Source: a virus
Strand: one strand, 5' to 3'
Length of the DNA: 64,000 nucleotides
Virus record (IMG/VR): IMGVR_UViG_3300047322_000608
Span: 1 to 64,000 of that record
Made by a program: the position numbers and the translations under genes. How positions within the stretch are numbered: position 1 is the first letter of the stretch; each line of letters opens with the position of its first letter. The notes below the pieces were generated by a model, which made no database searches, was not told where the DNA came from, and saw nothing but the letters and a program-made list of their open reading frames with translations. Positions 1 through 64,000 of the stretch are shown here, in pieces.

Positions 1-3
1 GAT

Positions 4-510
4 ATGAGTAACCACATCGAATCTGCTGCAAGCGTATCCTTTCCATCTGTCCTCATCAATCGATTTTGGGACAAGGTTAAAAAAACCTCGCATTGTTGGC
101 TGTGGATCGGCCAAAGCCATGGTGGTTATGGGAGGCTGGATTTCCGCAAGAATGGAGTGCGAACAATTTTTTACGCTCACCGCCTGTCCTGGGAGATCCA
201 TCATGGACCGATTCCTCCGGGGATCGACGTTCTCCATGAATGCGACAACCCGGCCTGTCAAAACCCGAAGCATCTGTTTCTTGGCACTCAACGCGACAAT
301 AATCAGGATAAAATCCAAAAAGGTCGGCAGGCTCGCGGTGAAAAGTTTCCGTTTCATAAGCTCACATCCGAATCCGTGGTCGCAATCCGCTCACGATACG
401 CCTCTGGCGAAATCACCCAGCAACAACTAGCTGATGAGTTTGGAATCTGTATCAGCCAGATAAATGGAGTAGTTAGGGGCATAGCGTGGAAACACGTTAC
501 CACCGTATAA
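4..510 (+). CDS. HNH homing endonuclease with C-terminal HTH
   Basis: HRLSWEIHHGPIP..VLHECDNPACQNPKHLFLGT..DN (HNH_3-type motif); C-terminal TQQQLADEFGICISQI helix-turn-helix; opposite strand to neighbours. Confidence 0.9.
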   Translation: MSNHIESAASVSFPSVLINRFWDKVKKTSHCWLWIGQSHGGYGRLDFRKNGVRTIFYAHRLSWEIHHGPIPPGIDVLHECDNPACQNPKHLFLGTQRDNNQDKIQKGRQARGEKFPFHKLTSESVVAIRSRYASGEITQQQLADEFGICISQINGVVRGIAWKHVTTV

Positions 511-727
511 AAGGATGCCCACCAATCGAGAGTAGGGCATTGCAAAGAAGAACCACCACGACGAGCACGACCAAGGCAATGGCGATTTTGTGAAATGGTT
601 CTGGGATGCCGATCTTTTCGATTCCCCACATCACCACGAAATAAATCAGCGCGGCGACAACAATCCAGATCACAGCCGAAACTATGGCATCGCCGCTGAT
701 CACGGCCAGAATTGGAAGGAGTTCCAT
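497..727 (-). CDS. small membrane protein with 2 hydrophobic helices, holin-like
   Basis: Likely start MELLPIL at 727; two long hydrophobic segments around a GIPEPF turn; at distal end of late operon. Confidence 0.6.
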   Translation of the reverse strand: MELLPILAVISGDAIVSAVIWIVVAALIYFVVMWGIEKIGIPEPFHKIAIALVVLVVVVLLCNALLSIGGHPFIRW

Positions 728-764
728 AAAATTAACCCCGGGCGCACCGTGAGGCACGCCCAGG
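728..764 (-). terminator. intrinsic terminator-like hairpin
   Basis: minus strand CCTGGGCGTGCC-TCAC-GGTGCGCCCGGG followed by GTTAATTTT. Confidence 0.45.
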
Positions 765-776
765 CGTTTGGAGCGT

Positions 777-1154
777 TTACGCAGTGGGCGGAGTTGGAGG
801 CGTAAGCGCGTCCAAAGCATCCAGCTTGTCGGCAATGGCCGAGCTGCGCGTCTGAATGTCGTCCAGCAGCTTTTGATCTTCCGGCGTGACCGTTCCCGGA
901 CTGTTTTGCAGCGCCGTGATCTTGTCGTTCAGGGTCTTCACATCGCCCTGCAATCCCGTAACTGCCGCATCCATGCGGTCGTTGAAGGCGTTCTGTTTGG
1001 TGGCGAAGTCACTAATTGCACTCATGATTTTCCTCTCTGTTTCATGGAGGTCGTGTTTGGTTACGCAATGCCCGCCCGACCCCAATGCAGCGTGCATGAC
1101 GTTTTTTATCTCACCCAAAAGGGCTACTATCCGTTCTTCTGGGTCATTCTTCAT
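777..1154 (-). CDS. coiled-coil hypothetical protein
   Basis: MKNDPEE start; heptad-rich C-terminal half ending in PPTPPTA. Confidence 0.7.
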   Translation of the reverse strand: MKNDPEERIVALLGEIKNVMHAALGSGGHCVTKHDLHETERKIMSAISDFATKQNAFNDRMDAAVTGLQGDVKTLNDKITALQNSPGTVTPEDQKLLDDIQTRSSAIADKLDALDALTPPTPPTA

Positions 1155-1179
1155 CAACTCTAAACCTACCGCACAAACC

Positions 1180-1214
1180 AAACAAAGCGCCAGTGGGGTG
1201 TTCCCCTACGGCAC
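1180..1214 (-). terminator. intrinsic terminator
   Basis: minus strand GTGCCG-TA-GGGG-AACA-CCCC-AC-TGGCGC followed by TTTGTTT, overlapping the stop of the upstream gene. Confidence 0.55.
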
Positions 1215-1616
1215 AACGGATTTTGAATTGCTCCAGTTGGTTTCACCGTGGACAGTCACGCGAAAGAGGTTGGTATCGCCAGGACACTTAACCTTCGCCA
1301 CCCACGTATCCAAATCGCTTCGTTTCCACGGCACATTGGCGTAGAAGCCTTCCTGCGTGGAGGCAACTCCCTGGTTTTGAAAGAGTACGTAAACGTCGAA
1401 CTTGCTGGCGCTTGGGTGCATGACCGTCAGGATCGCGTGAATGTGCGAGTTGGTTGCGCTGATGAGCACGGGCGCTTGCGCCATTGAGGCTTGCAATGGC
1501 TTGGCTGGCCAATCCAGAAACGGCCCAGGACCATGCGTTGATGTTTCAGCCGCTCCGAGCGCGAGCAAGCTCAAGCCACACGCGAAACCAAGGATCGTTC
1601 CACCAGTCATATTCAT
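1206..1616 (-). CDS. exported protein (signal peptide), beta-rich
   Basis: hydrophobic N-terminus ILGFACGLSLLALGAA; in tandem with fibre-like genes. Confidence 0.7.
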   Translation of the reverse strand: MNMTGGTILGFACGLSLLALGAAETSTHGPGPFLDWPAKPLQASMAQAPVLISATNSHIHAILTVMHPSASKFDVYVLFQNQGVASTQEGFYANVPWKRSDLDTWVAKVKCPGDTNLFRVTVHGETNWSNSKSVVP

Positions 1617-1622
1617 ATTGAT

Positions 1623-3791
1623 TTACCACGCATGACTAGCGGTTCCAGTCGCGTAGCTGATTGCCGTGCCAACGAACTTCCCTCCAGGCTGCAAGCGCAC
1701 AGGAGTAAAAGCGGCAATCGTCACGCCGCTAAACTCGGTTGTGCCTGCGTTATCAGTGAGCGATGCGCCCGTTGCGGCGGTTACGTAGAGAACTATGTTT
1801 GCCGTGAGCGTATTGGTTGCACCCGTTGCCGAGGTTGTAACCGTGCCAACGCCAAGCGAACTGAACCCGCCAGCAGCTCTAACAACCTTGTTACTCGTCA
1901 CACTCGCGGCCAACGTCCCATCCGCATCTGTCCAATGCTGATAGTCTACGGTGGTGCTATAGCCAGAGACGTGCAACACTGCCGCAGGATTGTTCGTATT
2001 GATTCCGATTCGGCCTTGCCCAGCAGGCCAGACTAATTCAGCGATGACACTGAAAATCGGATTATCTGAGAAATCGTTGTTGATGCCGAAAATCGGTTCA
2101 CCAAGAGGCACTGGATGACCGTTGCCATGATTTCCGATGAACATAAATAGCGGGTTCTTTTTGGGCAAAGCGTTAGTGCTGGCGTAGTTTGCAAAGAACG
2201 TTCTTACGCTGGCCGCGTTAACGTCGAAGTATCCGGTGCTTTCGGTTGCATCCCATGCTCCACCTCGATTGCCGTCAGCACCTAACTGAATTGACCAAGC
2301 AGAGTTGGTTCCAGCTACCGGGTTACTCTCGGGGGATGTGTATCCGCCTTGCAGTGCTATTTGATAAGCGGCGAATGCGGCGTTTGTATCAGTAGGTCGA
2401 ACGATGTTTCCAAAAGCATCACAGCAATAAGACGATATGTAGGCAACCAGATTGGTTGTCACAACCGGACCAGACCAGACCCCACTCGTCCCGTTCGTGC
2501 TGTATGCGGTTGCGATGTCGCCAATCATGGGCGTGCCGGACATCTTCAACGGAACATAGCCGTTGAACGTCGGTGCGCTTATTCCACCGCCGAAATAACT
2601 CTCCGCTGTTCCAGCCCCATAAAACGCCCATTTATTCGTGGCTGCATTGACGGCAGAATAATAGCCATAGTTCGCATCTGTAGCGGTGCCGATGTCCCGC
2701 GCATAGAAACTAGCAAGCGATGTCAGAATGGTGGGGTTGGAATATCCGCCGTCAAAAGGATCAACCATTGAAAACCCCTTGGCAAAGGTGACGACATTAG
2801 TGAAGCCCGCCCAAGTGTCCAGGGTGGCTGTGAATGCCGTAAGTTCTGGCAACACACCAACCCCGGAGAACCCCACCGCCGAATCCAAGCTAGAGCTATG
2901 CTGATCGGAAGTGTTCCCATCAAAGTAACCGCCCACTTCCAGCGTTGGGATTGATGGGCCTTCCATCGTGATCGAGTTGCCGAAGAAGAAAGGCGAGTTG
3001 GTTGGCGCTCGCATGGCAATCGCCACGTTTGCCGCTTTGATCGTGTTCTCGTAGATGTCGTGAGAGAAAGCGTAGGCTGGCGTACCGATATAGACGTTTG
3101 GCTGGTTTGCTGTTGGGACAGACACGTTGATCGTAAAGCGATTGGTTGAAGCAACTCCGAGAGATTGGTCGTTCAGAGCGGATGCGGAATCGTCAGCAGC
3201 AATTCCAATGTCGTTCACAGGCGACCCGCAGACTCCAAGTGTATTAAGGAATCCGGTCAAGAAAGTCGGGTCTGTTGGATAGGTCGATGGTCCAGTCATA
3301 CGATAGACTAAATATCCGATTGCATTCGTTGGGCATGCGCCTGGGTTGATGATCAAATAATTTGATCCATTCAGAGTCGCAGGGCCATTTGCCACTTGAG
3401 TCTCTGCGCTTAGTTCGGAAGCTCCAACGAGATTGATCCAGGCAACTAGATAGCCGTAGGTGGTCGAACCGGGAGTGCCGTGGACAGTTACTGTAGGCGC
3501 ATTTGGTGTTGGGAGGGCTATTCGTGCGATATTGAGAAGGCCGCTCCAAGCACCAGCAGTTCCACTCGTATCCAGAGCAATAGGCAGGTCGCCAATCGCG
3601 GGCGTGCCGGACATGGTGAGTGCGTTGGTGGAGCCACCACCGAGTGGGATTCCATTATAGGTCAACGATATTCCGTTATCGCTGAATCGATTGGTTTGCT
3701 TGTTCAGCGTGATGTACGGAAACGCCGCACCGTAGGACAGCAATGGAAGGAGTGCTATCGAAGCTGCTAACAATCGAAGAAAAGTTGTCAT
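1623..3791 (-). CDS. tail-fibre/receptor-binding-like protein with N-terminal signal peptide
   Basis: 722 aa, G/T/S/A/N-rich; GRIGINTNNPAAVLHV fibre-type motif; MTTFLRLLAASIALLPLLSYGA signal peptide; internal repeat MSGTP.IGD...A..T.GT.G.WSG twice. Confidence 0.7.
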   Translation of the reverse strand: MTTFLRLLAASIALLPLLSYGAAFPYITLNKQTNRFSDNGISLTYNGIPLGGGSTNALTMSGTPAIGDLPIALDTSGTAGAWSGLLNIARIALPTPNAPTVTVHGTPGSTTYGYLVAWINLVGASELSAETQVANGPATLNGSNYLIINPGACPTNAIGYLVYRMTGPSTYPTDPTFLTGFLNTLGVCGSPVNDIGIAADDSASALNDQSLGVASTNRFTINVSVPTANQPNVYIGTPAYAFSHDIYENTIKAANVAIAMRAPTNSPFFFGNSITMEGPSIPTLEVGGYFDGNTSDQHSSSLDSAVGFSGVGVLPELTAFTATLDTWAGFTNVVTFAKGFSMVDPFDGGYSNPTILTSLASFYARDIGTATDANYGYYSAVNAATNKWAFYGAGTAESYFGGGISAPTFNGYVPLKMSGTPMIGDIATAYSTNGTSGVWSGPVVTTNLVAYISSYCCDAFGNIVRPTDTNAAFAAYQIALQGGYTSPESNPVAGTNSAWSIQLGADGNRGGAWDATESTGYFDVNAASVRTFFANYASTNALPKKNPLFMFIGNHGNGHPVPLGEPIFGINNDFSDNPIFSVIAELVWPAGQGRIGINTNNPAAVLHVSGYSTTVDYQHWTDADGTLAASVTSNKVVRAAGGFSSLGVGTVTTSATGATNTLTANIVLYVTAATGASLTDNAGTTEFSGVTIAAFTPVRLQPGGKFVGTAISYATGTASHAW

Positions 3792-4102
3792 AAGTTAATC
3801 CAAGGTGCTGCCTTTGTGCTGCTGTACCAGAGAAAGCCAGTGTCTGTGTCGAGCACGAGGTATTTGGCAGAGGAGACTGGGGCCACGCCTCCAAGAGCTT
3901 GCTCGTCGACGGGATTGGCACTTCCACCTCCAGCGCCAATCTCTTCCCAGCCAGTCTTGGTCCCGATCGGAGTCGTCTTCCGATACCATTTCCCGGTTAC
4001 CGCCTGGATCACACCGGTCCCAGGCACTCCGTCAAGAACGCCTTCCGGATCGTTCATGACCCAGTTGAGTTCGGTTTGAAATTGAATGGCAGTTGCGTCC
4101 AT
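3788..4102 (-). CDS. small virion/fibre-associated protein
   Basis: start MDATAIQF; PEGV..G..G....G.WY.K.....TGW module typical of phage fibre proteins. Confidence 0.65.
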   Translation of the reverse strand: MDATAIQFQTELNWVMNDPEGVLDGVPGTGVIQAVTGKWYRKTTPIGTKTGWEEIGAGGGSANPVDEQALGGVAPVSSAKYLVLDTDTGFLWYSSTKAAPWINL

Positions 4103-4113
4103 AAAGATGAGGT

Positions 4114-6435
4114 TTAAGGATCTGCGGCGGTTGAAATAATCACCCACGCACCGTTGACGTAAGCGCGAAGGCCGGGGGTGTTGTCGGTCTGGTAAACAAG
4201 CATTCCATTCTCAGGCGTTCCAATCGCCGTCTTTTCAGCTTTGGTGATGCCACGCAAAATCACTGGACCTTCTGCGGTAACTTGGAACAGGTTTGTGGGA
4301 GTGCTTGGATAATTCGCTCCACCTGAAAGCCTGACTTTGAATGAAGGGATTCCAGCCGTCTCAATAGCATTCAGCCACCAACCAGCCTGTACGTTCTGGG
4401 CTTGCGCTGGCCCACCAGCAGGATTCCACGCATCTCCAGACATAATCAAAGCTGGCGAGTTATTGGACACACCTGCCGTTGCTTGGCTGATATGGCTGAC
4501 TGCAATTCCGTCTCCTCTTCCGTTTAGCGGTGTGGACACACCCATTGGATCAGCCGCGTGAAAAGTCGAACCGGCCAAATACTCAAACGTCCCGCGCCGG
4601 GCTTGCCAGATCGGCCAAACAGCAAAGTTGTCCAGCAGATTAAGGGAGGCGATTGAGCTTTTGGTTGAATTGTCAGCTTGATCCCATGTGTCCGCTTTCT
4701 GCCAGCGAATTTCACCAGCTGAAATGCCAACCCCAGTGGTCGTGTAAAGGGTTGTTCCAAAACCAGCAGAAGCCGAACTTGGAGAGTTGGTTCCGGCGCT
4801 GGATGCGATAATCCTCGTGGCATCGTTAACGACGTTGACGGCCATTTCGTTAGTTCCAAAGTTCCGAACCTCTAAAAGATTGCCGGTGGTGTGGGTTCTA
4901 TCCGTATTAAAATAGAAAGGGTTTACTCCATCTGAAGAATTTGGTCGCAAGTGGAATAGATCAATACTATGCAGGCTGTCAATCGCGCTTAGATTTATTC
5001 CATTTGTTGTGGATGATCCTTGAAGCGTAAGGCTCCCGCCGTTTGTATTGCTGGCGATGTAGATATTAGCTCCAATATCTTCGGCGTCGATTTGCAGGCT
5101 TCCGTTGACAGGAGAAGCGCCATTGCGTGTGTTAAGAAGAATCAAGTTTCCGTTATTTTCTCCGATGGAAATATCGCGTACCGACACTAGGGCTTCTGCT
5201 CCAGATGGAGATGGATAAAATGTCTCAGTGTTTGTTCCAACGAATAAAGCGTTTGAAATCAGAGGTCGCCATGTAAAATTAACTGGTTGCAAGTTAGTAA
5301 CTCCACCGACAATGTTGGTCACCCAATACCCTCCAGCACTGCTATAATGCCCAGCACTGTTTAGAAAGAGATTGCCGCTCCCATCATAGCCAGAATTGTC
5401 CGCGACCAAGAAGTTTGTCGATCCACGGTCAATCAACCGAATTTGTGCCAACCCATCAGGTTGAACAACCACCTCAAACTGGCTATTCGTTCCGTTGCTC
5501 GTAGCCGCAAGCGTTAGCCCTGCGAAGGGCACAGGATCACTCGTCGCGCTTACGAGAAATTTGCTGTGGTTGGTGAACGAAAGCGCGTTGTCCACGGCGG
5601 CGATATGAAGATACGTGGTAGGAGACTCACCCTGCGCCTGATCGTGAACGGCAACAAATCCGTCGCTATAATCAGGAACCCACCACGGACCGACACTCGC
5701 GCCAATGTCTACGCTCGCACCGATACCAGGGACCAGCGAAGTCAATGTGCCATCGTTCTGCCAATAGCCTTGTGCTGAGATGCCACCTCCAACCGGGGGG
5801 CGTGCAACTTCCGTCCAGCCAAGGCCGTTGTTGTAAAGCCAAAGCGACTCGCCGTAGCGAGTTGGTGTCCACGGGCTATTCAGGTAGTTGGTCTTCGTCG
5901 GATCAGCAACCTGCGCCTGCGTGGCGGGCATCGTGAACGAGTTGGTAGAGTTGTTGATCAGGATGATGAGCTGTCCAAAGCCGTTGCCGTTATCGACGTT
6001 TACCTGATCGGTGGCCGAGTTGGTTGACGATCCGGTGAGTCTCAACGTGGTCTTGTTGACCGCCGTGACGACGTTTGCGCCTGGATTGAGCGTGGCGGTG
6101 AAGTTGCCAAGCAGTTGCAGGAAGCCCTCTACGAACTCGCCGTGGGAGATCAGGTTGGTGGTCGAGACATAGAACGGACCTTTAACGGGATCGAATCGCG
6201 TTACGAGAATACCGGCACTGTTCGTCCATTCCCCGGAGACGCCGTTGGTCAGGATGAAATTGAAGATGTCGCCTGGGGTATCGGGGTGGCCGGTGCTGAA
6301 ATTGAGATAGATCCGGTGCGGGGCCGGTCCGTTGGTCTTGAATGATCCTGGGTCGAAGCTTTCGAATGTCGGATTTGCCGCTCGCAACGGAGCGGCGAGC
6401 GCGAGGATCGCCAGCGCAAAGAAAATTCGGTTCAT
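4114..6435 (-). CDS. tail-fibre-like protein with N-terminal signal peptide
   Basis: 773 aa; MNRIFFALAILALAAPLRA (basic, hydrophobic, ending LRA); C-terminal ITKAEKTAIGTPENGMLVYQTD..GLRAYVNGAW fibre-type module. Confidence 0.7.
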   Translation of the reverse strand: MNRIFFALAILALAAPLRAANPTFESFDPGSFKTNGPAPHRIYLNFSTGHPDTPGDIFNFILTNGVSGEWTNSAGILVTRFDPVKGPFYVSTTNLISHGEFVEGFLQLLGNFTATLNPGANVVTAVNKTTLRLTGSSTNSATDQVNVDNGNGFGQLIILINNSTNSFTMPATQAQVADPTKTNYLNSPWTPTRYGESLWLYNNGLGWTEVARPPVGGGISAQGYWQNDGTLTSLVPGIGASVDIGASVGPWWVPDYSDGFVAVHDQAQGESPTTYLHIAAVDNALSFTNHSKFLVSATSDPVPFAGLTLAATSNGTNSQFEVVVQPDGLAQIRLIDRGSTNFLVADNSGYDGSGNLFLNSAGHYSSAGGYWVTNIVGGVTNLQPVNFTWRPLISNALFVGTNTETFYPSPSGAEALVSVRDISIGENNGNLILLNTRNGASPVNGSLQIDAEDIGANIYIASNTNGGSLTLQGSSTTNGINLSAIDSLHSIDLFHLRPNSSDGVNPFYFNTDRTHTTGNLLEVRNFGTNEMAVNVVNDATRIIASSAGTNSPSSASAGFGTTLYTTTGVGISAGEIRWQKADTWDQADNSTKSSIASLNLLDNFAVWPIWQARRGTFEYLAGSTFHAADPMGVSTPLNGRGDGIAVSHISQATAGVSNNSPALIMSGDAWNPAGGPAQAQNVQAGWWLNAIETAGIPSFKVRLSGGANYPSTPTNLFQVTAEGPVILRGITKAEKTAIGTPENGMLVYQTDNTPGLRAYVNGAWVIISTAADP

Positions 6436-6440
6436 AACGT

Positions 6441-6872
6441 TCAGATTCCAACCCAGCCACCATTGCCGCCATTAAGAGTGGGATCCCATGGGTAGGCAAC
6501 CATTCCTTCCAACCGGTCGTAGTAGGTCGCGGCCAGGATTGGGCTCTGACCGACCTGGAGCCCCACCGGAGGGCCGTCTCCGACAAACACCTGCGGATTG
6601 CTTCCCGAACCGACGATGCCACCTAAGAGCTGGCAGAGAAGGTTGATGTCCTCCTCCATGTACTCCTGCTCGGAAAGGAATGGCGGAATGCCATGGACCT
6701 GATTCCAGAGACCTTGGACCGTGCAGTTGGCCATAAAGGGGGTTCCTCCAATAAGCTCGCAGAGAATGAGAAGGTGGTAGGCGTGGTGCTGCTGTCTTGA
6801 GAGGAACGACTTGCCTCCCGATTGGGCTTTAACCTGATCCCAAAGCCCAGGAATTGAGCATGTTGCAGGCAT
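6441..6872 (-). CDS. hypothetical virion-associated protein with tandem ~40-aa repeat
   Basis: C.I.GLW.QV...FLS.Q.....LLC.L.GG occurs twice. Confidence 0.7.
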   Translation of the reverse strand: MPATCSIPGLWDQVKAQSGGKSFLSRQQHHAYHLLILCELIGGTPFMANCTVQGLWNQVHGIPPFLSEQEYMEEDINLLCQLLGGIVGSGSNPQVFVGDGPPVGLQVGQSPILAATYYDRLEGMVAYPWDPTLNGGNGGWVGI

Positions 6873-6955
6873 CTTTAAGCAGCCTTTCTTTTTCGCACCT
6901 TACGCCGGCCGTATTGGATTGCGAGTGTTTTGTACAGGTTCCCTCATGGCCAGAG

Positions 6956-9900
6956 CTAGAAACTGAGCGCCAATTCCCGCGCTCTAGCAGCCGCCGCGGG
7001 GTTCGCTGCCCGTTGTTGATCCTTCTTCTGAGACCCGGCGAATGGCGCCAGGCCAAGGTGGGCACCGTAGTAATTGAACAGCCGCACAGCATCGGAAACC
7101 GCAGCCTGGCCTTGGTCGTCCAGGTTGGCGAGGATCTGTTTGTAATCGCGTTCGCTCGGGGTTACCGCAAACACGTAGCGCAATGGATGCCTTGTCTCAA
7201 ACGAACGCTTCACGTAATCGGCCGGGTTGTCCTTTCCGGCTTTCTTGGCTTCTTCTAGGGCGCCCAGGTACATCTCTCGGAACTCGGCTGGGTCGTTCGC
7301 GTATGCGGCGTATTCCATGCGCGCGATCCAAGGCGTGATCGGCGTTGGTGTGTTGTAGCCGCCTCCACCCGATCGGATGCTCATGCCTAGATCCCGGCCG
7401 GTAACGCGCAGGTAATTCTCGGCGTTGATCCTGCGGACGACGCGATTCTCGACATTGTCCAGGTCGAAAGCGTGATTGGCGATCTGCATGTACTGCAGCA
7501 TGCCGCCGCCGCCAATCGCCGAGATCATGGGCCGGACGACGTGCTGATAGTCCGCGTCGAAGTTCTGGTTAATGAAGGCGGAAACAGCTTTCTGGATCGA
7601 TTGGAACGATTGCATGGCGACCACTCGCTGATCCACAGACAGCATCCGATTGTCTCCCTGGCCTGTTCCGACGTTGATGGCTGAGTTGAGTAGCTCTCCC
7701 CAAAGTCCGAACGTACCGATCCGGTTGATCCGTTCCTGAATCCCAACCCAATCGTTCCCGCTGAGAGGCACACGCAGACCGCGTAGGTTTCGCTTCTTGC
7801 CGAGAACGTCTTCGCTGTAGGCGTCCACGATCAGGGAGAGACCCAGTCCGCCTAGACCGACCGCAGCCATGCCCAGCATAGCGGAGCTGGCCGCTTTGAG
7901 GGAGTTCTGTTCCTGGTTGTTGAGCCGCAGTCCGGCGACCTGCAATGCCCTGCGGTAGCTCCAACCCAAGAGTGGCAGGCCGAACCGAACCAGGCTATTG
8001 TTGAATGCCCACAGCGGCATGGTTGCGATGTTCGATTCCAACGAGATCACGTTTAACCCGACCGAGTAGATCCGCTCCAGTTCCTGGTTAGTGAGTATGG
8101 TTTTGTCCCCGTTGTTCATCCGGTCCAGAGCGCCCTTGGCCATTTCCGTAAAGTCCAAGCCGTAACGGCGATGGTCCGCTTCCCACTTCTCGAAGCTCAC
8201 CTTGTCCTGGCTTTTGAGTTTGAGCATCTCTGCCGTGAGCTTGGCTGTTCCTGGATTAGCCCGAAGATATTCGATTCCCTTGGCCACGTAACCATCTGCC
8301 ATCTCGGAGAGCGCCACGAACAAACCGCGGTTGGCCGAGATCACCGTTTGAAAGAACGGCGAGAGCGGCCGGAGTGGAGTGTATTGCGCTTTCTCTCCGA
8401 CTAGGTTGAGCGTAGCCGATTGTAAATCCTTGGCTTGCCGGAAGAATCGAGCAGCCCGGTTGTGCTCTTCCCCACTCAGCGTGGTAAAGATGTCCGCGAA
8501 CCGGCGCGCAACCTCCGGATCGTTCAGGCCCATCTCCAGGAACCTCTTCTCGTATTGGCTCGCCTTCAAAAACTCCCATCCAAGCCCTTGAGCCAGGGAA
8601 CCCCCAATGTCCTTGGCTGTCATCTGGATCGTGCGCGCCGTCGCCTTGGCTGTTGTCGGCGAAAGTCCCCACTGAGCCATGATGTCCAGGGTTGTGGCAA
8701 GCTGCGCAATGGCAGAGGACGGCTGGTTAACGAGCAGCGAAGCCAGCTCTCCGGATAACCGGATCCCCCAGCGGAGGCTTCCCTCTTCCTGATTGCCGCG
8801 CGTGAAATAGGTCGAAAGGTTTCTCAGGAACGTGTCCAGGAACGGAGCCCGCTCTTCCACCTTGCGCAGGTAGCGCAACCGATCCTCACCCGTCTTGAAC
8901 TGCGCCAGCATCGGGCTCGTGTCGGCTGCGAGAATCTTCTTGGCGGCAGCATCAACCTCTTTCTTCTGTCCGCTCGGAACAGTTCTTTCCGCCTGGGTGA
9001 GCGCGTCCTTGAGCTTGGCGACCAGCGCGCCCGCTTCGTCTTGAGCAGTCTGATACCAGCCGGCGAATGCTTTTCCGCCGCGGCCAAAGGTCGATTGCCA
9101 GGCAACCCGCTCCGCCATGCGCGCGTTATCGTTCCGATCGAACTTGTGATAGTCGAACCAATCGGCTGGCAAATGCTGGAACTGGCGCGCATCGATCATC
9201 GCATTGGGGACCATGCCTTCGATGTCCGCAACCTGGGTAGCCCCTTTTGGCTCAACCTTCCTGAGCGCATTATCGATCTCGTGATAGACCTGGGCCATCC
9301 GCAGCAGGCCGGACTGAACGTAATTCCCGACCGAATCCTGGCCGTTGTAGGCCTCGTGCAAACGCTCGAACATGCCGATCAGGTTTCCTCCGGCATCGTC
9401 GTAAGCCTTGGCAACCTCGGCCGTGTCCGCACTCATCGTCGTGCCGCTGTCATCGAGCACAGGCGTTGGGATTACCGATTCATCCGGCACATGGGTCAGC
9501 TTGTAGGCGAAGTCTTTCTCGACCGTATCGGTCATGTACTTCGCAACCAACGCTTGCGCCTTCGTCGGATCCTGGGCGTAGACGGTTCCAATGTCCTTCC
9601 AGGCTTCCGACGCGCCCGGGACACCTGCCGCTTCGTCCTTGGACCAGCCAGCCAGGCGCATGGTGTGGACCATGTTTCGGTACAGGTCTGAGAACTTGCG
9701 TTGAAAAGTCCATAGGCCAACAGGGATGTGTTTCCTTAATTGCCCGCCCAGCTTCGGATCCTGAACCAGCAATCCGCTTTCCTCGACCTTATGAACCCAC
9801 CATTGCCCGGAGTGATACGCGGAGTCCACGTACTCGCGCATCGCCTTCATGAACTCGGGCATCCGATCTTCGATCAACGGCCGGACCACGTCATGGGAAA

Positions 9901-12900
9901 GCAGCCATGGACCCAGCTTGGCGAACCATTGATCGGCTGCAACCTCCCGGTCAACTCCCTCTGCCGGTTTGCCGCGCTCAAGAAATCCTAGAACGGAATT
10001 GAGGAGGTTCTTCTCAAACCATTCCGACGTCACCTTCTTCCGCTGCCACCAGCTCTGCCCTTTGTTCAGCACATCCTGGACGTTGGCCAGCAGCCGGGAG
10101 TTTTTGTAGCCGAAATCCTTGTCGGCCTGGTTGCGGTAATTGTTCGTGGACCCGGCAAACTTATTCATGCCCTGCTCGATCAGGCCAGAGGAAGGCGTTC
10201 CTAACGCTCCAACCTTCTTTCCGTCCGCTCCGAGGACCAGGCCGGTAACGGTGTGATCGGTCTCCCGCATCATCGGATCGTAGAGCTTATTCTTCATGAT
10301 CTCGTTCACCTGCCGCTTGACGCGCTGGTAATCCGAGCCCATGGCCGTCTCGTCTCCGTTCTGAGCAGCCTCTTCCCGCAGCTTCAACCAGGCTGCCATC
10401 TGGCCTACAGAGGATTTGAGCTGATCCGGGGTGGTTACAGGACCAGAGATAGCCTTGAAGTTGAGCGTCCGTTCGTCCCATTTCGGGTGTGCATCCATCG
10501 TGGTCGGCACACGGATCTTCATCCCGTCTGTGAACACGGAATCTTCGGTCTGCTTGATCTTGGCGACCAGCTTCTGGATCTGGTTCTCGTAGATCGGCAT
10601 TGCCGCATCTCCCGCGGCGATCACCTTATCCGTGTGTTCGGCGGCCCGGTTGGCGCGCGTTATCATTCGCAGCGCCTTCCGATTCTCGAGCTTGGCCGCC
10701 TCTTCCAGCTTCGACGCCTTAGCCACACTCCGGATGCCAGCCAGGATCTGTTCGTTGGTCTCCTTGCGTTGGTCCCGAAGTTCCTGTTCCAGCGCAGCCC
10801 GATCAGTTCCAGACGCCATCTTGCGCACCTGGAGCATGGCCAGCTCACGCTGGTTCAGCTTTCCGAAGGCAACGACTGTGGCGAGCAGTGCCTTGGCATC
10901 CGGGCTATCCGCTGCGAGCTGCGCGTAACGGTGCAAAGTTGGGTCCATCTCGGAAGCGTGACGGATGTAAGCCCGGATCTCCGATGCCGGCCGGGTGAAG
11001 TCAATGCTCGGATCACTCGCCATCTGGTCCAGGAAATTGAAGAGCTTCTCCCCTTGAAGTGCATCCCCGGTGTAAAGGCGGCGCATGGCGGCAACGGTAT
11101 CCCGATCGATCGGCTGCCCAATCTTCCCTTCGATGTCTTGATACTGCTGGAACGCCACGCCCAACGATTTACCGACTCGCTCCAGGTCACGGATGTCTTC
11201 GTAGAGCAGCTTCTTTACGCCCTTCTTGATCAATCCGGACATGAACTCGGCGTCTTTGAAATTGTCCAGGATAACCTGGTGCTCAGTCAGGAGCCGCTGC
11301 TGATTGGCTTTGACCCGCGGCTCCATCTCTTTGGCCTTGGTTAACCCTCGGCCAACCGTTGACATCTCTCGCTCAAGCGCTGAGGCAGTTCCCACATTTA
11401 CGTAATCAAGGTTCTCTGGGTGGGTTAGGGCATCTTTGTTTTGGCGTGGCTTGAACCCGACGATGCCTTTGACCTGGGCCTCGTTGATCTGTCTTTCCCG
11501 AACTGTCTCCGTGTTGTGCAGACCGAACAAGGTGCGAAATCCTTTGAGCGTTAATCCTCCAGCCACCGCGGCCGATGTCCTCACAAATTCGATCCAGGTA
11601 TTTATCGCAGCCTCGTTGTTCATCCGGATCGACGGATCAACCTTTGGAAGTGGCGCATTTGTTCCAGCCGGAAGCAGGAACTCCAGTGGATCGTTTCGCT
11701 GTATGTTGAGCATCGCCGCCTCGACTGAGTCCTGAACGAGCGGCGCGCGGTCAATCTCGCCTGTCACCGGATTGTAGGTCTCAGCCAGATCCTTCGATCC
11801 GATCGATGGCGTGTGCCATTGCATCGTTCGGGCTGTCTCGGGGATCTGAACGCGAGCCGGTTTGTACGTCCCCGAAATCTTGCGGCCGACCCCGATTACG
11901 TCGTCCAGCAAAGTCGGGTCCTTAATCCCGATCATCTTGGCGACCCATTCCAGGAACCTGGTCCACATGGTTTTGTTGACGCCTGTGGACTTGATCGATC
12001 TCAGGAAGTTCTGGAATTGGGGGTTGGAGAACGCTTCCGCAATGAACTCGGCGTGGTTGGTCAGGCCGTACTGATTTGTCACACCCTGCTTGTCAGCCTG
12101 CTCTTTCGCAAATTCGTAAAGGAAGGTCAGCTCTCCTCGGTTCCGGCCGGTCTCCAAGTTGAAGACCGTGTTCCCGTGGACGTATTCATGGAGGAACGTC
12201 CGCAATGAACTGCCGTCTGCGAAAGCCGGCTCGTAGACGTTCGCGGTATGGGTCAGGGGATCGTAGCGTCCAGCCGACTCCCTGCCGTCTTCCCCTCTGT
12301 GTTCGCCGCCGACCGACAACCTGGTGCCGTGATCGCCGAGAGCTATCAGGTCATTAACGATCTTGCTGTCACCGAAGAGGCCAAGCTTGTTGAGCGCAAC
12401 GAGTGCCTCGAACGCATTCTTGGATTTAGAGAGGACATCTCGGACAATGCCTTGGAATCGCGGGGATGTGTCCTGGTCTCGGCCAATGTCCGTCGTGGCG
12501 AGATGACCCTCTTCGCCAGCCGCCCCGCCGCCTACGCCTTCATCCGAACCTGGCGTTGGTTCTTGCGGTAGGGCGATTTCAGCACCTGTCGATGAAGGTT
12601 CAGCCACCCCTTCGCGCTCTCCGCGTCCATGCTCCCCAGCCAGCTTTTGAAGCTCGTCGACAAACCGAGATCGGAGTTGGCCTTGAGTAATCTCGGGATT
12701 GTTTGTGAACTCTTCATGTACGTTATTGTAAGCGCGGAACAGAGACCTGTAAAACTTGTCCAGTTTATCTTCTTTGATGTCGGCAACGGCCTTGGCCACG
12801 TCCGGGTTATTCTTGATCGTCTCCGACAATCCTTTGACGACCTCTGCGTGCCGGTCTTTGGGAGCCGTATCCAGATCCCAGGATAGTTCGTCGGCAATCG

Positions 12901-15757
12901 GCTGGGTCCTAGATTTCGAGATCCAGTTAGCTCCTCCTTCAAGGCGCTGCTCTTTCTGGATCGATCCCAGCTTTGCTTCGGCCGCTTCTGCGACTGGAAG
13001 CGGAGCAACTTCCCTCACGGACTGGCTGCCAGCATCAGCCTTCGCTTCCAACTGCGGTTTGATCTTGGCCCATTCTTCCGGAGTGTATTCGTGAAAGACC
13101 TTGGACTGCTTTGCCTCTCCCGTGCGGATCACGCCCAACGGTTTCCAACCCTCCTTGATCAGCGACTCGTAGCTCTTGGCCGCAATCGCACTGGCCTGCA
13201 CCCTGTTAACGCGCGGCTTGCCAGTCTGCTTGAGCGTGCCGACAACAATCTTCCCGTCCGGCCGGCGAAAGACTCCCAGGCTGTTGGTGGATTCGTAGCT
13301 GTTACCTTCCTTTTCAATGGCGGATTCACCGGGACGCCCGAACAACCCAACCTCTTCTTTGCCAGCAACCGGTTCAAACCAGGCGTTGTAGGATTCTGGG
13401 ACCTTGGAAAGCCAATCGGAGGAAGCAGGTGTTTCAGATTTCTTTAACGTCGGATAGTCAGCCAGCACGTTATCGGGAACAGCCTTCCCTTCGGCGAGCG
13501 CGTCTCTGACAATCTCTCTGTGGTTCTCGCGGGTCCGGTGTTCAGCGTCGGCCGTAAAAACTCCTCCGCCAGATTCAATCATCCGCTTGTTCTGAGCAAC
13601 GACTTCGGCTTGCGTTTTCTCCCAAGGAGCCTTCGTGGAAGGCGCGGCCCCTGCTTCGACCTGGGCAGGAGCCGCTGGGGTGGGTGGTTTAACTTCCGTC
13701 GTCGCGGCCTTTTCGACTGGCACCTTCCTTTCTGCCGCAGGTTTCTCAGACAAAGCTTTGGCACGCGCACGAGCCACGGCCGCATCAACCGGACTGGCTT
13801 CCGCAGTTGGCGCTTCTACCGTTGCCGTTCCGGTAGTGAGTGCATCGGCGTCGATGCCGATCGTCTTGAGCGCGGCCTTATTCTCGGGGCTCAGCTCGAC
13901 CGCTGCTTGCTGTAAGCGATCGCCAGCGCCTGCTTGAGCGCCTTTTTCTTTGAGCTTGGCTTGCTCTTCCCGATCTTGTGCCTCTTTTTGTAGCTGTGCA
14001 TTATCTCCGACACGTTGCTGCTGAACGTCGCTCGGCTCTTCCCTTTTTTGAGTGGCATCTTCGACTCCTTCCCTGATGAATTTGTATTGTTCTTTCTGGC
14101 CGGCCGGAAGCTGCTGGATGTACTGCCGATCCGCGTCGGTCATGGTTCCGGCGACTTCCTTGTTCGCGATCTCCAGAAGGACCAGCTTCTGTTCCGCGGT
14201 CACCTTCCCGTAGGTCTCGGCTACGTGCGTATCCGGAGCGCCCCAGGCTGCATTCCGCAACTCTCTGGCTTGTTCCCGGGACAGCTCGGACTTGGGGAAC
14301 AGTTCCTGGATCTCGCGCACGGTCTTGGCTTCGTTCCTGCGAATCTCCTCCACCACGGTCAGGCGCTCTTCTTCGGGCGTTGCAGGGACAGCAACGTTCT
14401 TCGACTCCCGCTTCAACTCCGCTGTGGCCTTGGTCTGCGCTTCCAGGAGTAATCGCCTGGAGTCCATGACGGCCTGCTGGGTTTTGGAGATCGGCGCGGT
14501 CGGGAAAGGTTCAGGCGGCGCGCCAGGTGTTGGCGCGGCCGGTTGATCCGGCGCTGGAGGCGGAGGTGGGGTTTGGTCCGCTGCGGCTGATTCGGCAGGC
14601 CCAGCGGGGGGAGTTGGTTCTGCCGGAGTTGGCAACCAATCCTTCGTGGGCCCACCTCGCAGGGCTGTAATCGCCGCAGCAGGCATGCCCGCCAGAATCC
14701 CGGTAGCCGTAGCATTTAGTAATCGGCTCCATTCGTCCTTTGTGAACTCGGTATCCCGCTTCTTGGGATCGGCATACCGCTCGCCCAGAATGTTGAAGAA
14801 CTCCATGGCGCCCATCCCAGAACCAGCGACGAGCAATTCCTTGGGCACCGTCACAGCCTTGGAATCGATCCAGGTCCGAACCGCCTCCGTGGAAGCCTTC
14901 TCGCCGAAGATGCCCTTGAGTATCCGCTCGGGGATTACAGCGCCAATGGATGCGCCTGCGCCTGAGATTAAGGCCCCTACCTTCGCATCCTCTGGCGTGA
15001 CACCTTCCTGTCCGGAAAGCTCGCCATATGCCCCGCCAGCCCCCAATGCGCCGAAGTTAGCCATGGAAGCGCCAATGCTCGCCATGTGACCGGCTGCGTC
15101 CTTGACGACTTTGGCGACCGGCTTGGAAAGAGCGCTTTCCATGACCTTTCCGGCCGCGAAATCTTCCAGCTCCTTCCGCTCCACCGCAGTTAAGGTTCCC
15201 TCGATTACCTTTCGCAAGGCACTTCGGGCCGCCGCCTGGCCAAAGAAGGTCGCAGCTCCGGCTTCCGTGCCGGGCCCGGGCGCCATCGCCGTGCCAGCCG
15301 CGGCGAACGTGAGCGCTTCGCCAACATTCGGGATCAACTCGCCAACCTTTCCAGCCACGTATTGACCGGCTGCAGGGAAGCTGGTCATCGCCTGCTGGAT
15401 TGTGGGGACGCTCGCAGGAGCTTCTTCGGCTGTCTGCTTGAGCTTGCGCTTGTACAAGTCCAGGTAGAATTCCTTGGCTCCTTGAGCACCCAGCGTGTCG
15501 GAAGCCAAAGCCAAGGCTCCGGCACCAGAAGCTTCCATGCCCAGGACGCCGCGGCTAAATCCGCGTCCGAGCTGCTCGGTCATGGACGATTGCTGGACCG
15601 CTTGCTGTTGCTGGACCTTCTGCCAGTCAGCCAGGAAATCAGGGAAGGCCGATAGCGCTTCGGGTTTGTACCGCTCGGCAAATCCCCGCATCACCTCTTC
15701 GTCCGGTGTGGTGTCTCCCGGATTATTCTCCCGATAGAATTGGACGAGCGTGTTCAG
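6956..15757 (-). CDS. giant internal virion/ejection (large polyvalent) protein with zincin metallopeptidase domain
   Basis: ~2930 aa; LHEYVH...EFIAEAFSNPQFQNFL...WTRFLEWVAKMIG zincin motif; third gene of the ejection-protein trio; frame is open upstream of the track start (15694) to a CTG at 15757 overlapping the upstream TGA. Confidence 0.8.
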   Translation of the reverse strand: MNTLVQFYRENNPGDTTPDEEVMRGFAERYKPEALSAFPDFLADWQKVQQQQAVQQSSMTEQLGRGFSRGVLGMEASGAGALALASDTLGAQGAKEFYLDLYKRKLKQTAEEAPASVPTIQQAMTSFPAAGQYVAGKVGELIPNVGEALTFAAAGTAMAPGPGTEAGAATFFGQAAARSALRKVIEGTLTAVERKELEDFAAGKVMESALSKPVAKVVKDAAGHMASIGASMANFGALGAGGAYGELSGQEGVTPEDAKVGALISGAGASIGAVIPERILKGIFGEKASTEAVRTWIDSKAVTVPKELLVAGSGMGAMEFFNILGERYADPKKRDTEFTKDEWSRLLNATATGILAGMPAAAITALRGGPTKDWLPTPAEPTPPAGPAESAAADQTPPPPPAPDQPAAPTPGAPPEPFPTAPISKTQQAVMDSRRLLLEAQTKATAELKRESKNVAVPATPEEERLTVVEEIRRNEAKTVREIQELFPKSELSREQARELRNAAWGAPDTHVAETYGKVTAEQKLVLLEIANKEVAGTMTDADRQYIQQLPAGQKEQYKFIREGVEDATQKREEPSDVQQQRVGDNAQLQKEAQDREEQAKLKEKGAQAGAGDRLQQAAVELSPENKAALKTIGIDADALTTGTATVEAPTAEASPVDAAVARARAKALSEKPAAERKVPVEKAATTEVKPPTPAAPAQVEAGAAPSTKAPWEKTQAEVVAQNKRMIESGGGVFTADAEHRTRENHREIVRDALAEGKAVPDNVLADYPTLKKSETPASSDWLSKVPESYNAWFEPVAGKEEVGLFGRPGESAIEKEGNSYESTNSLGVFRRPDGKIVVGTLKQTGKPRVNRVQASAIAAKSYESLIKEGWKPLGVIRTGEAKQSKVFHEYTPEEWAKIKPQLEAKADAGSQSVREVAPLPVAEAAEAKLGSIQKEQRLEGGANWISKSRTQPIADELSWDLDTAPKDRHAEVVKGLSETIKNNPDVAKAVADIKEDKLDKFYRSLFRAYNNVHEEFTNNPEITQGQLRSRFVDELQKLAGEHGRGEREGVAEPSSTGAEIALPQEPTPGSDEGVGGGAAGEEGHLATTDIGRDQDTSPRFQGIVRDVLSKSKNAFEALVALNKLGLFGDSKIVNDLIALGDHGTRLSVGGEHRGEDGRESAGRYDPLTHTANVYEPAFADGSSLRTFLHEYVHGNTVFNLETGRNRGELTFLYEFAKEQADKQGVTNQYGLTNHAEFIAEAFSNPQFQNFLRSIKSTGVNKTMWTRFLEWVAKMIGIKDPTLLDDVIGVGRKISGTYKPARVQIPETARTMQWHTPSIGSKDLAETYNPVTGEIDRAPLVQDSVEAAMLNIQRNDPLEFLLPAGTNAPLPKVDPSIRMNNEAAINTWIEFVRTSAAVAGGLTLKGFRTLFGLHNTETVRERQINEAQVKGIVGFKPRQNKDALTHPENLDYVNVGTASALEREMSTVGRGLTKAKEMEPRVKANQQRLLTEHQVILDNFKDAEFMSGLIKKGVKKLLYEDIRDLERVGKSLGVAFQQYQDIEGKIGQPIDRDTVAAMRRLYTGDALQGEKLFNFLDQMASDPSIDFTRPASEIRAYIRHASEMDPTLHRYAQLAADSPDAKALLATVVAFGKLNQRELAMLQVRKMASGTDRAALEQELRDQRKETNEQILAGIRSVAKASKLEEAAKLENRKALRMITRANRAAEHTDKVIAAGDAAMPIYENQIQKLVAKIKQTEDSVFTDGMKIRVPTTMDAHPKWDERTLNFKAISGPVTTPDQLKSSVGQMAAWLKLREEAAQNGDETAMGSDYQRVKRQVNEIMKNKLYDPMMRETDHTVTGLVLGADGKKVGALGTPSSGLIEQGMNKFAGSTNNYRNQADKDFGYKNSRLLANVQDVLNKGQSWWQRKKVTSEWFEKNLLNSVLGFLERGKPAEGVDREVAADQWFAKLGPWLLSHDVVRPLIEDRMPEFMKAMREYVDSAYHSGQWWVHKVEESGLLVQDPKLGGQLRKHIPVGLWTFQRKFSDLYRNMVHTMRLAGWSKDEAAGVPGASEAWKDIGTVYAQDPTKAQALVAKYMTDTVEKDFAYKLTHVPDESVIPTPVLDDSGTTMSADTAEVAKAYDDAGGNLIGMFERLHEAYNGQDSVGNYVQSGLLRMAQVYHEIDNALRKVEPKGATQVADIEGMVPNAMIDARQFQHLPADWFDYHKFDRNDNARMAERVAWQSTFGRGGKAFAGWYQTAQDEAGALVAKLKDALTQAERTVPSGQKKEVDAAAKKILAADTSPMLAQFKTGEDRLRYLRKVEERAPFLDTFLRNLSTYFTRGNQEEGSLRWGIRLSGELASLLVNQPSSAIAQLATTLDIMAQWGLSPTTAKATARTIQMTAKDIGGSLAQGLGWEFLKASQYEKRFLEMGLNDPEVARRFADIFTTLSGEEHNRAARFFRQAKDLQSATLNLVGEKAQYTPLRPLSPFFQTVISANRGLFVALSEMADGYVAKGIEYLRANPGTAKLTAEMLKLKSQDKVSFEKWEADHRRYGLDFTEMAKGALDRMNNGDKTILTNQELERIYSVGLNVISLESNIATMPLWAFNNSLVRFGLPLLGWSYRRALQVAGLRLNNQEQNSLKAASSAMLGMAAVGLGGLGLSLIVDAYSEDVLGKKRNLRGLRVPLSGNDWVGIQERINRIGTFGLWGELLNSAINVGTGQGDNRMLSVDQRVVAMQSFQSIQKAVSAFINQNFDADYQHVVRPMISAIGGGGMLQYMQIANHAFDLDNVENRVVRRINAENYLRVTGRDLGMSIRSGGGGYNTPTPITPWIARMEYAAYANDPAEFREMYLGALEEAKKAGKDNPADYVKRSFETRHPLRYVFAVTPSERDYKQILANLDDQGQAAVSDAVRLFNYYGAHLGLAPFAGSQKKDQQRAANPAAAARARELALSF

Positions 15758-16938
15758 GGGGTTGGGCTAGGCGAGAGCGGAGCCGTAAACTGATTGGTGT
15801 TGTATGGCGGATATGCGGTGGGGAACAAAGCACTGTTCTGCGCAGCCGAATCCTGCAGGAACTTGCGCAGCCTCAAGTTTGAAAGTTCACTGGGATCGGT
15901 GGGAGCAGCCGGAGCGGCGTTGGTCGACGGATAGATCAAGCTGTTGATAAAGTCCGGGCCTTTGTTTATCACCGCGCGACCTGCGTTGATGGCGCCCTGA
16001 GTTAGAAATCCTCCAGGAGTTGCGGTTTCCGGAGCAACGAACGGTGTTGCCGCAGGGGCAATGGGCGGGCCTGCCACAGCGCCATTGACACGCGGGGTTG
16101 GAAGACCGAAGTTCGGTTGCTTGGAAGGCGGGGCTGGCGGGGGAGCGGATGCTTTAGCATAGGCATCCATTGCCTCCGTCTCCACCTTTGGATTGTAAAC
16201 AAACCCATTCTGCAGCGACTTAACTCGGTCTAGAGCCAGTCGATAGTCAGCAGTCGCTCTAGCAAGTTCCGGTTTACTGGCCGCTTCCTTCTCGAATTCC
16301 GTTGTAACAGTGCTCGTTACCTGGTTCATGGCTTGAACGTAGGCTTCGTACTTCGCTTTTTTCCCGGCCGCAAATTGCTTGCGGAATTCCGTCAGCTTGT
16401 CCGGATTATTTCGTATCAGCTCCCGCTCGGCAACGGTCATTTCCTTAGCCACCATAGGATCGTCCGCAATCAATCCTGCCACTCGTGAAGCAAATGCTTT
16501 CGGATCCTGGCCCGTATGCCGGAGAATTCCAGACAAAGCAACTCCAGCCGCCCGATTGGCTTCGATGTAGGTCTTCCCTCGATTGTCGACGTAGGCTTTG
16601 GATGCCGTATCAAAGCTTGCATCACTTGGTAGGTCTGCACCGGTCTCGTTAGCCTTGGCAACCATGGCTCTCCGCTCCTTCTCTTGCTCCTCGTCGCTCT
16701 TGAGCTTGAACTCATCCTTCATCCGCTGCAGCACCATGGCGTTAGCCGCAGCAGCCCGTTGGTTTTCGCCTTCTTCCCGAATCTGTTCGACCTGGCGGGC
16801 CTGGTTCAATCGATCCTTCGCCTGCCGATCTTGCATGGCCAGAGCCAGGGCGCCCTGGCTGTAGTTGGTGACTGGCGAGTAGGCTTGCTGAAAAAGCTGC
16901 GCCAGTTGCGCTTGATCATCAAAAGTTCCGCTTGGCAT
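15754..16938 (-). CDS. internal virion/ejection protein
   Basis: 394 aa, helical Q/A/E-rich; between pilot-like and giant protein, as in podovirus ejectosome order. Confidence 0.6.
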   Translation of the reverse strand: MPSGTFDDQAQLAQLFQQAYSPVTNYSQGALALAMQDRQAKDRLNQARQVEQIREEGENQRAAAANAMVLQRMKDEFKLKSDEEQEKERRAMVAKANETGADLPSDASFDTASKAYVDNRGKTYIEANRAAGVALSGILRHTGQDPKAFASRVAGLIADDPMVAKEMTVAERELIRNNPDKLTEFRKQFAAGKKAKYEAYVQAMNQVTSTVTTEFEKEAASKPELARATADYRLALDRVKSLQNGFVYNPKVETEAMDAYAKASAPPPAPPSKQPNFGLPTPRVNGAVAGPPIAPAATPFVAPETATPGGFLTQGAINAGRAVINKGPDFINSLIYPSTNAAPAAPTDPSELSNLRLRKFLQDSAAQNSALFPTAYPPYNTNQFTAPLSPSPTP

Positions 16939-16941
16939 AAA

Positions 16942-17988
16942 TTAAACGGTGGGTGCAGCCTCGTAATACGAAGAGCCGAACGGATCTGTCGTCTGATTCT
17001 GCAAGTTGTACTGGTCCATCGTGAAAGGAGCGTTCGCCGGTTGATTCATCTGATTGATCAACGCGCGATTGGCGAAGTAATTCCCAAGCGTGCTCGCCCC
17101 GGTCGCTACCCCTTGCCCAACGATCGCGCCAACTCCTGGAACAGGTTGCACGTAAGGCGATCGGAACGGGACATTCGTTTGCTGGTTTAACTTGAACCAG
17201 TTCAGCGGTTGCAACGAGTTGACGTAAGTCGTCCCGGCCGCCGTCGCGGGGAGGGCGCTCATCTGGATGCGGTTACCTGCCTGCGTCAATGGCAAGCTCA
17301 GGTTCTGAAGCCGGGTGTTGATGGCCTGCTGCTTGATTCCGGCCACGTCTGCGGCATTCGCCAGGTCGGCTTCCGCTCCGACCGTCCCTGCCGCTTGCAA
17401 GGCTGGGATGGTTGCGCCGGTCAAAAGGTTCTTTTGGAACGTGCTGCCTCCGCCCGTATAGCCCTGCCGGGCCCGATCAGCCGAAAGCGCATTCAACCTG
17501 GCCTGCAACCCTTCCAGGATGCCTTGCTTCTGCGCGGTCGCGACTGCGCCCCTGGCCTGGAGTACAGGCGCAATGTTAGCTTCCTGTTGCTGCTCGAGTT
17601 GTCCGCTGAACAACTGGTTGACGAGCTGATCACCCGCCACCATCGACGGTTCCAGGCCGGACACGATATTCTGATACCCAGCGATCTGGTCAGCCGGTTT
17701 CCCGAGTGCGGCTTGCTCAGCCAGGTAGGTCGCATACGCCTGGTTCCCGACGTTCTGCTCTACCCCTGCCGAAGTGAACGACGGGTACTGCGGCAGGAGC
17801 GCGCTTCCAGTCGATCCCCTGCTTTCCAGAAACTGTTGGTATTGCAGTGCCCGATCGGAAGCGGCGATGGACGCATTTGTTTTGTTCGCGTCCGCTTGTG
17901 CTTGCGAGCCAAAGTAGCCGGCGATGCCTGTGCCTGCCGCGCCAATGGCCGCTGCGCCGATAATTGCTGCGCCTATGCCGATACCCAT
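16942..17988 (-). CDS. DNA pilot/ejection protein
   Basis: Gly/Ala hydrophobic N-terminus MGIGIGAAIIGAAAIGAAGTGIAGYFGS followed by Q/A-rich helices (P22 gp7 / T7 gp14-type pattern). Confidence 0.7.
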   Translation of the reverse strand: MGIGIGAAIIGAAAIGAAGTGIAGYFGSQAQADANKTNASIAASDRALQYQQFLESRGSTGSALLPQYPSFTSAGVEQNVGNQAYATYLAEQAALGKPADQIAGYQNIVSGLEPSMVAGDQLVNQLFSGQLEQQQEANIAPVLQARGAVATAQKQGILEGLQARLNALSADRARQGYTGGGSTFQKNLLTGATIPALQAAGTVGAEADLANAADVAGIKQQAINTRLQNLSLPLTQAGNRIQMSALPATAAGTTYVNSLQPLNWFKLNQQTNVPFRSPYVQPVPGVGAIVGQGVATGASTLGNYFANRALINQMNQPANAPFTMDQYNLQNQTTDPFGSSYYEAAPTV

Positions 17989-17992
17989 AAAG

Positions 17993-18571
17993 TCATTGTC
18001 CTTTCGTTTCGCCCATGAAGATCTCAGTCCAGGCTGAGAGTCGGCCAGTGATCAGGAGGTAGGGCGCCAATCGTTTTGGCATCTTCAGAATGATCGCAGT
18101 CAGGGCCGTATAAGCGCTCGGGTTGGGGAGAACCTTCACGCCAGCTTCATGCAAGGCCTGGGTGATCTTGGTCATCGTCCAGCGCCGTTCTTCAAAGTGT
18201 TTCATAAGAACCGCGTCGACCGGTTTCCAGATCGGGTCAGCTTCTCCTTCTTCGGTAAAGGACGAGCCCCATCCAGGCACCTTCTGCTTGCGGGAAATGT
18301 AGGAACCAACGATCGATTCGGCCGTGACATCCACGTCCTCGGCCCACTGTAGCAAGGTGTAGGTCTGCTCGATTGGGCCATGCTTCCCGCCAAAGCAAAG
18401 GAGTGCCGCCGCCAGCGAACGGTAGATGTCGCCGCTCCCTTGAGCTGTAGCCGACACCGCAACGGTGCTCGGGCAAGCCCGGTAGCTACTCTGATGATGG
18501 GCCTCGCCAAGCGCGGCCACCAACTCAAGCTCGGCAGGGCTCAGTGGTTCGGTTCTCCAGAACGGTTGCAT
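17993..18571 (-). CDS. citrate synthase/citryl-CoA lyase-like protein, catalytic motifs degenerate
   Basis: ST.AV..TA.G.G....LAAALL.FGGKHGP, KVPGWGS (cf. GFGH), DP, PNPS (cf. PNVD), GRLSAW (cf. R..GW). Confidence 0.7.
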   Translation of the reverse strand: MQPFWRTEPLSPAELELVAALGEAHHQSSYRACPSTVAVSATAQGSGDIYRSLAAALLCFGGKHGPIEQTYTLLQWAEDVDVTAESIVGSYISRKQKVPGWGSSFTEEGEADPIWKPVDAVLMKHFEERRWTMTKITQALHEAGVKVLPNPSAYTALTAIILKMPKRLAPYLLITGRLSAWTEIFMGETKGQ

Positions 18572-19172
18572 GAGATTGATCGATCATCTTTTTGAACGGG
18601 ACAGCCGGGTTGCGGTTGTAACGATTGGCCATGATCTGAGTTACACGAAGGTCGCGCAGCAGACGGTAACGCGGTTCGTTGAACGGTGTGTTGGGCAGGC
18701 AAAAGTCCCAGATCGCGCGGACAATCCCTTCCTTCTCCAGGAAATCGTATGGCACCATCAATTTGCGCGTGTCCGGCAGGTTCTTCCAAAGATGGGATAT
18801 TCCCCAACTGACGTGCCGGAAGGCTTCTCTGAGCGAGTCTTTGGTTACTTCGTCGCAGCCAGGAATGTTCTCCCAGGTCAATGCGTTGAACTCAGACTCC
18901 ACGCACTGTTCCAAGTCCCGGTGGAGGAAAACGATGCGACAGCTCGGAAAGGTCTCCAGGATAGCCTGCGGGACATAGCCGAGGTTGGGGTCGGCATCCC
19001 CGATGTAGCGCATCAACTTCGGGCCGGACATGACCTTCTTGAAATCGGCGATGCTGCCGCAATCGAAGAGCGCTTCGTGCCAGCAGAACGAGTCACCAAA
19101 GCTCAGGAGGTTAGCCAGCCAAGCGGTTCGGCTTCGGGGAAGTCCGGTTAGGAAGAAGTGCTTGCTGGTCAT
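18525..19172 (-). CDS. sulfotransferase-like P-loop protein
   Basis: start MTSKHFFLTGLPRSRTAWLANLL..CWHE; IVFLHRD strand; resembles the sulfotransferase PSB loop. Confidence 0.7.
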   Translation of the reverse strand: MTSKHFFLTGLPRSRTAWLANLLSFGDSFCWHEALFDCGSIADFKKVMSGPKLMRYIGDADPNLGYVPQAILETFPSCRIVFLHRDLEQCVESEFNALTWENIPGCDEVTKDSLREAFRHVSWGISHLWKNLPDTRKLMVPYDFLEKEGIVRAIWDFCLPNTPFNEPRYRLLRDLRVTQIMANRYNRNPAVPFKKMIDQSHATVLENRTTEPCRA

Positions 19173-20053
19173 AGGTAATACCCCACCAACTTGATCTCTC
19201 CGTCTGCAACGCCCGGAACGCTCTCCGTGATCTGGTAATCGAACTGGAGCGTGTTGGTGATCGGGAACACCGCCTGGCTGCCCGTCGCGACGGCATCCGT
19301 TCCACCTACCCGCGTCAGCAAGAGTGGAAAGCTCACGTTGTCCTTGCGGATATTGGCGAAGGCCTGACCATCGGTTGCTGATGCCCAGCGAAGCGTTGCC
19401 TGGAGAATGACAGCCTTGGCATTGGATGGAACACCCAGGCCGGCGAGCACCCCCGCCGCCACGGTCGTCCATCCAACCGCAGGCCCGGAGGCGTAAATGA
19501 TGGCCGGACCAGCGGCAAGAAACTGCGGCCCGGTCAACAGGTTGCTCGGCGGAGTTGGATTCAGCAGGATGAACTGTGTGCCGTCGTCTTCGACGATGAA
19601 GATGCCGGCTGCTTGAATGTCGCCGGCTGAGAGGTCGACCAACCCAGCGCCCGTAACTTTCTTCACTGGCCGAGCGGCAATCCCGTCTGCGTTCAGCGTG
19701 GTTGCTCCCGTGTTGGTCGCCGCCGCCTTAACCACAAATTGAAGCCCGGCGCTGTAGGCCGTCAATGGCAGCGGAGCGAACGAGATCGCCATTGCGTTGA
19801 CCGCGCCCGTGTCGACTGCGTAGAAGTTCGAAAGGAACGCCAGCTTGGCCAGGGTAACCGCCCGATCCTGGATCGCAGCCGTGTTGACCGATCCAGGCTT
19901 GAGTGTGCCATTAGGGTTGAGCGCGGCAGCCAGTTGCGCCGCCTGCGCGTTTACCGCCGTTTCGATGTCCGTTTTGTTCTGATCTTCCTGCGCGGGAGTC
20001 AGTGGAATACCTAGCACCAATCTTTTGAGCAACGAAAGTGGAGGGTAAGGCAT
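19169..20053 (-). CDS. tail fibre protein
   Basis: DTGAVNA.....P...AY.AGL...KAAATNTGATTLN.DG....KK...L.AGDI fibre module. Confidence 0.75.
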   Translation of the reverse strand: MPYPPLSLLKRLVLGIPLTPAQEDQNKTDIETAVNAQAAQLAAALNPNGTLKPGSVNTAAIQDRAVTLAKLAFLSNFYAVDTGAVNAMAISFAPLPLTAYSAGLQFVVKAAATNTGATTLNADGIAARPVKKVTGAGLVDLSAGDIQAAGIFIVEDDGTQFILLNPTPPSNLLTGPQFLAAGPAIIYASGPAVGWTTVAAGVLAGLGVPSNAKAVILQATLRWASATDGQAFANIRKDNVSFPLLLTRVGGTDAVATGSQAVFPITNTLQFDYQITESVPGVADGEIKLVGYYL

Positions 20054-20059
20054 AAACGC

Positions 20060-20548
20060 TTAGATCAACCCGAGTTCCATAAATTCGATTACGAGCGACA
20101 CTGTCCCGGGATTGGCAGAGTCAACGGTCAAACGTGGAATCAACGTCGCTGCCGTTATCACGCTCGACAGTGCGGCGATTGACAGCTCTTGGTATGTGCC
20201 AACACCGGTCAGCGAAGCGAGCAAGACGGGAGCGATGATGTTGGTTCCGCCAGCCGCGGCGGCCGTGTACAGCCCGAGCGTAGCGGCAGAAAGATCGGCC
20301 GTTGGGTTGTAAACTAAGGCCCGAATCGGGACGTATTTGGTCGACGGAATGAAGATGGGAGCGAGGTCAACAGGCGCTCCAGCCATCAGGTTTAGCAGCC
20401 GAACAAAGGCCTTGAGCGTGCCCGCGTATTGGTTGGGCACGGCGCTTTGTGCGAATTGGGGTGCGGCTTGAAGAGTCGCCTGCCCGGGCACCAAAATATC
20501 GTTCTGATCAATCCGGACGGCCATGAGTTGCCTTTGTGTCCAAGGCAA
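20060..20548 (-). CDS. virion structural protein (beta-rich)
   Basis: 162 aa in tail cluster, TTG start. Confidence 0.6.
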   Translation of the reverse strand: MPWTQRQLMAVRIDQNDILVPGQATLQAAPQFAQSAVPNQYAGTLKAFVRLLNLMAGAPVDLAPIFIPSTKYVPIRALVYNPTADLSAATLGLYTAAAAGGTNIIAPVLLASLTGVGTYQELSIAALSSVITAATLIPRLTVDSANPGTVSLVIEFMELGLI

Positions 20549-20551
20549 CCC

Positions 20552-21169
20552 TTACAGCACCAATAATGTTCCGTCGATAATTAACTGGCCATAGACCATG
20601 AATGGCGCCGCGGTGATAATGGCGTCAGAAACCCCGAGCGTGATGACTTCACCGGCCGGAATGCTCTTTACGCCGACTGCCGGCCAGGCCCTGCCGTAGC
20701 GAGGTCCGGTCAATCCGATGCGTTTCTGATCCAGATCCTGCGCGTCTTGCGTCCCGACAATCGGACTACTCGTTCCATGCGTGATCGTGGCGGCGATGTG
20801 CGCGGCCAAGCCGGAGCTGACGGCCGCCAGGTTGGCAACGATCGCCGCTAGCTGGGCGGCGATACCTCCGCTACCTCCTCCTGGAATACCAGCGATCTGC
20901 GCGGTGAGCGCGGCAATCTGTTGGTTCAGGCCATCGATCAGAGTCTGCAGGTTGAGTTCGTCGGTTTTGAACTGGGTTGCGATCTGGTCCAGGTCGCGCT
21001 GGAGCAAGTCCTGGAACCGATTCCACCAGCGATCGGAAGCTTCCTGCCAGGCCTTGAGTTCCGGGAACCGATCAGAGAATGAGTCCGGGATGTCCGGTGG
21101 GACCGGTATCTGACCGACCAACGCCAGCGACTGAGCTGGGCCTGGTTTACGGGTGATGGCCATGGTCAA
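20552..21169 (-). CDS. tail needle/coiled-coil virion protein
   Basis: immediately downstream of nozzle-like gene; central coiled coil. Confidence 0.5.
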   Translation of the reverse strand: MTMAITRKPGPAQSLALVGQIPVPPDIPDSFSDRFPELKAWQEASDRWWNRFQDLLQRDLDQIATQFKTDELNLQTLIDGLNQQIAALTAQIAGIPGGGSGGIAAQLAAIVANLAAVSSGLAAHIAATITHGTSSPIVGTQDAQDLDQKRIGLTGPRYGRAWPAVGVKSIPAGEVITLGVSDAIITAAPFMVYGQLIIDGTLLVL

Positions 21170-23475
21170 CCCCGTGGCAAGCTGCGGCTGTCAATCGGCG
21201 CGACGTTCCAAAGGCTGCCGACCAGCCGGCAAGGATCGTCGATGCCGTTGACCGTGATCGAACTCTGGAAGTAAAAGCGCCTGGACAAGATCGGCACCAG
21301 GTTCTGGATAATCGGATTGGCGAGCACCTTGGTTGCGATCAAGGTCGGCACAAGGTTGACGTTCTGGCAGCCGTAGATCTCCACCGTCATGGGGGTATTC
21401 GGGCTTTGCGATGCCATCAGGACCAGGAAGGCGCGGCAATCTTTCTCAGAGAAATCGTTTCCGAACGCACCCATGCCACTCTGGAGTTGGCTCGCGTAAG
21501 GATTGCGCGATTCGTCGTAGGGCACCACGTCCCGGCGAAAGAAGATCTGGTCGTTGTTATCCCAATCCGGCGCGCCTTGAGGCTCGTTGGTCTTGCCGTA
21601 GATCAGAACGGCGCCATGTCCTGTCCCCATGATAAACCAATCCTGTTCAGCTCCGGAAGCCCGACCCGTCAACGGCTTGCGCACCGTGCAAGCCGCCGTG
21701 ATAATCGCCGAGCTGGTTGAAATCGAGTTCCATTTGTAATCCCAGAGCAGGATCTGTTCGGGATAATACGATCCTCTGACCGGCCAGACGAAGAGGATCT
21801 CGTGCGTGATCCCGTTCTCGGCCGCGAAGATGCGCTCGGTGTTGGCCAGGGTCGCTTGATCAAAGAAGATGTTTGAGCAGCTCTCGAACTTCGGCAGGAT
21901 CATCGGCTGCTGGTTGGTCAGGTCGAACCGGTAGAAGGCATTCCGGCCGGCGTAAATGTGGAACATCTCAGTCGGCGTCTCCGCCAGCCAGAGCGCGTGC
22001 CGATAGTAAAGGCCCTGCTCCTTCTGGATTCGACGCGCGGCAAAGGCGAACGGTTGCGCTGGATCTCCGAGGTACTGCCCAAGGAAGATCGAGGTGTCCT
22101 TGTAGATCACCAATTGATCAGCCAACGGCAGCATTTTTAAGATGGCGCTGCCGTCGTCCTGCAGGTCTTCAAACCCGACGATGGACCCGATCATATCGGT
22201 CGCCTGCACCACAGCGTTTGTTACCGTGCTCTGGGCGAACCCATCCAGAACGACGCTCGCCCCTGTCACGTAGAGAATGTTGGCCGTGAAGTTGTCAGCC
22301 GTCGCGCCAGCGTGCGGCGCGCCAGCTCCCACCACCGTTATGCTCTCGCCGACCGAAAGGCCTTTCACCGGGTAGTCCAGCGTCAGGACGTTGGTGTAAG
22401 CCGCGATCGAGCCAGGCAGGAGAGCGGCCCACCTCCGCGGCTCTCCTGGCACTCCCCAGATCACCCGGAACTGAGTGCGCGTCAGGTACTGGTCGTTGGT
22501 GTAGATAGCATACGGATCTGGCGCGGTGTTGAACCAGTTGGCCAGTTGGTCCGGCTGGATCTCCGACACGTCCGCACCCATCAGGATGCCGTTGATCTCG
22601 GAGATCGTGTTGATTCGGGCTATCCCGTTCTCTCGCAGCTCGTAGATCGGAACAACCGAAAGCTCTTCTACCCGGTAGGTGCAGAGGAGGTCGATCCCGT
22701 TATTGAAAACCATGTAGCCGTTGATCGAGACCGTCTCCCAACGGTGGCCCAGGTCAGAGTAGCCAGACCCGATCACGATCCAGTAACCCGGGTTGTCGTC
22801 GATGTAGCGGAGCTGGTGCGGCAACGTCCCGGGAGGATAATCGGCCGGGCTCTCCGACCAGTACATCAGCTCGCTCTCAGGGGTTCCCGGTGGGTAATCC
22901 CGCGCCAGCTTGGAAATGTAATCTCCATCCTCCAGCGCGTAGTAGCGGTAGAGCCGGTGATGGCTTCCCGCGATTACGGCTGTTTGGCCGTTGGGCCTGC
23001 GCGCGAGGCCGAGCAGGGTAATCTCCTCATCGGCTTGGGCAAAGAGCGACGTGCCTGAGTCCGGAGATACCGGAGTTCCGCTGACTTCGTATTGGAAAGA
23101 GTTGCCGGTAACGGCGGTGACGATGAATGAGCCATTGTAGATTGGATCGGTTGCGCCTGTGACGATGACGGTTTCTCCTGGTTCAAACCACTGTCCGGAA
23201 AGCCTGGTCGCCGTGACGGTTCCTCCCGAGAATGTCAGCGCGTCCAGGACGATGAGTGACGGAAACGGCTGGCCACCGACCGGCAGGGTCAGGTTGGGGT
23301 AGAAGTAGTCGTGTCCTTCGCGGCGAATCTCCTGATCCAGGTCGCGCCGGAAGTCGCGCTTGATTGAATAGTTAAACGATCCGCAGTCATCCAAACTGCC
23401 GTTTGTAACCAGACTCCCGCCAAGCGCGGGCGCAACTTTGATGGGCCTGTAGCGATCTTTCTGCCGAGCGGCCAT
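21166..23475 (-). CDS. tail nozzle/stabilisation protein (P22 gp10 / T7 gp12-like)
   Basis: 769 aa beta-rich; QLVIYKDTSIFLG propeller-like segments; inserted GETVIVTGA..YNGSF.VT small beta domain; position in podovirus tail cluster. Confidence 0.65.
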   Translation of the reverse strand: MAARQKDRYRPIKVAPALGGSLVTNGSLDDCGSFNYSIKRDFRRDLDQEIRREGHDYFYPNLTLPVGGQPFPSLIVLDALTFSGGTVTATRLSGQWFEPGETVIVTGATDPIYNGSFIVTAVTGNSFQYEVSGTPVSPDSGTSLFAQADEEITLLGLARRPNGQTAVIAGSHHRLYRYYALEDGDYISKLARDYPPGTPESELMYWSESPADYPPGTLPHQLRYIDDNPGYWIVIGSGYSDLGHRWETVSINGYMVFNNGIDLLCTYRVEELSVVPIYELRENGIARINTISEINGILMGADVSEIQPDQLANWFNTAPDPYAIYTNDQYLTRTQFRVIWGVPGEPRRWAALLPGSIAAYTNVLTLDYPVKGLSVGESITVVGAGAPHAGATADNFTANILYVTGASVVLDGFAQSTVTNAVVQATDMIGSIVGFEDLQDDGSAILKMLPLADQLVIYKDTSIFLGQYLGDPAQPFAFAARRIQKEQGLYYRHALWLAETPTEMFHIYAGRNAFYRFDLTNQQPMILPKFESCSNIFFDQATLANTERIFAAENGITHEILFVWPVRGSYYPEQILLWDYKWNSISTSSAIITAACTVRKPLTGRASGAEQDWFIMGTGHGAVLIYGKTNEPQGAPDWDNNDQIFFRRDVVPYDESRNPYASQLQSGMGAFGNDFSEKDCRAFLVLMASQSPNTPMTVEIYGCQNVNLVPTLIATKVLANPIIQNLVPILSRRFYFQSSITVNGIDDPCRLVGSLWNVAPIDSRSLPRG

Positions 23476-23492
23476 GGCTTGTCCTTACAGGT

Positions 23493-24176
23493 TTACCCGC
23501 CGTCTTGAAAGACAAATTGGGATTCGCACCCTTCGTAACACGGCCCGAAAAGGTTGAGATCTAATCCGCTGGAGCTGTGGGTTCCGATCGTTCCAATGCT
23601 CATCGACCGGTTAATCATCGGCCTCCATGTCGATATACTTTCCCGTCTCAATCCCCAGTCCACGCTCCAATCCCACATCTCGCCTCCCATGCTTGGATCC
23701 TGGTAAAACCAATACTTGCGCAGGATCGGGAACAGCTCTGGACGGTAGGCCATGCCGCCACCAAGTAGTCCGTGTAGGTCAACCCTGACCGCATGAGAAT
23801 CGTTGCTTTGCGTATCATGCCAGCGCCTCAGACATAAGAGACCACGTTTGCCTGATTCGGAAAAGGCATCTGCCATCAGAAGCGCATCCTTGGAAATCAC
23901 GCAATCATCTTCCAAGTAAAGAACAAGCTCCGCGCCCAGTGCATTCGCAAAGGCCGCGGCCAGGAAGGTGTTCAGCCGGCAGCCGAGCTTGGCGGGGTTG
24001 CGGTTGAAGTGGATGGACCATGATCCGATCCGGGAGATGAGTTCAGCTACCGCCTGGTTAGGTTCGCACGAGAAAACCAGGGTCCAATTCTGATTGCCGT
24101 TTGCCGCACGGATCGAATCCAGGCATTGAGCGAGCAGATCCGGACGGTCGTTGGTGGGAATACAAATGGCTTTCAA
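23493..24176 (-). CDS. glycosyltransferase, GT-A fold (GT2-like)
   Basis: ICIPTNDRPDLLAQCLDSI N-terminus and LYLEDD motif. Confidence 0.85.
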   Translation of the reverse strand: MKAICIPTNDRPDLLAQCLDSIRAANGNQNWTLVFSCEPNQAVAELISRIGSWSIHFNRNPAKLGCRLNTFLAAAFANALGAELVLYLEDDCVISKDALLMADAFSESGKRGLLCLRRWHDTQSNDSHAVRVDLHGLLGGGMAYRPELFPILRKYWFYQDPSMGGEMWDWSVDWGLRRESISTWRPMINRSMSIGTIGTHSSSGLDLNLFGPCYEGCESQFVFQDGG

Positions 24177-24193
24177 ATGGCTTTCTTATGCAA

Positions 24194-24754
24194 TCAGTAC
24201 TTGTGAACGATCCCTATCCCGCAGGTTGTGGATTTAGCGTCTTCCATGATCGTAACTGTTCTCCACTGATCCCTTTGGATCTCACTCCAAAGCCTGGAAA
24301 CCTGAACATCCGGCTGCCCGTGAGGAACAATGTCGTGGAACGCGACGATCCCACCTGGTGCTACCATCGGCATGTAATTGTCCCAATCTTTGAGGACGGC
24401 CTCATAATGGTGATCGGCATCGATAAACAGCCAATCGAACGGCCCGTGCTCTCTTACTTTTTCAACAATCGCTTGGTCGTGGGAATTTCCCTGGATCGCT
24501 TCAATTGTGCATTGTCCGTTTTCCCAGGATGGGAACTCCTTACGATTGTCGTAGGTTGGATGGTAAATATCCACAGCTGCGATCTTGGTTCCAGGCTGGC
24601 AGTTGTGAGACCAAGCCCACAAAGAACCGCCGCTAGCCGTCCCCAACTCAAGCACACGTTTAGGGCTGGCAATAATGAAATGCCTGATTAACCACTCGAA
24701 TTCCCATCTCCTTTGGAGCAGTGGGAGACCGGCTGGAGGATAGTTTACTTTCAT
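24194..24754 (-). CDS. class I SAM-dependent methyltransferase (Methyltransf_24-like)
   Basis: VLELGTASGGS, FDWLFIDADHHYEAV..D, PGGIVAFHD. Confidence 0.9.
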   Translation of the reverse strand: MKVNYPPAGLPLLQRRWEFEWLIRHFIIASPKRVLELGTASGGSLWAWSHNCQPGTKIAAVDIYHPTYDNRKEFPSWENGQCTIEAIQGNSHDQAIVEKVREHGPFDWLFIDADHHYEAVLKDWDNYMPMVAPGGIVAFHDIVPHGQPDVQVSRLWSEIQRDQWRTVTIMEDAKSTTCGIGIVHKY

Positions 24755-25098
24755 GATTCAGATTTGGTTTTGGATTCCATCAAATCCTGATCGGGCCAGA
24801 ACTTCTCCTGGAGCGCGCGTTTGGCCAGGTAACGTTTCCGGTTAACCTGCTGCACCTCGCTCGCCCGTATCTGGTCTTGCCCAGCCTTTGCGATGGCTTC
24901 GAACGTCAACCGATTGGCCTCATGGAGATCGAAGTACTCCGATGATTTCAGGATTGCGTCCAGGTTTTGAACTTGATCAGCCAGCATTGACATGACCTGC
25001 CTAGCCTGCCTTCCGACCCTGAGACCGTTGGCTGCCTTGATCTGGAGGATCGAAAGGAAATCGAAAGCGAATGCTTCGTCGCACGGGAGGAGGATCAT
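24751..25098 (-). CDS. small helical protein (DUF6165-like), GT-associated
   Basis: MILLPCDEAFAFDFLSILQIK...L..AN...N.KR...K pattern. Confidence 0.5.
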   Translation of the reverse strand: MILLPCDEAFAFDFLSILQIKAANGLRVGRQARQVMSMLADQVQNLDAILKSSEYFDLHEANRLTFEAIAKAGQDQIRASEVQQVNRKRYLAKRALQEKFWPDQDLMESKTKSES

Positions 25099-26660
25099 AA
25101 TGCCGCATCCCAAGGACGGTTGAAGTTGAAGTAGCGAGCGCGCGGGTCCTGGTGCTGCCATTCCTTTGGGGGATAACCATGTGCCGCATCCGGGACAGCC
25201 ACCGTGATCCTGCCCCCCGCAGCGATCATGAGGTGGGCATCGCCCGTATCAACGCCCAGGTACTGTCCGCACGCTGCGTAGATCCCAGACAGATCTTGCA
25301 GGCCAACGAAAGGCATCCGGGTTGCACCTGGAACAGTCAAATAATCTTCCCGCCCGAACTGCAAGAACGTCCGATCCTTAAACCGGGCCAGGATTGGTTC
25401 CCAGAAATCAGGCGGCCTTTGCCTCAGATGCGCCCAGTGGGCAGCGCACGTCGGGACAAAGCAGACCGGCTTGCTGTAATCAGCGAGCCACTGATGACCT
25501 GATTTGATCCGCTCTTCTGGAACGTTAATGACCGGAGTGCTACTCTCGCGATGCAGGCCGAATAGCTCCAGCTTAACCCTTCCGGAATGAACGCCTCCGA
25601 CATGTCGGAACACCGGGTAAGCATCCGTGAATTCGATTGGGCAGAGGCCTTCGAAAAGGAACGCGAACCGTTCCAGCCGGCGCGGTAGTCGCATGATAGC
25701 CCGAGCGCCCAGCGCCTTGGCGATCGGCGTCACGCTCAGGGTGTCTCCCATCCCGTCCGCATCGGCCGCAGGGCCAAGCTCGTAAAACCCGTTGGGGTTG
25801 AGATACGGCAGCACATACGGATGTCCGATGTCCGGCCAGCGCACGGGCCCGCGAAAACAGAACTGAGAGTTGGGGCGCTTGAAGACGCAGTCTGGAGTCT
25901 TAGGCGAAGTTTCCTGGATCAAAGCCTTCCCCAAGCCCAAGGCAATTGCATTGGCGCAGCTCTGGTTACCGATGAATAGCTGGCAGCCAGCGATCAGCCT
26001 GGCCAAAGCCAAGGCATCTGAGCACGGCGCCAGCTCGCAGAACTTTCCGAACTTGGCCGTCCACTCGTTCCACTCCTGCGTCGTGCCGCAGAACTTCATC
26101 CTGAACCCGTAACGGCGCACCGCTTCGTCCCACGGGAATTCATTGTTCTGATACCGTCCAGACCGATGAATGACGACAGGGAACTTTGGGTCTTCGATCG
26201 GATTCGGCACCGTCAGCCACGGCTTATCCTCTGGCAACGGACCTGTTCCGAATCGTTTCGGATAAGCTTCGAAGAGCCGCCGCAATCCCAGCTTCTGCCT
26301 CTCGGCTGAGTTGGTCATCCAGATCTCACGGAACCGATTGAGATCGTGCGTAACCGATCCGGGCTGGCGATCGGCGTATTCAGCCGAAGTCAGGTAAGGT
26401 TGGATCTTTAAGAGCGGCAAAAGCCAGCGATACCGCTGCGGATCCCGCTTTGAATTCACGTCCCACTTGGTGTCCGGCCCGATGTAAAGCTTTCCGCCGC
26501 CGATCTCTTTGATGAACAGCAGCGAATAGATGATGTCGCCGATGTCGCCGGAATGGTAGAAGACCTTCTCTTGCGCCGTCACGATTATTGGCTCCGGAAG
26601 CTCGATCTTCTGGGTGGGAAGCCGGACAACTTCTGGCGGCGCTGGCGGAGCTTTGATCAC
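25095..26660 (-). CDS. tandem double GT9-like (heptosyltransferase-like, GT-B) glycosyltransferase
   Basis: two units: HSGDIGDIIY...LFIGNQS and DGMGDTL..TP...YLGVDTG.AHL..A.G. Confidence 0.8.
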   Translation of the reverse strand: MIKAPPAPPEVVRLPTQKIELPEPIIVTAQEKVFYHSGDIGDIIYSLLFIKEIGGGKLYIGPDTKWDVNSKRDPQRYRWLLPLLKIQPYLTSAEYADRQPGSVTHDLNRFREIWMTNSAERQKLGLRRLFEAYPKRFGTGPLPEDKPWLTVPNPIEDPKFPVVIHRSGRYQNNEFPWDEAVRRYGFRMKFCGTTQEWNEWTAKFGKFCELAPCSDALALARLIAGCQLFIGNQSCANAIALGLGKALIQETSPKTPDCVFKRPNSQFCFRGPVRWPDIGHPYVLPYLNPNGFYELGPAADADGMGDTLSVTPIAKALGARAIMRLPRRLERFAFLFEGLCPIEFTDAYPVFRHVGGVHSGRVKLELFGLHRESSTPVINVPEERIKSGHQWLADYSKPVCFVPTCAAHWAHLRQRPPDFWEPILARFKDRTFLQFGREDYLTVPGATRMPFVGLQDLSGIYAACGQYLGVDTGDAHLMIAAGGRITVAVPDAAHGYPPKEWQHQDPRARYFNFNRPWDAAL

Positions 26661-28207
26661 GCCACTTCAACCGCTTTCCACTGCAACGCGAAAGTGTCGA
26701 CGTTCTCGCCGCGGGTATCGAAGAACGAGAGCTGCAGTCGTTCCCGGCGCGCGGAGATGTAGGTCGACCCGTAGAATTCGTTGTAACGGAACTGGCTGCC
26801 TGTAACCGGTGGGTCATGGAACCCGCGCTTCTGCGCTCCACCCAACCCGCAAGTCACGTAGACCAGGCCGTCGACTAGGATCCGTTCGTAATTGTGGGCG
26901 TGGCCAGAGATAACCATGTGCGCTCCCCAAGTCTTGTAGGGCAAACGGAAAGCGGTGTTGCCGGGGTAATGGTTGATGTCCGAGGTGTAGGGTGCCTCGT
27001 GCAGGACGACCACGTTCCAGAGATCCGCGCTCGCTTCCAGGAGCGGCTGCAGCCAGGCAGCCTGGGGCGCTGCCGGAAGATTGGTGTCGAGCACGAAGAT
27101 GTGGCAGCGATCGTTGCCAGACTGAGGATGCCGAGTTTGCGGGATGAAATCGTAATAGGTCTTGCCCTGGTTCAGCGCGGCCTGGCGCGTGAGCAACGCC
27201 TGCAAGGCCGCTCCGCCGTCTGAGATGATGTCGTGATTGCCGAAGGACAAGTAGAAGTTCGATGGGATGTACAGCCCGTAATACTTGATCAGGTTGTCCT
27301 GAATCGTGATCGGGTCTCCGTCCGGATAGTTCGTATCGCCAAGGTGCATGACGAAGTCCGGTTCCAAGGTCTTGACCAGAACCGAGACAGCGTCCGTGTT
27401 CAGGATCGTAGCCGGCTCCCCCGAATCGCCAAAGGCACAGAACTCGGTGGTATCTTCGTTCGGCTGGCTCGGATTTGGGCAGCCACCTCCTGACCCATCC
27501 CGGCAACAGGTGCTCAATGAATTGGCGCATTTGTTGGCTTGGTTCGGGCTGTCCACATCCAGGCTCAGCCGTTTACGCTCCATCGAATCGGCAAATAACA
27601 GGGCCCGGCGCCGCACATACTCTGCCATGTAGGACCCGTGCTCAGCCAGGTCGTGGTCGACCAGGCGCGCGATCTTCGCCTTAACGAACAGCCCGACCGC
27701 TTCGGCTACGCCCAAGTCGAAAGGAACTTCGTCGTTGTCATCGAACGACGTCTTAACCCCTTCCCAGAACAGGCTGATCTGATGCCGCTCTCCGACGCTC
27801 GGAAAGATCGTGAACTGCTGGCCCCAAGGATCAATCGCCATTAAGAACTGGGCATTGATAATCCTTGGATTGCCGCAGACCAGATCGTAACGGTTGCCCC
27901 ACGGATAGATGTTGAGCGGCTGGGAAACGCATTGCTGTCCGACCCGCTTGTAATACGCATCCAACGGCCGGCATTGCTGGCCTTGCGGGAATGACCCGAC
28001 GCTCGCCAATCCGTCCAGGACTAAGTCGTTGGCGCCGTAGACCGTCTCGTGGCCGCCGCGGTAGAAGGGAATGATCTGCTGGATCTGAACCACCGAATAG
28101 ACCAATTGCTGGCCGAGGTAGTTCGGGTTTCCGGTCGCGACGTTGATCCGCTCGTTATCGACCGGCAGATCGATCAACACCGTGCCGACGAATTCAGACC
28201 ATTTCAT
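26657..28207 (-). CDS. putative head-tail adaptor fused to purple-acid-phosphatase-type metallophosphoesterase
   Basis: C-terminal GDSG, GDTNY, GNHD, VLH, GHAH motifs; N-terminal ~215 aa adaptor-like; Cys-rich linker. Confidence 0.8.
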   Translation of the reverse strand: MKWSEFVGTVLIDLPVDNERINVATGNPNYLGQQLVYSVVQIQQIIPFYRGGHETVYGANDLVLDGLASVGSFPQGQQCRPLDAYYKRVGQQCVSQPLNIYPWGNRYDLVCGNPRIINAQFLMAIDPWGQQFTIFPSVGERHQISLFWEGVKTSFDDNDEVPFDLGVAEAVGLFVKAKIARLVDHDLAEHGSYMAEYVRRRALLFADSMERKRLSLDVDSPNQANKCANSLSTCCRDGSGGGCPNPSQPNEDTTEFCAFGDSGEPATILNTDAVSVLVKTLEPDFVMHLGDTNYPDGDPITIQDNLIKYYGLYIPSNFYLSFGNHDIISDGGAALQALLTRQAALNQGKTYYDFIPQTRHPQSGNDRCHIFVLDTNLPAAPQAAWLQPLLEASADLWNVVVLHEAPYTSDINHYPGNTAFRLPYKTWGAHMVISGHAHNYERILVDGLVYVTCGLGGAQKRGFHDPPVTGSQFRYNEFYGSTYISARRERLQLSFFDTRGENVDTFALQWKAVEVA

Positions 28208-28210
28208 AGG

Positions 28211-28447
28211 CTACCTCAGAAAGCTCGCGATCACAGTGAACATGATGCCGAAAATAAAGCCGCATCCGAAGTACAACCATCGATAGTCCGCTGGAGGATT
28301 AAGCTCCTCGTTCATTTTGCGGACTTTCTCGGAAGCGAAGTAAGCCTCCCGTTCCTCTTGATTGACTTGCTTAAACCATTCCTGGGACCAGGGTTGTAAT
28401 TCGACGTAGGGGGCCACGCCTGAAGAGTTAAGGCTCAAACATTTCAT
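28211..28447 (-). CDS. small membrane-anchored protein
   Basis: C-terminal hydrophobic helix WLYFGCGFIFGIMFTVIASF. Confidence 0.6.
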   Translation of the reverse strand: MKCLSLNSSGVAPYVELQPWSQEWFKQVNQEEREAYFASEKVRKMNEELNPPADYRWLYFGCGFIFGIMFTVIASFLR

Positions 28448-28944
28448 GCCGCTCTCTCCCGGTTGATGTTGAACTTCTTGCTGTTCTCCGGCCGCGGCAG
28501 CTTGGTCCCAATGGTCGCCGTGCTGGCCGCCTGCACTTCGCCGATCTTGATCACTTCGGCAATGTCCTTGATCGGCCCCACTGCCCCGGTCTCTTTAGAA
28601 GCCTTTGACACCGGCTCCGCCACAAGCGCCGCAGGACCCTTGCTGGGCGTTGGTCGCAGCGCGGCTTGCGGCAAGGTTGCGTTCCAGGGCTTGGAGGTAC
28701 TCGAACTTGGCACTGGGAGAGCCTTTTTTTTTGTGCTATTCTCCCATTCCTCCTGGGAGATCTCCGTAACTCCAGTGGTCGGATTCATGGTCAGCTCGCC
28801 CAAAGCGATCTGTTCCTCTTCATTGTCGGTCTGGTAAGCTCCTGGGATGGATCCGCCGTGGCAATCGAGCGCTTCAAAGATGAAACGCCTCCCATGAGAC
28901 TGAATCGCCCGGGTCGCGTTCACTGCATAATAGAACTTGGTCAT
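28444..28944 (-). CDS. hypothetical protein, N-terminal domain paralogous to C-terminus of upstream GT-like protein
   Basis: start MTKFYYAVNAT; shares VNAT, GS.PGA, EQ, NP..GVTEI....WE motifs with 28941-29945. Confidence 0.7.
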   Translation of the reverse strand: MTKFYYAVNATRAIQSHGRRFIFEALDCHGGSIPGAYQTDNEEEQIALGELTMNPTTGVTEISQEEWENSTKKKALPVPSSSTSKPWNATLPQAALRPTPSKGPAALVAEPVSKASKETGAVGPIKDIAEVIKIGEVQAASTATIGTKLPRPENSKKFNINRERAA

Positions 28945-29945
28945 ACCTGCCATTTCCGTTTCGTCTCCCGCTCCCAATCATCCTTCGTTATCTCCGTTAC
29001 GCCACTCGCCGGGTTGCAGGCAACCGCTGCCAAAAGGTTCTGTTCGTGTTCCAGCTCGGTCGCCAGCGCGCCTGGCAAAGAACCGGCAAAGCTTTCCAAC
29101 CGTTCGAACGTAAAGGCGTTGCCGTTGATCTTGACCGGTTTGGTGGCGTTGACGCAATGGAAGAACCGTGCTGTCACCTTCTCCCTGCTGTAAACCACGT
29201 CATATCTCCAGACCGGATCCGCCGCGCATTCGCCGCTGTATTGGGATTGGTCCAGCATCTGGATCAACTTCCCTTTCTTGTCCTGATGAAATATGACGGC
29301 GCGCTTGTCGAGGATGCTCAGGCCCGGGACTGACCAGCCTTTGTCATGATGCCGGAAGACGTGTTGAATTAGCGGGGTGATTCTGGCCGCCGCCAAGACT
29401 TCCGGACCAGCGTGCGTGTCGAATGCTTCGGTGTCAGGACAGTTTACCAGGGACGGCGCGTGCTTGCGCCAGGCTTTGCCGTAAACCCCGACCCCGGTCA
29501 TGTGTGGAATATCCCAATCGACTCGGGCCCCCATAAAAGTCTTGCAGTCCAATTGCGCCATGGTCCATTCCTCTTTCAGGATGTCCAACCAGTTCGGCGT
29601 CAGCGGGACTGCGTCCGGCTCGAACCATAGCATGTCGTCCTGGTAGGCGGTGTATTCCGTTTGTTCCACATGGAACAATGCCTGAGAGAACATCCAGTTG
29701 GCCGCTCCTGGCCAGCCGCACTCGTGTTCGTCTGGAACGATGGTGTGGACGTCTTGGAAAATGGAGCGCGCCAAGTTGACGATCTCAACGCAACTGGAAT
29801 GAATGCTTGCTTGGGCCGAGACGACCAGAAGCAGCCTCTCATCTTGCAGCGAATTGGCGTTTTTGGAAGAGAGGAACCCCATCCATTTCATCAGCCGCAG
29901 GGTTTGGCTGATGTCACCCGGATGGAAAGCTAAGGTTAGAATCAT
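28941..29945 (-). CDS. GT-A-like nucleotide-sugar transferase with extra C-terminal domain
   Basis: start MILTLAF; GWP..AN.MF, LWFEPDAVPL..WL, HMTGVGVY, AVIFH..K motifs. Confidence 0.6.
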   Translation of the reverse strand: MILTLAFHPGDISQTLRLMKWMGFLSSKNANSLQDERLLLVVSAQASIHSSCVEIVNLARSIFQDVHTIVPDEHECGWPGAANWMFSQALFHVEQTEYTAYQDDMLWFEPDAVPLTPNWLDILKEEWTMAQLDCKTFMGARVDWDIPHMTGVGVYGKAWRKHAPSLVNCPDTEAFDTHAGPEVLAAARITPLIQHVFRHHDKGWSVPGLSILDKRAVIFHQDKKGKLIQMLDQSQYSGECAADPVWRYDVVYSREKVTARFFHCVNATKPVKINGNAFTFERLESFAGSLPGALATELEHEQNLLAAVACNPASGVTEITKDDWERETKRKWQV

Positions 29946-29993
29946 CCGCTTATTGCTGCCACGATGCCACGGCAACCAAGGCCGTTCAATAGC

Positions 29994-30027
29994 AAAAGCG
30001 CCGGAGATCCCCGAAGAACTCCGGCGC
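29994..30027 (-). terminator. intrinsic terminator after capsid/decoration genes
   Basis: minus strand GCGCCGGAG-TTC-TTCG-GGG-AT-CTCCGGCGC-TTTT. Confidence 0.8.
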
Positions 30028-30078
30028 CATGTCCCTACCAAGACATCCGCAACGCAGCCACGCTTTGCGGAAGATGAG

Positions 30079-30309
30079 TTACGTCGCCGTTACCGTAGTC
30101 CAGCCGGTAGCCAGACTGACGTCACTGGCTTTGACGTAGAGCACGCCTAATTCGTCGACACAAACCTTGCCAACCGAACCGTAGATGACTCCCTCGGGAC
30201 CGCCCGGGATGAGTGGTGGTTGGCCTGGGGCAGCGTTGTAATCGCTGCCTTGAGTTGCTTTATCCCAGAGATTTGCTCCGGGAGAATTTAAGGGCGGCAC
30301 AAGAGCCAT
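30079..30309 (-). CDS. small capsid decoration-like protein
   Basis: start MALVPPL with GAAAGGAA RBS; PEGV..G.VG......LYVK......TGW module; directly after capsid gene. Confidence 0.6.
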   Translation of the reverse strand: MALVPPLNSPGANLWDKATQGSDYNAAPGQPPLIPGGPEGVIYGSVGKVCVDELGVLYVKASDVSLATGWTTVTAT

Positions 30310-30343
30310 AAAGTTTAATTCCTTTCTGGTTTGATCGTTGCGG

Positions 30344-32005
30344 TTACGAGGTGGGCAAGCAAGGATTCGCCGTGATCGTCGGGCATCCGGCAGCGATATT
30401 CTCAATGATCGCATGCCGGTTCGGAACCTGGATCATCGCGGCGATCGTCTTGCTGTTCAACTGGTAGTGGTTCACGTTTGGCGTGATTACACAATTGTAC
30501 AAATTATCTGCGACGTTGGTCTGCCGAGTCGCCGAGGCCGTTCCAGCCAGGCCGATCATGGTGTCCGACCAATCCAAGAGCCAGAGGTTACGGCCGCGCG
30601 AGCTGTCCAGGCCGCCGTTGGCCGCTTGGAAGACCGCGAGCTGATCGTCGAAATAGGTGTCGGTGATGACCGCCAACTGCACCGCTTCATCCGGGAAGTC
30701 GTAGATGTTGTAGTTCCAGAGCAACTGCCCTTCGAACGTGATCGCTTCGCCCGCCTTGAAGAACCTGGTGTACTGCATGCCGTACTTCTTCTGGTAGTAC
30801 TGGATCATGATCGTCAGGATCGAGTCAGCCAGGAAACGGTCAGTCATGCCGTCGATTCGGTCGATCATGCCGCTGTCCGTTTCGCGCTGGCGCTTGATCT
30901 GGTAGAGGAGGGACTTGATCACGTCCAGGTCCAAGGCCGCGTTCTGGTTATCGATCACCCGGCCGCAATCCTGGAGCTGCTGGCGCCAGCCGATCGTGTT
31001 GGCCTTGTACTCGAGCAGACAGCTCTGGTTAGCCGGATCTACCACCTGGGGCAGGTTCTGGTAACTGTTAGGCGTCTGCTGCTCGTTGATCTTCTGGCCG
31101 TAGAAGATCGTGTTGTAGTAGGCCCGCTCAGCCAGCATTTCCTGGCGTTTGCGTTGCTTAGCCAATTCCAAGGTGCGGAACTTCTTGAAGAACTCGGATG
31201 TGAGCGGCGCGGTCAACGCCTTCACATACTCGTCGTTGTAGCAGAAGGTCGTCCGGATCGTCTGGAGCCAGTAAACCAACAGCTTGAGCGTGTTCTCCGA
31301 AGCGTCGTTGTAGCACCACGATTCGAAGTTACTTACCGAATTGGCGATCGGTATGATGACGCCGTGAGTCGGTTGATAGACCGCTTTCTGCGGGTTGGTC
31401 AGGGCAGCCCATCCGGCCGCGGTGAAGGGGGGTTGCACGATTAACTTGGCCTGGGTGGCACTGACGTTGATCGATTGCAAGATCATGAACTGAACGGTCT
31501 GGCCAACGTTGGTCACCGGATCCTTGTAAAGGACGACGATCGATCGGCCCGGCAGGAAATACTTCTCCAGAGAGGTGAGCGGGGAAGCGAACTGGGATGC
31601 TTCGTTTTCCACCGTAAGATCGAACGCGGAAGCGGGCAGGCTGCCTACGCCGGCATTCGGATCAACCACGCCGCCGACCAGGTTGAACCAGTTGGCGTTG
31701 ACCACCGAGCGCTGGGGCACCATGACGAACGGCGAGATGATGGAACGATCCATCGTCAGCGACTGGGTTTTGATCGGGATGGTGCGGGAAAGAAAAAGGT
31801 CGGTTAGAGCCCGCTCGGGCACGCCCGTCATGCGCGCTTCTTTGGTTTGGCCGATGACACGGTCCATGCGGACTTCGGTGAATCCTTGCGCTTCAAACAC
31901 ATCCGGCGTCATTGCCTGGATGGAAGCTCGGGTGAGGGTGCAGCCGCAACTGTTGTCCACGGAGATCAGCCGCGGCGTGCAGTTGTTGCCTGGGTAAACT
32001 GCCAT
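30344..32005 (-). CDS. major capsid protein (putative)
   Basis: 553 aa after scaffold-like gene; own upstream intergenic region and downstream terminator. Confidence 0.65.
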   Translation of the reverse strand: MAVYPGNNCTPRLISVDNSCGCTLTRASIQAMTPDVFEAQGFTEVRMDRVIGQTKEARMTGVPERALTDLFLSRTIPIKTQSLTMDRSIISPFVMVPQRSVVNANWFNLVGGVVDPNAGVGSLPASAFDLTVENEASQFASPLTSLEKYFLPGRSIVVLYKDPVTNVGQTVQFMILQSINVSATQAKLIVQPPFTAAGWAALTNPQKAVYQPTHGVIIPIANSVSNFESWCYNDASENTLKLLVYWLQTIRTTFCYNDEYVKALTAPLTSEFFKKFRTLELAKQRKRQEMLAERAYYNTIFYGQKINEQQTPNSYQNLPQVVDPANQSCLLEYKANTIGWRQQLQDCGRVIDNQNAALDLDVIKSLLYQIKRQRETDSGMIDRIDGMTDRFLADSILTIMIQYYQKKYGMQYTRFFKAGEAITFEGQLLWNYNIYDFPDEAVQLAVITDTYFDDQLAVFQAANGGLDSSRGRNLWLLDWSDTMIGLAGTASATRQTNVADNLYNCVITPNVNHYQLNSKTIAAMIQVPNRHAIIENIAAGCPTITANPCLPTS

Positions 32006-32102
32006 AATTCAATGCCTTTCGTTAACGTTGTTCGGTCTTACGATTACGATTAACTTTAAGGCGTTGATATGGATAGACCTAGAACAAGCGTCTTTACGGC
32101 AC

Positions 32103-32132
32103 AAAAAATCCCGCCCTTCGGCGGGACGGGAT
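32103..32132 (-). terminator. intrinsic terminator after scaffold gene
   Basis: minus strand ATCCCGTCCCGCCGAAGGGCGGGA-TTTTTT. Confidence 0.8.
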
Positions 32133-32165
32133 GCAGATTACTAGATGGTGATCTTGTCGAAGTGG

Positions 32166-33800
32166 CTATCCAGCCCAGGCGCTGGCCCCCCCAGACCACT
32201 GCCTCTTGAGTTCGTCTTCCGTGAAAACGGTCGGTGAAGAAACGGGTGGAGGCAAGTTGGCCGCTCCCGGAGCCGGGGTGATTGTGGTCTTGGGTGACTC
32301 CTCTTTCTTGGCCGCTGGTTTAGCGGCAGGAGCTTCCTTCTTGGCTGCGACAGCTTTGGCTGGCCGAACATAGCCTTCATCCTCGCGGCGCTTAATCTCG
32401 GCTGCTAGGACCGTTTTTGCTTGCGTAGCCGCTGCGACGGCCAGCATGTCGAGCACGTCTTCGTGTCCGAGCGTCCAATGCCTGGCCTGTTCCGGGGCCG
32501 GCATCTTCTCCAACTCTCTCCGGGTAACAAAGGAACGGCCGTTTACTACGCGCATCTCGCCGCCGTCCCGCGCGAAGATCTGCTCTTGCTGGTCGATGAA
32601 GCTGAAAAGGTTCTGCTGGCGCAGAGCTTTTTGATTGGATGGCGCGCTCGCGGGCAACTTCTGGTCATACGCCGCCTGCCGTTCTCCGCCGACCAGCTCC
32701 AGATACTCGCGGCCCAGGGTCTCTGCCTGGCCCAAGAAGTTCTTCGCCACACTGGCCGCCAGCGGGTCGATAGTCGCCGCAGCGTCCCAGGCCTCCTTGC
32801 CACCAAATGTGGGGTCCTTCTCTTCGGCCGCCTTGAACACTTCGTGGAACGGCGATTTATCGTCTGGCACGAAGCGCTGTGCAACCGTTGCCCGGTACGA
32901 GTTGACCGACTTGTCGATCTCCGGTTTAAGTTCCCGCATGCGCTCGGCATGTTCGGTCGCCTCCATCTTGGGCTTGAATTCCTTTTCGACGTCTTGCCGG
33001 ACCTGGTCCGCTATCCATTGGCGTTCCAGCTTCTTGCGATCTCCGCTCTGGTAAATCGGCTGGTTCTCCTCGATAAACGCGGCGAAGTTTTCGTCGGTGT
33101 CTGGGTCCCAGTCCGAGTCTTCCTTCCGCTTCTCGTCGATGTAAGAATCGACCTTCTTGAGGTAGTCCAAGGTCTTCTTGGCCATCGTGCCGTATTTGTC
33201 CGGCATGGCTTTGGCCGCATACCTGGCCAGTTCGATCGCTTCCTTCTCCGATTCGCCGAGTGATTCGACAAAGTCCGCGTCTGGATCGGCCGCGGCGGGA
33301 GCCTCTTCCTTTTTTTCGGGAGCGGGTGGGGCTGCGGGGGTTTCCTTGGCCACGCGCCGAACGATCCCTTCGACGATGTCTTCGATCGGCTTGGCCTTTT
33401 CGACGATCACCTTCGGCTTGGCCGGAGGCGGATCTGAGGGGGGCGCGGCTGGATCCTTGGCAGTGGGCGCGGCCTTGTCGTCAGCCTTGGCATCACCAGC
33501 CTTCGCTTCATCCGGCTTAGGTGGATCTCCTGCTGGTTTATCGTCGGCCGGTTTGGCTGCCTTGGCCGCTTCGGCTTGCTCCTTCTTGAAACGCGCATGC
33601 TCGCCCATGCTGATAAATTCTCCGGAGGGAACGTTGCGCGCTGTCTCCGGCGCTTTCGCGGGAGCGTCGACGACCTGGCCGTCCGAAACGGCCTTACCCA
33701 TGTCGGCGAGGATGGAAGCCATCCAGGGATCGGCGGTAGGTGTTGCGGCAGTGGGAGGAGTGGCGGCGGGCGGTGGGGTAGTTGTGGCTGCTTCTGGCAT
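32166..33800 (-). CDS. capsid scaffolding protein (putative)
   Basis: 544 aa, P/A/K/D/E-rich disordered N-terminus, helical core, upstream of capsid gene. Confidence 0.65.
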   Translation of the reverse strand: MPEAATTTPPPAATPPTAATPTADPWMASILADMGKAVSDGQVVDAPAKAPETARNVPSGEFISMGEHARFKKEQAEAAKAAKPADDKPAGDPPKPDEAKAGDAKADDKAAPTAKDPAAPPSDPPPAKPKVIVEKAKPIEDIVEGIVRRVAKETPAAPPAPEKKEEAPAAADPDADFVESLGESEKEAIELARYAAKAMPDKYGTMAKKTLDYLKKVDSYIDEKRKEDSDWDPDTDENFAAFIEENQPIYQSGDRKKLERQWIADQVRQDVEKEFKPKMEATEHAERMRELKPEIDKSVNSYRATVAQRFVPDDKSPFHEVFKAAEEKDPTFGGKEAWDAAATIDPLAASVAKNFLGQAETLGREYLELVGGERQAAYDQKLPASAPSNQKALRQQNLFSFIDQQEQIFARDGGEMRVVNGRSFVTRRELEKMPAPEQARHWTLGHEDVLDMLAVAAATQAKTVLAAEIKRREDEGYVRPAKAVAAKKEAPAAKPAAKKEESPKTTITPAPGAANLPPPVSSPTVFTEDELKRQWSGGASAWAG

Positions 33801-33803
33801 AGA

Positions 33804-34211
33804 CTATTTTCGGTTTGTGGTTTGCTGTAGCGCGATAATCGTCTCCTCGTATTCCGACCAATCAACGCCTAGTTCGGCGGCAAAAAGCCGTTCGATGTTG
33901 GTTGCGAAGAAATGCTCTCGGCGGTATGGGGCAGCCGGATCGTCTCCAGGCTCAGCTTCATTGGAATGCTTTCCTTGCCGGCGCTCCTCCTCGAAATTCA
34001 TGTCGAACGAGTCGACCACTTCCTGGACAATGCTTCGATCCTTGCAAAGGCACACTTCCACAAGCTCATGAACGGCGATGAGCGCGGCATGTTTCCAGTT
34101 GCCAGTGTCTGACACTTCGATCAACAGGTTGCCGTTATGATCGAATCTCCAGTTTCCGCAGGTCTCGTACTGCTGGCTATCGTGTGGGATTACTTTGATC
34201 TCGACGTTCAT
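33804..34211 (-). CDS. small HExxE metal-binding/peptidase-like protein
   Basis: IAVHELVE followed by PGDDP..PY..EH. Confidence 0.55.
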   Translation of the reverse strand: MNVEIKVIPHDSQQYETCGNWRFDHNGNLLIEVSDTGNWKHAALIAVHELVEVCLCKDRSIVQEVVDSFDMNFEEERRQGKHSNEAEPGDDPAAPYRREHFFATNIERLFAAELGVDWSEYEETIIALQQTTNRK

Positions 34212-35515
34212 GCGTTAATCTCTTCGTCACTGAATTGAACTCCCAAGGCTTGTCCTTTCTCTATTTCGCTGACGGCATCCTGGAGCGACTTTGTCCGGAC
34301 CTCCAGCTTGTAGCCGCTGATCTGGTCCGCGTGTTCTTCGCACGCTTTGATGGCCGCCTTAACCGTAGGCCCTGTTCCAACAACCCAGCCGATCTCGCTA
34401 AACTTGGCTGGTTGCGGGATCACGTAATCGACTCCGCTCAGGCGGCAGTGGAAGAAGAGTTTCACCCAGCGCCTAACTTCATCCGGGATGGTCACGGCTT
34501 GCCAGGCTTCGTCCGCGTGATCGGAGTAGATGACGGCTTGCGCCGAATACTTGGCCGGCTCTCCTTCTTCGTCTTCGTCCACCTCCGGGTCCACCACAAT
34601 ACCCGCAGCGCCGCTCCACATGATCTCGCCCCAATTGGCGATCATCTCTTGCATGGATTCAGAAGGCGGTGATCCGCCCCGGGCGGTGACGTCGATCAGA
34701 TAAGGCCGCTCATCCGGTCCGACCCGTACCTCCGTGGAGAAGAGACCGCGATACTGGTAGGCCTCTAGTGCGGGAGCAAGCCATTTGTTGACGGCCCGAA
34801 TATGCTCGTCCAGATCGGCGTAGGGCAAAATCACGCCAAGGTAGCTGGCATCTTTAACTTCCACCCCATTGATGGCGTGCGACGGGAATTTGCCGTCGAT
34901 GGAAAAGCCGTCGTAGCCAATCTCCAGGGCTGGTTCGATCGGCTGTTCGATCAGGAATTGCATGGCGTCCGCGGCCGCTCCAACAAAGTGCTTAATCTCG
35001 TCGAGCTTGGGAATGATCTCCTCGTAAGAAGGCGCGTGGAAGGTCTCCGTATCTCCCCTGGTTAGGCTAATCTTCACATGCACGTTCTTGTGCTTCTTGA
35101 GATACGCGCGCAAGTTCTCCAGGCCCGTAACCACGTTGTAATCTCCGACCGGCATGCCCAGCCGCTTCATCTCCTCTTTGGCTTCCGGCCGGTAGATCTC
35201 AAGCTCATCTCCGTTGCGGCCGCCCCAGACTCGTTTGCCTTGCCGAACCAGCTCCTTCTGCAGGTCTCCGTCGAAGATATAGGGGAAGCAGATCAGGTCC
35301 ATTTTATGGACCACGTCCCACATATTCTTGACCATGGTGATCTCGTCAAACCCGTGCCCAATCAAGAGCTGATTGGAACTAGGGGACAAGCTTTTCCAAC
35401 TTGGATTGTGGTAGTAGACCTCTCCGAATTCCCTGGCCAGGCGGAGCGCCCATGAAGGGAACAGCCCATGATCTACGACCAAAGCTCTCTTATCGTTTAG
35501 CCGCTGCGCTTTCAC
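34208..35515 (-). CDS. ATP-grasp ligase (PurD/GARS-like)
   Basis: VWGG...DELE..R..AK..M..LGMP, VHVK, LIEQPI..EIG.DG, YRGLFSTEV....YLIDVTARGGSP. Confidence 0.75.
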   Translation of the reverse strand: MKAQRLNDKRALVVDHGLFPSWALRLAREFGEVYYHNPSWKSLSPSSNQLLIGHGFDEITMVKNMWDVVHKMDLICFPYIFDGDLQKELVRQGKRVWGGRNGDELEIYRPEAKEEMKRLGMPVGDYNVVTGLENLRAYLKKHKNVHVKISLTRGDTETFHAPSYEEIIPKLDEIKHFVGAAADAMQFLIEQPIEPALEIGYDGFSIDGKFPSHAINGVEVKDASYLGVILPYADLDEHIRAVNKWLAPALEAYQYRGLFSTEVRVGPDERPYLIDVTARGGSPPSESMQEMIANWGEIMWSGAAGIVVDPEVDEDEEGEPAKYSAQAVIYSDHADEAWQAVTIPDEVRRWVKLFFHCRLSGVDYVIPQPAKFSEIGWVVGTGPTVKAAIKACEEHADQISGYKLEVRTKSLQDAVSEIEKGQALGVQFSDEEINA

Positions 35516-38058
35516 CTGGCGTAGGCACTTGGTGCGCCGCCCTCTCCGTCGACTGCCGCCATCGCCTTCATTCCTTTGATCGCGGTATCAACCGTGTGCG
35601 ACTCTTCCGCATGCCGCATCTTCTGCATGCCTTCGGCTCGGTCCATGTTCATCTTCTGCCGGCCCATCAGGAACTTCATCGGATCGACCTGGACCACGTT
35701 CGGCTTGCGATCGATCTCGTCGACCTTGCCGGTCAACTCGGCGACGATCTTGCGCAGTTCCTCGAACTTCTGACCGAGCGCAGCCACCTGTTGACCGACC
35801 TGGGCAATGCCTTGCGCGTCCTGTTCGGCGTGCTGGGTGAGCTGCTGCAGGACCTGCTCCATCTGCTGCTGTTTGTTGGGGCCCATCTCGTTGGATTCTC
35901 CCGGCCCAAGCTCCAAGTTCAGATCCACGGCAGCGCCCGAGAGGCGGAAGATCTCGTTGTAAATCTCGAACAGCTTTTCCTTCTTGATGCTCTGGAGAAT
36001 GATCGGGTTTTGCAGCGTGCTCAAAAGCTGCGTGAGCACATTCGCAGACTGGGTATTAACCGCGCGCAGGCCGCCGTCTCGGCTCGTGTAGATGTACTCG
36101 TAAAGCAGCTTGCTTTTGGTGCCGACAACCGTGTGATAGGCAGGCTCGTCGCGATCGACCCAGATGATGGATTCGTCGTCTTCGTCGAACACTTCGAACC
36201 CAGCCTTATGAACGATGGCCTTGGTATAGCGATTGGCGATGGGCACGCGGATCGTTTGCGAACCGCAGATCATGTAGCTCTCGTAGAACACCCGCTTCTT
36301 GGCTGCGCGATACTCGTCGATCGCGTCGGAGATAAACCCGTAGATCGTCTCGGTTGTACCGGCCATCATGTTGGTCTCGGTCGCAGAGATCTCCCGCGGC
36401 GCCGGCTGGCCAAGCTCGTGCGGGGAAAGCGCCATCAACCGCTCGGCCAACTGGATCAATTGACTCATGGCCTGGAAGATCATGGTGATCGCCTGGCTGG
36501 GCGCCGTCTGGACCAGGGTGATGATGTTCTTGGGATCAATCCCCAGCTCCTTCATCTTGGTGCCCGAATATTCAAACACCTTGGTCGCGACGTACTTGTT
36601 CTGTCCCTTCACGTCAGCTCGGAAATCCGTCAGCATCTTGGCCCCGTCCGGCCCACTTGCCACCGAATCAATGTCCACGCACAGGATGCGCTGGAAATCA
36701 CCCTGCAGCACCATCAGCAGGAAGGACAGGAGCTGTGTCATCTGGTCCTGGTAAGGGAGCAGTTCCATCCCGATCGAGATGTTGAGCTGCCTGGCATCGT
36801 TCTCGTTGATGCCGCAGTAACAGGCCGGCGAGGAGGGAAGGAACTCGGCATAGACCACAGTCTTGTCTCCTGCCACCTTCATGCGCAGCCAGACCGGGTA
36901 AGGATAATCGCCAATGCCCCAGTCCTTCGGGATGATCTTCTTGAAATACTCCGCGATGATCATCGAGCTGTCGCGCATGTCCTGGGCGTAGAGGCCAAGA
37001 TTATTCAAACGATCGTTGCGCGCGGATAGGTCCAGGGTGTTGATGTCGCAGGGCGGGATGATCGTGCAGTAGTATTGGGAAAAGTACTGAGCGTAAGTGG
37101 AGAAGAGCTGGACGATGGTTGCGCTGTAGGAGATCGTCGATCGGTTCCAGTACTTCGGATTAGCCGCCACGTCTCCGTAACGGATCACGTCCCAGAACCC
37201 AATGAACTCCGAACCAACGTCGCAGTTGATACTGCTCATCGGGTAAGCGTTGTCCCAGAAGATCCGGGAGGGATGCGGGTTGACCCAACCCACCCCTTCT
37301 TTGGTGATGACGGTCTTATACTTCGGATCCTTCGGATCGCGCAGTTCCGGGTTGATGTCCGGATCGAAGATGGTTTGCTCTTCCCGCTCCCACTTGGCCC
37401 GGACGAAATCCAGGCTATGCCCGTAGAGCATGGCATCGCGCATGACCTGGACCTCGTGATGGCGATGATCGAACTGGTCGGTCTGGATGTCCATGACCTG
37501 GGAAAGAATGTCCGCACGCAACTTTCCTACCTGCGACGTGCTCCGGGGCTCGTACTTGTAGTAGGGGTAAAGCGACATGTACTTGTTCGCTTGCGCAGCC
37601 AGGCGCCGGGTGATGACGGACCGAACCAGGTTGAAGTTGACTTCGAAAAACTTGGGCAGGTTAACGCCGACGATATTCCCCTTCTGATCCTTGGTCGTGT
37701 ACTTGTCGACGTTGGGCAGGTCGTGCAATTGCTTGCCGCACTTGCCTAGATCCAGCCGGCCCTGCGCGTAAAGCAAAAGCGGGTAGGTCTCCTTGTTGAT
37801 CGGCGGCGCGTCCCAGGCCACATCGACGGCCGAGTACATCTGATAATTCTGGAGCGCGTAATTGATCTGCTCGGAGAATCGCCGGTTGATGTCGGACTCA
37901 AACCTGTCCCGGAGCTTGATGTCTTTCTCCAGCCGATCCAGATCGTCCTTTGGCAGCGAGTTCTTCTCCGCTTCGGTCGGGGGTGGTTGCGCGGTGAAGA
38001 TCTGCCGCAGCCGCTCTTGCGTGCTGCCCATCGCTTCCAGGACGTCCAGGTCAACCAT
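35512..38058 (-). CDS. portal protein (putative)
   Basis: 848 aa after terminase; ISATE motif and Q-rich C-terminal coiled coil as in P22-type portals. Confidence 0.75.
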   Translation of the reverse strand: MVDLDVLEAMGSTQERLRQIFTAQPPPTEAEKNSLPKDDLDRLEKDIKLRDRFESDINRRFSEQINYALQNYQMYSAVDVAWDAPPINKETYPLLLYAQGRLDLGKCGKQLHDLPNVDKYTTKDQKGNIVGVNLPKFFEVNFNLVRSVITRRLAAQANKYMSLYPYYKYEPRSTSQVGKLRADILSQVMDIQTDQFDHRHHEVQVMRDAMLYGHSLDFVRAKWEREEQTIFDPDINPELRDPKDPKYKTVITKEGVGWVNPHPSRIFWDNAYPMSSINCDVGSEFIGFWDVIRYGDVAANPKYWNRSTISYSATIVQLFSTYAQYFSQYYCTIIPPCDINTLDLSARNDRLNNLGLYAQDMRDSSMIIAEYFKKIIPKDWGIGDYPYPVWLRMKVAGDKTVVYAEFLPSSPACYCGINENDARQLNISIGMELLPYQDQMTQLLSFLLMVLQGDFQRILCVDIDSVASGPDGAKMLTDFRADVKGQNKYVATKVFEYSGTKMKELGIDPKNIITLVQTAPSQAITMIFQAMSQLIQLAERLMALSPHELGQPAPREISATETNMMAGTTETIYGFISDAIDEYRAAKKRVFYESYMICGSQTIRVPIANRYTKAIVHKAGFEVFDEDDESIIWVDRDEPAYHTVVGTKSKLLYEYIYTSRDGGLRAVNTQSANVLTQLLSTLQNPIILQSIKKEKLFEIYNEIFRLSGAAVDLNLELGPGESNEMGPNKQQQMEQVLQQLTQHAEQDAQGIAQVGQQVAALGQKFEELRKIVAELTGKVDEIDRKPNVVQVDPMKFLMGRQKMNMDRAEGMQKMRHAEESHTVDTAIKGMKAMAAVDGEGGAPSAYAR

Positions 38059-38069
38059 AGGTCAATCGC

Positions 38070-38450
38070 TTAGGTGTAGCTGGTCAACCAGGGCTCAGCG
38101 GAATTCTCCGCGGTCTGGGGAGGCCGGCTGCGTGGGCCGCCTTCCTGCATTGTCCTTGGCCCCTCCATCCCTCGCCGCTTGCGATCACGGGATTTGATCG
38201 TCATCATCACGGGCTCCTTCGAGTCGGGCTCGGCCTCGATCTTCCGGTCCTCGCTGCCATAGCCGCCTTCGGAAATAATCTTCTCGATTGCGCACTGAAT
38301 TCCCTCGGGGTAGCGACTCATGATCTGAAGCTCGACCTTGATTGTACAATGCTCGCCAACCTCCTTTGTCCCGAATATCTCGCGAACTTCCGGGGCATCG
38401 TGAAAATCGATGGTTAGCGTGTTCGGACTTTCCACCTGCGGCGTTTCCAT
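38070..38450 (-). CDS. hypothetical protein
   Basis: 126-aa ORF directly upstream of portal. Confidence 0.7.
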   Translation of the reverse strand: METPQVESPNTLTIDFHDAPEVREIFGTKEVGEHCTIKVELQIMSRYPEGIQCAIEKIISEGGYGSEDRKIEAEPDSKEPVMMTIKSRDRKRRGMEGPRTMQEGGPRSRPPQTAENSAEPWLTSYT

Positions 38451-38520
38451 GTTCGGCCTTTATTTAAGGTTGACTGTTTCCGCACCCTAGACCCCGTAGC
38501 AGCCGTGATCAAGCGTTTAC

Positions 38521-38874
38521 TCAAGCGACCGCCATCGCTCTGGCTCGTTTCTTCGCCGTCAGGATGCGCCCGGTGTTCTTCTCCACCGTCACCGCTCGGT
38601 CGTCGTAGATCGTCCCGAAGCTTGGGTCCTTGCGGTTAGTGACCGGCAAGGTCTGCCCAAGATGTTCTTTCAGCCATGCACGGATTGGTGGGATGTTCTG
38701 CGGATCATCCGCCCGGGCCGTGAAGATGACTACATTGGTTCCTTCGGCCAGCCATTGCTTGACCCTCTCCAGCATCTTGGGCACGGGCCTCCCGATATGA
38801 TCGCGGCCTTTCCATAAGCCATCAGTTGCCGCTAAAGTTCCGTCCAAATCAACGGCTACGACTTCCTTTTTCAT
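38521..38874 (-). CDS. HAD-family phosphatase
   Basis: VAVDLDGTLA, IFTAR, K, IYDDRA motifs. Confidence 0.85.
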   Translation of the reverse strand: MKKEVVAVDLDGTLAATDGLWKGRDHIGRPVPKMLERVKQWLAEGTNVVIFTARADDPQNIPPIRAWLKEHLGQTLPVTNRKDPSFGTIYDDRAVTVEKNTGRILTAKKRARAMAVA

Positions 38875-39116
38875 TCTCCACGCTCCTTCCGAATCACCGC
38901 CTCACGAGTCGACTGTTCCTCTTTGAGTATCCATTCCCCAACCTGCCCGCGGCGCGCGAACCAGTTGCCAACGCCGTAAGCCACGTTGACAGTTCCGCAT
39001 TCCTCGCCTTGCTCGTGACGTGTGCAGAATATCTGAACCGTGTCGAAGTGCTCGCCGAGCTGGAGGCAGGCCGACTTGGCACGCTCAATATCAGCTTCCT
39101 GGTTATTCTCGCTCAT
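38871..39116 (-). CDS. hypothetical protein
   Basis: start MSENNQE overlapping upstream stop; FDTVQIF..R...G.GNWFAR.GQ. Confidence 0.7.
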   Translation of the reverse strand: MSENNQEADIERAKSACLQLGEHFDTVQIFCTRHEQGEECGTVNVAYGVGNWFARRGQVGEWILKEEQSTREAVIRKERGE

Positions 39117-39352
39117 TGTCCGTTCCCTTGGATGGATTCGATGGTTGGCGCGGGCTTGATCCTCCGCTTGTGCGGGTTTCCAACGGTCACGTTGGGTGTG
39201 CTCCTCATCTCGATCGGGACGATCTTGTTTGGCTCCTTCCAGATCGATCGGTAGCAGCAGCATGGGCAAAGCCAATTGGTCTGGCGCAGGGTACGGTCGT
39301 CGCTGATGACGGCCCGGCTCGTCATTTTGCTGTGGCATTTTGGGCAGAGCAT
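39113..39352 (-). CDS. zinc-ribbon protein
   Basis: CPKC...CPCC. Confidence 0.65.
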   Translation of the reverse strand: MLCPKCHSKMTSRAVISDDRTLRQTNWLCPCCCYRSIWKEPNKIVPIEMRSTPNVTVGNPHKRRIKPAPTIESIQGNGQ

Positions 39353-39359
39353 AAGGTGA

Positions 39360-40925
39360 TCAAGCGGAGTAGTATTGCGGCTTTATGGCTTCGACAGCTC
39401 CGGGGACTTCCGTTCGTCTCGTTGAATAATAGAAGTAACCGTAACTGTAAGAATCGAAGTTGTGGACATAGCGGCTCTTCGGCTTCGGCTTGAGCCGATC
39501 CTTCGGATCATGCGGCAGGCGCATGAACATTTCCCTGGTTCTCCGGCAGGTCGCCGAGATTAACGTGCTCCCGCTCACCAGTGAATCGGTGACCAGCCGG
39601 ACACGCGCTTCAATCGAGAACTCGCCCTTGGGACATTCCTTCATTCGCACGATAAAGCGCTCTGGCAGGCCGTGCTTCTCCACGTAAGCGCGCGAGATCT
39701 TTTCCACATCCCAGACATCGTAGGACCCACCTTCGGCCCGGTACATGTTGAACGCAGAGCTGTCCGAGATATGCGTCCAGACGAACTCGAACTTCATCTT
39801 GTCCTCCCAGTAACGCATGCGCTCGATGACCTGCGGGATGCTCTTGGCGTAAGGCGTGTACTGCCCGACGTAATCCAGCTCGTCCAGGCAAAGGCGGTAA
39901 ACTTTGTCCAGAGTCGGAACGATCTGCAGGAAATGAATGCTGCTATGCGCTCCGCCCAGGTCGTAACTGACGATCATGGGATTCGGGACCACGGGCAGGA
40001 GTCCAAGGCCCTTGGCTGCATCGCCGCGGATGAAGAGATCGGAGTAAGCGCCTTCGAACAGGGAATCGCCTTCTACTCGGTCGACCCATTCGCCGTCGAC
40101 CAGGCGCGCTTTCATGACCGGGTCATTCTTGACGGCCGGCAGCACGTAGTTCTCGTAGTAGCCTTCCGAGAGGTTTGGAAGGTTGTCCGAAACTGGAATA
40201 TGGAAGTGGGCGTAACGGGCGTCCCATGCGCCGGTCTCCTCGTTGACCGGCATTTCGAAGAACCGTTTGTAAAGCCAGTGGGACGGGCCCTCCGGATTGC
40301 AGCAGAAGATGATCTTGGACGGATCGCCGCTCTTCTTCTTTTTGCGGCCGAGCTGCATGAGCAGGCTCGTGAAGTAGGTGTCGGTCTCCAGGGTCTGAGC
40401 TTCGTCAACCAGGATAATGTCAGGCTCACGGCCGCGGACCTTGCCTTCGACCTGATGAGCTACAGGCAACGATGCCAGCATGATCATCGACCAGCCGCCG
40501 TGCCGGTTGGAAAGCCAGATGTACGGCTTCTTGGTCTGCGGATCGTAGCGGGTCTCCGTCGCTTGAATGCCGATCCCCTGCTGCCATTCGGGGATCACGT
40601 CTTGCAGTAGCTTGTTCCAGGCTCCGCCTTCGGTGCCCATGGCGAACTCTTTCAGAATGATGAAACCCAGGCAGTTGTCGTTCTTGTAACAGTAATCGAC
40701 AATCTCTTCGACGCCCAGATGGCTTTTCCCGCTGCCACGCTCGCCGTAGTAGAGCTTGTAGATCGCCTTGTTGTCGTGCGCTTTTTGCTGGATCGGATTG
40801 AGCTTGGGCCGCCAGCCTTTCTGGAACTGGACCTGATGTGAGTCTGGCCTGACCCTCTCCGGATCGGCTTCCTCGAACTGCGCGACCAGGGCCTCCAGTG
40901 CTGCTTTACTCCGAAGAATTCCCAT
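39360..40925 (-). CDS. terL: terminase large subunit
   Basis: Walker A GERGSGKS, Walker B ILVDEAQ, CNP coupling motif, RNase H-like SYDLG and C-terminal H..D. Confidence 0.9.
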   Translation of the reverse strand: MGILRSKAALEALVAQFEEADPERVRPDSHQVQFQKGWRPKLNPIQQKAHDNKAIYKLYYGERGSGKSHLGVEEIVDYCYKNDNCLGFIILKEFAMGTEGGAWNKLLQDVIPEWQQGIGIQATETRYDPQTKKPYIWLSNRHGGWSMIMLASLPVAHQVEGKVRGREPDIILVDEAQTLETDTYFTSLLMQLGRKKKKSGDPSKIIFCCNPEGPSHWLYKRFFEMPVNEETGAWDARYAHFHIPVSDNLPNLSEGYYENYVLPAVKNDPVMKARLVDGEWVDRVEGDSLFEGAYSDLFIRGDAAKGLGLLPVVPNPMIVSYDLGGAHSSIHFLQIVPTLDKVYRLCLDELDYVGQYTPYAKSIPQVIERMRYWEDKMKFEFVWTHISDSSAFNMYRAEGGSYDVWDVEKISRAYVEKHGLPERFIVRMKECPKGEFSIEARVRLVTDSLVSGSTLISATCRRTREMFMRLPHDPKDRLKPKPKSRYVHNFDSYSYGYFYYSTRRTEVPGAVEAIKPQYYSA

Positions 40926-41769
40926 TGGCCTCCATTCCAGGGATTATCTCTGGCGGTTCGGGTTGAGCAACTTCCTGTGGGATCACGCGCGGGCTAAACC
41001 CTGGCCGCTGACTGCGCTTCATCACGCCGCGGACAGGGGCACCGTTATCATCCCGCATTCGCATCCGGACCAACGCAAGCTGCGCGCTGCCCTGATACCA
41101 TGTGTCCTGAATGTCCGATAGCAGTTGGCCGATCGTCGCGTACGATTTGATCAGGTTCTTCTCTTCGGCTACCCATCCATCACGCTCGTCGCTCGCAAAA
41201 TCGCCATACTCGAGAATCACCCGACGCACATCTTCCAGCCGTTTCTCGATTGTTCGTTGCTCGGTCTGGAGCTTCATGGCAGTCGAGAATACGCCAGAGC
41301 TGATCATCTCCATGGCGTTAGCGAACCGGTTCTGGCCGAAGTGCTGCATGGCCACAGCAGCATCAACCTCAGCGGGGCTCAGGCCGATGGAATAAAGATC
41401 TCGCCGGAGCTGTCCGAAGGATGTCTCGATCTTATCCGCGATCGCCTCAGCGGATATGCCGCGCTCTTCCAGACCTTGCTTGACCCCATTAGGGTCTACC
41501 ACTTGCCTGGTCTCGATCACCGAGAACTTCGGGATGTAATCCCAGTTGATCAGGTGGCCGCACTTCTTTTTGAAGACGCTCCATTGAACGATGTTCCAGC
41601 CAAGTTTTTCTCGAATCTGCTGGATGTGCGGCTGGCCGTTCGGCCTGCGAAACTCCTGCACATAGGAATTAACGAGCCGGATCAGATCATCGTCCCGCAA
41701 GACGACACGCTTCTGCTTAGAAATGTATCCACCCGTTTCCGGGTTGCGCTCCAAACCAGGCGAACTCAT
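40906..41769 (-). CDS. putative terminase small subunit
   Basis: helical 287-aa protein overlapping the start of terL; positional inference only. Confidence 0.45.
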   Translation of the reverse strand: MSSPGLERNPETGGYISKQKRVVLRDDDLIRLVNSYVQEFRRPNGQPHIQQIREKLGWNIVQWSVFKKKCGHLINWDYIPKFSVIETRQVVDPNGVKQGLEERGISAEAIADKIETSFGQLRRDLYSIGLSPAEVDAAVAMQHFGQNRFANAMEMISSGVFSTAMKLQTEQRTIEKRLEDVRRVILEYGDFASDERDGWVAEEKNLIKSYATIGQLLSDIQDTWYQGSAQLALVRMRMRDDNGAPVRGVMKRSQRPGFSPRVIPQEVAQPEPPEIIPGMEANGNSSE

Positions 41770-43187
41770 ATCGGCATTTCCTGTTGCGGTTGCGGTTCTG
41801 GCGGCTCCGCATCTGCGTAAGGCGATTGGTAACCAGCATCTGAATCAGAGACTTTGGCGCAGGATTCGAACCGGGTGTACTGCCGCATAAAGGTGAGCGG
41901 GACAGTTCCGGTTGGACCGTTGCGTTGCTTGCAGACCTCCAGGTTGACCGGGGTGGCATCTCCGTCGTCTTCGTCCGTGTCTCGGGAAGGCTTCCAAAGG
42001 ATGCCCACAAAATCGGCATCCTGCTCCAAACTGCCGCTCTCTCTGAGATCGGACATGCGCGGCCGGCGTTCCTTGTCCTTCTCAATTCCGCGGTTGAGCT
42101 GACTCAAAGCGATAACGGGGATGCCCAGTTCTTTGGCCAATCCTTTCACACCCTTGCTGATGAAGGAGACTTCCTGTTCCCGGCTGTCGTTCTTATTCCG
42201 CTCCGCACTCATGAGTTGCAGGTAATCGATCACGAGCAATCCGATCCCGTGCTGCTGCACCATGCGCCTGGCGCGCGTCCGCAAACCCAGGATGCTTAGT
42301 CCGGACTGATCGTTGATCACGATCTTGGAAGCATGCAACCGGCTAGCCGCCGCCGTCAATCTCGGGAAATCAGCTTCGGACAGGAACCCAGCCTGAATCC
42401 GGCGCACATTGGTTCTGGCTCGGGAGCAGAGCATACGGACAACGAGCGAGGCCTTGGTCATCTCCAGAGAGAACACTCCGACCGGTATTCCCAGATTCAC
42501 CGCAACATGGTCGGCGATGTTCATGGATAGGGAAGTCTTCCCTAAACTAGGGCGCCCTGCGATCACGATCATTTCTCCGGCATGGAACCCCGTCGTCATC
42601 TTGTCCAAGTCCGTGAATCCAGTCCCGATCCCGGTCAAGGCGCCCTGCGAAGAATGCCAGGACTCAATTTGAGCGAGCGCGTCTGGCAGGAGGGATTGAA
42701 CGGTCGCCTCCTCGTTCTTCGGCACGCTCCCTTCGGCGAGGTTCAAGATCTCCGTCGCCGCCTGGCTGATCAGCTCATCGGGCGAGTCGGTGTTGCCGTA
42801 GGCATTGGCTACATTGTCCGTGCAAAACCGGATCAGCTTTCTGGCCTTCCACTTGTCATGCAGGATGGCCAGGTAATAGCTCAGGTTGGACGCGCTCGGA
42901 ACGGTATCGCTCAGCGTGGCCAGGTAGGACAAGCCGCCCACTTGATCGAGCAACGCCTGGAACTCGAGCCAGTTCCGGAGCGTGACCAGATCGATCGGCT
43001 CCTGCGCGTCGTACATCTCCACCATGATCCGGTAAAGGTTCTGGTGCGCTTGGTCGTAGAAGATGTCGTGTCCGGAACCGATGCTCTCGATAGCTTCGGG
43101 CATGACCTTGGCCCAATCGAGCATGACGCAGCCCAGGACGGCTTGTTCCGCTTCCTGGTCGTGCGGCGGCAATCGATCGACGTTCAT
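41766..43187 (-). CDS. dnaB: replicative DNA helicase
   Basis: LPPHD.EAEQAVLG, AGRPSLGKT, FSLEM, IDYLQL, LSQLNR, DLRESGSLEQDAD, KQRNGPTG. Confidence 0.97.
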   Translation of the reverse strand: MNVDRLPPHDQEAEQAVLGCVMLDWAKVMPEAIESIGSGHDIFYDQAHQNLYRIMVEMYDAQEPIDLVTLRNWLEFQALLDQVGGLSYLATLSDTVPSASNLSYYLAILHDKWKARKLIRFCTDNVANAYGNTDSPDELISQAATEILNLAEGSVPKNEEATVQSLLPDALAQIESWHSSQGALTGIGTGFTDLDKMTTGFHAGEMIVIAGRPSLGKTSLSMNIADHVAVNLGIPVGVFSLEMTKASLVVRMLCSRARTNVRRIQAGFLSEADFPRLTAAASRLHASKIVINDQSGLSILGLRTRARRMVQQHGIGLLVIDYLQLMSAERNKNDSREQEVSFISKGVKGLAKELGIPVIALSQLNRGIEKDKERRPRMSDLRESGSLEQDADFVGILWKPSRDTDEDDGDATPVNLEVCKQRNGPTGTVPLTFMRQYTRFESCAKVSDSDAGYQSPYADAEPPEPQPQQEMPI

Positions 43188-43663
43188 GCCATTTGCGAGA
43201 TCGTATCGGTGATCTGCCGTATCTCGCGCTTGAGTGTGCAGTAACGTGATCGCGCGTCAGGCGTGTCCCAAGTCAGACCAAACGCATCCTCGTTGGCGTG
43301 TTTATTCTTGAGATCGTCCAGCAATAATTGTTTGGCTTCCTTGATGCGGTACAGCTCCATGACGGAGAGGGAACGTTCGACTGGCAGAAGGCCTTTCTCT
43401 TCGGCTCGAATCATGGCCAGCTCTTCTTCGAACCGGTCCAGGCCTTGGATGACGTTGGAGAATTTAAGGCATTCGGGGCGGCGGTCTCCGAGCTTGATCA
43501 GCTTGTTCAGCCGTTGCAACACCGCTTCCAGATCGGCCTTGGTAAATCCGGATCGGGTGAACTCAAGCCAGGAAGATTCACGGTTAAAGCGCAGCGCCAC
43601 GTCCATGCCGGACAGGCGGCAGTAGGTCTCGTGCAGGGCTGCAATCGTTTCAATTGGGCTCAT
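43184..43663 (-). CDS. hypothetical replication-associated protein (possible helicase loader)
   Basis: coupled directly upstream of dnaB. Confidence 0.5.
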   Translation of the reverse strand: MSPIETIAALHETYCRLSGMDVALRFNRESSWLEFTRSGFTKADLEAVLQRLNKLIKLGDRRPECLKFSNVIQGLDRFEEELAMIRAEEKGLLPVERSLSVMELYRIKEAKQLLLDDLKNKHANEDAFGLTWDTPDARSRYCTLKREIRQITDTISQMA

Positions 43664-43962
43664 ACCTTATCGTCAGCCAAATGTGTTCCTATCGCGCTGA
43701 TCAGGCCATTACAAGTCCGGCAGTAAAAATCAGGATCGTAACAGTTCAGCTCTCGGAGAACGCGTCTGCATTCCGAAAGCAGTCCAATAACCTGAGAGAA
43801 CTCCGCTGTCAGCTTATCCCGTTCAGCAATGAGCCTCTGAGCTTGGTCGCTGAGTTTGTCTCGTTCGTCAAAGACCGTCAGCACCATGAACTTGTTGTCC
43901 GCTAATTCCGCTTGCGCCTTCTCGCATTCCTTCTTCCAATACTCTTCCTGGTGGTTGCTCAT
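43660..43962 (-). CDS. coiled-coil protein with C-terminal Cys motif
   Basis: start MSNHQEE after AAAGGAACA RBS. Confidence 0.65.
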   Translation of the reverse strand: MSNHQEEYWKKECEKAQAELADNKFMVLTVFDERDKLSDQAQRLIAERDKLTAEFSQVIGLLSECRRVLRELNCYDPDFYCRTCNGLISAIGTHLADDKV

Positions 43963-44414
43963 ACTCTCTGTTCCTTTCGTTTTGAAAATGCTACGCAGAC
44001 GGCTAATGCTTGCCATTCATCCCCGGCTAACCCGTAGGTCTTGCCTGGGGTTTTCTTCTTTCCGGGCGGACCGAGCAGGTCGATCAATCGTTGACGTATG
44101 GCCGCATCGTTTGCCTTGACCGATTGGCAGAGGGTAGTCTTGATCTCCTGACGATAGATCATGTGGAAGCTCGCACCTACCCACCGGCAGTATTCGCAGT
44201 ATCGGCCAACCCAAAGGACCGTCTGAAACACTTCGGCTCCTACGGGCATGCCAAAGCTCTGCACCATCTCACAGACCACGGTGCCCCCTTCGGCGAACGC
44301 CAGCATGGCATCGAAGTTATCGTACTTGCCATGTCCTAGTATCTCCTCGGTCGCGGTATCGTAGATCACAACCGCGCTCTGGGTTGTGCCAGGATCAATG
44401 CCAACGATGATCAT
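43959..44414 (-). CDS. RuvC-like Holliday junction resolvase
   Basis: IVGIDPGTTQSA, VVCE, terminal D.WQALAV. Confidence 0.85.
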   Translation of the reverse strand: MIIVGIDPGTTQSAVVIYDTATEEILGHGKYDNFDAMLAFAEGGTVVCEMVQSFGMPVGAEVFQTVLWVGRYCEYCRWVGASFHMIYRQEIKTTLCQSVKANDAAIRQRLIDLLGPPGKKKTPGKTYGLAGDEWQALAVCVAFSKRKEQRV

Positions 44415-44827
44415 ATCTCAGACTCGGCAAACTTTCGCCGGAAAGGACTCTTTTCATTCCCTGGTGGAGTTGCTGGGTATCCGGTTTTGGAATCGATAAC
44501 GGTGTAACCGGCTTCCTTTAACGCTCTCCTTAAAAATGAGAAGCCGCAGTTGGATCCCAGCCACTGGATCATCGTGGCGGCGACAAACCTTTCCGAAGCT
44601 GTGACGTTGTGCTGATGTCCGCGATTAGAGAACAGAGCTTGCATCAAACCAACACCGTGATGGCTGGAATTGTTGGTAGCGTTTTCTTCCTGCCAGAGTT
44701 CTGCGAACGCTTTCTCGAGATTGTTCCACTTCGTCCGCTCGTAGTAGTCGCCACGATTCTTCATGCCAAGGTTATGCTTGTCCAGGTTGGTCATTGGCAG
44801 GAAGCTCGTTTGCGATTGCTGGCTCAT
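44411..44827 (-). CDS. hypothetical protein
   Basis: start MSQQSQ; E.AF...W..EN and AAT.IQWLGSN.G..FL. Confidence 0.7.
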   Translation of the reverse strand: MSQQSQTSFLPMTNLDKHNLGMKNRGDYYERTKWNNLEKAFAELWQEENATNNSSHHGVGLMQALFSNRGHQHNVTASERFVAATMIQWLGSNCGFSFLRRALKEAGYTVIDSKTGYPATPPGNEKSPFRRKFAESEI

Positions 44828-46053
44828 GGCAGCTTCTGGAGTGATGCGCTGACCGGGATGGGCCGAGTTGTTCCAGCCAGAACCTCCGCCACCTTTGCAT
44901 CCAACGCTTGCCCCTTGAGCTTGGACTTGGCGCGCACCAAGCCGATGACTTCTTTTTTGGTGATCGAGCAGAGCTGCGTGAATTGCAGCACGCCGATCGA
45001 CCATTCGGCTGAGCATCTGGCGTAGACGGTGCTGATGTCTTCGACCTTGGACCTTGGCGTGTTCGGTTTCAATCCCCATCCTGGGACGCTGGCAGGATCG
45101 ATTCTCAGCCTGCGCTTGGCTTCGGTCTGCGCCAGGTCGCAGGCATCTCGCAAGGCCGGGACCCAGGCCAGCAGCTTTGCCATGGCAGCAGGAGGAAGCG
45201 CGGAAATCCCCAGCTCAAGTTCGGACTTGTTTGGCGGCTTGGCAACGTGCTCAACGATCGTGATCATGGCCGCTTGCTGAGCGATCTCGTACTCCGGACA
45301 AATCAGCTTGCCGCGACAATGATGGCACTGGACTGGACCGGCTGTTCGTTTGGCGGCCGGGTCCATCATGGCAGCAATGTCCATGTGCATTTCCATGACG
45401 GCCATCTGGATCGCGTCGGCATCGTAAACTGTGGGTGTTGGGTTCAACGTCTTGGCTGGTTGATTGAGATAGGCCGTAGCAGACCGGATCTCGCTGTAGC
45501 CCAGAGTCTGCGCGTTCACCGCAATCAACGCGATGTAGCGGCGGATCTGAACGTTAAGCGGCGCTTCGTCGTGATGGCCCCAGAGCCCTTTCAAGTCCGC
45601 TACCAGGATGTCCGCAGGCCCCCCTTCGTTGCCACGGATCCAGACTGCATCCGTTTGCCCGGAGTAACGCGGCTCACCTTGCGAATCACTAAGCCACCAG
45701 CGGGACTCCCGCATTTCGAGCAGCGGCAAGGCTGGCTCCAGGTCAGCGCCGATGCTCGTGAGCCAGGCATCCTTCATCTTCGTATCGACCCGCAGCGCTT
45801 TCTCGGCGCGATCGATCTCAGCCTGGGTTGCGCCTGGAGATTCCTTCCCGGCGTAGAGCAAATGGATGCGCTTGCCCGCTTCACGATCTCGGTCGATGTC
45901 TTCCGCGAACTCTTCCGCATCTTCTTCCGGTTCGACCTCCGGACAGACTGTGTACCACTGCTTCTGCAGTTGGAATCGGCCGGCGCAAAGGGAGTCCTCC
46001 AGGGCAGAAGAGCCAGAGGGGAGGCCAAGGCGTTCATCAATTGGTTGGGTCAT
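44824..46053 (-). CDS. PD-(D/E)XK / Cas4-like exonuclease (DUF2800-like)
   Basis: S.SS....C, G..IH, SGQTD, DLKG, Q...Y, C..C.....CP. Confidence 0.8.
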   Translation of the reverse strand: MTQPIDERLGLPSGSSALEDSLCAGRFQLQKQWYTVCPEVEPEEDAEEFAEDIDRDREAGKRIHLLYAGKESPGATQAEIDRAEKALRVDTKMKDAWLTSIGADLEPALPLLEMRESRWWLSDSQGEPRYSGQTDAVWIRGNEGGPADILVADLKGLWGHHDEAPLNVQIRRYIALIAVNAQTLGYSEIRSATAYLNQPAKTLNPTPTVYDADAIQMAVMEMHMDIAAMMDPAAKRTAGPVQCHHCRGKLICPEYEIAQQAAMITIVEHVAKPPNKSELELGISALPPAAMAKLLAWVPALRDACDLAQTEAKRRLRIDPASVPGWGLKPNTPRSKVEDISTVYARCSAEWSIGVLQFTQLCSITKKEVIGLVRAKSKLKGQALDAKVAEVLAGTTRPIPVSASLQKLP

Positions 46054-46151
46054 AGTTGGTGCCGTCTCTCCGAGCTGCCACGCTCCCATTGAGTCGCTGG
46101 TGTACGGCCAGCCAAAGGGTATCGTTCGCGTTCTCCGTTTCGGCCGAAAGG

Positions 46152-47423
46152 TTACTTCGCTTTGAACGTCTTGATTGCCGCGCCAATACCCTTCTTGTTC
46201 GACGTGAAGAAGGATGCCTTGTCGTCCGGCACATCCTCCCACCGGTTCGGCGGAGTCGCTTTGAACCAGGGCATCGGCGTGCTCTTCCCCCAGTTTTTGA
46301 AGTCGTCGAACGTGTAACCCATTTCCAGGATGACGTCGCGCAGCTTAGCCTGGGCATCCGTGATGACGGGCTGCGGCGGCTCCGGTTTGGTTTCTTGAAC
46401 AGGCTCAGTCGCAGGTTCAGTCTGCAACTCAGGCGGCAACGTGGCAGGTTCTGGTTCGGGCTCGGGTGCAATGGTGATAGCACTGACCTGAGTCGTTGGC
46501 GGCTCGGCGTGACCCGTGACATTCGTTTGCGCGGGCTCGGGTTCAGACGGTTTGGTTTCAGGAACGACCGCTGCGGGAGCTGGCGCAGGCTTCGTCTTGG
46601 CTTCCTTCTTGGGATTTACCTTCTGCTCTGGCTGCTCTTGTTCCTTCTTCGCGGGATGTTCGAACAGTGGCTTGGTTGGCTCGAGTAACGGGAACGCCTC
46701 GTCAACGGTCTGGTCCCCTTCCTTGATAGCCGTCCTGAGACCGGTCAGCGTTTCCAGTTGCTCCAGTCCGACGTCCTCTTCGCCCACCACTCCGAGCACG
46801 GCGAACACCCTAGCCTTGTCGATCTTTAAGCTGGTAACCCATGACATGGCTTTGGTCCGTCGAATCTTTAATGTCTCCGCCGTGCCAATTGCAACAAGCT
46901 TCGCTTTCTCGATAAGCGGCTTGAGTAGGGCCTTCGGCACAACCCGGAAGATCGCGTCCCTCAACGCCTTGCTGATCGTCGCGTTCGCGATCATGATGGC
47001 CATATCCTCGTTGTATGGCCTACCGTCCGAGTAGGTTGTCTTGGCTTGCTTCTCGACCGCAATGAAGTTGTTCGTCTCCAGGTCGTGGCAGACCGCGCGC
47101 ACACTCACCCTGGTTGGAGTGTAGCCTGAGATTTGAACGGCGCTTCTCAAGTTGCCGTAGCAGGAGGCAACGATCTCTGCCATCCGGATGCTCTCGCCTT
47201 CGATCGCTTTACCGCCACGGGTGATCTTGAACAGGCAGCTCGCCGCGGTGTCTTCGTCAAGCGTCACCATCGCCTCAGCCCGTTTGTAAAACTGCTGGAG
47301 GCTTCTCGGGAATTGGTGGGCTGTGCTGATCTGAACGTCGATCTCCGCTCTGGTGATGCTCTCGATCGGAGCGACTTCAAGCTCGAACTTCCCGTCTTTA
47401 ACTTCTTCGGTCTCGTTATTCAT
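46152..47423 (-). CDS. putative single-strand annealing/recombination protein
   Basis: RAEIDVQISTAHQFPR...IEG.SIRMAE...YGN...SKALRDAIF N-terminal domain; P/E/T-rich tail; adjacent to exonuclease. Confidence 0.6.
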   Translation of the reverse strand: MNNETEEVKDGKFELEVAPIESITRAEIDVQISTAHQFPRSLQQFYKRAEAMVTLDEDTAASCLFKITRGGKAIEGESIRMAEIVASCYGNLRSAVQISGYTPTRVSVRAVCHDLETNNFIAVEKQAKTTYSDGRPYNEDMAIMIANATISKALRDAIFRVVPKALLKPLIEKAKLVAIGTAETLKIRRTKAMSWVTSLKIDKARVFAVLGVVGEEDVGLEQLETLTGLRTAIKEGDQTVDEAFPLLEPTKPLFEHPAKKEQEQPEQKVNPKKEAKTKPAPAPAAVVPETKPSEPEPAQTNVTGHAEPPTTQVSAITIAPEPEPEPATLPPELQTEPATEPVQETKPEPPQPVITDAQAKLRDVILEMGYTFDDFKNWGKSTPMPWFKATPPNRWEDVPDDKASFFTSNKKGIGAAIKTFKAK

Positions 47424-47424
47424 A

Positions 47425-47610
47425 TTATCGATTGCTGAGCTGTTCACGGATCGCATCGCTCACCGTAAACTTCCTGCCTGGATGGAGCTGCCGTTCCTTG
47501 ATGACGGCCTGGTTAAGGCTTTCCCAAACCTCAATCGGGATCTTGACCCCAACCGTTCTCATCGCTTGCTTGGGCGCGTCCGGCCCGGGTTTACTTTGCT
47601 TGCGTCTCAT
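47425..47610 (-). CDS. ribbon-helix-helix DNA-binding protein
   Basis: TVGVKIP.EVWESL...TVSDAIRE; first gene after leftward promoter. Confidence 0.65.
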   Translation of the reverse strand: MRRKQSKPGPDAPKQAMRTVGVKIPIEVWESLNQAVIKERQLHPGRKFTVSDAIREQLSNR

Positions 47611-47620
47611 GTTGAGCCCA

Positions 47621-47650
47621 ACCGTAGCGCATGAACGTTTACGCTGTCAA
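47621..47650 (-). promoter_or_regulatory. sigma70-type leftward promoter
   Basis: minus strand TTGACA-18 nt-TACGGT, ending 10 nt before the ATG at 47610. Confidence 0.6.
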
Positions 47651-47671
47651 ATAGAATTTAATACTTATCGC

Positions 47672-47701
47672 TTGACGGCCTTCTCGGTGCGGGTGTATTG
47701 C
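47672..47701 (+). promoter_or_regulatory. sigma70-type rightward promoter
   Basis: TTGACG-18 nt-TATTGC, back-to-back with the leftward promoter. Confidence 0.45.
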
Positions 47702-47710
47702 TACTGGCAG

Positions 47711-48004
47711 ATGAGAGAACCATTAACTTTGCCGCAAGTAAAACGAGTCCTGGAGTCGGCCTCCCAAAACCCGATCGACCCTAACCTGGCTGAGATGATC
47801 CCACGCGATCTGCTCAACTACATTCAATCCGCGCCTGATGTTATCGCTCACTTGAGCCACCTTGAAGTAACGATCGGCAAGCGCGAGAAGGATTTCCAAG
47901 ACCTGAACCTGGCCTTGGTCGATTACGCTAACCAGAGCGGGGCCGGCCAGATGATGCTGGACAACTTGAAGCTCTGCCTGGATCAGGTTCGGATGCGGAG
48001 GTAG
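47711..48004 (+). CDS. hypothetical protein
   Basis: start MREPLTL just after rightward promoter. Confidence 0.65.
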   Translation: MREPLTLPQVKRVLESASQNPIDPNLAEMIPRDLLNYIQSAPDVIAHLSHLEVTIGKREKDFQDLNLALVDYANQSGAGQMMLDNLKLCLDQVRMRR

Positions 48005-48008
48005 AGGC

Positions 48009-48500
48009 ATGAAGCACGTCATCGAATCCTTCTGCATCGACGGTTGCGGCGGAGCGATCTCGCTGATCGACGAGCGGCCCGGGAAAAGCGATCACTGGGA
48101 TTGGAAGTCTCAAATGGCGCACGGCCTGATTCCTCCGCTCCCGTTACCAGCAGAGTTTGTCCGGGTCACCCAGCGCGGTAGTAAGCCATCCGTGTTCTTT
48201 GACGAGTGCAGCCAACGGCATCCAGCAGCCGCATCCAAGTTTACTGCCTGTGAACGGTCGGCATCGGCGCAGGCTCACATCAAACAGTGGGCATTTGTAG
48301 CAGGCCTTCAGCCTTCGGAACCGGAGCGCGCGATGCGTTCGGAGTTTTGGGATTACCGCAAGGATCTCTTTCAAAAGGTTCAGGCGCTCACGCCAGCCCA
48401 GCTCGCGCAGTTCTTCAACCAGGACCGCGCGCCATTGCCGGTAACGTTCCAGGCGGAGGCCAAGCGGTTGGAAATTTATCTGCACGATTGGAGTATATGA
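48009..48500 (+). CDS. hypothetical protein
   Basis: 163-aa ORF with GAGG RBS, tightly packed. Confidence 0.6.
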   Translation: MKHVIESFCIDGCGGAISLIDERPGKSDHWDWKSQMAHGLIPPLPLPAEFVRVTQRGSKPSVFFDECSQRHPAAASKFTACERSASAQAHIKQWAFVAGLQPSEPERAMRSEFWDYRKDLFQKVQALTPAQLAQFFNQDRAPLPVTFQAEAKRLEIYLHDWSI

Positions 48501-48871
48501 CAGCGTTTATGAAAGCGATAATGATTGTTGTGTTGGCTATAGGAACCTTCCTGCTTGCGAAGCGAACTGCCCAGCTTGACACGACCACCAAGCTGCTGCG
48601 CGCGAACACAGCCATGCTGGAGAAGACGACCAAGAACCTGAACTCCTGCCTCGATGCGAGAGAGTCCGATATGGCCTTAACTCGATCTGCTCTGGACGAA
48701 GTGAAACAATGGAAAAGTCTCTACGACAGCCTGGCCACGAATGCTTTCCTTCAAGCGCAGACGAACAAGTTCATGACCGTGAAGTTGAACGGGTCCAAAG
48801 ATCTGATCTACGCTCGCATGATCGACAACGGTCAGGCAGTGGAAATCGGCCGACTGAGTGATCCCAAGTAA
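48497..48871 (+). CDS. membrane-anchored coiled-coil protein
   Basis: start MTAFMKAIMIVVLAIGTFLLA; N-terminal TM then coiled coil. Confidence 0.65.
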   Translation: MTAFMKAIMIVVLAIGTFLLAKRTAQLDTTTKLLRANTAMLEKTTKNLNSCLDARESDMALTRSALDEVKQWKSLYDSLATNAFLQAQTNKFMTVKLNGSKDLIYARMIDNGQAVEIGRLSDPK

Positions 48872-48881
48872 ACCCCACCCT

Positions 48882-49064
48882 ATGCCGAGTCCGTTCCCAA
48901 CCCCTGAACAGGTCCGCGATCTCTGCCGAAAGTTCGGCGTCACGATCAAACCCCCGCTCACCCAGGTCCAACTGAACAAAGCCGAGCACGGCAAGCAAAG
49001 CCGCCGCGGCAAAACCAAAATCAACCGTTACCTCAACCAACTGAAGCAATCCGAATCCCCATGA
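48882..49064 (+). CDS. small basic protein
   Basis: short K/R-rich ORF coupled to next gene. Confidence 0.5.
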   Translation: MPSPFPTPEQVRDLCRKFGVTIKPPLTQVQLNKAEHGKQSRRGKTKINRYLNQLKQSESP

Positions 49065-49450
49065 AAGCCATTGCCATCGCCAGCTTCCTCGTTGTCTCCG
49101 CCGCGCTCGCCGCTCCTACCAACGAGACCAAGACCAACTCTGTCGCTGCCAGCAGCATCACCAACGCGCCGGTCATCTCGCTCTTGACTGTTACGAACGA
49201 CACCGTTTTCTTTAACGGGAAAGCGATCGGCCGCGTGACAGGCGGGACTAACTTCGTTCCCGTCCCCAACATCCAAGAGCTGAGCCAGACCTACGAGAAC
49301 GGATTTAACGTAGGCGTCCGATACGGCGCCACGGCAGTCAAGCGCAACCCGGACGTGGCCGAATGGGATGTGCTAATCAGGATTTCCAAGATCATGCTGG
49401 ATGCCGACGTTCGTAAACCACAACCGCAGCCGGCCGCTCAGGCAAAATAA
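49061..49450 (+). CDS. exported protein
   Basis: signal peptide MKAIAIASFLVVSAALA; five TN dipeptides. Confidence 0.75.
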   Translation: MKAIAIASFLVVSAALAAPTNETKTNSVAASSITNAPVISLLTVTNDTVFFNGKAIGRVTGGTNFVPVPNIQELSQTYENGFNVGVRYGATAVKRNPDVAEWDVLIRISKIMLDADVRKPQPQPAAQAK

Positions 49451-49923
49451 TGAAAACCATCCTGATAACCCTGCTCCTCCTTGCCGCCACTCCGCTCCGC
49501 TCAGACAACCTGCCGCTCGCCACAAAATGGAGCGGCGGAAATCTCTGGATCTCCAGCGCCGGCGTAAACCAGTACCCCATCTGGATCGAGGAACCGTTTT
49601 CCTACCGGCTGGAAGGAATACTGACCAACTTCGTGACCAACGTTGTCTCCGTTATGGACCGGGATCCAGGCATCAAATGCCCGGTGTGCAACGGGCCGGC
49701 TCACCATTTGTGCCGAGAGACTGTTTGCGAAGTGACCCCGCGTTACACCCTGCGCATCTGCACCAGCGGCAAGGATGGAACATCCCGAACCAACGACGCG
49801 CTCTTGGCTAAGGGAGGGTCGTTCACCATCACCACGACCAACCTGGTTGATCGCACTGTGCCGCCACTGGTGCTGACGAATATTGTCATGACTCCGACCA
49901 ATTACATCATCTTGTCCAGGTAA
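49450..49923 (+). CDS. exported protein with CxxC/His cluster
   Basis: signal peptide MKTILITLLLLAATPLRS; CPVC...HHLC; six TN dipeptides. Confidence 0.75.
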   Translation: MKTILITLLLLAATPLRSDNLPLATKWSGGNLWISSAGVNQYPIWIEEPFSYRLEGILTNFVTNVVSVMDRDPGIKCPVCNGPAHHLCRETVCEVTPRYTLRICTSGKDGTSRTNDALLAKGGSFTITTTNLVDRTVPPLVLTNIVMTPTNYIILSR

Positions 49924-49930
49924 ACATTCC

Positions 49931-51028
49931 ATGTCACTCACCCTCACCGTTAGCAGCCTGAACGGACACGACTTGTCCGCGACCCGCGGCAACCCCTTCC
50001 ATCCGTTTAAGACGATCGCAGCAGCCCTGGCTCAGACCCGGGACGGAGATCGACTCGAGATCCGAGACGGGCCTTACGCCGAACAGGGATTGGTCCTGCG
50101 TTACGTTAACGGCGTAACCATTGCCGGCATTGGGCAACCCGTCATCACCGCATCAACCCGCGGGCATATTCTGCGTATCAACAGTTGCAACGACCTTTCC
50201 GTTACCGGCCTGAAGTTCAACGGCACGGGCCCGATCACCGAACCGAACGAGCTTTACTTCGCGCTCGTCGAGTTGCAGAGCGTCAACGATCGGCTCTCCT
50301 TTTCCGATTGCCAGTTCACCAACTCCGGCAATCACGGCCTGGCGCATCTCGCTGGCCCCAGGACCAGCAGCAACGTGACGGTCGATCGCTGCTCCTTCGA
50401 ACGTGGCGGCAATTACGGCCGAACCCAAAACCTGATCTGGGATGGCGCCGCTATCGCAGTCGGAGGCATCGGCATCCGCATAAGACGGACACGGATCAAG
50501 GACTGGCCCCGCGGCATAGAATTCGAGAATCCCTACGGAGATTGCACCTTTTACGTGGACAACTGCGACGTCTCCGAGTGCGCGCATGCCGGCCTCTTTA
50601 TCACTCCAACCGGACCGCAGAACAACATCTCCCGGCAACACTTTACCGGGAAGATCCTTAACTCAAGGTTCACGAACGGTAAGAAAGTCCCGGGCGGCTT
50701 CCTGGCCTCTGGCATGGTGATCTCTGGCGGCCAAGACGTGCTCCTCTCCGGCAATACCGTTTCGGATTTCCCTGACGGCTGCGGCATCGAATGCTCCGCC
50801 AAGTGGGGCCCGCTCTCCCGCTTTATCATTTCCAATAATCACGTCACCAACATCGGCCGCTCCGGCATCTTGTTCCGGCACGGCCCAGACGGAACGAAGT
50901 CTCTCGCAGACGGCCTGGTCTGCGCCAACAACATCCTCGCCAACATCTCCGGAGCACCCATAGACTTCCTGGCCTACAACATCCAGGAGTCCTGCAACCT
51001 GCTCCCTCCGCTCCAGGTCGAGTCATGA
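49931..51028 (+). CDS. right-handed parallel beta-helix protein (pectin lyase-like)
   Basis: PFKTIAAAL...DGD.LEIRDG.Y.E cap followed by repeated I..N...N...GI coils. Confidence 0.85.
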   Translation: MSLTLTVSSLNGHDLSATRGNPFHPFKTIAAALAQTRDGDRLEIRDGPYAEQGLVLRYVNGVTIAGIGQPVITASTRGHILRINSCNDLSVTGLKFNGTGPITEPNELYFALVELQSVNDRLSFSDCQFTNSGNHGLAHLAGPRTSSNVTVDRCSFERGGNYGRTQNLIWDGAAIAVGGIGIRIRRTRIKDWPRGIEFENPYGDCTFYVDNCDVSECAHAGLFITPTGPQNNISRQHFTGKILNSRFTNGKKVPGGFLASGMVISGGQDVLLSGNTVSDFPDGCGIECSAKWGPLSRFIISNNHVTNIGRSGILFRHGPDGTKSLADGLVCANNILANISGAPIDFLAYNIQESCNLLPPLQVES

Positions 51029-51288
51029 AAACCAAACGCCGCTACGACGGCCGCCATGCCATTGACGGCCTATCCAAACAACGGCGCTACCAACTCCGCA
51101 AATGCGCTAGAGGCCTCTGCCCAAAGTGCGGAGCAAAACGAACTCGCTTCGCGTTGTGCGACGACTGCCATAGCAAGGACATTGAACGCAACCGCCTCCG
51201 ACACGGCCACCAACCCTGGCGCAAAGGCCACCGCGGCAGACCACCCAAGCAGCAACTTTCCGCTCCGCGCTCTGGCCCGTCGTTGTGA
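51025..51288 (+). CDS. basic zinc-finger protein
   Basis: GLCPKCG......LCDDC; C-terminal GRPP. Confidence 0.65.
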   Translation: MKTKRRYDGRHAIDGLSKQRRYQLRKCARGLCPKCGAKRTRFALCDDCHSKDIERNRLRHGHQPWRKGHRGRPPKQQLSAPRSGPSL

Positions 51289-51356
51289 CGGTGTCCTGAG
51301 CACTCACTAGTGCAGAGGTTGCGGAGCGTGAACATCCCCCTGGCGCCATTGTTGGT

Positions 51357-51938
51357 TCATTGGCCCGGGGGGAGAACTTCCCCAGCCGCCGCGTCCAAGA
51401 GCCGCTTCATATCCGCTTCCGCAGCCTTAGCCTCCAGCTCCGCCGACTTCATTCGTTCCAAACGATCCGCTTCCTTCTCATCCCCATCCTCAATCGCCTT
51501 CTCCGCCAGACGCTCGTTCAACGATGGGCCGCCAGAACCGCCTCGCTTCGCTTTCCTGGCCTCCCTCTTCTGCCTAAACTTCTCCTGGGCTAAACGGTTC
51601 TGCTCCCTTCGGTCCTCCTCGTTCTGGATCGACTTGTAGTAAGCATAATTGACAACGCGATACGCAAACGGACCAATCTTTACAATCCTTCGACCCTCAT
51701 CACCAGGGGTCGTCGTCTTAGGATCCGGCCGACACAGATATTCGATCGCTCTCTCAATAACATCCGCCGTCGTCCCGAACGTTGCCGCGATCAAAACCGG
51801 ATTCATTTCAATGTAACCCCCGTGAACTTTGTCCGGCATCGCCTCCGATATGATGTAGGGCATGAGCGCGTAAACCTCAATTCCAGCACCGACCATCGAA
51901 CCACGGTAAAGCTTCGAAAAAATCTTGCCGTAAGTCAT
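51357..51938 (-). CDS. phage replication initiator-like protein
   Basis: YGKIF..LY.GSM.G...EMNP....IE.L..PDP......GRRI.......VVNY..Y.....EDRREQNR.AQ pattern of phage rep N-termini. Confidence 0.6.
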   Translation of the reverse strand: MTYGKIFSKLYRGSMVGAGIEVYALMPYIISEAMPDKVHGGYIEMNPVLIAATFGTTADVIERAIEYLCRPDPKTTTPGDEGRRIVKIGPFAYRVVNYAYYKSIQNEEDRREQNRLAQEKFRQKREARKAKRGGSGGPSLNERLAEKAIEDGDEKEADRLERMKSAELEAKAAEADMKRLLDAAAGEVLPPGQ

Positions 51939-51967
51939 TCCTTCTTGTCTCACGCCAAAAACACTAC

Positions 51968-52062
51968 ATCAACACAAATCTTACACGTAAGCAAAGGTAA
52001 GCCGAATCAGCATAGGAGTAATCAAAATAAGCACAGTTAGAGTAAGAGTTAGAAGAGAGAGT
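51968..52062. repeat. iteron-like heptamer array, candidate replication origin
   Basis: GTAAGCA 51987, GTAAGCC 51997, ATCAGCA 52006, GTAATCA 52018, ATAAGCA 52027 (spacing 9-12 bp), then an AG-rich tract; directly upstream of rep-like gene. Confidence 0.45.
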
Positions 52063-52816
52063 TCGTCGTCAACCTCAAACATGGCGTCATCCATTGAAAA
52101 CAGGCTGCACTACACTCACGGGTAACCGCAAACACAAGACGAATCACCATCCCAGATTTAGCCCCGGATTCCATGAAAGTTGAGAAGGGAGACCCATCAC
52201 AGCCAGCAGGACCACCCCGCCCTTCCCCGGGACACCCCCACCCAATCGGCTGCCAGGTCGATTCCAGGACTGAGCCACATTAAGCCGATAATGTCACCCG
52301 ATGCTGCTGCTGCTGGCCTTTGCGACTATCGGCGCACAGTAGGCAACGTGGCGGTTGGCTTCCGATGGCAGGTTACAGACTGCCCACAGAGAGCCCGATA
52401 GCCCTACGTCAAACCCCGATGGAATCATCAGGAATGGGAGTTGGGTGAATACACCCAAGTCAGTAGGCAAGGTATAGTCTCTCCTAACATTCTTAGGCTG
52501 ACCTAACATTTGGGCTTCCTGGATCTCGGCTTTGAGTAACCTTTTGCCCCCTTTCCTTGTAACCTTGGCTTGGGAGTAGTGTAGCCGGTCGCTCGTTTGA
52601 GCGTTTACCTGACTCGTTTGAGTCAAGCGGCGGTCCTTCCGGTGTCTCGGGTTGAACTGAGCGCAGGTGTGGGCGGCAGGGGTCGAAAGGCCTGCCATGG
52701 GATTACCACGGGGTTTGCCGTAGTTTCCGAGCGTATCGCGATAACCCGTCAAGGCGAAGCAAGGTCGAAACGGTCTTAGATACTCCAATTCCTAACGGGA
52801 TACAGTGGGAACTCAC

Positions 52817-52893
52817 AAGCTTAACGTAGCCCAGTTACTCGTTTGAGTAGCTGGTCGGTGACAAGCCCGGGGAAACAATACGGAGTCAAGCTT
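52817..52893 (+). ncRNA. twister self-cleaving ribozyme (type P1)
   Basis: P1 AAGCU/AGCUU, UAA, P2 CGUA/UACG, GC, 10-bp P3 hairpin, P4 UCGG/CCGG, L4 UGAC-AA-GC, GA-GUC(A) T1 partner; predicted cut U52822/A52823. Confidence 0.9.
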
Positions 52894-52921
52894 AACGATA
52901 GGAACAAGATACGAGGAATAT

Positions 52922-53350
52922 ATGTCAGCAACCAGTTTGATCAGTTTCGACGCAAGCGCCAACGCGGTAACGTCTTACAACGAGAAGATGAAAACCACTA
53001 CCTTGCGCTTGCTTACGGCGAAGGAGTTCAAGACGGCGCGTGGGCTCAAGGGGAACGCCGCTTCGGTGGCTTACAATGCCTACATTCGGGAGCATGGTCT
53101 GGCGAACACGGCGGGTTTGGCGGCGGCGCTCACGTCGGGTGAGTTGTTGGTTCGTTCGGCGAGGGACAGCTCGAAGTCCCTGAACGTGTCGTTTGTCAAG
53201 AAGTCTGCCATCAAGGACCCGGCCGTGAAGTCTGCCCCTGCCCCCGAAGTCACGGCTCTGGAGACTGAAGTTGCCAACCTGAAGGCTATGCTGGCTGGGC
53301 TTGGCGCGAAAGCGGAAGAGATTGCGGCGGCGCGCCCGAGCGCGGTGTAG
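52922..53350 (+). CDS. first early gene, hypothetical basic protein
   Basis: GAGG RBS and TATG start; 142 aa. Confidence 0.75.
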   Translation: MSATSLISFDASANAVTSYNEKMKTTTLRLLTAKEFKTARGLKGNAASVAYNAYIREHGLANTAGLAAALTSGELLVRSARDSSKSLNVSFVKKSAIKDPAVKSAPAPEVTALETEVANLKAMLAGLGAKAEEIAAARPSAV

Positions 53351-53459
53351 TCGGTCCGTGGCGGGTAAGTCTGGCGGCAGATTGGCAGGGTTGGAGCGTG
53401 TCTCCTGCCCTGCCGCTTCTGTTTCTAGAGTCCGTTTAACCTGGAACAAGTACGAACGT

Positions 53460-54356
53460 ATGCAAGACATGACTGCGCTGGCGGAGCAAATCCGGCAGCG
53501 TATTCTCGCGTCTCAGCCTGCCGCGGAAGTGCCTCGGAAGGCTGGGGATGCGGGAGTTGCTGCCCCTTTGGGAAGCCAGAGGCAGCATTACAAGTTCCCG
53601 TTGTTGCTGGCGGCCGTGGCAAGTGGCGTGGACGCCATTGCCCTGGTTGGTCCGGCTGGAACGGGAAAGACGACAGCGGCGCATTCGTGCGCCAAGCTGC
53701 TGGGCAGGCGCTTTGAGCCTACCAGCTTCGGTCCGACCACGTCCAAGGCTGACTTGTTCGGCTTTGTGGACGCGAACGGGGTCTATCGTGACTCCGCTTT
53801 AGTGCGAGCTGCCAGGGATGGTGGCGTGTTCCTGGGGGACGAGCTTGATGCTGGTCATCCTGGGGTTGTTACGGGCCTGAACATGGTTCTGGCCAACGGC
53901 GTGTTCGGCATTCCGACCGGGGTGCTCGAGAAGCACGCGGAGTTCGTTCCCATCTTCGGGATGAACACGTACGGGACCGGGGCGAACCGGCAATACGTGG
54001 GCAGGAACCAACTGGACGCTGCGAGCCTGGACCGGATGGCTGTGATCGAATGGGATTTGGACTGCGGGTTAGAAGCGGCCATGGTCGGGGTGAACGGGGT
54101 GCAATCGCCTGCGTTCGATCTGGGCAAGCACGGGACCATGACAGCGCCGCAGTGGTTGGCGCGGGTTTGGTCCGTCCGGAAAGCGATTGAATTGCTGGGG
54201 GTCCGGCACATCGTTAGCCCGCGGTGCTCGCAGAACGGCATCAAGCTGTTCCGGGCTGGCGTGGGCAAGGCGCACGTCCAGGAAATGGTGCTCTGGAAAG
54301 GGATGGACGCGGAGACCCGGGAACGGGTTGAAGCCAAGGTAAAGGAGATCCTGTGA
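53460..54356 (+). CDS. MoxR/CbbQ/CobS-like AAA+ ATPase
   Basis: GPAGTGKT, GGVFLGDELDAG, NTYG.G....YVGRNQLD.A.LDR. Confidence 0.9.
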   Translation: MQDMTALAEQIRQRILASQPAAEVPRKAGDAGVAAPLGSQRQHYKFPLLLAAVASGVDAIALVGPAGTGKTTAAHSCAKLLGRRFEPTSFGPTTSKADLFGFVDANGVYRDSALVRAARDGGVFLGDELDAGHPGVVTGLNMVLANGVFGIPTGVLEKHAEFVPIFGMNTYGTGANRQYVGRNQLDAASLDRMAVIEWDLDCGLEAAMVGVNGVQSPAFDLGKHGTMTAPQWLARVWSVRKAIELLGVRHIVSPRCSQNGIKLFRAGVGKAHVQEMVLWKGMDAETRERVEAKVKEIL

Positions 54357-55171
54357 GCGCCAAGACCGGGGTAACGGTTGAGCGCCGGGCCTTTACGGGA
54401 TGGCATCAATTCGTGGAACAGGTCCGCAAGCCGATGTCCTGGGACGTGGCCGGCCAGAGCACGGCGGAGCGTTCGTATAGCTGGGCTTTAGGGGCTTCCT
54501 ACGACGATGCGCTCAAGCTGGCGACTACGGGCTGGGCGGAGGGGTTCAAGGCTGTCTCCCTCAAAGCGCAGGCGATCTGCAAGGCGCACGGCGGGCTGGA
54601 CTTGAGCCCGCGCTTTGCGGAATCTGGCGACGAAGTGGACGTCGGGCTATTCCTGGCGGATGAGCCGGAGTGCATGGTCGAGTATCCGATGGAGCCCAAG
54701 CAGCGTCCGGTCGTCAAGATTGTGGTCTCCGCTTCGTTCTCGGGCGGGATTGCCGCGGAAGAGATTTACAACCGCGGTGCGGCGATTCTGGCGGCGATAG
54801 ATCTCCTGGAAGGGGCTGGGGTCCGGGTCGAGGTTGACCTGGACATGGGAACGGAGACCGGGCGCCGGCAGTTCATCCGCACGATACCGCTCAAAGCGGC
54901 CAACGACGCGCTGGACCGGGACAAGCTGGCCTTTGCGATCTGCCATCCGGCGACGTTGCGGAGGCTGATCTTCCGACTGCACGAGCAGGACGGGGTGGAT
55001 GCGTTCGAGCGGATGGGCGGGTGCCAATACGGCCATCCGATCAATCCGGCGCCGCAGGACGGGGCGATCGTGATCAACGCGCTCACCATGAGCAACGAGG
55101 GCGAGTTCCGGACGATGGAGCAAGCGCAGGCGTTCGCGGAGCGGGTCCTGGCGGAAGTAAGCGGCGATTGA
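54353..55171 (+). CDS. vWA-like partner of the MoxR ATPase
   Basis: VDVG.FL..EPECM, VKIVVS.S.S.G, RG.AI...ID.LE..G.RVE; translationally coupled to ATPase. Confidence 0.7.
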   Translation: MSAKTGVTVERRAFTGWHQFVEQVRKPMSWDVAGQSTAERSYSWALGASYDDALKLATTGWAEGFKAVSLKAQAICKAHGGLDLSPRFAESGDEVDVGLFLADEPECMVEYPMEPKQRPVVKIVVSASFSGGIAAEEIYNRGAAILAAIDLLEGAGVRVEVDLDMGTETGRRQFIRTIPLKAANDALDRDKLAFAICHPATLRRLIFRLHEQDGVDAFERMGGCQYGHPINPAPQDGAIVINALTMSNEGEFRTMEQAQAFAERVLAEVSGD

Positions 55172-55238
55172 GCGCGGGCGTCCTTCGGGACGCTCCAGCT
55201 CAGTTTCCAGTAAACCGCAACAGAACAAAGGAACAGTT

Positions 55239-55487
55239 ATGGAAAGAACACCTAAAGGTCAGTGTCTGCAGATGAAACGCGCGGCGATGGCTGCGCTCAG
55301 CGTTGGTGACGTGGCGTGCGCTCTGGATTACATGGAGTGCGCCAAAGACGTTGAGATGGCGATGGTGAAGGAGCAGAGCGAGAGCATCAAGCGAGCAAAG
55401 CGCAGGCTGGCGGATGGCGTCCTGGCTCATAACGTGGGCAGTGCGAGCATCGCGCTTAACGGCGATGGGGCATACGCACGTTCCTAG
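55239..55487 (+). CDS. hypothetical early protein
   Basis: AAAGGAACA RBS. Confidence 0.65.
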   Translation: MERTPKGQCLQMKRAAMAALSVGDVACALDYMECAKDVEMAMVKEQSESIKRAKRRLADGVLAHNVGSASIALNGDGAYARS

Positions 55488-55700
55488 CCAATCCTAGAGG
55501 CTTTCGGGAGAGAACCGAGACAAGGCACACACCAGGAGGAAATATGCGCGGGGTAAACAAAGCCCGCTAACGAAGCAACCACAGGAGCGTGGGCTGCTGG
55601 GATAAACCTGAGAGGTTCCCGGCAGCCCCCTTTCTGTTTAGCCCATTTAGGCTGCTGGCAACGTGCTGGCGGGAATGGGTTAAGGAGAAAGGAACAAGGT

Positions 55701-55907
55701 ATGAGCAAATTCACTTACTGCTATTGCCCTGGCTGTGGTCGCAACAATGTGCACGTGGACGTGGATAGGGGTGTTCTGCACGATCACCGGAACCGGGGTT
55801 ACACGGCCAAGTGCACCGGGAGCGGCCGGCCTGCGACGGAGCGCAGGGCTTACCCGTTGCCTTCGGGTGCCTTTGGGCGGCTGGTTGGCGCCATTGCTGG
55901 AGAATGA
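55701..55907 (+). CDS. small Zn-binding protein
   Basis: CPGC...H......C.GSG; AAAGGAACA RBS. Confidence 0.7.
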   Translation: MSKFTYCYCPGCGRNNVHVDVDRGVLHDHRNRGYTAKCTGSGRPATERRAYPLPSGAFGRLVGAIAGE

Positions 55908-55910
55908 CCT

Positions 55911-56189
55911 ATGCCCAACGATACCCAAGAACAGGTCCAGGACGTTCCGGATTGGATTAGGGCAGGCGATCTTCCGAATCTGGATCTTTTCGTTACGCCA
56001 GACGATCTGGACTCCATGCAGGCCGACATACGCAAGGTAGAGCAGGGGCTGGCCTTGATGCGGCAGTATGCGGAGGCAAAGGCCAACGCGATGCGCTGCA
56101 GGCTTAACGGCGCCATTCCGTTGGCGGTCAGGTTCGAGGCGGCCTGCGATCACGTTTACATGCAGATGCCCGAGTGGGCTCGGTGGTAA
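55911..56189 (+). CDS. hypothetical early protein
   Basis: YA..KA.AM..R..G.I..A...E..CD..Y..MP.WARW. Confidence 0.7.
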   Translation: MPNDTQEQVQDVPDWIRAGDLPNLDLFVTPDDLDSMQADIRKVEQGLALMRQYAEAKANAMRCRLNGAIPLAVRFEAACDHVYMQMPEWARW

Positions 56190-56359
56190 GGCGGTAGAGC
56201 AACGGAGCAATTTTGCGCGTGCATGGTGGGGTCTCAAAACCTCATGCCTCTGGACTCCAAACCCGGAGGACAACATGCACAGCGCCATTGCTTCGCTTTC
56301 TGCCTCCCAATTGGGAAGGTGGTAATCGGAATCGGTAGAACAAAGGAACAAGTACGAGT

Positions 56360-56647
56360 ATGGCAAAATCATTAGGGTATGCGGGCGCAGTGCGCTCGGC
56401 CTATGAGCAGGTATTCACGTTAGCGAGCATCTTCAACTGCACGCTCAACGGCAAAGACGCGGCCTTGGACGTGAGTCCCAGATCCGGGCTGGCGATCGTG
56501 AAGGCGAAAGACGGCTCGGATTCGAGCTGCTTCAATTGGTCCGTGGTAACGCGGGTCATGAAGGAGCACGGCGGCCGGTTCGTCACCCGCGACAACCAGG
56601 CGCCGGTCAAGCGATGGGCCGCTAACCCCTTGCTGGCACTGGTATGA
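56360..56647 (+). CDS. hypothetical early protein
   Basis: AAAGGAACA RBS. Confidence 0.7.
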   Translation: MAKSLGYAGAVRSAYEQVFTLASIFNCTLNGKDAALDVSPRSGLAIVKAKDGSDSSCFNWSVVTRVMKEHGGRFVTRDNQAPVKRWAANPLLALV

Positions 56648-56853
56648 ACCCTCCCTTGATTCTCGAGGTCCAGCATGTTCGGTTCGGGCTCGGTCTGCGA
56701 ACGCAACGCTGGAGCAAAACGCGCCACGTCATCTTGAACGTGGGCACAGTGGAAGCTCGAGTGATCGTGCCGAACGAGCGCACGGGTGGCGGTTTGTTCG
56801 TCCTGGGCCTGCTCTTGTCTGGCGTGGTCGCTGGGCTGAAAGGGACGCCATGA
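56644..56853 (+). CDS. small protein with C-terminal hydrophobic segment
   Basis: ATGA-coupled at both ends. Confidence 0.55.
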   Translation: MNPPLILEVQHVRFGLGLRTQRWSKTRHVILNVGTVEARVIVPNERTGGGLFVLGLLLSGVVAGLKGTP

Positions 56854-57206
56854 GCCACATCAAAACCTTGCGCTCCAAGAAGCGTAAATCCAAGCCGATG
56901 CTTCCGGTCATGGACAACCTGCGAATGCCTTCCGACCCGGAAGCGCAGAACGACTCCCGATCCGATTGGGCGGAAGTAGCCATTCGGGCGTTCATGCAAG
57001 CCACTGGCTCGGACGCTGGGGATGCTGTCTCCGATCTCTTGGCTGACTTAGCGCACTACTGCGACCGGCACGGGTTGGAGCTGGGGCATGAGTTGTGCCG
57101 AGCGTGTAGCCATTACGAGGAAGAGACGACCAACGAAGAAGTGGGTGAGAGCGAAGGCAGGCAGTTCACCCGCGTTCACATCTCACCCAGAGAGGACCAG
57201 CTATGA
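56850..57206 (+). CDS. hypothetical early protein
   Basis: N..R..WA..A...F......D..SDLL.DL.H.CD......A..HY.EE. Confidence 0.7.
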   Translation: MSHIKTLRSKKRKSKPMLPVMDNLRMPSDPEAQNDSRSDWAEVAIRAFMQATGSDAGDAVSDLLADLAHYCDRHGLELGHELCRACSHYEEETTNEEVGESEGRQFTRVHISPREDQL

Positions 57207-57292
57207 ACATTCGCTTCGGTGAATTCGTTTACCTGGCAGCGTTCGCGGTCGTGATGGCCATTGCGCTGCACATGCTGAAAGGAATGGTATGA
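57203..57292 (+). CDS. 29-aa single-TM peptide
   Basis: MNIRFGEFVYLAAFAVVMAIALHMLKGMV; GAGG RBS, ATGA overlaps at both ends; below ORF-track cutoff. Confidence 0.5.
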   Translation: MNIRFGEFVYLAAFAVVMAIALHMLKGMV

Positions 57293-57501
57293 ACATCCTG
57301 CCTTTGAAAGTCGTTGACCGGCCGGACGGTACGATTGAGATCCAGCGTGACGACGGAGTTCCGATTGCCGTCATGTGCCACAGCGCAGCGGCAGCGCAGA
57401 ACGCCCATGAGATCGTGAAGCGGGTGAACCAGTACGGAGACCTGGTTGCTCTGGTAATGGCTGCCAAAACGTTCGTCGCACTCATGGAAAAGATCCCATG
57501 A
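57289..57501 (+). CDS. hypothetical early protein
   Basis: coupled ORF; A.NA..IV..VN.Y.DL. Confidence 0.65.
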   Translation: MNILPLKVVDRPDGTIEIQRDDGVPIAVMCHSAAAAQNAHEIVKRVNQYGDLVALVMAAKTFVALMEKIP

Positions 57502-57576
57502 TCCTGGATCTCCTGCTCATAGAGCCCTGGCTACAGGCGCTGGTAATGGCGCTTGCGGCCCGGGCCTATCTTTGTT

Positions 57577-58041
57577 ATGCGAACAATCACTTGCTACAAA
57601 CTGTTTCAAACCAAGCGGACGGCGCCGGGCCGGATCTTCCCGCTCTTCATCGGCAAGGATAAGCCGACTCCGATCGGCGAATGGGTTCCGGCGCAATTCC
57701 TGCCGACCGATGGCTTTGCGCCGCGGCCGGGCTGGCACGTCGGGCCTTTGCCCAAGGCTCAGCATCTGATGTGCAAGGACGGGACCATGCCAGCCAGCCG
57801 GGTGTGGGCCCAGGTCGAGATCCTGGCGGACGTGGATTACACGCCATTGGCTGCCATTGCACCGACCAAGGATCTGCGCGGCCAAGTGCCGCACGGTGGA
57901 TACTATCGCTTCCCCAGGCCGATCAACCAGGGCGGGGAGTGGATCATTGCCGGGCAGATTCGGGTGCTGCGGCTGTTGTCGGAAGAGGAAGTTCAGCAGA
58001 TACTCAACAACGCGCATGATACCCAGGCTGCTCTCGTATGA
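57577..58041 (+). CDS. hypothetical phage protein
   Basis: YKLF...PLFI...GEW...GFA.RPGWH...RVW..VE...DY. Confidence 0.7.
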   Translation: MRTITCYKLFQTKRTAPGRIFPLFIGKDKPTPIGEWVPAQFLPTDGFAPRPGWHVGPLPKAQHLMCKDGTMPASRVWAQVEILADVDYTPLAAIAPTKDLRGQVPHGGYYRFPRPINQGGEWIIAGQIRVLRLLSEEEVQQILNNAHDTQAALV

Positions 58042-58798
58042 TTGGATTGTCCTAAACAGTTCGGCGGGAAAAGACTCGCAGGCAATGCTCGATTACGTGG
58101 TTGAGCAGGCCGATGCGGTTGGGTTCCCGCGCTCCAAGATCGTGGTAGCGCACGCCGACCTGGCTAAGGAAGAATGGCAAGGGACCAAGGAACTGGCCCG
58201 GAAACAAGCGGAGCACTACGGGTTGCGATTTGTCGTCATGAAACGGCGCCGCGCGGATGGGTCGGACGATTCGATCCTGGCTTATGCGCGGCGGCGCGGT
58301 AAATGGCCGAGCAGCGGCAATCGCTGGTGTACGTCCGATTTCAAGCGCGGCCCGATCGGCCGGCTTTTCACCAGCTTGGGCGAAGGACTGATCCTGAACT
58401 GCCTGGGAATGCGAGCGCAAGAATCGCCGAGCCGGGCCAAGTTGCCTGAGTTCGAGGAAAACAAACGCTACACAACAGCAAGCCGGTGCGTGGACAACTG
58501 GCTGCCGATCCATTCCTGGACACTCGAACAGGTCTGGGCGCGGATCAAAGCGTCGGGCGTACCGCATCATTATGCCTACGACCTTGGAATGCCCCGGCTG
58601 TCGTGCTGCTTCTGCATCTTCTCGCCGAAGCCTGCGCTGCTCCTGGCTGGGAAGCACAACCCGGAACTATTGGCCGAGTACGTTGCGACCGAGACAGCAA
58701 TCAATCATTCCTTCCGCAACGGCTTCAAGATCGCCGAGATTAAAGCGGCCCTGGACGCAGGCGAGCAACCAGGCAGGGTCCAAGACTGGGTCATGTAA
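58016..58798 (+). CDS. PAPS reductase-family (PP-loop) protein
   Basis: SSAGKDS, RWCT..FK, GMRA.ES..R, PI..W, H.AY..G..RLSC.FC. Confidence 0.9.
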   Translation: MIPRLLSYDWIVLNSSAGKDSQAMLDYVVEQADAVGFPRSKIVVAHADLAKEEWQGTKELARKQAEHYGLRFVVMKRRRADGSDDSILAYARRRGKWPSSGNRWCTSDFKRGPIGRLFTSLGEGLILNCLGMRAQESPSRAKLPEFEENKRYTTASRCVDNWLPIHSWTLEQVWARIKASGVPHHYAYDLGMPRLSCCFCIFSPKPALLLAGKHNPELLAEYVATETAINHSFRNGFKIAEIKAALDAGEQPGRVQDWVM

Positions 58799-58876
58799 GC
58801 AACACCGCACCGTGCTGCGGGGAAAGCACGGATCTTTTGCAGGCTTCCGACGTGTTCGGTGGCCTGGAAAGGAACA

Positions 58877-59563
58877 GTGACGAAAACAAAGAACAAGAAA
58901 CTCAAGTTTAGCGTGGAAGACCTGCGCAAGCTGAACCCCTGCCACGAAGCGCTGGCGTGGGTTGATAAGCAGCATGGCGAGTCTCCATCGGATCTGTGGC
59001 AGATGTGCCCTCGATCGGATTGGATGCTATGGCTGCTTGCACGGGTTCGACCGTTGTCCAAGCCGGAAGCGGTGACATTGGCGTGCCGGTTCGCGCTCAA
59101 AGTCCTGACGGTATTCGAGACCCGCTATCCATACGATAAGCGCCCGCGGCAGGCGATTGAGGCAGCTCAGGCGTGTCTGAAAGACCCGTCTGCTTCTGCT
59201 GCTTATGCTGCTGCTTCTGCTGCTTCTGCTGCTTATGCTGCTGCTGCTGATGCTGCTGCTGCTGATGCTTCTGCTGCTGCTGCTGCTTATGCTGCTGCTG
59301 ATGCTGCTGCTGATGCTTCTGCTTATGCTTCTGCTTATGCTGCTTATGCTGCTGATGCTGCTGCTGATGCTGCTGATGCTGCTGCTTATGCTTATGCTGC
59401 TGATGCTGCTGATGCTTCTGCTGCTTATGCTGCTGATGCTGCTGCTGCTGCTTATGCTGCTGATGCTGCTGCTGATGCTGCTGATGCTGCTGCTGATGCT
59501 GCTGCTGCTCGCAAGAAGCAGGCCGACATTATTCGCGAGATCATCGGCAACCCATTCAAGTGA
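58877..59563 (+). CDS. Imm5-like protein with Ala/Asp/Tyr/Ser repeat
   Basis: GTG start after AAAGGAACA; DWM.WL, AC.FA..VL..FE..YP.DKRPR.AI.AA, ..QADI.R; 107-aa low-complexity insert. Confidence 0.7.
   Translation: MTKTKNKKLKFSVEDLRKLNPCHEALAWVDKQHGESPSDLWQMCPRSDWMLWLLARVRPLSKPEAVTLACRFALKVLTVFETRYPYDKRPRQAIEAAQACLKDPSASAAYAAASAASAAYAAAADAAAADASAAAAAYAAADAAADASAYASAYAAYAADAAADAADAAAYAYAADAADASAAYAADAAAAAYAADAAADAADAAADAAAARKKQADIIREIIGNPFK
59189..59509 (+). repeat. 321-bp trinucleotide-based coding repeat (GCT/GAT/TAT/TCT only)
   Basis: 107 consecutive codons all of form KMT. Confidence 0.95.
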
Positions 59564-59781
59564 AGCTCTCAATTATCCTCTCGGTCTCGGCGATCATCCT
59601 GCGGTTCATCACGCCTGGGCCTGGGTCGTGGTACATCATGCGCCGGGATACGCCCTACCACGACATTGTTGAGACGGCCGGATACGAGACCAACGCCTGC
59701 GAGATCGAGCTAGAGATTCCCAACAGCAACCAGGCGGCAATCTACAAACTCCGGTTTTACCCCGGATCGACGAATCCGTGA
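59560..59781 (+). CDS. small protein with hydrophobic N-terminus
   Basis: GTGA-coupled to upstream gene. Confidence 0.55.
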   Translation: MKLSIILSVSAIILRFITPGPGSWYIMRRDTPYHDIVETAGYETNACEIELEIPNSNQAAIYKLRFYPGSTNP

Positions 59782-59850
59782 ACCCTCAAATCGAACACGC
59801 CAGCGTCTACTTCCCACGCAACTGGACGATGGTGCAAAAACTCGCGTGGA

Positions 59851-60042
59851 TTAAGGAAAGGAACGACCCGCCTTCGCCTTGCGCTTCCGATACGCCTTCC
59901 AGCGCCATTTAGCGCCGATGCGGCCTATTCGGGACATCTCCGCTCGGTCCCGGCTGCGGGCCTTACCGCCTGCGCTCTGGATCGCGCGGCACCTTGCTTT
60001 GGGAATGACGGCGAATCCTTGGGGAAGTTTGGCTTCTTTCAT
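59851..60042 (-). CDS. small basic protein
   Basis: AGGKAR...MS.IGR.GA..RW KGG-like pattern; lone antisense gene in early region. Confidence 0.55.
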   Translation of the reverse strand: MKEAKLPQGFAVIPKARCRAIQSAGGKARSRDRAEMSRIGRIGAKWRWKAYRKRKAKAGRSFP

Positions 60043-60133
60043 TTACGGCTAGAAATACTGCTGTTACTCGGGGAATTTAGTAAAGGCTTTTCGGGTAGCA
60101 GCAATTCGTATTAGCTGCTTGAATACCTGATAT

Positions 60134-60322
60134 ATGAGTCAGGCTACCATTCACGAGAGCAAGGCGACCTTCCAGGCCGAGGAAAGCTTTCAGCTCCAGC
60201 AGCTTCGGATGGAGAACCAGTGGCTGAGGCTACGGATCGAGAAGCTCAAGCTGCACGCGCTGTCTGACAATAAGCCCCCGCTGGTGTTGGAGCGAGAGCG
60301 GGTGCCGGCGCATAAGAATTGA
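60134..60322 (+). CDS. small coiled-coil protein
   Basis: TATG start; L..LR.EN..LR. Confidence 0.5.
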   Translation: MSQATIHESKATFQAEESFQLQQLRMENQWLRLRIEKLKLHALSDNKPPLVLERERVPAHKN

Positions 60323-60782
60323 AGTTTCGCTTGACGGCGGCGGTAGTGAGTGTGAATGTCCGAATGTCCGTAACGCTTTAAGGTGCGATGCGGCTCGAAT
60401 GACCCCGCTTGGGAGATTAGGCAAGGCCTGAGCACACCTGCCAAGGTGACTTTAAGGGGTCGCCCCTTTGAGAGTAGAGCCCTGATTCGCAATCCGTGCG
60501 GATCGGGGTTGTTGCTTTCCACCCTGCGGCATCAAAAGGATAGAGCAACCGGTCCGCGGAGTAACCAAGTAGTCTTGGGGGCGGGGACCGAAGACAAACA
60601 AGCCGTCTAGGGTTTGCTCCTCCAGGAACTTCCTTTGGCGGCAACGGCCAAGGGGAGGAGGGAGGGGTTTCTGAGGTTTTACGCCTCTTTTCTTTCCCCG
60701 CAGAACCTTTCTTAACTGGAACTGTTCTTCTGTTCGAGGCACCACGTTTAATCCGGAGTGCCCCGAAGAAAGGAACAGAACT

Positions 60783-61205
60783 ATGCGAATCAAGTTAGAA
60801 ACGATAGATCCGTGGGCCTTTGTTAAGCGGGCCTATAAGCTGGCTTACGATGCCTGCGGAGGGACAAGCGGCTACGGCATCTTCCAGGCTCGGGATCGGG
60901 TGACGGAGGACGACGTGTTCAAAAACGTGTCCTGTGCGGGGGATTACCCTGGAGGAAACCGTCAAGCCGAGGAGAGAGCCAAGGACGGCGAGTTCTATGG
61001 GGACTACGTGTTCGGTCGGATGGTGAAGCTCGGGATGAGAATTAAGGATGGGGTAGTTGAGATTCGGGATTACCGCTGGAGACCGGACTACAACGCATTC
61101 GTGGGGAAGTATCCGGACGGCGAAGCGTTGACCAAAGCCACGTTGCTATCGCTTGGAGAGCGGGAGGACTCCTACGGTATGGTCGAGGAGAAGGAGACCG
61201 CATGA
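60783..61205 (+). CDS. hypothetical early protein
   Basis: AAAGGAACA RBS; DYVFGRM.KL motif. Confidence 0.75.
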   Translation: MRIKLETIDPWAFVKRAYKLAYDACGGTSGYGIFQARDRVTEDDVFKNVSCAGDYPGGNRQAEERAKDGEFYGDYVFGRMVKLGMRIKDGVVEIRDYRWRPDYNAFVGKYPDGEALTKATLLSLGEREDSYGMVEEKETA

Positions 61206-61528
61206 TTATCGAGAAATCTGCAGAGACGCGGCTGGAGGCTGAGAAGGCGCTCCGGTGTCTGTTTATCGCGGTAGACGAGCAAGTTGCTCGGGACGTGCGA
61301 TCCAAGGTTATTACGGCGTTTGAGGACCAGGACGCGAGGAGCCAGTTGCTCATGGACACGATCAACCGGCAGGTGAAGGAGAACCGGATCCTGGTGGCCG
61401 CGCTCAAGGAGTGCTTCACGGACGAGAACGCCAGCGGCATGGTGCTTCCGAAATACGCCAAGCTCCGGATGCGGGCGATCAACGTGATTGTGGCGGGAGC
61501 GTTGCAGAAAGTGGGGGCGGCGGAATGA
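61202..61528 (+). CDS. hypothetical early protein
   Basis: AAGGAG RBS, ATGA overlap. Confidence 0.7.
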   Translation: MIIEKSAETRLEAEKALRCLFIAVDEQVARDVRSKVITAFEDQDARSQLLMDTINRQVKENRILVAALKECFTDENASGMVLPKYAKLRMRAINVIVAGALQKVGAAE

Positions 61529-61887
61529 ACAAGACATTGGGAAGAGTAAAGAAAACGGCCCGTGGATTCGAGATTATTGAATTTACGGATCATTACGGTC
61601 ATGCCTGCAGCGTGCAGCAATCAAGCCTTGCTATCTGGCAGACTCCGGGAACGAGCGCGCTCTGGATGGGGACGAACGACGCGAATCCGCTCGTGATGCA
61701 CCGGGATGCTGCGAGTGTCGGAGTTCAAACAGATAAAACCGAAGGTTGGGTGCCGTATCCGATCCCCGAAGAGGTTCAGTTGAACACTCGGATGCACCTT
61801 CACCGCAAGCAAGTGGCGGCGCTAATTCAGCATCTGCAATCGTGGCTGGACACCGGCAGCTTGAAGCTGCAGAAAGCCAAGGAATGA
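61525..61887 (+). CDS. hypothetical phage protein
   Basis: T.RGF..IEF.D.YG..CS.Q.SSLA...W.G...TRMHL...QV..L...LQ.W..TG.L. Confidence 0.75.
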   Translation: MNKTLGRVKKTARGFEIIEFTDHYGHACSVQQSSLAIWQTPGTSALWMGTNDANPLVMHRDAASVGVQTDKTEGWVPYPIPEEVQLNTRMHLHRKQVAALIQHLQSWLDTGSLKLQKAKE

Positions 61888-62186
61888 ACAACTTTGCCAG
61901 GTTAGTGGAATCGAGCCCGTTTTATGGGTTATTTGAGGGCGGGAAGGTGCCGGTCGTCGGGATCTTTCCAGCCCTTGCAGAGTGCGAAGGGGACGGTGTG
62001 CAAGAGGTTTACATGGTGGACATCGATCGGCTAAGCGCGGTGCAGATTAGCGCGATCCTGGACGTGCTGGGGGGCGGGGATAAAGAGCTACGGCTGGAGG
62101 CGGCCCGGGACATCAAAGAGCGGGGTTTGCCGCTCCGGGCCAAGAATGTGGTGTCGATCATTTCGGATGTGCCCTGGTTTTTATGA
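61884..62186 (+). CDS. hypothetical early protein
   Basis: start MNNFARL, ATGA overlap. Confidence 0.65.
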   Translation: MNNFARLVESSPFYGLFEGGKVPVVGIFPALAECEGDGVQEVYMVDIDRLSAVQISAILDVLGGGDKELRLEAARDIKERGLPLRAKNVVSIISDVPWFL

Positions 62187-62428
62187 AAACGACGTGCGCA
62201 TGGTGCGCTCAGGAACAGGCTAGCCCTCTTCTGCCTTGGGATAGCCACGGGATCTGCGAACGGCACAAAGCTGTAGTTTTGAAGGAGCTGGCCGAGCTTC
62301 ACGGAACAATCGAGCAGGAACAGCCTGATTTGGGGCACAAGCAGCCCTGTTTTGGGTTTAGAACGGTTTTGGCTATCTCGATAGGGTGTTTGCTAGGATG
62401 GGCAATTGAGAGGCTTTGTGGACGGTAG
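62183..62428 (+). CDS. small Zn-binding membrane protein
   Basis: CAWC...SHGIC..H; C-terminal hydrophobic helix. Confidence 0.65.
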   Translation: MKTTCAWCAQEQASPLLPWDSHGICERHKAVVLKELAELHGTIEQEQPDLGHKQPCFGFRTVLAISIGCLLGWAIERLCGR

Positions 62429-62464
62429 GACTCAAAAACAACGAAATAAACGAAAGGAACAGGT

Positions 62465-62707
62465 ATGGCTAGAAAGTATGATGCGGATAGGGCCAGGGCG
62501 GTCGAGGTTGAGCGCCTGGCGGAGAAGGACCCCGTGTTTGCTGTGAACTTCCGGGCGCTCACAGCTAACCATAAGTACAGACAGCTCAGGCCGACCGTGA
62601 CGAGCTGGCTCATGCGGCAGGCTCAGGCGAGGGAACGCAGGCAGATGCAGCATCAGTTCACTCCGACCAGGGTCACGGCCCAGGTGGAAAGGGAGTTGTT
62701 CGGATGA
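62465..62707 (+). CDS. hypothetical early protein
   Basis: AAAGGAACA RBS. Confidence 0.65.
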   Translation: MARKYDADRARAVEVERLAEKDPVFAVNFRALTANHKYRQLRPTVTSWLMRQAQARERRQMQHQFTPTRVTAQVERELFG

Positions 62708-62917
62708 GTAGCGTGGGGCTCTGCCCGCGTTGCGGCAAGGTGATCTCATTCAGATTCCCGGTTCACGACTGCCGCAAGCCCAAGAAAGCTAAAATGGAAA
62801 AACCGGCTAAGGGGCAAACCTTTCGCCGGTAAGGAACAGGTACGGGAGTATGAGGGCCCGCATCCGTGTGGCCTCTACTCTCGGACCGAAACGAAAATCA
62901 GTCAAGAAAGGAACATT

Positions 62918-63382
62918 ATGGGATTGGACATGTATCTGAAAGCCACTCGGTACATCGGCAACTGGGATCACACTTCGGAGTCCGAAAGAGCCAGGTATCG
63001 CGGAGTCACAGAGGCGATTGGATTCTCCGGGTTCAGTTGCCCTGGTTCGCCGCACTTGGTTGTGGATCTGTCGGTCGCTTATTGGCGGAAAGCCAACCAG
63101 ATCCATGCCTGGTTCGTGGAGCACGTCCAGGATGGGGAAGACGAGTGCCGGGAGCACTCGGTCAGCAAGGAGCAATTGCAGACGCTCTGCGATTTGTGCC
63201 AGCAAGTCCTGGACACAAAGAATGCCTCACTTCTGCCGCCTCGGCCCGGGTTCTTCTTCGGCAGCACGGACATCGACGATTATTACTGGCAGGATCTCAA
63301 GTATACCATCGACCAGCTCAAACCGTTGCTGGAAGATCCGCGGTTCCAAGGCTGGGATTTCACCTACCAGTCAAGCTGGTAG
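62918..63382 (+). CDS. hypothetical phage protein
   Basis: MGLDMYL...YWRKANQIH.WF...LP...GFFFGS..YQSSW; AAAGGAACA RBS. Confidence 0.8.
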   Translation: MGLDMYLKATRYIGNWDHTSESERARYRGVTEAIGFSGFSCPGSPHLVVDLSVAYWRKANQIHAWFVEHVQDGEDECREHSVSKEQLQTLCDLCQQVLDTKNASLLPPRPGFFFGSTDIDDYYWQDLKYTIDQLKPLLEDPRFQGWDFTYQSSW

Positions 63383-63386
63383 AAAA

Positions 63387-63439
63387 GCGCGAAACGGGCT
63401 TCGGCCCGTCTGCTGGTATGCGCCAGCACCGATGAGCGC
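63387..63439 (+). ncRNA. hammerhead self-cleaving ribozyme, type II, U4C core variant
   Basis: GCGC-GAAAC-GGGC(UUCG)GCCC-GUC-UGCUGG(UAUGCG)CCAGCA-CCGAUGA-GCGC; predicted cut after C63410. Confidence 0.85.
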
Positions 63440-63464
63440 CCGGAATAAACCACAAAGTCTGCGC

Positions 63465-63494
63465 TTGACATGCGTTAACGAAGTAAACTAGCGT
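63465..63494 (+). promoter_or_regulatory. sigma70-type promoter
   Basis: TTGACA-18 nt-TAGCGT just downstream of the hammerhead. Confidence 0.55.
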
Positions 63495-63517
63495 TTAACG
63501 AAAGGCAACAGTACGAT

Positions 63518-64000
63518 ATGAGTGATGGCAAATTGATCGATGGCGTCCTGGTCTGCATGACCAAGTCGTGCGGGATAGCCGGGTCCAAGGTGGACAAGGA
63601 GATGACCGCCGAAGTCGAGGACGATAAGAACGCCGGCCACGGAGCTGGCACCTGGAGCAACAAACTCTTCCCGCCTAAAGCGTGCGGCAAGAAGAACAGC
63701 TTCACCAACCTGCGAACGCACATGAGCCAGATGTACCACTGGCACATGGCCAATTCGTTCGTGTTCGAGAACGAACTGTGGCGGATCCTTCCAACCAAAA
63801 GAGTGGAAGCCTACCGCCAGGTCGTGGAAGTGGCAGGCAAGGCGACAGCACACACGCTATTGAACGAGTTCCTGGACGATTACGAGAACCTGAAGGATCT
63901 GGCGCGCAGGCCGCAACCGGACGGACGCGGCGAGTTGTTCAAGGACGACGATTACCCGTCCAAGGAAACGATTCGAGCCAAGTTCTTCTACGACGTCAGC
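63518..64000 (+). CDS. DUF3150-like early protein (truncated by window end)
   Basis: open frame MSDGKLIDGVLV...K.D...AG...KLF...RILP...F...Y..L....G.LF...DYPS...IR.KF to the end of the window; not in ORF track. Confidence 0.65.
   Translation, partial: MSDGKLIDGVLVCMTKSCGIAGSKVDKEMTAEVEDDKNAGHGAGTWSNKLFPPKACGKKNSFTNLRTHMSQMYHWHMANSFVFENELWRILPTKRVEAYRQVVEVAGKATAHTLLNEFLDDYENLKDLARRPQPDGRGELFKDDDYPSKETIRAKFFYDVS

Follow-up and report, generated by a model that had tools for sequence, protein, structure and literature searches.

Ribozymes of the twister class have already been described near phage genes (PMC6765202; PMC13725137), and what purpose twisters and hammerheads serve for bacteria and phages is an open question (PMC6765202, PMC5408937). 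In the genome analysed here, a stretch at the 3' end of a non-coding gap reads as a twister. The locus raises the question of whether this stretch is a genuine, working ribozyme and, if so, what self-cleavage at the head of an operon would be good for. It is a clean case for such a question, as one complete twister separates a long non-coding leader from the first ribosome-binding site in the operon, even if soil and rhizosphere metagenomes are the only known source of the phage, which limits direct work. Our answer is that the element is, in all likelihood, a genuine type-P1 twister, encoded in sense orientation in the leader that precedes a plus-strand phage operon, which would cleave between U52822 and A52823 and define the 5' end of the operon mRNA. 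Judged from its sequence, the twister is very probably active. The data show its sequence and fold, the complementarity of its pseudoknots, the statistical significance of the match, its uniqueness in the genome, and its orientation and position; its cleavage, its transcription and its effect on the mRNA are what we infer.

The operon head and the fold of the element

The phage record (IMGVR_UViG_3300047322_000608) comprises 75,869 b and is rated complete (CheckV). The first 64 kb of this record (64,000 nucleotides) are referred to as the window, and all positions given without a further name are positions in it. Public DNA runs with the region come from soil and rhizosphere metagenomes, and four soil/rhizosphere DNA runs yielded contigs that are identical to the window in the ribozyme region. 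The runs listed for the phage included no RNA run.

Genes were assessed with a codon-usage score trained on the long genes of the genome. This score marks the minus-strand gene upstream of the gap as real, and the plus-strand ORFs that overlap it (51357-51953) were rejected as genes on the same grounds. In 51954-52921, no frame carries a coding signal according to this score. The gap is ~970 nt long, with a minus-strand gene on one side, a plus-strand operon on the other and the ribozyme at its 3' end. The first gene after the ribozyme encodes a protein of 142 aa. It has 12 homologues in which the start of the ORF is conserved (the protein search listed 13 proteins, with E-values up to 1e-13), and no Pfam, PHROG or Atlas annotation was found for its product. 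The plus-strand block that follows the ribozyme contains genes for an AAA_5 ATPase and a DUF7192 protein, many small ORFs, a PAPS-reductase-like gene and an Imm5-like gene.

An earlier, sequence-only reading of this DNA had placed a twister at the head of an early operon, 28 nt upstream of the first ATG. The placement holds: the minus-strand gene extends to 51953, the non-coding stretch covers 51954-52921 and the plus-strand genes begin at 52922. The spacing was also confirmed in the sequence, in which the ribozyme ends at U52893, 28 nt before the ATG at 52922. Calling the block "early" is plausible, as a guess from its gene content only (small ORFs, AAA ATPase, DUF7192 and PAPS-reductase-like genes).

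A search of positions 52000-52900 revealed no sigma-70-like promoter site, and no repeated promoter-like k-mer was found in the whole genome. Because a promoter was not located, transcription of the ribozyme is an assumption. The cumulative GC skew of the genome reaches its minimum at about 52 kb, i.e. inside the non-coding gap, and the region 51954-52921 may be an origin or a regulatory region. Short tandem repeats also occur in the gap, for example at 52475-52491 and 52494-52510, both of which end in CCTAACATT. The coordinates of all features are collected in Table 1.

Table 1. Features of the ribozyme locus and its surroundings (window positions)
Feature	Position	Strand	Description and basis
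Large minus-strand genes	1.6-47.5 kb	-	Include DnaB helicase and the unannotated 2912-aa ORF
2912-aa ORF	6956-15694	-	
Plus-strand genes	from about 47.7 kb	+	
Gene upstream of the gap	51357-51953	-	Codon score +0.28
Non-coding leader (divergent intergenic region) upstream of the ribozyme	51954-52816	+	No positive codon score; ~870 nt
Upstream hairpins	52590-52603 and 52610-52625	+	CUC-GUUU-GAG in common with the tip of twister P3
Predicted type-P1 twister ribozyme, complete	52817-52893	+	Rfam RF03160, own model R1, MFE fold
P1	AAGCU 52817-21 / AGCUU 52889-93	+	5 bp; sequence and fold
Cleavage loop	U52822, A52823, A52824	+	
Predicted scissile bond U52822/A52823	52822-52823	+	U-A step beside P1, aligned to consensus UAA
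P2	CGUA 52825-28 / UACG 52879-82	+	4 bp
T2 pseudoknot	G52865/C52866 with C52830/G52829	+	
P3 (optional helix)	52831-40 / 52845-54	+	10 bp, loop GUUU (fold)
Third hairpin copy, tip of P3	52836-52849	+	
P4	UCGG 52855-58 / CCGG 52867-70	+	4 bp, closes L4
L4	52859-66	+	UGACAAGC
T1 pseudoknot	UGAC 52859-62 / GUCA 52885-88	+	4 bp, read from sequence
P4-to-P2 linker	52871-78	+	8 nt
3' strand of L1	G52883, A52884, then GUCA 52885-88	+	
Shine-Dalgarno-like GAGGA and ATG of first operon gene	52913-52924 (GAGGA 52913-17, ATG 52922)	+	Sequence
First gene after the ribozyme, 142 aa	52922-53350	+	Codon score +0.325; conserved, function unassigned
Type II hammerhead candidate	63387-63444	+	28 bits, E = 0.16, gathering score 37

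The twister family is defined by the helices P1, P2 and P4, the pseudoknots T1 and T2, about ten conserved nucleotides in L1 and L4, and a U-A scissile step beside P1 (PMC5408937, PMC6154101). At the sequence level, the element has all of these features, with a P1 of 5-6 bp. Its minimum free energy fold, computed for 52810-52900, consists of exactly P1, P2, P3 and P4. P1 contains the palindrome AAGCUU, and U52822 and A52888 could add a sixth pair to it. The third pair of P2 is U-A in place of the consensus C-G, both strands having changed.

The U-A cleavage site of twisters is documented (PMC6154101, PMC5408937). In the window, U52822-A52823 lies directly 3' of the 5' strand of P1 and corresponds to the less conserved U and the highly conserved A of the family. 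A conserved guanine sits at the bottom of P2 in twisters (PMC6154101), and G52883 is, by its position, the candidate catalytic guanine. The elements that the sequence-only reading had listed (UAA, P2, T2, P4, L4, T1 and the GA) were all recovered at the same coordinates in the sequence, the fold and the alignments, and the cleavage site and guanine it had predicted fall on the corresponding positions of the consensus alignment.

Model scores and covariation of the pseudoknot

A scan with the Rfam twister-P1 model (RF03160), which had been named beforehand as the check on the sequence-only reading, returned a full-length match (model positions 1-68) at 52819-52891 with 37.5 bits. The E-value was 1.5e-4 when both strands of the 64-kb window were searched with 4227 families, and 1.4e-6 in a local search. 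The match is the only twister match in the 75,869-b genome, and it stays below the gathering score of the family, which is 67.2 bits. At gathering thresholds, Rfam produced no match anywhere in the window. The same collection also gave an isrG match at 59235-59530 (+) with 42.9 bits and a bias of 18.3. It lies on a long GCT/CTG triplet run inside an ORF and was discarded as a low-complexity false positive; the repeat itself is striking.

To put the score of 37.5 bits into context, we collected comparison twisters with two patterns. A loose pattern of the twister core yielded 39 IMG/VR loci, and a pattern specific for the T1 variant described below yielded 18 metagenome loci. When 13 of these phage or metagenome loci were scored with Rfam, 16 twister-P1 matches with 31-73 bits were obtained, only two of which exceeded 67.2 bits. 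The other 14 comparison twisters have complete cores and stay below it too; a score below the gathering threshold is normal for this sample. As a cut-off, the gathering score is a matter of curation rather than of biology, and the twister-P1 threshold misses most of the phage twisters in the sample that was scored.

We also built a covariance model of our own (R1) from an alignment (A3) of 30 distinct viral and metagenome twisters, from which the window copy was excluded. R1 detected 52816-52894 with 48 bits (rough E-value 1.6e-13), and the next best site in the whole genome reached 12 bits. The R1 score is somewhat inflated because a pattern based on L4 and T1 of the window had led to four of its 30 training sequences. 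All invariant columns of the alignment are present in the window, i.e. UAA, GCC, CGGU, C-AAGCCCG and GAG. The P4/L4 segment CGGU..CAAGCCCG is invariant in 30 of 30 comparison twisters, as is the GAG of L1 in the same alignment.

Neither covariance model scores pseudoknots, and T1 is thus a separate piece of evidence. In the window, L4 reads UGAC where the consensus is UCCC, and its partner reads GUCA where the consensus is GGGR. The exchange of CC for GA in L4 is compensated by an exchange of GG for UC in the partner strand, and full complementarity is kept. The two variable T1 pairs are paired in each of the 30 comparison twisters, with the types CG/GC/UA at one and CG/AU at the other. T2, by comparison, provides no covariation information because its positions are invariant in all 30. 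The UGAC/GUCA form of T1 was also found in four metagenome twisters (L045, L047, L056 and L058), the P1 and P2 sequences of which differ from those of the window and from one another while the pairing is kept. Among 26 distinct IMG/VR twisters retrieved with the unconstrained pattern, none has this form, and going by these sequences it is a minority form. A further 11 metagenome contigs (L046, L049-L055, L057, L061 and L062) share a conserved element with a twister core and a UGAC/GUCA T1. The 5' flanks of this shared element diverge near the cleavage site, and it resembles the terminus of a mobile or repeated element.

The modest score could be taken to mean that the element is a decayed or crippled twister that has lost a useful cleavage rate and is now a mere leader sequence. 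With 37.5 bits, it lies at the low end of the 31-73 bit range, and its linker is long; two findings described below, fragments in the leader that resemble a second, broken twister and the non-consensus core CCGAUGA of a hammerhead candidate in the same genome, also favor decay. However, decay would be expected to strike the invariant nucleotides and the helices first, and here every invariant nucleotide, all helices and both pseudoknots are intact, the changes in T1 being compensatory. The low Rfam score is accounted for by the T1 variant and by the insertions in P3 and the linker. As to the latter, 8 nt is long for a natural range of 4-9 nt, and linkers of 7-9 nt were seen in other twisters. 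We therefore regard decay as quite improbable and the element as an intact twister with a variant T1.

Repeats in the leader and ribozymes in related loci

The tip of P3 has two relatives further upstream in the leader. The 10-mer CTCGTTTGAG occurs in three exact copies in the 75.9-kb genome, compared with 0.07 expected per strand. All three are on the plus strand within 260 nt of the leader, with none elsewhere in the genome. Each copy is part of a hairpin, and the lower stems of the three hairpins differ in sequence while their pairing is kept. The similarity extends beyond the hairpins: the first is preceded by GUAGCC, which is identical to ribozyme positions 52826-31, and the second continues into GAGUCAAGC, an exact copy of the 3' strand of T1/P1 of the ribozyme at 52883-91. 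The upstream hairpin region is partially paralogous to 52826-52867. These hairpins and strand copies may be relics of another twister that has broken down, or else decoy strands or hairpins for protein binding.

The repeated hairpin is also what could speak for a chance resemblance, in which the stretch is not a ribozyme at all and twister-like sequence happens to surround a CUC-GUUU-GAG hairpin with another job, such as protein binding or a promoter-type hairpin; the tip of P3 is, after all, one of three copies confined to the leader. We consider this reading barely credible. P3 adds little to the model scores, and the match depends on the conserved core, of which P3 is not a part. In addition, E-values from 1.5e-4 to about 1e-13, together with the complementarity in T1 that the models do not score, weigh against coincidence, and no support was found for an N4-type virion RNA polymerase. 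The idea of N4-like hairpin promoters read by such a polymerase was dropped, as the 2912-aa ORF produced no Pfam, PHROG or PDB-sequence match.

If the twister is accepted as genuine, the hairpins could still matter for its function. It could be a regulated twister within a system specific to this leader, in which the hairpins could be binding sites for a protein of the phage or its host, or could serve as decoy strands; a related idea is that the twister and the downstream hammerhead candidate delimit an RNA module of 10.6 kb. If this were true, cleavage, and hence the fate of the operon mRNA, would be conditional. We give such regulation little probability.

An 11-nt direct repeat, CAAGCTTAACG, occurs on the plus strand on either side of the ribozyme core, with identical copies at 52816-52826 and 52887-52897. 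The palindromic P1 accounts for six of its bases but not for the other five, and the repeat could be a trace of the acquisition of the element.

The search for relatives of the locus was extended with the 142-aa protein. Viral-contig scans seeded with this protein, both alone and as an alignment, revealed no orthologous locus, nor did a metagenome scan for the gene. A genome scan found one homologue with 54% identity in a Verrucomicrobiia MAG (DASVNK010000012.1; positions 4001-4336 of locus L063). No twister lies upstream of it, and synteny is limited to that one gene. A weak R1 match in this MAG (23 bits) was rejected because its L4 and T1 are broken. In 401 sampled genomes of the same phylum, no further homologue of the 142-aa protein was detected. 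The MAG protein is the sole cellular homologue found and hints at the host lineage.

The genome of the phage also contains a type II hammerhead candidate on the same strand as the twister, 10.5 kb downstream and just after a stop codon (63380-82). Its stems I-III and GUC site are intact, but its core reads CCGAUGA where the consensus is CUGAUGA. The nearest IMG/VR relatives of the ATPase, with 35-37% identity, are encoded in loci such as L002 and L003, in which the pairing of the ATPase and DUF7192 genes is kept. L003 has a canonical type II hammerhead at 2574-2630, which starts where the ORF before it has its stop codon and leaves 38 nt to the ATG of the ATPase gene. A type II hammerhead also follows the DUF7192 gene in both loci (L003 4755-4813 and L002 4754-4812). 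Twister and hammerhead ribozymes are known to be associated in shared gene contexts (PMC6765202), and the twister of the window, the hammerhead candidate and the hammerheads of the relatives fit this published association. With a twister here, a hammerhead candidate at the far end of the block and hammerheads at the matching site in distant relatives, the pattern suggests that RNA cleavage at the head of the operon is a selected trait, whichever fold provides it.

Several of the comparison loci carry more than one ribozyme. Two twisters lie 400 nt apart in L045 (143-194 and 537-588), two twisters and a twister-sister are found in L026 (2499-2553, 2812-2874 and 5163-5234), and L017 contains two type-P5 twisters (1660-1727 and 2114-2170). 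A crude survey of the ORFs neighboring 30 twisters found a same-strand start within 80 nt in only 13 of 28 cases and serves as weak context.

Likely use of the predicted cleavage and comparison with known ribozymes

Once transcription has passed about position 52893, the RNA would fold into a double-pseudoknot twister and, by internal transesterification, break its own chain between U52822 and A52823. This would free the upstream leader, the end of which would bear a 2',3'-cyclic phosphate, and the operon mRNA would start with A52823 carrying a 5'-hydroxyl. Because the ends of the ribozyme lie in P1, nearly the whole fold would stay on the downstream product. The mRNA would keep P2, P3, P4, T1 and T2 as a compact structure of 71 nt, with the start codon of the 142-aa gene 28 nt further on. 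The likeliest use of such a reaction would be to give the mRNA one defined, structured and non-phosphorylated 5' end, irrespective of where transcription starts upstream. In this way, the operon mRNA would be uncoupled from the ~870-nt non-coding leader, as with an engineered ribozyme insulator, and its stability and translation would probably be affected.

The pseudoknots persist in the 3' cleavage fragment, and the 5' end of this fragment is buried (PMC8782182). Together with the retention of the fold on the downstream product, this favors a role as a natural insulator that defines the 5' end of the mRNA.

The sequence-only reading had further proposed that a 5'-hydroxyl end capped by ribozyme structure resists 5'-monophosphate-dependent decay, which is consistent with the behavior of RNase E. 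It is reasonable to expect, by analogy with engineered precedents such as RiboJ (PMC6206723), that such an end would protect the mRNA, depending on the host. Stabilization is not assured, because in some bacteria a 5'-hydroxyl marks RNA for degradation, as in the case of glmS (PMC6765202).

This leads to the alternative that the ribozyme is active and uses the same chemistry, but serves another purpose, namely mRNA decay or limited expression of the operon, or formation of the 3' end of an upstream non-coding RNA. After cleavage by glmS, degradation by cellular RNases lowers expression (PMC6765202), and two papers describe the biological role of twisters in bacteria and phages as unknown (PMC6765202; PMC5408937). 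The upstream region of ~870 nt is non-coding, sits at the minimum of the cumulative GC skew and could be an origin or regulatory region. On the other hand, the body of the ribozyme would remain with the downstream product and lie 28 nt upstream of a good ribosome-binding site, a placement like that of engineered insulators that raise expression (PMC6206723). A structured RNA in the upstream leader was rejected, as the region has no excess structure (z = -0.02) and no Rfam match. We thus hold another purpose to be possible, if unlikely, and keep the insulator-like definition of the 5' end as the preferred role.

The locus adds an example of a known ribozyme class in a generally described context and not a new kind of element. 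The class to which it belongs is the type-P1 twister (Roth et al. 2014, as cited in PMC6765202), for which the crystal structures 4OJI and 4RGE are available (PMC6154101). The element shares with RF03160 the order P1-P2-(P3)-P4 with the termini in P1, the U-A step at P1, the invariant nucleotides of L1 and L4, and the pseudoknots T1 and T2. The optional P3 is present in 78% of annotated twisters (PMC6154101). The window copy differs in its T1 (UGAC/GUCA instead of UCCC/GGGR), its 8-nt linker, its P3 of 10 bp and its score below the gathering threshold.

The type II hammerhead (RF02276) is likewise a small self-cleaving RNA that, in phage and prophage contexts, occupies short gaps between genes of phage gene blocks in sense orientation, and three active copies are located near phage-like genes in Desulfovibrio vulgaris (PMC8782182). 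Its fold and active site are unrelated. After cleavage, each product of the hammerhead keeps a portion of the structure, while in a P1 twister nearly all of it remains with the downstream product.

The glmS ribozyme is comparable as a self-cleaving RNA in a bacterial 5' UTR, the mRNA product of which has a 5'-hydroxyl. It has another fold and requires GlcN6P as a cofactor, and once it has cleaved, the RNA is degraded and expression drops (PMC6765202), whereas nothing suggests a ligand for the twister of the window.

A functional parallel to the proposed role is provided by insulators of the RiboJ type. RiboJ is synthetic, belongs to another ribozyme class and had its effects measured in E. coli, whereas the effect in the window would be deduced by comparison. 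When placed in a 5' UTR, it increased protein 2-10-fold and transcript about 2-fold in E. coli (PMC6206723). In both cases, the self-cleaving ribozyme is placed downstream of a promoter or leader and upstream of the ribosome-binding site. In RiboJ-type insulators, the variable upstream RNA is removed, a structured 5'-hydroxyl end is left and downstream expression rises (PMC6206723).

What the first reader, a model, noticed from the sequence alone, without database searches (positions are those of the whole stretch)
52823..63410. Candidate system: a ~10.6-kb early gene block bracketed by two different self-cleaving ribozymes
Seen: twister at the 5' boundary and hammerhead at the 3' boundary, both sense, with a new sigma70 promoter right after the hammerhead and long hairpins in most intergenic gaps between them. 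Known: both ribozymes leave 5'-OH and 2',3'-cyclic phosphate ends, which RtcB ligases join. Inference: the phage defines its early transcript ends by protein-independent RNA catalysis in place of a terminator or RNase, and a read-through RNA would have ends compatible with circularisation. Internal terminator-like hairpins and a possible promoter near 60331 may instead give shorter units.
Basis: partly seen in the sequence, partly recalled or inferred. Interest (0 to 1): 0.8.

Follow-up and report, generated by a model that had tools for sequence, protein, structure and literature searches.

The report
Twister and hammerhead ribozymes in phage operon
A novel soil phage carries a well-formed twister ribozyme in front of a long gene array and a variant hammerhead ribozyme 10.6 kb downstream; they most likely cut the messenger RNA at two separate places, a pattern already known from phages, and nothing shows that they act as a paired bracket or make an RNA circle.

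Summary
Neither reaches Rfam's gathering score: twister-P1 52819-52891 scores 37.5 bits (cut-off 67.2), Hammerhead_II 63387-63444 scores 28 (cut-off 37).

The twister passes every sequence-level test. All helices form and cleavage falls at U52822|A52823. Its odd loop is compensated in the T1 pseudoknot (GAC:GUC), a pairing that held in 62 of 63 phage twisters I collected.

The hammerhead is a perfect type II scaffold, seen in none of 300 genome shuffles. Its core reads CCGAUGA (U4C) and it lacks the usual loop I/tail pseudoknot, so activity is uncertain. U4C type II hammerheads recur in other phage contigs beside consensus ones.

The system reading is not supported:
- In 88 twister-bearing viral loci, 17 strong hammerheads all lie on the twister's strand, in either order, 0.3-6 kb away. 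This is the known clustering of ribozymes in phage operons.
- The block's ends are not complementary, and the phage has no rtcB.
- The post-hammerhead promoter is weak.
- Only 4 of 11 gaps are unusually structured.
- Three distant relatives lack the ribozymes at those positions.
- No RNA data exist.

Verdict: real ribozymes and a new member of a known kind. The bracket and circularisation remain speculation.

The parts
52817..52893 (+). Type-P1 twister ribozyme with the optional P3 stem. P1 is 52817-22/52888-93. Cleavage is at U52822|A52823. P2 is 52825-28/52879-82. L2 GCC is 52829-31. P3 is 52832-40/52845-53. P4 is 52855-58/52867-70. T1 pairs G60-A61-C62 with G85-U86-C87. T2 pairs G65-C66 with G29-C30.
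   Evidence: cmscan gives 37.5 bits over the full model. The MFE of the isolated 77 nt reproduces P1-P4 without constraint. T1 is compensated, as in 62 of 63 phage twisters. The 9-nt linker lies within natural variation.
63387..63439 (+). Type II hammerhead with a U4C core. Stem II is 63387-90/63436-39. GAAA is 63391-94. Stem III, with a cUUCGg loop, is 63394-63409. C17 is 63410, and cleavage falls after it. Stem I is 63411-63428. The core CCGAUGA is 63429-35, with C at position 4 (63430).
   Evidence: cmscan gives 28 bits over the full model. My descriptor finds it as the only hit in the 75.9-kb genome, and none of 300 shuffles gave stems of at least 6/4/5. The MFE, at ensemble frequency 0.35, is the three-way junction.
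52585..52630 (+). Two hairpins in the leader, 21 nt apart, that share the 10-mer CTCGTTTGAG with the twister's P3 stem-loop. The three copies are at 52592, 52613 and 52838.
   Evidence: These are the only three exact copies in the whole 75.9-kb genome, and all lie on the + strand. The two-hairpin fold has z -2.6. Function is unknown.
52922..53350 (+). First ORF after the twister (142 aa), of unknown function. Its start lies 28 nt after the end of the twister and is preceded by AGGAAC and GAGGAA motifs.
   Evidence: Coding score. There are 12 metagenomic homologs at 49-78% identity. No Pfam or PHROG match.
53301..63382 (+). The gene array between the ribozymes. It holds a CobS/MoxR-like AAA ATPase, a DUF7192 protein, a PAPS-reductase-domain protein and about 15 small ORFs of unknown function.
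   Evidence: PHROG and Pfam scans and coding scores.
63465..63502 (+). Weak promoter-like site TTGACA-N18-TAGCGT, overlapped by a direct repeat GCGTT(T)AACGAA at 63473 and 63491, upstream of the next gene (ATG at 63518).
   Evidence: Read. The site is not reported by the promoter scan. It is one of 3 lenient sites in 27 kb.

Best explanation
The window comes from a complete 75.9-kb, apparently temperate phage of soil and rhizosphere metagenomes, with no close relative in the collections I could reach. Its long rightward gene array (about 52.9-73.8 kb) carries two separate cis-acting self-cleaving ribozymes on the sense strand.

The twister sits at the head of the array, after about 1 kb without genes and 28 nt before the first start codon. 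Inferred: it cuts the leader off at U52822|A52823. The message then begins with a 5'-OH and a compact double-pseudoknot fold. That uncouples the first cistron from whatever lies upstream and should slow decay that depends on a 5' phosphate.

The hammerhead lies 4 nt after a stop codon. Inferred: if active, it cuts after C63410. The upstream RNA then ends in a stable cUUCGg hairpin with a 2',3'-cyclic phosphate, and the downstream RNA begins with a 5'-OH.

Each ribozyme acts locally as a protein-independent processing site in a polycistronic RNA. Their co-occurrence is the usual clustering of ribozyme classes on one strand of phage operons, not a dedicated two-part device. The presence and good form of the motifs are shown. 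Cleavage in vivo, transcript continuity and the effects on stability are inferred.
For: Twister:
- All conserved elements and helices are present.
- The T1 pseudoknot is compensated as GAC:GUC. Across 63 phage twisters the loop triplet and its partner pair in 62: CAC:GUG 38, CCC:GGG 10, GAC:GUC 8, and others.
- Canonical-looking phage twisters in L007 and L017 also score only 43.5-47.7 bits, so the gathering score of 67.2 is strict for such forms.
- Phage twisters typically end a median of 26 nt before a same-strand ORF start. Here the distance is 34 nt.

Hammerhead:
- It is the only descriptor hit in the genome, and none of 300 shuffles gave comparable stems.
- The MFE is the three-way junction.
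- U4C type II hammerheads occur 4 times among 17 strong hammerheads in about 0.96 Mb of fetched viral loci, beside consensus ones. A or G at position 4 gives no strong hit.
- Perreault et al. 2011 (PMC3088659) report that a U4C variant is much slower in vitro yet sufficient in vivo.

Clustering:
- All 17 strong hammerheads in 88 twister loci lie on the twister's strand and none on the opposite strand. They fall in 10 loci, in both orders.
- The literature says bacterial ribozymes lie close to each other and to phage genes, and that processing of polycistronic RNAs has been proposed (PMC6765202).
- In haloviruses HF1 and HF2 a hammerhead sits 13 nt before the first early gene, and the mapped 5' end lies at its cleavage site (PMC3088659).
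Against: No RNA data exist for this phage, so neither cleavage nor transcript structure is shown. The hammerhead has a core change that lowers activity in vitro, and it lacks the loop I/3'-tail pseudoknot that most type II hammerheads have, including the four C4 examples. It may therefore be slow or dead. The promoter of the array was not found. The few distant relatives do not carry the ribozymes at these positions.
Confidence: 0.6

Rival explanations
1. First reader's system. The two ribozymes work as a pair that excises one defined 10,588-nt early RNA (52823-63410) with protected ends, replacing a terminator or RNase. A new promoter then restarts transcription after the hammerhead.
For: Both ribozymes are sense and lie in intergenic positions. 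The hammerhead leaves a cUUCGg hairpin at the 3' end, and the twister leaves a folded 5' end. A TTGACA box with a nearby direct repeat follows the hammerhead. In L003 a distant homolog of the last gene of the block is followed by a canonical TTGACA-N17-TATAAT promoter, so this gene family can end a transcription unit.
Against: Nothing else marks 63410 as a boundary, and the array continues on the same strand for 10 kb. The promoter is weak and not beyond chance. The block contains long structured gaps and a terminator-like 14-bp hairpin at 60478-60510, which may split it. Other phages show both orders and variable numbers of ribozymes. No positional conservation is seen in 3 distant relatives.
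Confidence: 0.15
2. Only the twister is functional. The hammerhead is a decaying or very slow relic (U4C, no tertiary pseudoknot) that now serves at most as a structured spacer or hairpin.
For: The core reads CCGAUGA rather than CUGANGA. No pairing of 4 bp or more links loop I to the 3' tail (read), whereas the four C4 hammerheads found elsewhere all have GGCCU:AGGCC. The score is below the Rfam gathering score. Perreault et al. disqualified core mutants by default (PMC3088659).
Against: All three stems are perfect (7/4/6 pairs) and every other core position is intact, which would not be expected after long neutral decay. Position 4 variants in strong scaffolds are C only, which points to tolerated function. 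Four metagenomic populations carry the same sequence, apart from one low-depth 1-nt loop deletion.
Confidence: 0.25
3. The excised 10.6-kb RNA is circularised by a host RtcB ligase.
For: The end chemistry is right for RtcB (PMC8782182). Engineered ribozyme-flanked mRNAs are circularised by native RtcB in E. coli (PMC12628768). RtcB is common in bacteria: it was found in 10 of 14 control genomes.
Against: The phage has no rtcB. The ends pair no better than 34% of random segment pairs, whereas engineered systems need designed adjoining ends. Both ends would be held inside ribozyme folds. The length is 10.6 kb and internal terminator-like sites are likely. The host is unknown.
Confidence: 0.03
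4. Both motifs are chance look-alikes with no function.
For: Neither reaches the Rfam gathering score.
Against: The twister has E 4e-8 to 4e-5 plus a compensated pseudoknot that the model cannot score. No hammerhead scaffold of this quality appears in 300 shuffles. Both lie in intergenic gaps on the sense strand. No other Rfam-like hit occurs anywhere in the genome.
Confidence: 0.02

Closest known systems
Twister ribozyme, type P1 (Rfam RF03160; structures reviewed in PMC6154101)
   Same: It has P1, P2 and P4 plus the optional P3. It has the U|AA cleavage site, GCC in L2, the AAGCC loop, the double pseudoknot T1/T2, and the conserved GA before the T1 strand.
   Different: T1 reads GAC:GUC rather than CCC:GGG. 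The linker before the 3' strand of P2 is 9 nt. P1 is a palindromic AAGCUU, so U-1 is formally paired. The Rfam score is well below gathering. The P3 loop repeats a hairpin found twice in the leader.
Type II hammerhead ribozyme (Rfam RF02276; Perreault et al. 2011, PMC3088659)
   Same: The order of elements is the same: open stem II, GAAA, stem III hairpin, GUC cleavage triplet, stem I hairpin, core box. The context is also typical: a phage intergenic region in a genome that carries an integrase.
   Different: The core has C at position 4 in place of U. It lacks the loop I/3'-tail pseudoknot typical of the class.
HHphage of haloviruses HF1 and HF2 (PMC3088659)
   Same: A self-cleaving ribozyme lies a few nucleotides upstream of the first gene of a polycistronic early transcript and defines its 5' end.
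   Different: That case is a hammerhead with core insertions in an archaeal virus, and its 5' end was mapped. Here the ribozyme is a twister and no RNA data exist.
Clusters of self-cleaving ribozymes in bacterial and prophage operons (review PMC6765202; D. vulgaris type II hammerheads active in vivo, PMC8782182)
   Same: Different ribozyme classes lie on one strand, near phage genes and between cistrons. The proposed role is processing of polycistronic RNA.
   Different: The spacing of 10.6 kb is larger than the 0.3-6 kb I saw in other loci, though those loci were only 1.3-14.6 kb long.
Engineered ribozyme insulators and the Tornado circular-RNA system (Tornado in E. coli: PMC12628768; RiboJ-type insulators from my own knowledge)
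   Same: A 5' ribozyme removes the upstream context. Flanking ribozymes give ends that RtcB can join.
   Different: Engineered systems place the cleavage sites so that little ribozyme remains, and they add complementary end stems. Here most of the twister and half of the hammerhead stay on the product, and the ends are not complementary.

Membership tests
Twister ribozyme (type P1) | Helices P1, P2 and P4 in the type-P1 order, with cleavage at U|A at the P1/L1 junction | tested here: met
   The cmscan alignment covers the model 1-68. The unconstrained MFE gives P1 (6 bp), P2 (4 bp), P3 (10 bp) and P4 (4 bp).
Twister ribozyme (type P1) | Pseudoknot T1 between loop L4 and the 3' strand of L1 | tested here: met
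   G60-A61-C62 pairs with G85-U86-C87. The same two positions pair in 62 of 63 phage twisters across 7 fully paired triplet types. The definition of T1 is taken from PMC6154101.
Twister ribozyme (type P1) | Pseudoknot T2 between L4 (the GC of AAGCC) and L2 (the GC after P2), plus the conserved AA, GCC, AAGCC and GA nucleotides | tested here: met
   Read. All are present.
Twister ribozyme (type P1) | Score at or above the Rfam gathering score | tested here: not met
   37.5 against 67.2 bits. Other phage twisters with canonical architecture also score 43.5-47.7.
Twister ribozyme (type P1) | Self-cleavage that gives 5'-OH and 2',3'-cyclic phosphate | not testable with these tools
   No RNA run holds the sequence.
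Hammerhead ribozyme (type II) | Consensus core C3 U4 G5 A6 N7 G8 A9, G12 A13 A14, A15.1-U16.1, H17 (criteria of PMC3088659) | tested here: not met
   All positions fit except U4, which is C at 63430. By the authors' filter this is a core variant, to be included only if activity is shown.
Hammerhead ribozyme (type II) | Three stems around the core with no mispair next to it, with stem II open | tested here: met
   Stems I/II/III have 7/4/6 pairs. The MFE is the junction.
Hammerhead ribozyme (type II) | Pseudoknot of 4 bp or more between loop I and the tail after stem II (present in most type II members, not all) | tested here: not met
   No such pairing exists between UAUGCG and CCGGAAUAAACC. 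It is present in the C4 examples of L065, L084 and L089.
Hammerhead ribozyme (type II) | Self-cleavage after H17 | not testable with these tools
   No RNA data.
Ribozyme-flanked circular RNA (Tornado-like or retrozyme-like) | Flanking ribozymes, ends brought together by pairing, and a ligase available | tested here: not met
   Flanking ribozymes are present. End complementarity is no better than random. The phage has no rtcB. The host is unknown.

The most novel reading that the evidence does not exclude
The twister and hammerhead together release one discrete 10.6-kb early RNA. Its ribozyme-made ends protect it, and a host RtcB may join them into a circle. A further possibility is that a factor controls twister cleavage by binding the CUC-GUUU-GAG hairpin, which occurs twice in the leader and once as the twister's own P3 stem-loop.
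Probability: 0.05. Interest if true: 0.8.

Novelty: new member of a known kind. Interest (0 to 1): 0.3.

Why it matters
What self-cleaving ribozymes do in bacteria and phages is still largely open (PMC6765202). This complete phage genome offers a clean test case: one twister sits exactly at the head of a long operon, and one U4C hammerhead sits between cistrons. Two small by-products may help ribozyme annotators. First, the T1 triplet of phage twisters covaries freely (7 fully paired types in 63 sequences), so Rfam's gathering score misses many good twisters. Second, C at hammerhead position 4 recurs in well-formed type II hammerheads of phages. The bracket or circular-RNA idea would be notable if true, but nothing found here speaks for it.

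Tried and rejected
**Searches for relatives**
- megablast of 50000-64000 against INPHARED phages found no match.
- The search for related loci in IMG/VR was run with the first gene, the DUF7192 gene, the gene after the hammerhead, TerL and alignment A1. It found no relatives except L002 and L003, which hold homologs of the last gene.
- Two JGI metagenome scans found nothing.
- The GTDB genome scan gave one distant hit, L022, in a Verrucomicrobiia MAG. It is not syntenic and has no ribozymes.
- 400 further genomes of that phylum gave no hit.
The Logan and JGI contigs that hold the 12 homologs of the first gene could therefore not be read. This was the main obstacle to testing positional conservation.

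**RNA and population data**
- No RNA holder is listed for the sequence.
- Contigs of four soil and rhizosphere DNA runs are near-identical to the window. They gave no informative variation in either ribozyme, apart from one low-depth 1-nt deletion in the hammerhead's loop I.

**Ideas rejected**
- The phage is not visibly N4-like with hairpin promoters for a virion RNA polymerase. The 2912-aa ORF has no PHROG, Pfam or PDB match and no RNAP motifs by simple pattern.
- The isrG match at 59235-59530 (42.9 bits) overlies a long GCT-rich coding repeat, so I treat it as spurious.
- MAFFT could not align twisters with and without P3 or P5, so helices were tabulated by script instead.
- The ESM Atlas gave nothing for the first gene.


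Full report
**What the sequence is**

The window is bases 1-64000 of a 75,869-bp IMG/VR virus record that CheckV rates as complete. Near-identical DNA occurs in many soil and rhizosphere metagenomes. Most of the genes at 1.6-47.5 kb lie on the minus strand. They include a large terminase, a DnaB-type helicase and structural genes, among them a 2912-aa ORF with no PHROG, Pfam or PDB match.

Plus-strand genes run from about 47.4 kb to 73.8 kb. A stretch of about 1.6 kb at 51289-52921 interrupts them. It holds one possible minus-strand ORF and about 1 kb without genes. Past the window's end the plus-strand array carries AAA ATPases, a reverse transcriptase and a tyrosine integrase, so the phage looks temperate.

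No close relative exists in INPHARED or IMG/VR by the searches I could run.

**Checking the observation**

At Rfam gathering thresholds the window has no hit. Windows 1-47200, 47000-64000 and 63001-75869 were all searched.
- twister-P1 at 52819-52891 (+): 37.5 bits against a cut-off of 67.2.
- Hammerhead_II at 63387-63444 (+): 28 bits against a cut-off of 37.

Both lie in intergenic gaps on the coding strand. Their cleavage sites are the finding's coordinates.

**The twister**

The isolated 77 nt (52817-52893) folds, without constraint, into P1 (AAGCUU/AAGCUU), P2 (CGUA/UACG), a 10-bp P3 and P4. The conserved AA after the cleavage site, the GCC of L2, the AAGCC of loop L4 and the GA before the 3' strand of L1 are all present.

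The low score comes mainly from loop L4, which reads UGAC rather than UCCC, and from the L1 strand, which reads GAGUC rather than GAGGG. These are the two strands of pseudoknot T1 (L4 with L1; PMC6154101), which a covariance model cannot score. Here GAC pairs perfectly with GUC.

To test whether this is a natural variant, I scanned IMG/VR with a pattern that leaves those positions free and parsed 63 twisters with a paired P2. The counts were CAC:GUG 38, CCC:GGG 10, GAC:GUC 8 (this one included), CUC:GAG 2, UGC:GCA 2, UCC:GGA 1 and UAC:GUA 1, with one mismatch. So 62 of 63 pair. T1 therefore covaries in nature, and this twister's T1 is intact.
- Other GAC:GUC twisters (L007 twice, L017, L020) have different P1 and P2 sequences that still pair.
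- They too score only 43.5-47.7 bits, so the gathering score is strict for such forms.
- The 9-nt linker before the 3' strand of P2 occurs in four other phage twisters.
- Position is typical: phage twisters end a median of 26 nt before a same-strand ORF start, and this one ends 34 nt before it. That count may be biased by the GGAG required in the scan pattern.

I rate the twister as genuine and probably active, at about 0.85.

**The hammerhead**

The order of elements is type II:
- stem II: GCGC/GCGC
- GAAA
- stem III: a 6-bp helix closed by a cUUCGg loop
- the GUC triplet
- stem I: 7 bp
- the core box
- the other strand of stem II

The MFE of the 63-nt segment is exactly this three-way junction, at ensemble frequency 0.35. 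A descriptor search I wrote for all three permutations finds it as the only hit on either strand of the genome. In 300 shuffles of the genome there were 0.19 weak hits per shuffle and none with stems of at least 6/4/5.

The single deviation is the core box, CCGAUGA rather than CUGANGA (U4C). Perreault et al. 2011 excluded core mutants by default. They also noted that a U4C variant loses much activity in vitro yet supports viroid infectivity in vivo (PMC3088659).

They never carry A or G. The four C4 cases are type II and lie in operons beside consensus hammerheads (L065, L084, and L089 twice). Each has the usual pseudoknot between loop I and the tail. The hammerhead studied here has no such pseudoknot, so it may be slow. 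I put about 0.5 on useful activity.

**The other parts of the observation**
- The promoter after the hammerhead has a perfect -35 but a poor -10 (TAGCGT, spacer 18). It fails the scan. Under a lenient rule it is one of three sites in 27 kb, where about eight are expected by chance. A direct repeat GCGTT(T)AACGAA overlaps it and could be an operator, but that is untested.
- Of 11 intergenic gaps inside the block, four fold much better than shuffles: 55488-55700 (z -5.7), 56190-56359 (z -4.05), 60323-60782 (z -4.2) and 62708-62917 (z -2.6). The others are ordinary, and coding windows average z -1.5.

**Is it a two-part system?**

Several results argue that the pairing is not special.
1. The gene array does not stop at the hammerhead. 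It continues on the same strand for 10 kb.
2. In 88 twister-bearing IMG/VR loci I found 17 strong hammerheads. All are on the twister's strand and none is on the other. They fall in 10 loci, upstream or downstream of the twister, 0.3-6 kb away, and up to three per locus. This is the clustering described in the literature, for which processing of polycistronic RNAs has been proposed (PMC6765202). It shows no rule of 'twister at the 5' end, hammerhead at the 3' end'.
3. The only reachable relatives are distant and not syntenic, and they lack the ribozymes at these positions.
   - L022 holds the first gene's homolog at 54% identity and has no twister upstream.
   - L002 and L003 hold the last gene's homologs at 38-42% identity and have no hammerhead downstream.
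   - In L003 that gene is followed by a canonical TTGACA-N17-TATAAT promoter, a weak hint that this gene family can close a transcription unit.
4. For circularisation the evidence is negative where it could be tested.
   - The phage encodes no RtcB.
   - The two ends pair no better than a third of random segment pairs.
   - Most of the twister and half of the hammerhead would remain folded on the product. Engineered ribozyme/RtcB systems rely on designed adjoining ends (PMC12628768).

**Most likely mechanism**

The two ribozymes are independent processing sites.

The twister removes the long leader, which includes two hairpins described below. It leaves the first cistron with a 5'-OH and a compact folded 5' end. 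This is the same logic as the hammerhead 13 nt before the first early gene of haloviruses HF1 and HF2, whose mapped 5' end coincides with the cleavage site (PMC3088659).

The hammerhead, if active, leaves the upstream RNA ending in a very stable hairpin with a cyclic phosphate, and it separates the downstream cistrons. The effects on stability and translation are inferred from general knowledge of bacterial RNA decay. They are not shown here.

**What could not be done**

The contigs carrying the 12 homologs of the first gene could therefore not be inspected, and that would have been the best test of positional conservation. No RNA run holds the phage. The four DNA runs laid on the region are near-identical to it and add nothing.

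**Verdict**

The motifs are real, and the twister is a good member of its class despite its low Rfam score. The hammerhead is a well-formed U4C variant of uncertain speed. The 'bracket' is best read as an instance of the known co-occurrence of ribozyme classes in phage operons. Circularisation is very unlikely. This is a new member of a known kind, of modest interest.

Noticed in passing
window 52592-52601, 52613-52622, 52838-52847: The 10-mer CTCGTTTGAG (a CUC-GUUU-GAG hairpin top) occurs exactly three times in the 75.9-kb genome, always on the + strand. Two copies are in hairpins 21 nt apart in the leader, and the third is the tip of the twister's P3 stem. This could be a shared protein-binding hairpin. 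Function is unknown.
   Followed up: partly
window 52816-52826 and 52887-52897: An 11-nt direct repeat CAAGCTTAACG flanks the twister. Part of it is the palindromic P1. Among 63 phage twisters, no other has a flanking repeat longer than 6 nt. It could be an insertion or duplication footprint, and it would allow precise loss of the twister by slippage.
   Followed up: partly
L065 9836-9892 (-), L084 8234-8290 (-), L089 6017-6071 (-) and 5295-5355 (-): Well-formed type II hammerheads with C at core position 4 (CCGACGA or CCGAUGA) and an intact loop I/tail pseudoknot lie beside consensus hammerheads and a twister in other IMG/VR contigs. U4C looks like a recurrent natural variant in phages.
   Followed up: partly
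window 55224, 56339, 60765, 62450, 62904 and others: A conserved motif AAAGGAAC(A) lies about 8-17 nt before most start codons of the + strand array. It is probably this phage/host pair's ribosome-binding signal.
   Followed up: no
window 55488-55700, 56190-56359, 60323-60782: Three intergenic stretches fold far better than shuffles (z -5.7, -4.05, -4.2) and match no Rfam family. They may be unknown structured RNAs or processing and stability elements.
   Followed up: partly
window 59124-59569: A long imperfect GCT/GAT-rich repeat with a 9-12 nt period lies inside ORF 58859-59563. It produces a spurious isrG match (42.9 bits) and was skipped as a repeat when reads were laid.
   Followed up: partly
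window 63375-63381 vs 63412-63418; 63438-63442 vs 63404-63408: The end of the upstream ORF repeats 7 nt (GCUGGUA) of the 5' strand of the hammerhead's stem I. The tail after stem II repeats GCCCG of the 3' strand of stem III. Either could form alternative, inactive pairings.
   Followed up: no
window 6956-15694 (-): A 2912-aa ORF in the structural module has no PHROG, Pfam or PDB sequence match and no simple RNA-polymerase motifs.
   Followed up: partly
L004 6847-7833 (genome 69847-70833) and L004 9670-10785 (genome 72670-73785): A reverse transcriptase (RVT_1, 2.6e-21) and a tyrosine integrase lie at the far end of the same + strand array.
   Followed up: no
window 63473-63483 and 63491-63502: A direct repeat GCGTT(T)AACGAA overlaps the weak promoter-like site after the hammerhead. 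It may be an operator.
   Followed up: no

Follow-up and report, generated by a model that had tools for sequence, protein, structure and literature searches.

The window, a stretch of 64,000 nucleotides that forms the first 64 kb of a 75,869-bp IMG/VR virus record, carries at positions 63387-63439 of its plus strand a complete type II hammerhead fold with stems I and III capped and stem II open, in which one letter of the catalytic core departs from the consensus, a cytidine replacing the uridine at position 4 (U4C). Judged from its sequence, the element has both the ancestry and the fold of a hammerhead, and it falls into the short-loop, pseudoknot-less type II class that is common between phage genes. 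We lean towards the view that it is a genuine hammerhead which cuts a phage transcript shortly past a stop codon, probably at a reduced rate. Comparison across phage genomes further indicates that C4 is specifically tolerated in this hammerhead family and recurs widely within it.

The 5' strand of stem II (positions 11.4-11.1, GCGC, 63387-63390) pairs over 4 bp with the 3' strand (10.1-10.4, GCGC, 63436-63439). It is followed by the core letters G12-A13-A14 (63391-63393), which align to the invariant GAA of the Rfam family RF02276 and of our own class model R1 (see below), and by a 6-bp stem III hairpin, A15.1-CGGGC-UUCG-GCCCG-U16.1 (63394-63409), assigned from sequence and fold. C63410 takes the place of C17 in the hammerhead alignment, which puts the predicted cut between C63410 and U63411. 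The stem I hairpin, UGCUGG-UAUGCG-CCAGCA (63411-63428, with arms 63411-63416 and 63423-63428), likewise assigned from sequence and fold, has 6 bp, or 7 bp if a U-G pair closes it, and its 6-nt loop UAUGCG lies inside the U-R...G range of the short-loop class. In the core segment C3-C4-G5-A6-U7-G8-A9 (CCGAUGA, 63429-63435), C63430 stands instead of the consensus U4. Of the features that define the RF02276 type, the GAA core, the A63394-U63409 pair, C63410 as H17 and the G10.1-C11.1 pair (G63436-C63390) are all present and no mispair adjoins the core (U63411-A63428, A63394-U63409); the C3-U4-G5-A6-N7-G8-A9 core is not matched, position 4 being C63430. A second defect is absent, since the 16-17 stem pairs and the other 12 of the 13 core letters are intact. 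The minimum-free-energy fold of 63383-63445 is exactly the hammerhead three-way junction (-26.5 kcal/mol, an energy that is by itself unremarkable, z = -1.5). The original prediction had described this anatomy from the letters, and every element that it listed was found where it had been placed; its type II topology is borne out by the minimum-free-energy fold and by full-length alignments to RF02276 and R1, and its U4C reading by the core CCGAUGA with C at 63430. An alternative register of the core was rejected, as no shift brings back the CUGA turn. When pairing between loop I and the 3' tail was sought in the window copy, the best pairing had 2 bp, against a criterion of at least 4 bp for the pseudoknotted class; an alternative GCG/CGC pairing was discarded because it competes with stem II.

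The Rfam model Hammerhead_II (RF02276) aligned to the site over its full length (1-66) with 28.0 bits (genome E-value 4.6e-5) against a gathering score of 37, and a default Rfam scan is blank for the window because the score lies under this threshold. A check by type II covariance models, as the original prediction had proposed, gave a full-length alignment to RF02276 at 28.0 bits, under the cut-off of 37. The anticipation that the variant core would escape strict pattern searches was correct, and the Rfam cut-off misses the window copy as well. Model R1 is a covariance model made from 25 canonical short-loop phage type II hammerheads with the window sequence left out, a class characterized by a 4-bp stem II, a 6-bp stem I and a U...G loop of 3-7 nt. 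With this model the window site scored 60.1 bits (E about 1e-18) over model positions 1-54, and the sole mismatch to the conserved positions of the model was U4C. A strict structural descriptor was also applied. It demanded C-GAAA, a hairpin of 4 bp or more with A-U as its closing pair (stem III), any letter except G at position 17, a second hairpin of 4 bp or more (stem I), C-N-GA-N-GA-G with positions 4 and 7 open to any letter, and 2 bp or more in stem II. With both strands searched, the 75,869-bp genome yielded a single site, and no site came up in 150 dinucleotide-preserving shuffles. A chance match is excluded.

The same data bear on a reading in which the element is not a functional ribozyme, its two GC-rich hairpins acting as a terminator, an attenuator or a protector of the mRNA 3' end and its resemblance to a hammerhead being incidental. 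Both hairpins are stable and lie just past a stop codon, and in a locus with a homologous downstream gene (L017) the corresponding position is occupied by a plain terminator-like hairpin. However, neither hairpin of the window copy is followed by a U-run, a terminator scan of 62800-64000 was negative, and 12 of 13 conserved core letters are correctly placed, with 60 bits against the class model and 0 hits in 150 shuffles. We consider this explanation highly improbable.

The C at 63430 is real and does not stem from an assembly error. In two other soil or rhizosphere samples, runs X4 (contig over 62888-63601) and X9 (63128-63603), the contigs have no differences across the motif, and the C4 allele is fixed across the contigs of three or more samples. 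The original prediction had called for a look at T versus C at 63430; the contigs of the two other samples have C, and assembled contigs as such cannot exclude a rare T allele.

The 75,869 bp are the full IMG/VR virus record, rated complete by CheckV, of an uncultured phage of about 76 kb that is temperate-looking and of soil or rhizosphere provenance; its sequence is present in many rhizosphere and soil metagenome runs. No RNA run was found among the sequencing runs listed with the window sequence, and blastn with 62800-64000 gave no match among GenBank phages. The hammerhead sits inside a long plus-strand gene block (about 52.9 to 73.8 kb) whose products include AAA ATPases, a DUF7192 protein and a PAPS-reductase-like protein. 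About 9 kb from the hammerhead and beyond the window, this block contains a tyrosine integrase (genome 72670-73785). A reverse transcriptase gene (plus strand, genome 69847-70833, L143:6847-7833; RVT_1, E 2.6e-21) shares the block with the hammerhead, also beyond the window, and the integrase follows 1.8 kb past it. About 10.5 kb upstream of the hammerhead and on the same strand, a twister-P1-like motif at window positions 52819-52891 lies 30 nt before ORF 52922-53350. It aligned full-length and has kept the conserved AAGCCCG, GCC and GGAG elements, with 37.5 bits against a cut-off of 67.2 (local E 6.9e-7). A sub-threshold match to the isrG sRNA family (window 59235-59530, plus strand, 42.9 bits against a cut-off of 100, E 6.4e-8) overlaps ORF 58859-59563, itself with a weak Imm5-like Pfam match, and may reflect protein-coding similarity instead of an sRNA. 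In a search for further ribozymes, the remaining 12 kb of the genome gave nothing more, and a window-wide E-value scan added only the sub-threshold twister-like and isrG-like matches.

Immediately upstream of the element, a plus-strand gene of 154 aa (62918-63382 in the ORF list; phrog_7971 match, E 3.8e-9) ends with TAG at 63380-63382. After AAAA the ribozyme starts at 63387, 4 nt past this stop codon, just as the original prediction had it. Sixteen other phage hammerheads start in the same manner 2-26 nt after an upstream stop codon, 14 of them at 2-8 nt, and a role in forming the 3' end of the upstream mRNA is a reasonable proposal on the strength of this placement. For most of the collected hammerheads with a reliable-looking start call, the next start codon comes 14-45 nt later. 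For the upstream protein, tblastn against IMG/VR gave two distant relatives (L002 and L003; 38-42% identity, matching up to residue 154), and neither of these two loci has a hammerhead.

The downstream gene of 299 aa is an ORF on the plus strand that begins at 63518 and runs through the window end at 64000 to genome position 64417. Its product matched no family in Pfam or PHROGs. It has 30 homologues with 49-100% identity, among them proteins P0002-P0005, which are 78-81% identical; relatives sought in IMG/VR and in the genome collection were not found, and an exact-pattern scan of metagenome contigs for close relatives yielded nothing. A profile scan of metagenomes recovered relatives of the downstream protein only up to 62% identity, and the four loci L016-L019 (49-62% identity) have no hammerhead upstream of the gene, so that the element is dispensable at this locus. 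Directly upstream of a 22%-identical homologue in L005, a hammerhead is present; together with its absence from L016-L019 this means that the element comes and goes at the locus. A contig of run X6 skips 69 nt of the 299-aa gene (23 codons, in frame; window 63845-63915), suggestive of a deletion variant of this gene in another sample.

Between the ribozyme and the downstream gene lies a plus-strand TTGACA box (63465-63470), followed at 63472-63502 by a direct repeat, GCGTTAACGAA and GCGTTTAACGAA, which was noted in the sequence. The repeat is situated between the ribozyme and TTGACA box on one side and the ribosome-binding site of the 299-aa gene on the other, and its exact word occurs only here within the window. 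Box and repeat together may represent a putative promoter or operator of the downstream gene. The original prediction had gone further and let the hammerhead precede a new promoter. This was not sustained, as a sigma-70 and terminator scan of 62800-64000 found neither a hexamer pair nor a terminator despite the TTGACA, and the best -10 candidates were poor. The downstream gene may have a promoter of its own, since relatives (L016, L017) carry a promoter-like TTGAC-N16/17-TAAAAC motif at the equivalent place upstream of the homologous genes.

If the element works as we favor, it would be transcribed within the long plus-strand block, and the transcript would fold into the three-way junction and cut itself after C63410. 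Hammerhead cleavage leaves a 2',3'-cyclic phosphate on the upstream and a 5'-OH on the downstream product. The upstream mRNA would accordingly terminate 28 nt past its stop codon, within the stem III hairpin and with a cyclic phosphate, and the downstream product would carry its 5'-OH right at the base of the stem I hairpin, 107 nt before the next start codon. Such a cut would uncouple the fates of the two messages and would have consequences for mRNA stability. C4 would remove the imino contact of the uridine turn, and most likely it slows the cut and does not abolish it.

In the textbook consensus and in mutational scans, U4 is taken as essential. The window copy was set beside other phage hammerheads. 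An exact-pattern scan of IMG/VR found two canonical hammerheads (L004 and L005) with an identical 23-nt stretch, GAAACGGGCUUCGGCCCGUCUGC, comprising stem III and the start of stem I. The stem I UGCUGG-N6-CCAGCA is common to ten further IMG/VR contigs, all of them with CUGAUGA, and stem III and most of stem I of the window copy are letter-identical to these canonical relatives (L004-L015). When IMG/VR was scanned with the pattern GUCUGCNGG-N4-14-CCNGCAC-Y-GAUGAG, at least 119 stretches were obtained. Among at least 116 distinct sequences of this stem I sub-family, at least 43 were C4 and at least 73 U4. When the whole collection was scanned as a control with the same frame and a purine (A or G) at position 4, no stretch matched, indicating that position 4 takes C and no purines, and a control scan with any substitution at G5 gave a single stretch; C4 is thus far commoner than decay at the neighboring core letter. 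The C4 copies are spread over at least nine sequence groups that are unrelated to one another. Aligned alone, 28 C4 sequences had 95% of the cells paired and both-sided changes in 11 of 20 pairs, including 4 of the 5 pairs of a pseudoknot between loop I and the 3' tail; none of 500 shuffles reached these values, and slid controls collapsed. In a clade of gut phages with strongly diverged downstream flanks C4 is the majority state (32 of 43), with eight state changes on the tree. Among 23 bystander hammerheads of the same loci, which lay outside the pattern selection, 22 had U4 and one C4. Rfam listed other C4 copies above its cut-off (L080 and L086, 47 bits each); it gave 36 bits to a U4 copy in L031 and did not list the C4 twin of that copy in L030. 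In the literature searched, no paper was found in which C4 figures as a frequent allele among phage hammerheads, which is no proof of absence.

The distribution of C4 over the two architectures speaks against a working ribozyme in the window, for C4 is nearly confined to long-loop, pseudoknotted copies. When 111 distinct hammerheads, which are not phylogenetically independent, were sorted by the length of loop I, 27 of the 62 long-loop copies had C4 and 35 U4, in contrast to 1 of 49 short-loop copies, the one being the window copy and the other 48 U4. A pseudoknot of at least 4 bp was detected in 26 of the 28 C4 copies. These counts fit the idea that tertiary contacts offset core defects (PMC3088659). 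Lacking a pairing of loop I with the 3' tail, the window copy has nothing visible to offset its core defect, and its being the sole C4 member of the pseudoknot-less class is the main ground for doubting its activity. The element could accordingly be a hammerhead, recently inactivated or nearly so, that suffered a single U-to-C transition at a position which its architecture does not buffer, the loss being tolerated because the element is dispensable at the locus, for instance if the downstream gene has its own promoter. Besides the loop-class counts and the missing tertiary pairing, this explanation draws on the low activity reported for a type III hammerhead whenever a single letter of its CUGA turn was mutated (PMC9901934) and on the relatives of the downstream gene that do without a hammerhead and carry TTGAC-N16/17-TAAAAC, a TTGACA box following the motif in the window too. 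On the other side, stems and core are free of a second defect, the C4 allele is fixed in contigs from three or more samples, and C4 is clearly tolerated elsewhere in the family. Moreover, according to the account given in PMC3088659 of Ambros and Flores (1998), a viroid variant with U4C had considerably decreased activity in vitro and yet permitted infectivity, so that it was active enough in vivo. Inactivation is a serious contender, to which we assign somewhat less than an even chance. The viroid hammerhead, as related there, shares the core substitution with the window copy; it belongs to a replicating circular RNA, in contrast to the mRNA element of a DNA phage considered here.

A further precedent for a natural core variant comes from the phage Bcep176, whose A6C hammerhead is active, with a preference for Mn2+ that exceeds that for Mg2+ by orders of magnitude (PMC7151607). 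Like the window copy, it is a single-letter variant in an intergenic region of a phage (PMC3088659; PMC7151607), but its change is at position 6 and not 4, and its activity and Mn2+ preference were measured. By analogy, the window element might be a conditional ribozyme in which C4 alters the requirements of the reaction, for example through protonation of the cytidine at low pH or through another metal ion, so that cleavage and the uncoupling of the messages follow the state of the host. In agreement with this, C4 has been kept at high frequency in some phage clades and not purged. Nevertheless, the literature searched gave nothing on C4 in connection with ions or pH, and the free alternation of C and U among near-identical phages (the eight changes on the tree) looks more like near-neutrality than like a function of its own. 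We give conditional cleavage a small chance.

More broadly, the recurrence of C4 could mean that CCGAUGA is not a defect but a second core which selection maintains in the type II hammerheads of phages. Position 4 would then need a pyrimidine and not U in particular, the C form would be slower or dependent on pH or metal ion and would set the ratio of processed to unprocessed message, and the window copy would be the first pseudoknot-less example. In our opinion this proposal is rather unlikely.

Type II hammerheads between genes of phages and prophages are an established group (RF02276; Perreault et al., 2011, PMC3088659) and have been described near prophage integrases and in tandem around genes (PMC3088659). 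The window copy resembles them in topology, in all core letters but one, in its placement after a stop codon within a phage gene block, and in its vicinity to an integrase and another ribozyme class. It differs from them by the C at position 4 and by its 28 bits against a cut-off of 37, and it is without the pseudoknot between loop I and 3' tail that many type II members have, as are 48 canonical short-loop members. With the pseudoknotted C4 hammerheads from IMG/VR (L025-L142), the window copy has the core variant, the stem I sub-family and the intergenic placement in common; their long loop I, however, pairs with the 3' tail in a covarying manner, while the loop of the window copy spans 6 nt and makes no pairing of this kind. 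By the strict criteria that PMC3088659 sets, a candidate with any altered core letter does not qualify until it is tested. Processing of polycistronic mRNAs has been suggested for these ribozymes, and ribozyme classes are reported to cluster in phage regions (PMC6765202; PMC6155905). The integrase and the twister-like motif near the window hammerhead match the literature on clustering of ribozymes near prophage genes (PMC3088659; PMC6765202), and the proximity of the twister-like motif to the hammerhead fits the known clustering of ribozyme classes.

Intergenic hammerheads of phages were already known in 2011, so that the element as such is ordinary. It is a true member of an established class of phage hammerheads, and U4C is a known substitution. 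The modest value of the finding lies in the core letter, with many C4 phage copies that have covarying stems and pseudoknots, no A4 or G4, and almost no changes at G5. The many C4 copies in phage genomes imply that annotation based on consensus and thresholds under-counts phage ribozymes, and the architecture of these copies suggests that a change in the core can be made up for by tertiary contacts. Being without the buffering pseudoknot, the window copy is a useful test case for whether C4 is tolerated alone.

Several further observations were made on the collected contigs. Two hammerheads about 300 nt apart surround a small gene in several of them, and more generally many phage contigs contain two to four type II hammerheads spaced by 300-500 nt, each around a small ORF. 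Multiple type II hammerheads were found in L030 (5351-5419 and 5819-5884), L031, L008, L011, L013, L015, L042 and L142, and L142 has two C4 copies. In the gut-phage clade, the first hammerhead has the canonical core (65-67 bits), whereas C4 and U4 alternate in the second. By eye, a CCGAUGA copy on the minus strand of L087 (2779-2808 and flanks) has a seemingly open stem III, a 2-bp hairpin as stem II and a G-U pair at 10.1-11.1, and it appears to be of a different topology. Finally, twister-sister ribozymes above the Rfam cut-off (49-51 bits) occur in L080 (3083-3154, plus strand) and L086 (9252-9326, minus strand), two related phage contigs, in each case within 2-3 kb of a C4 hammerhead.
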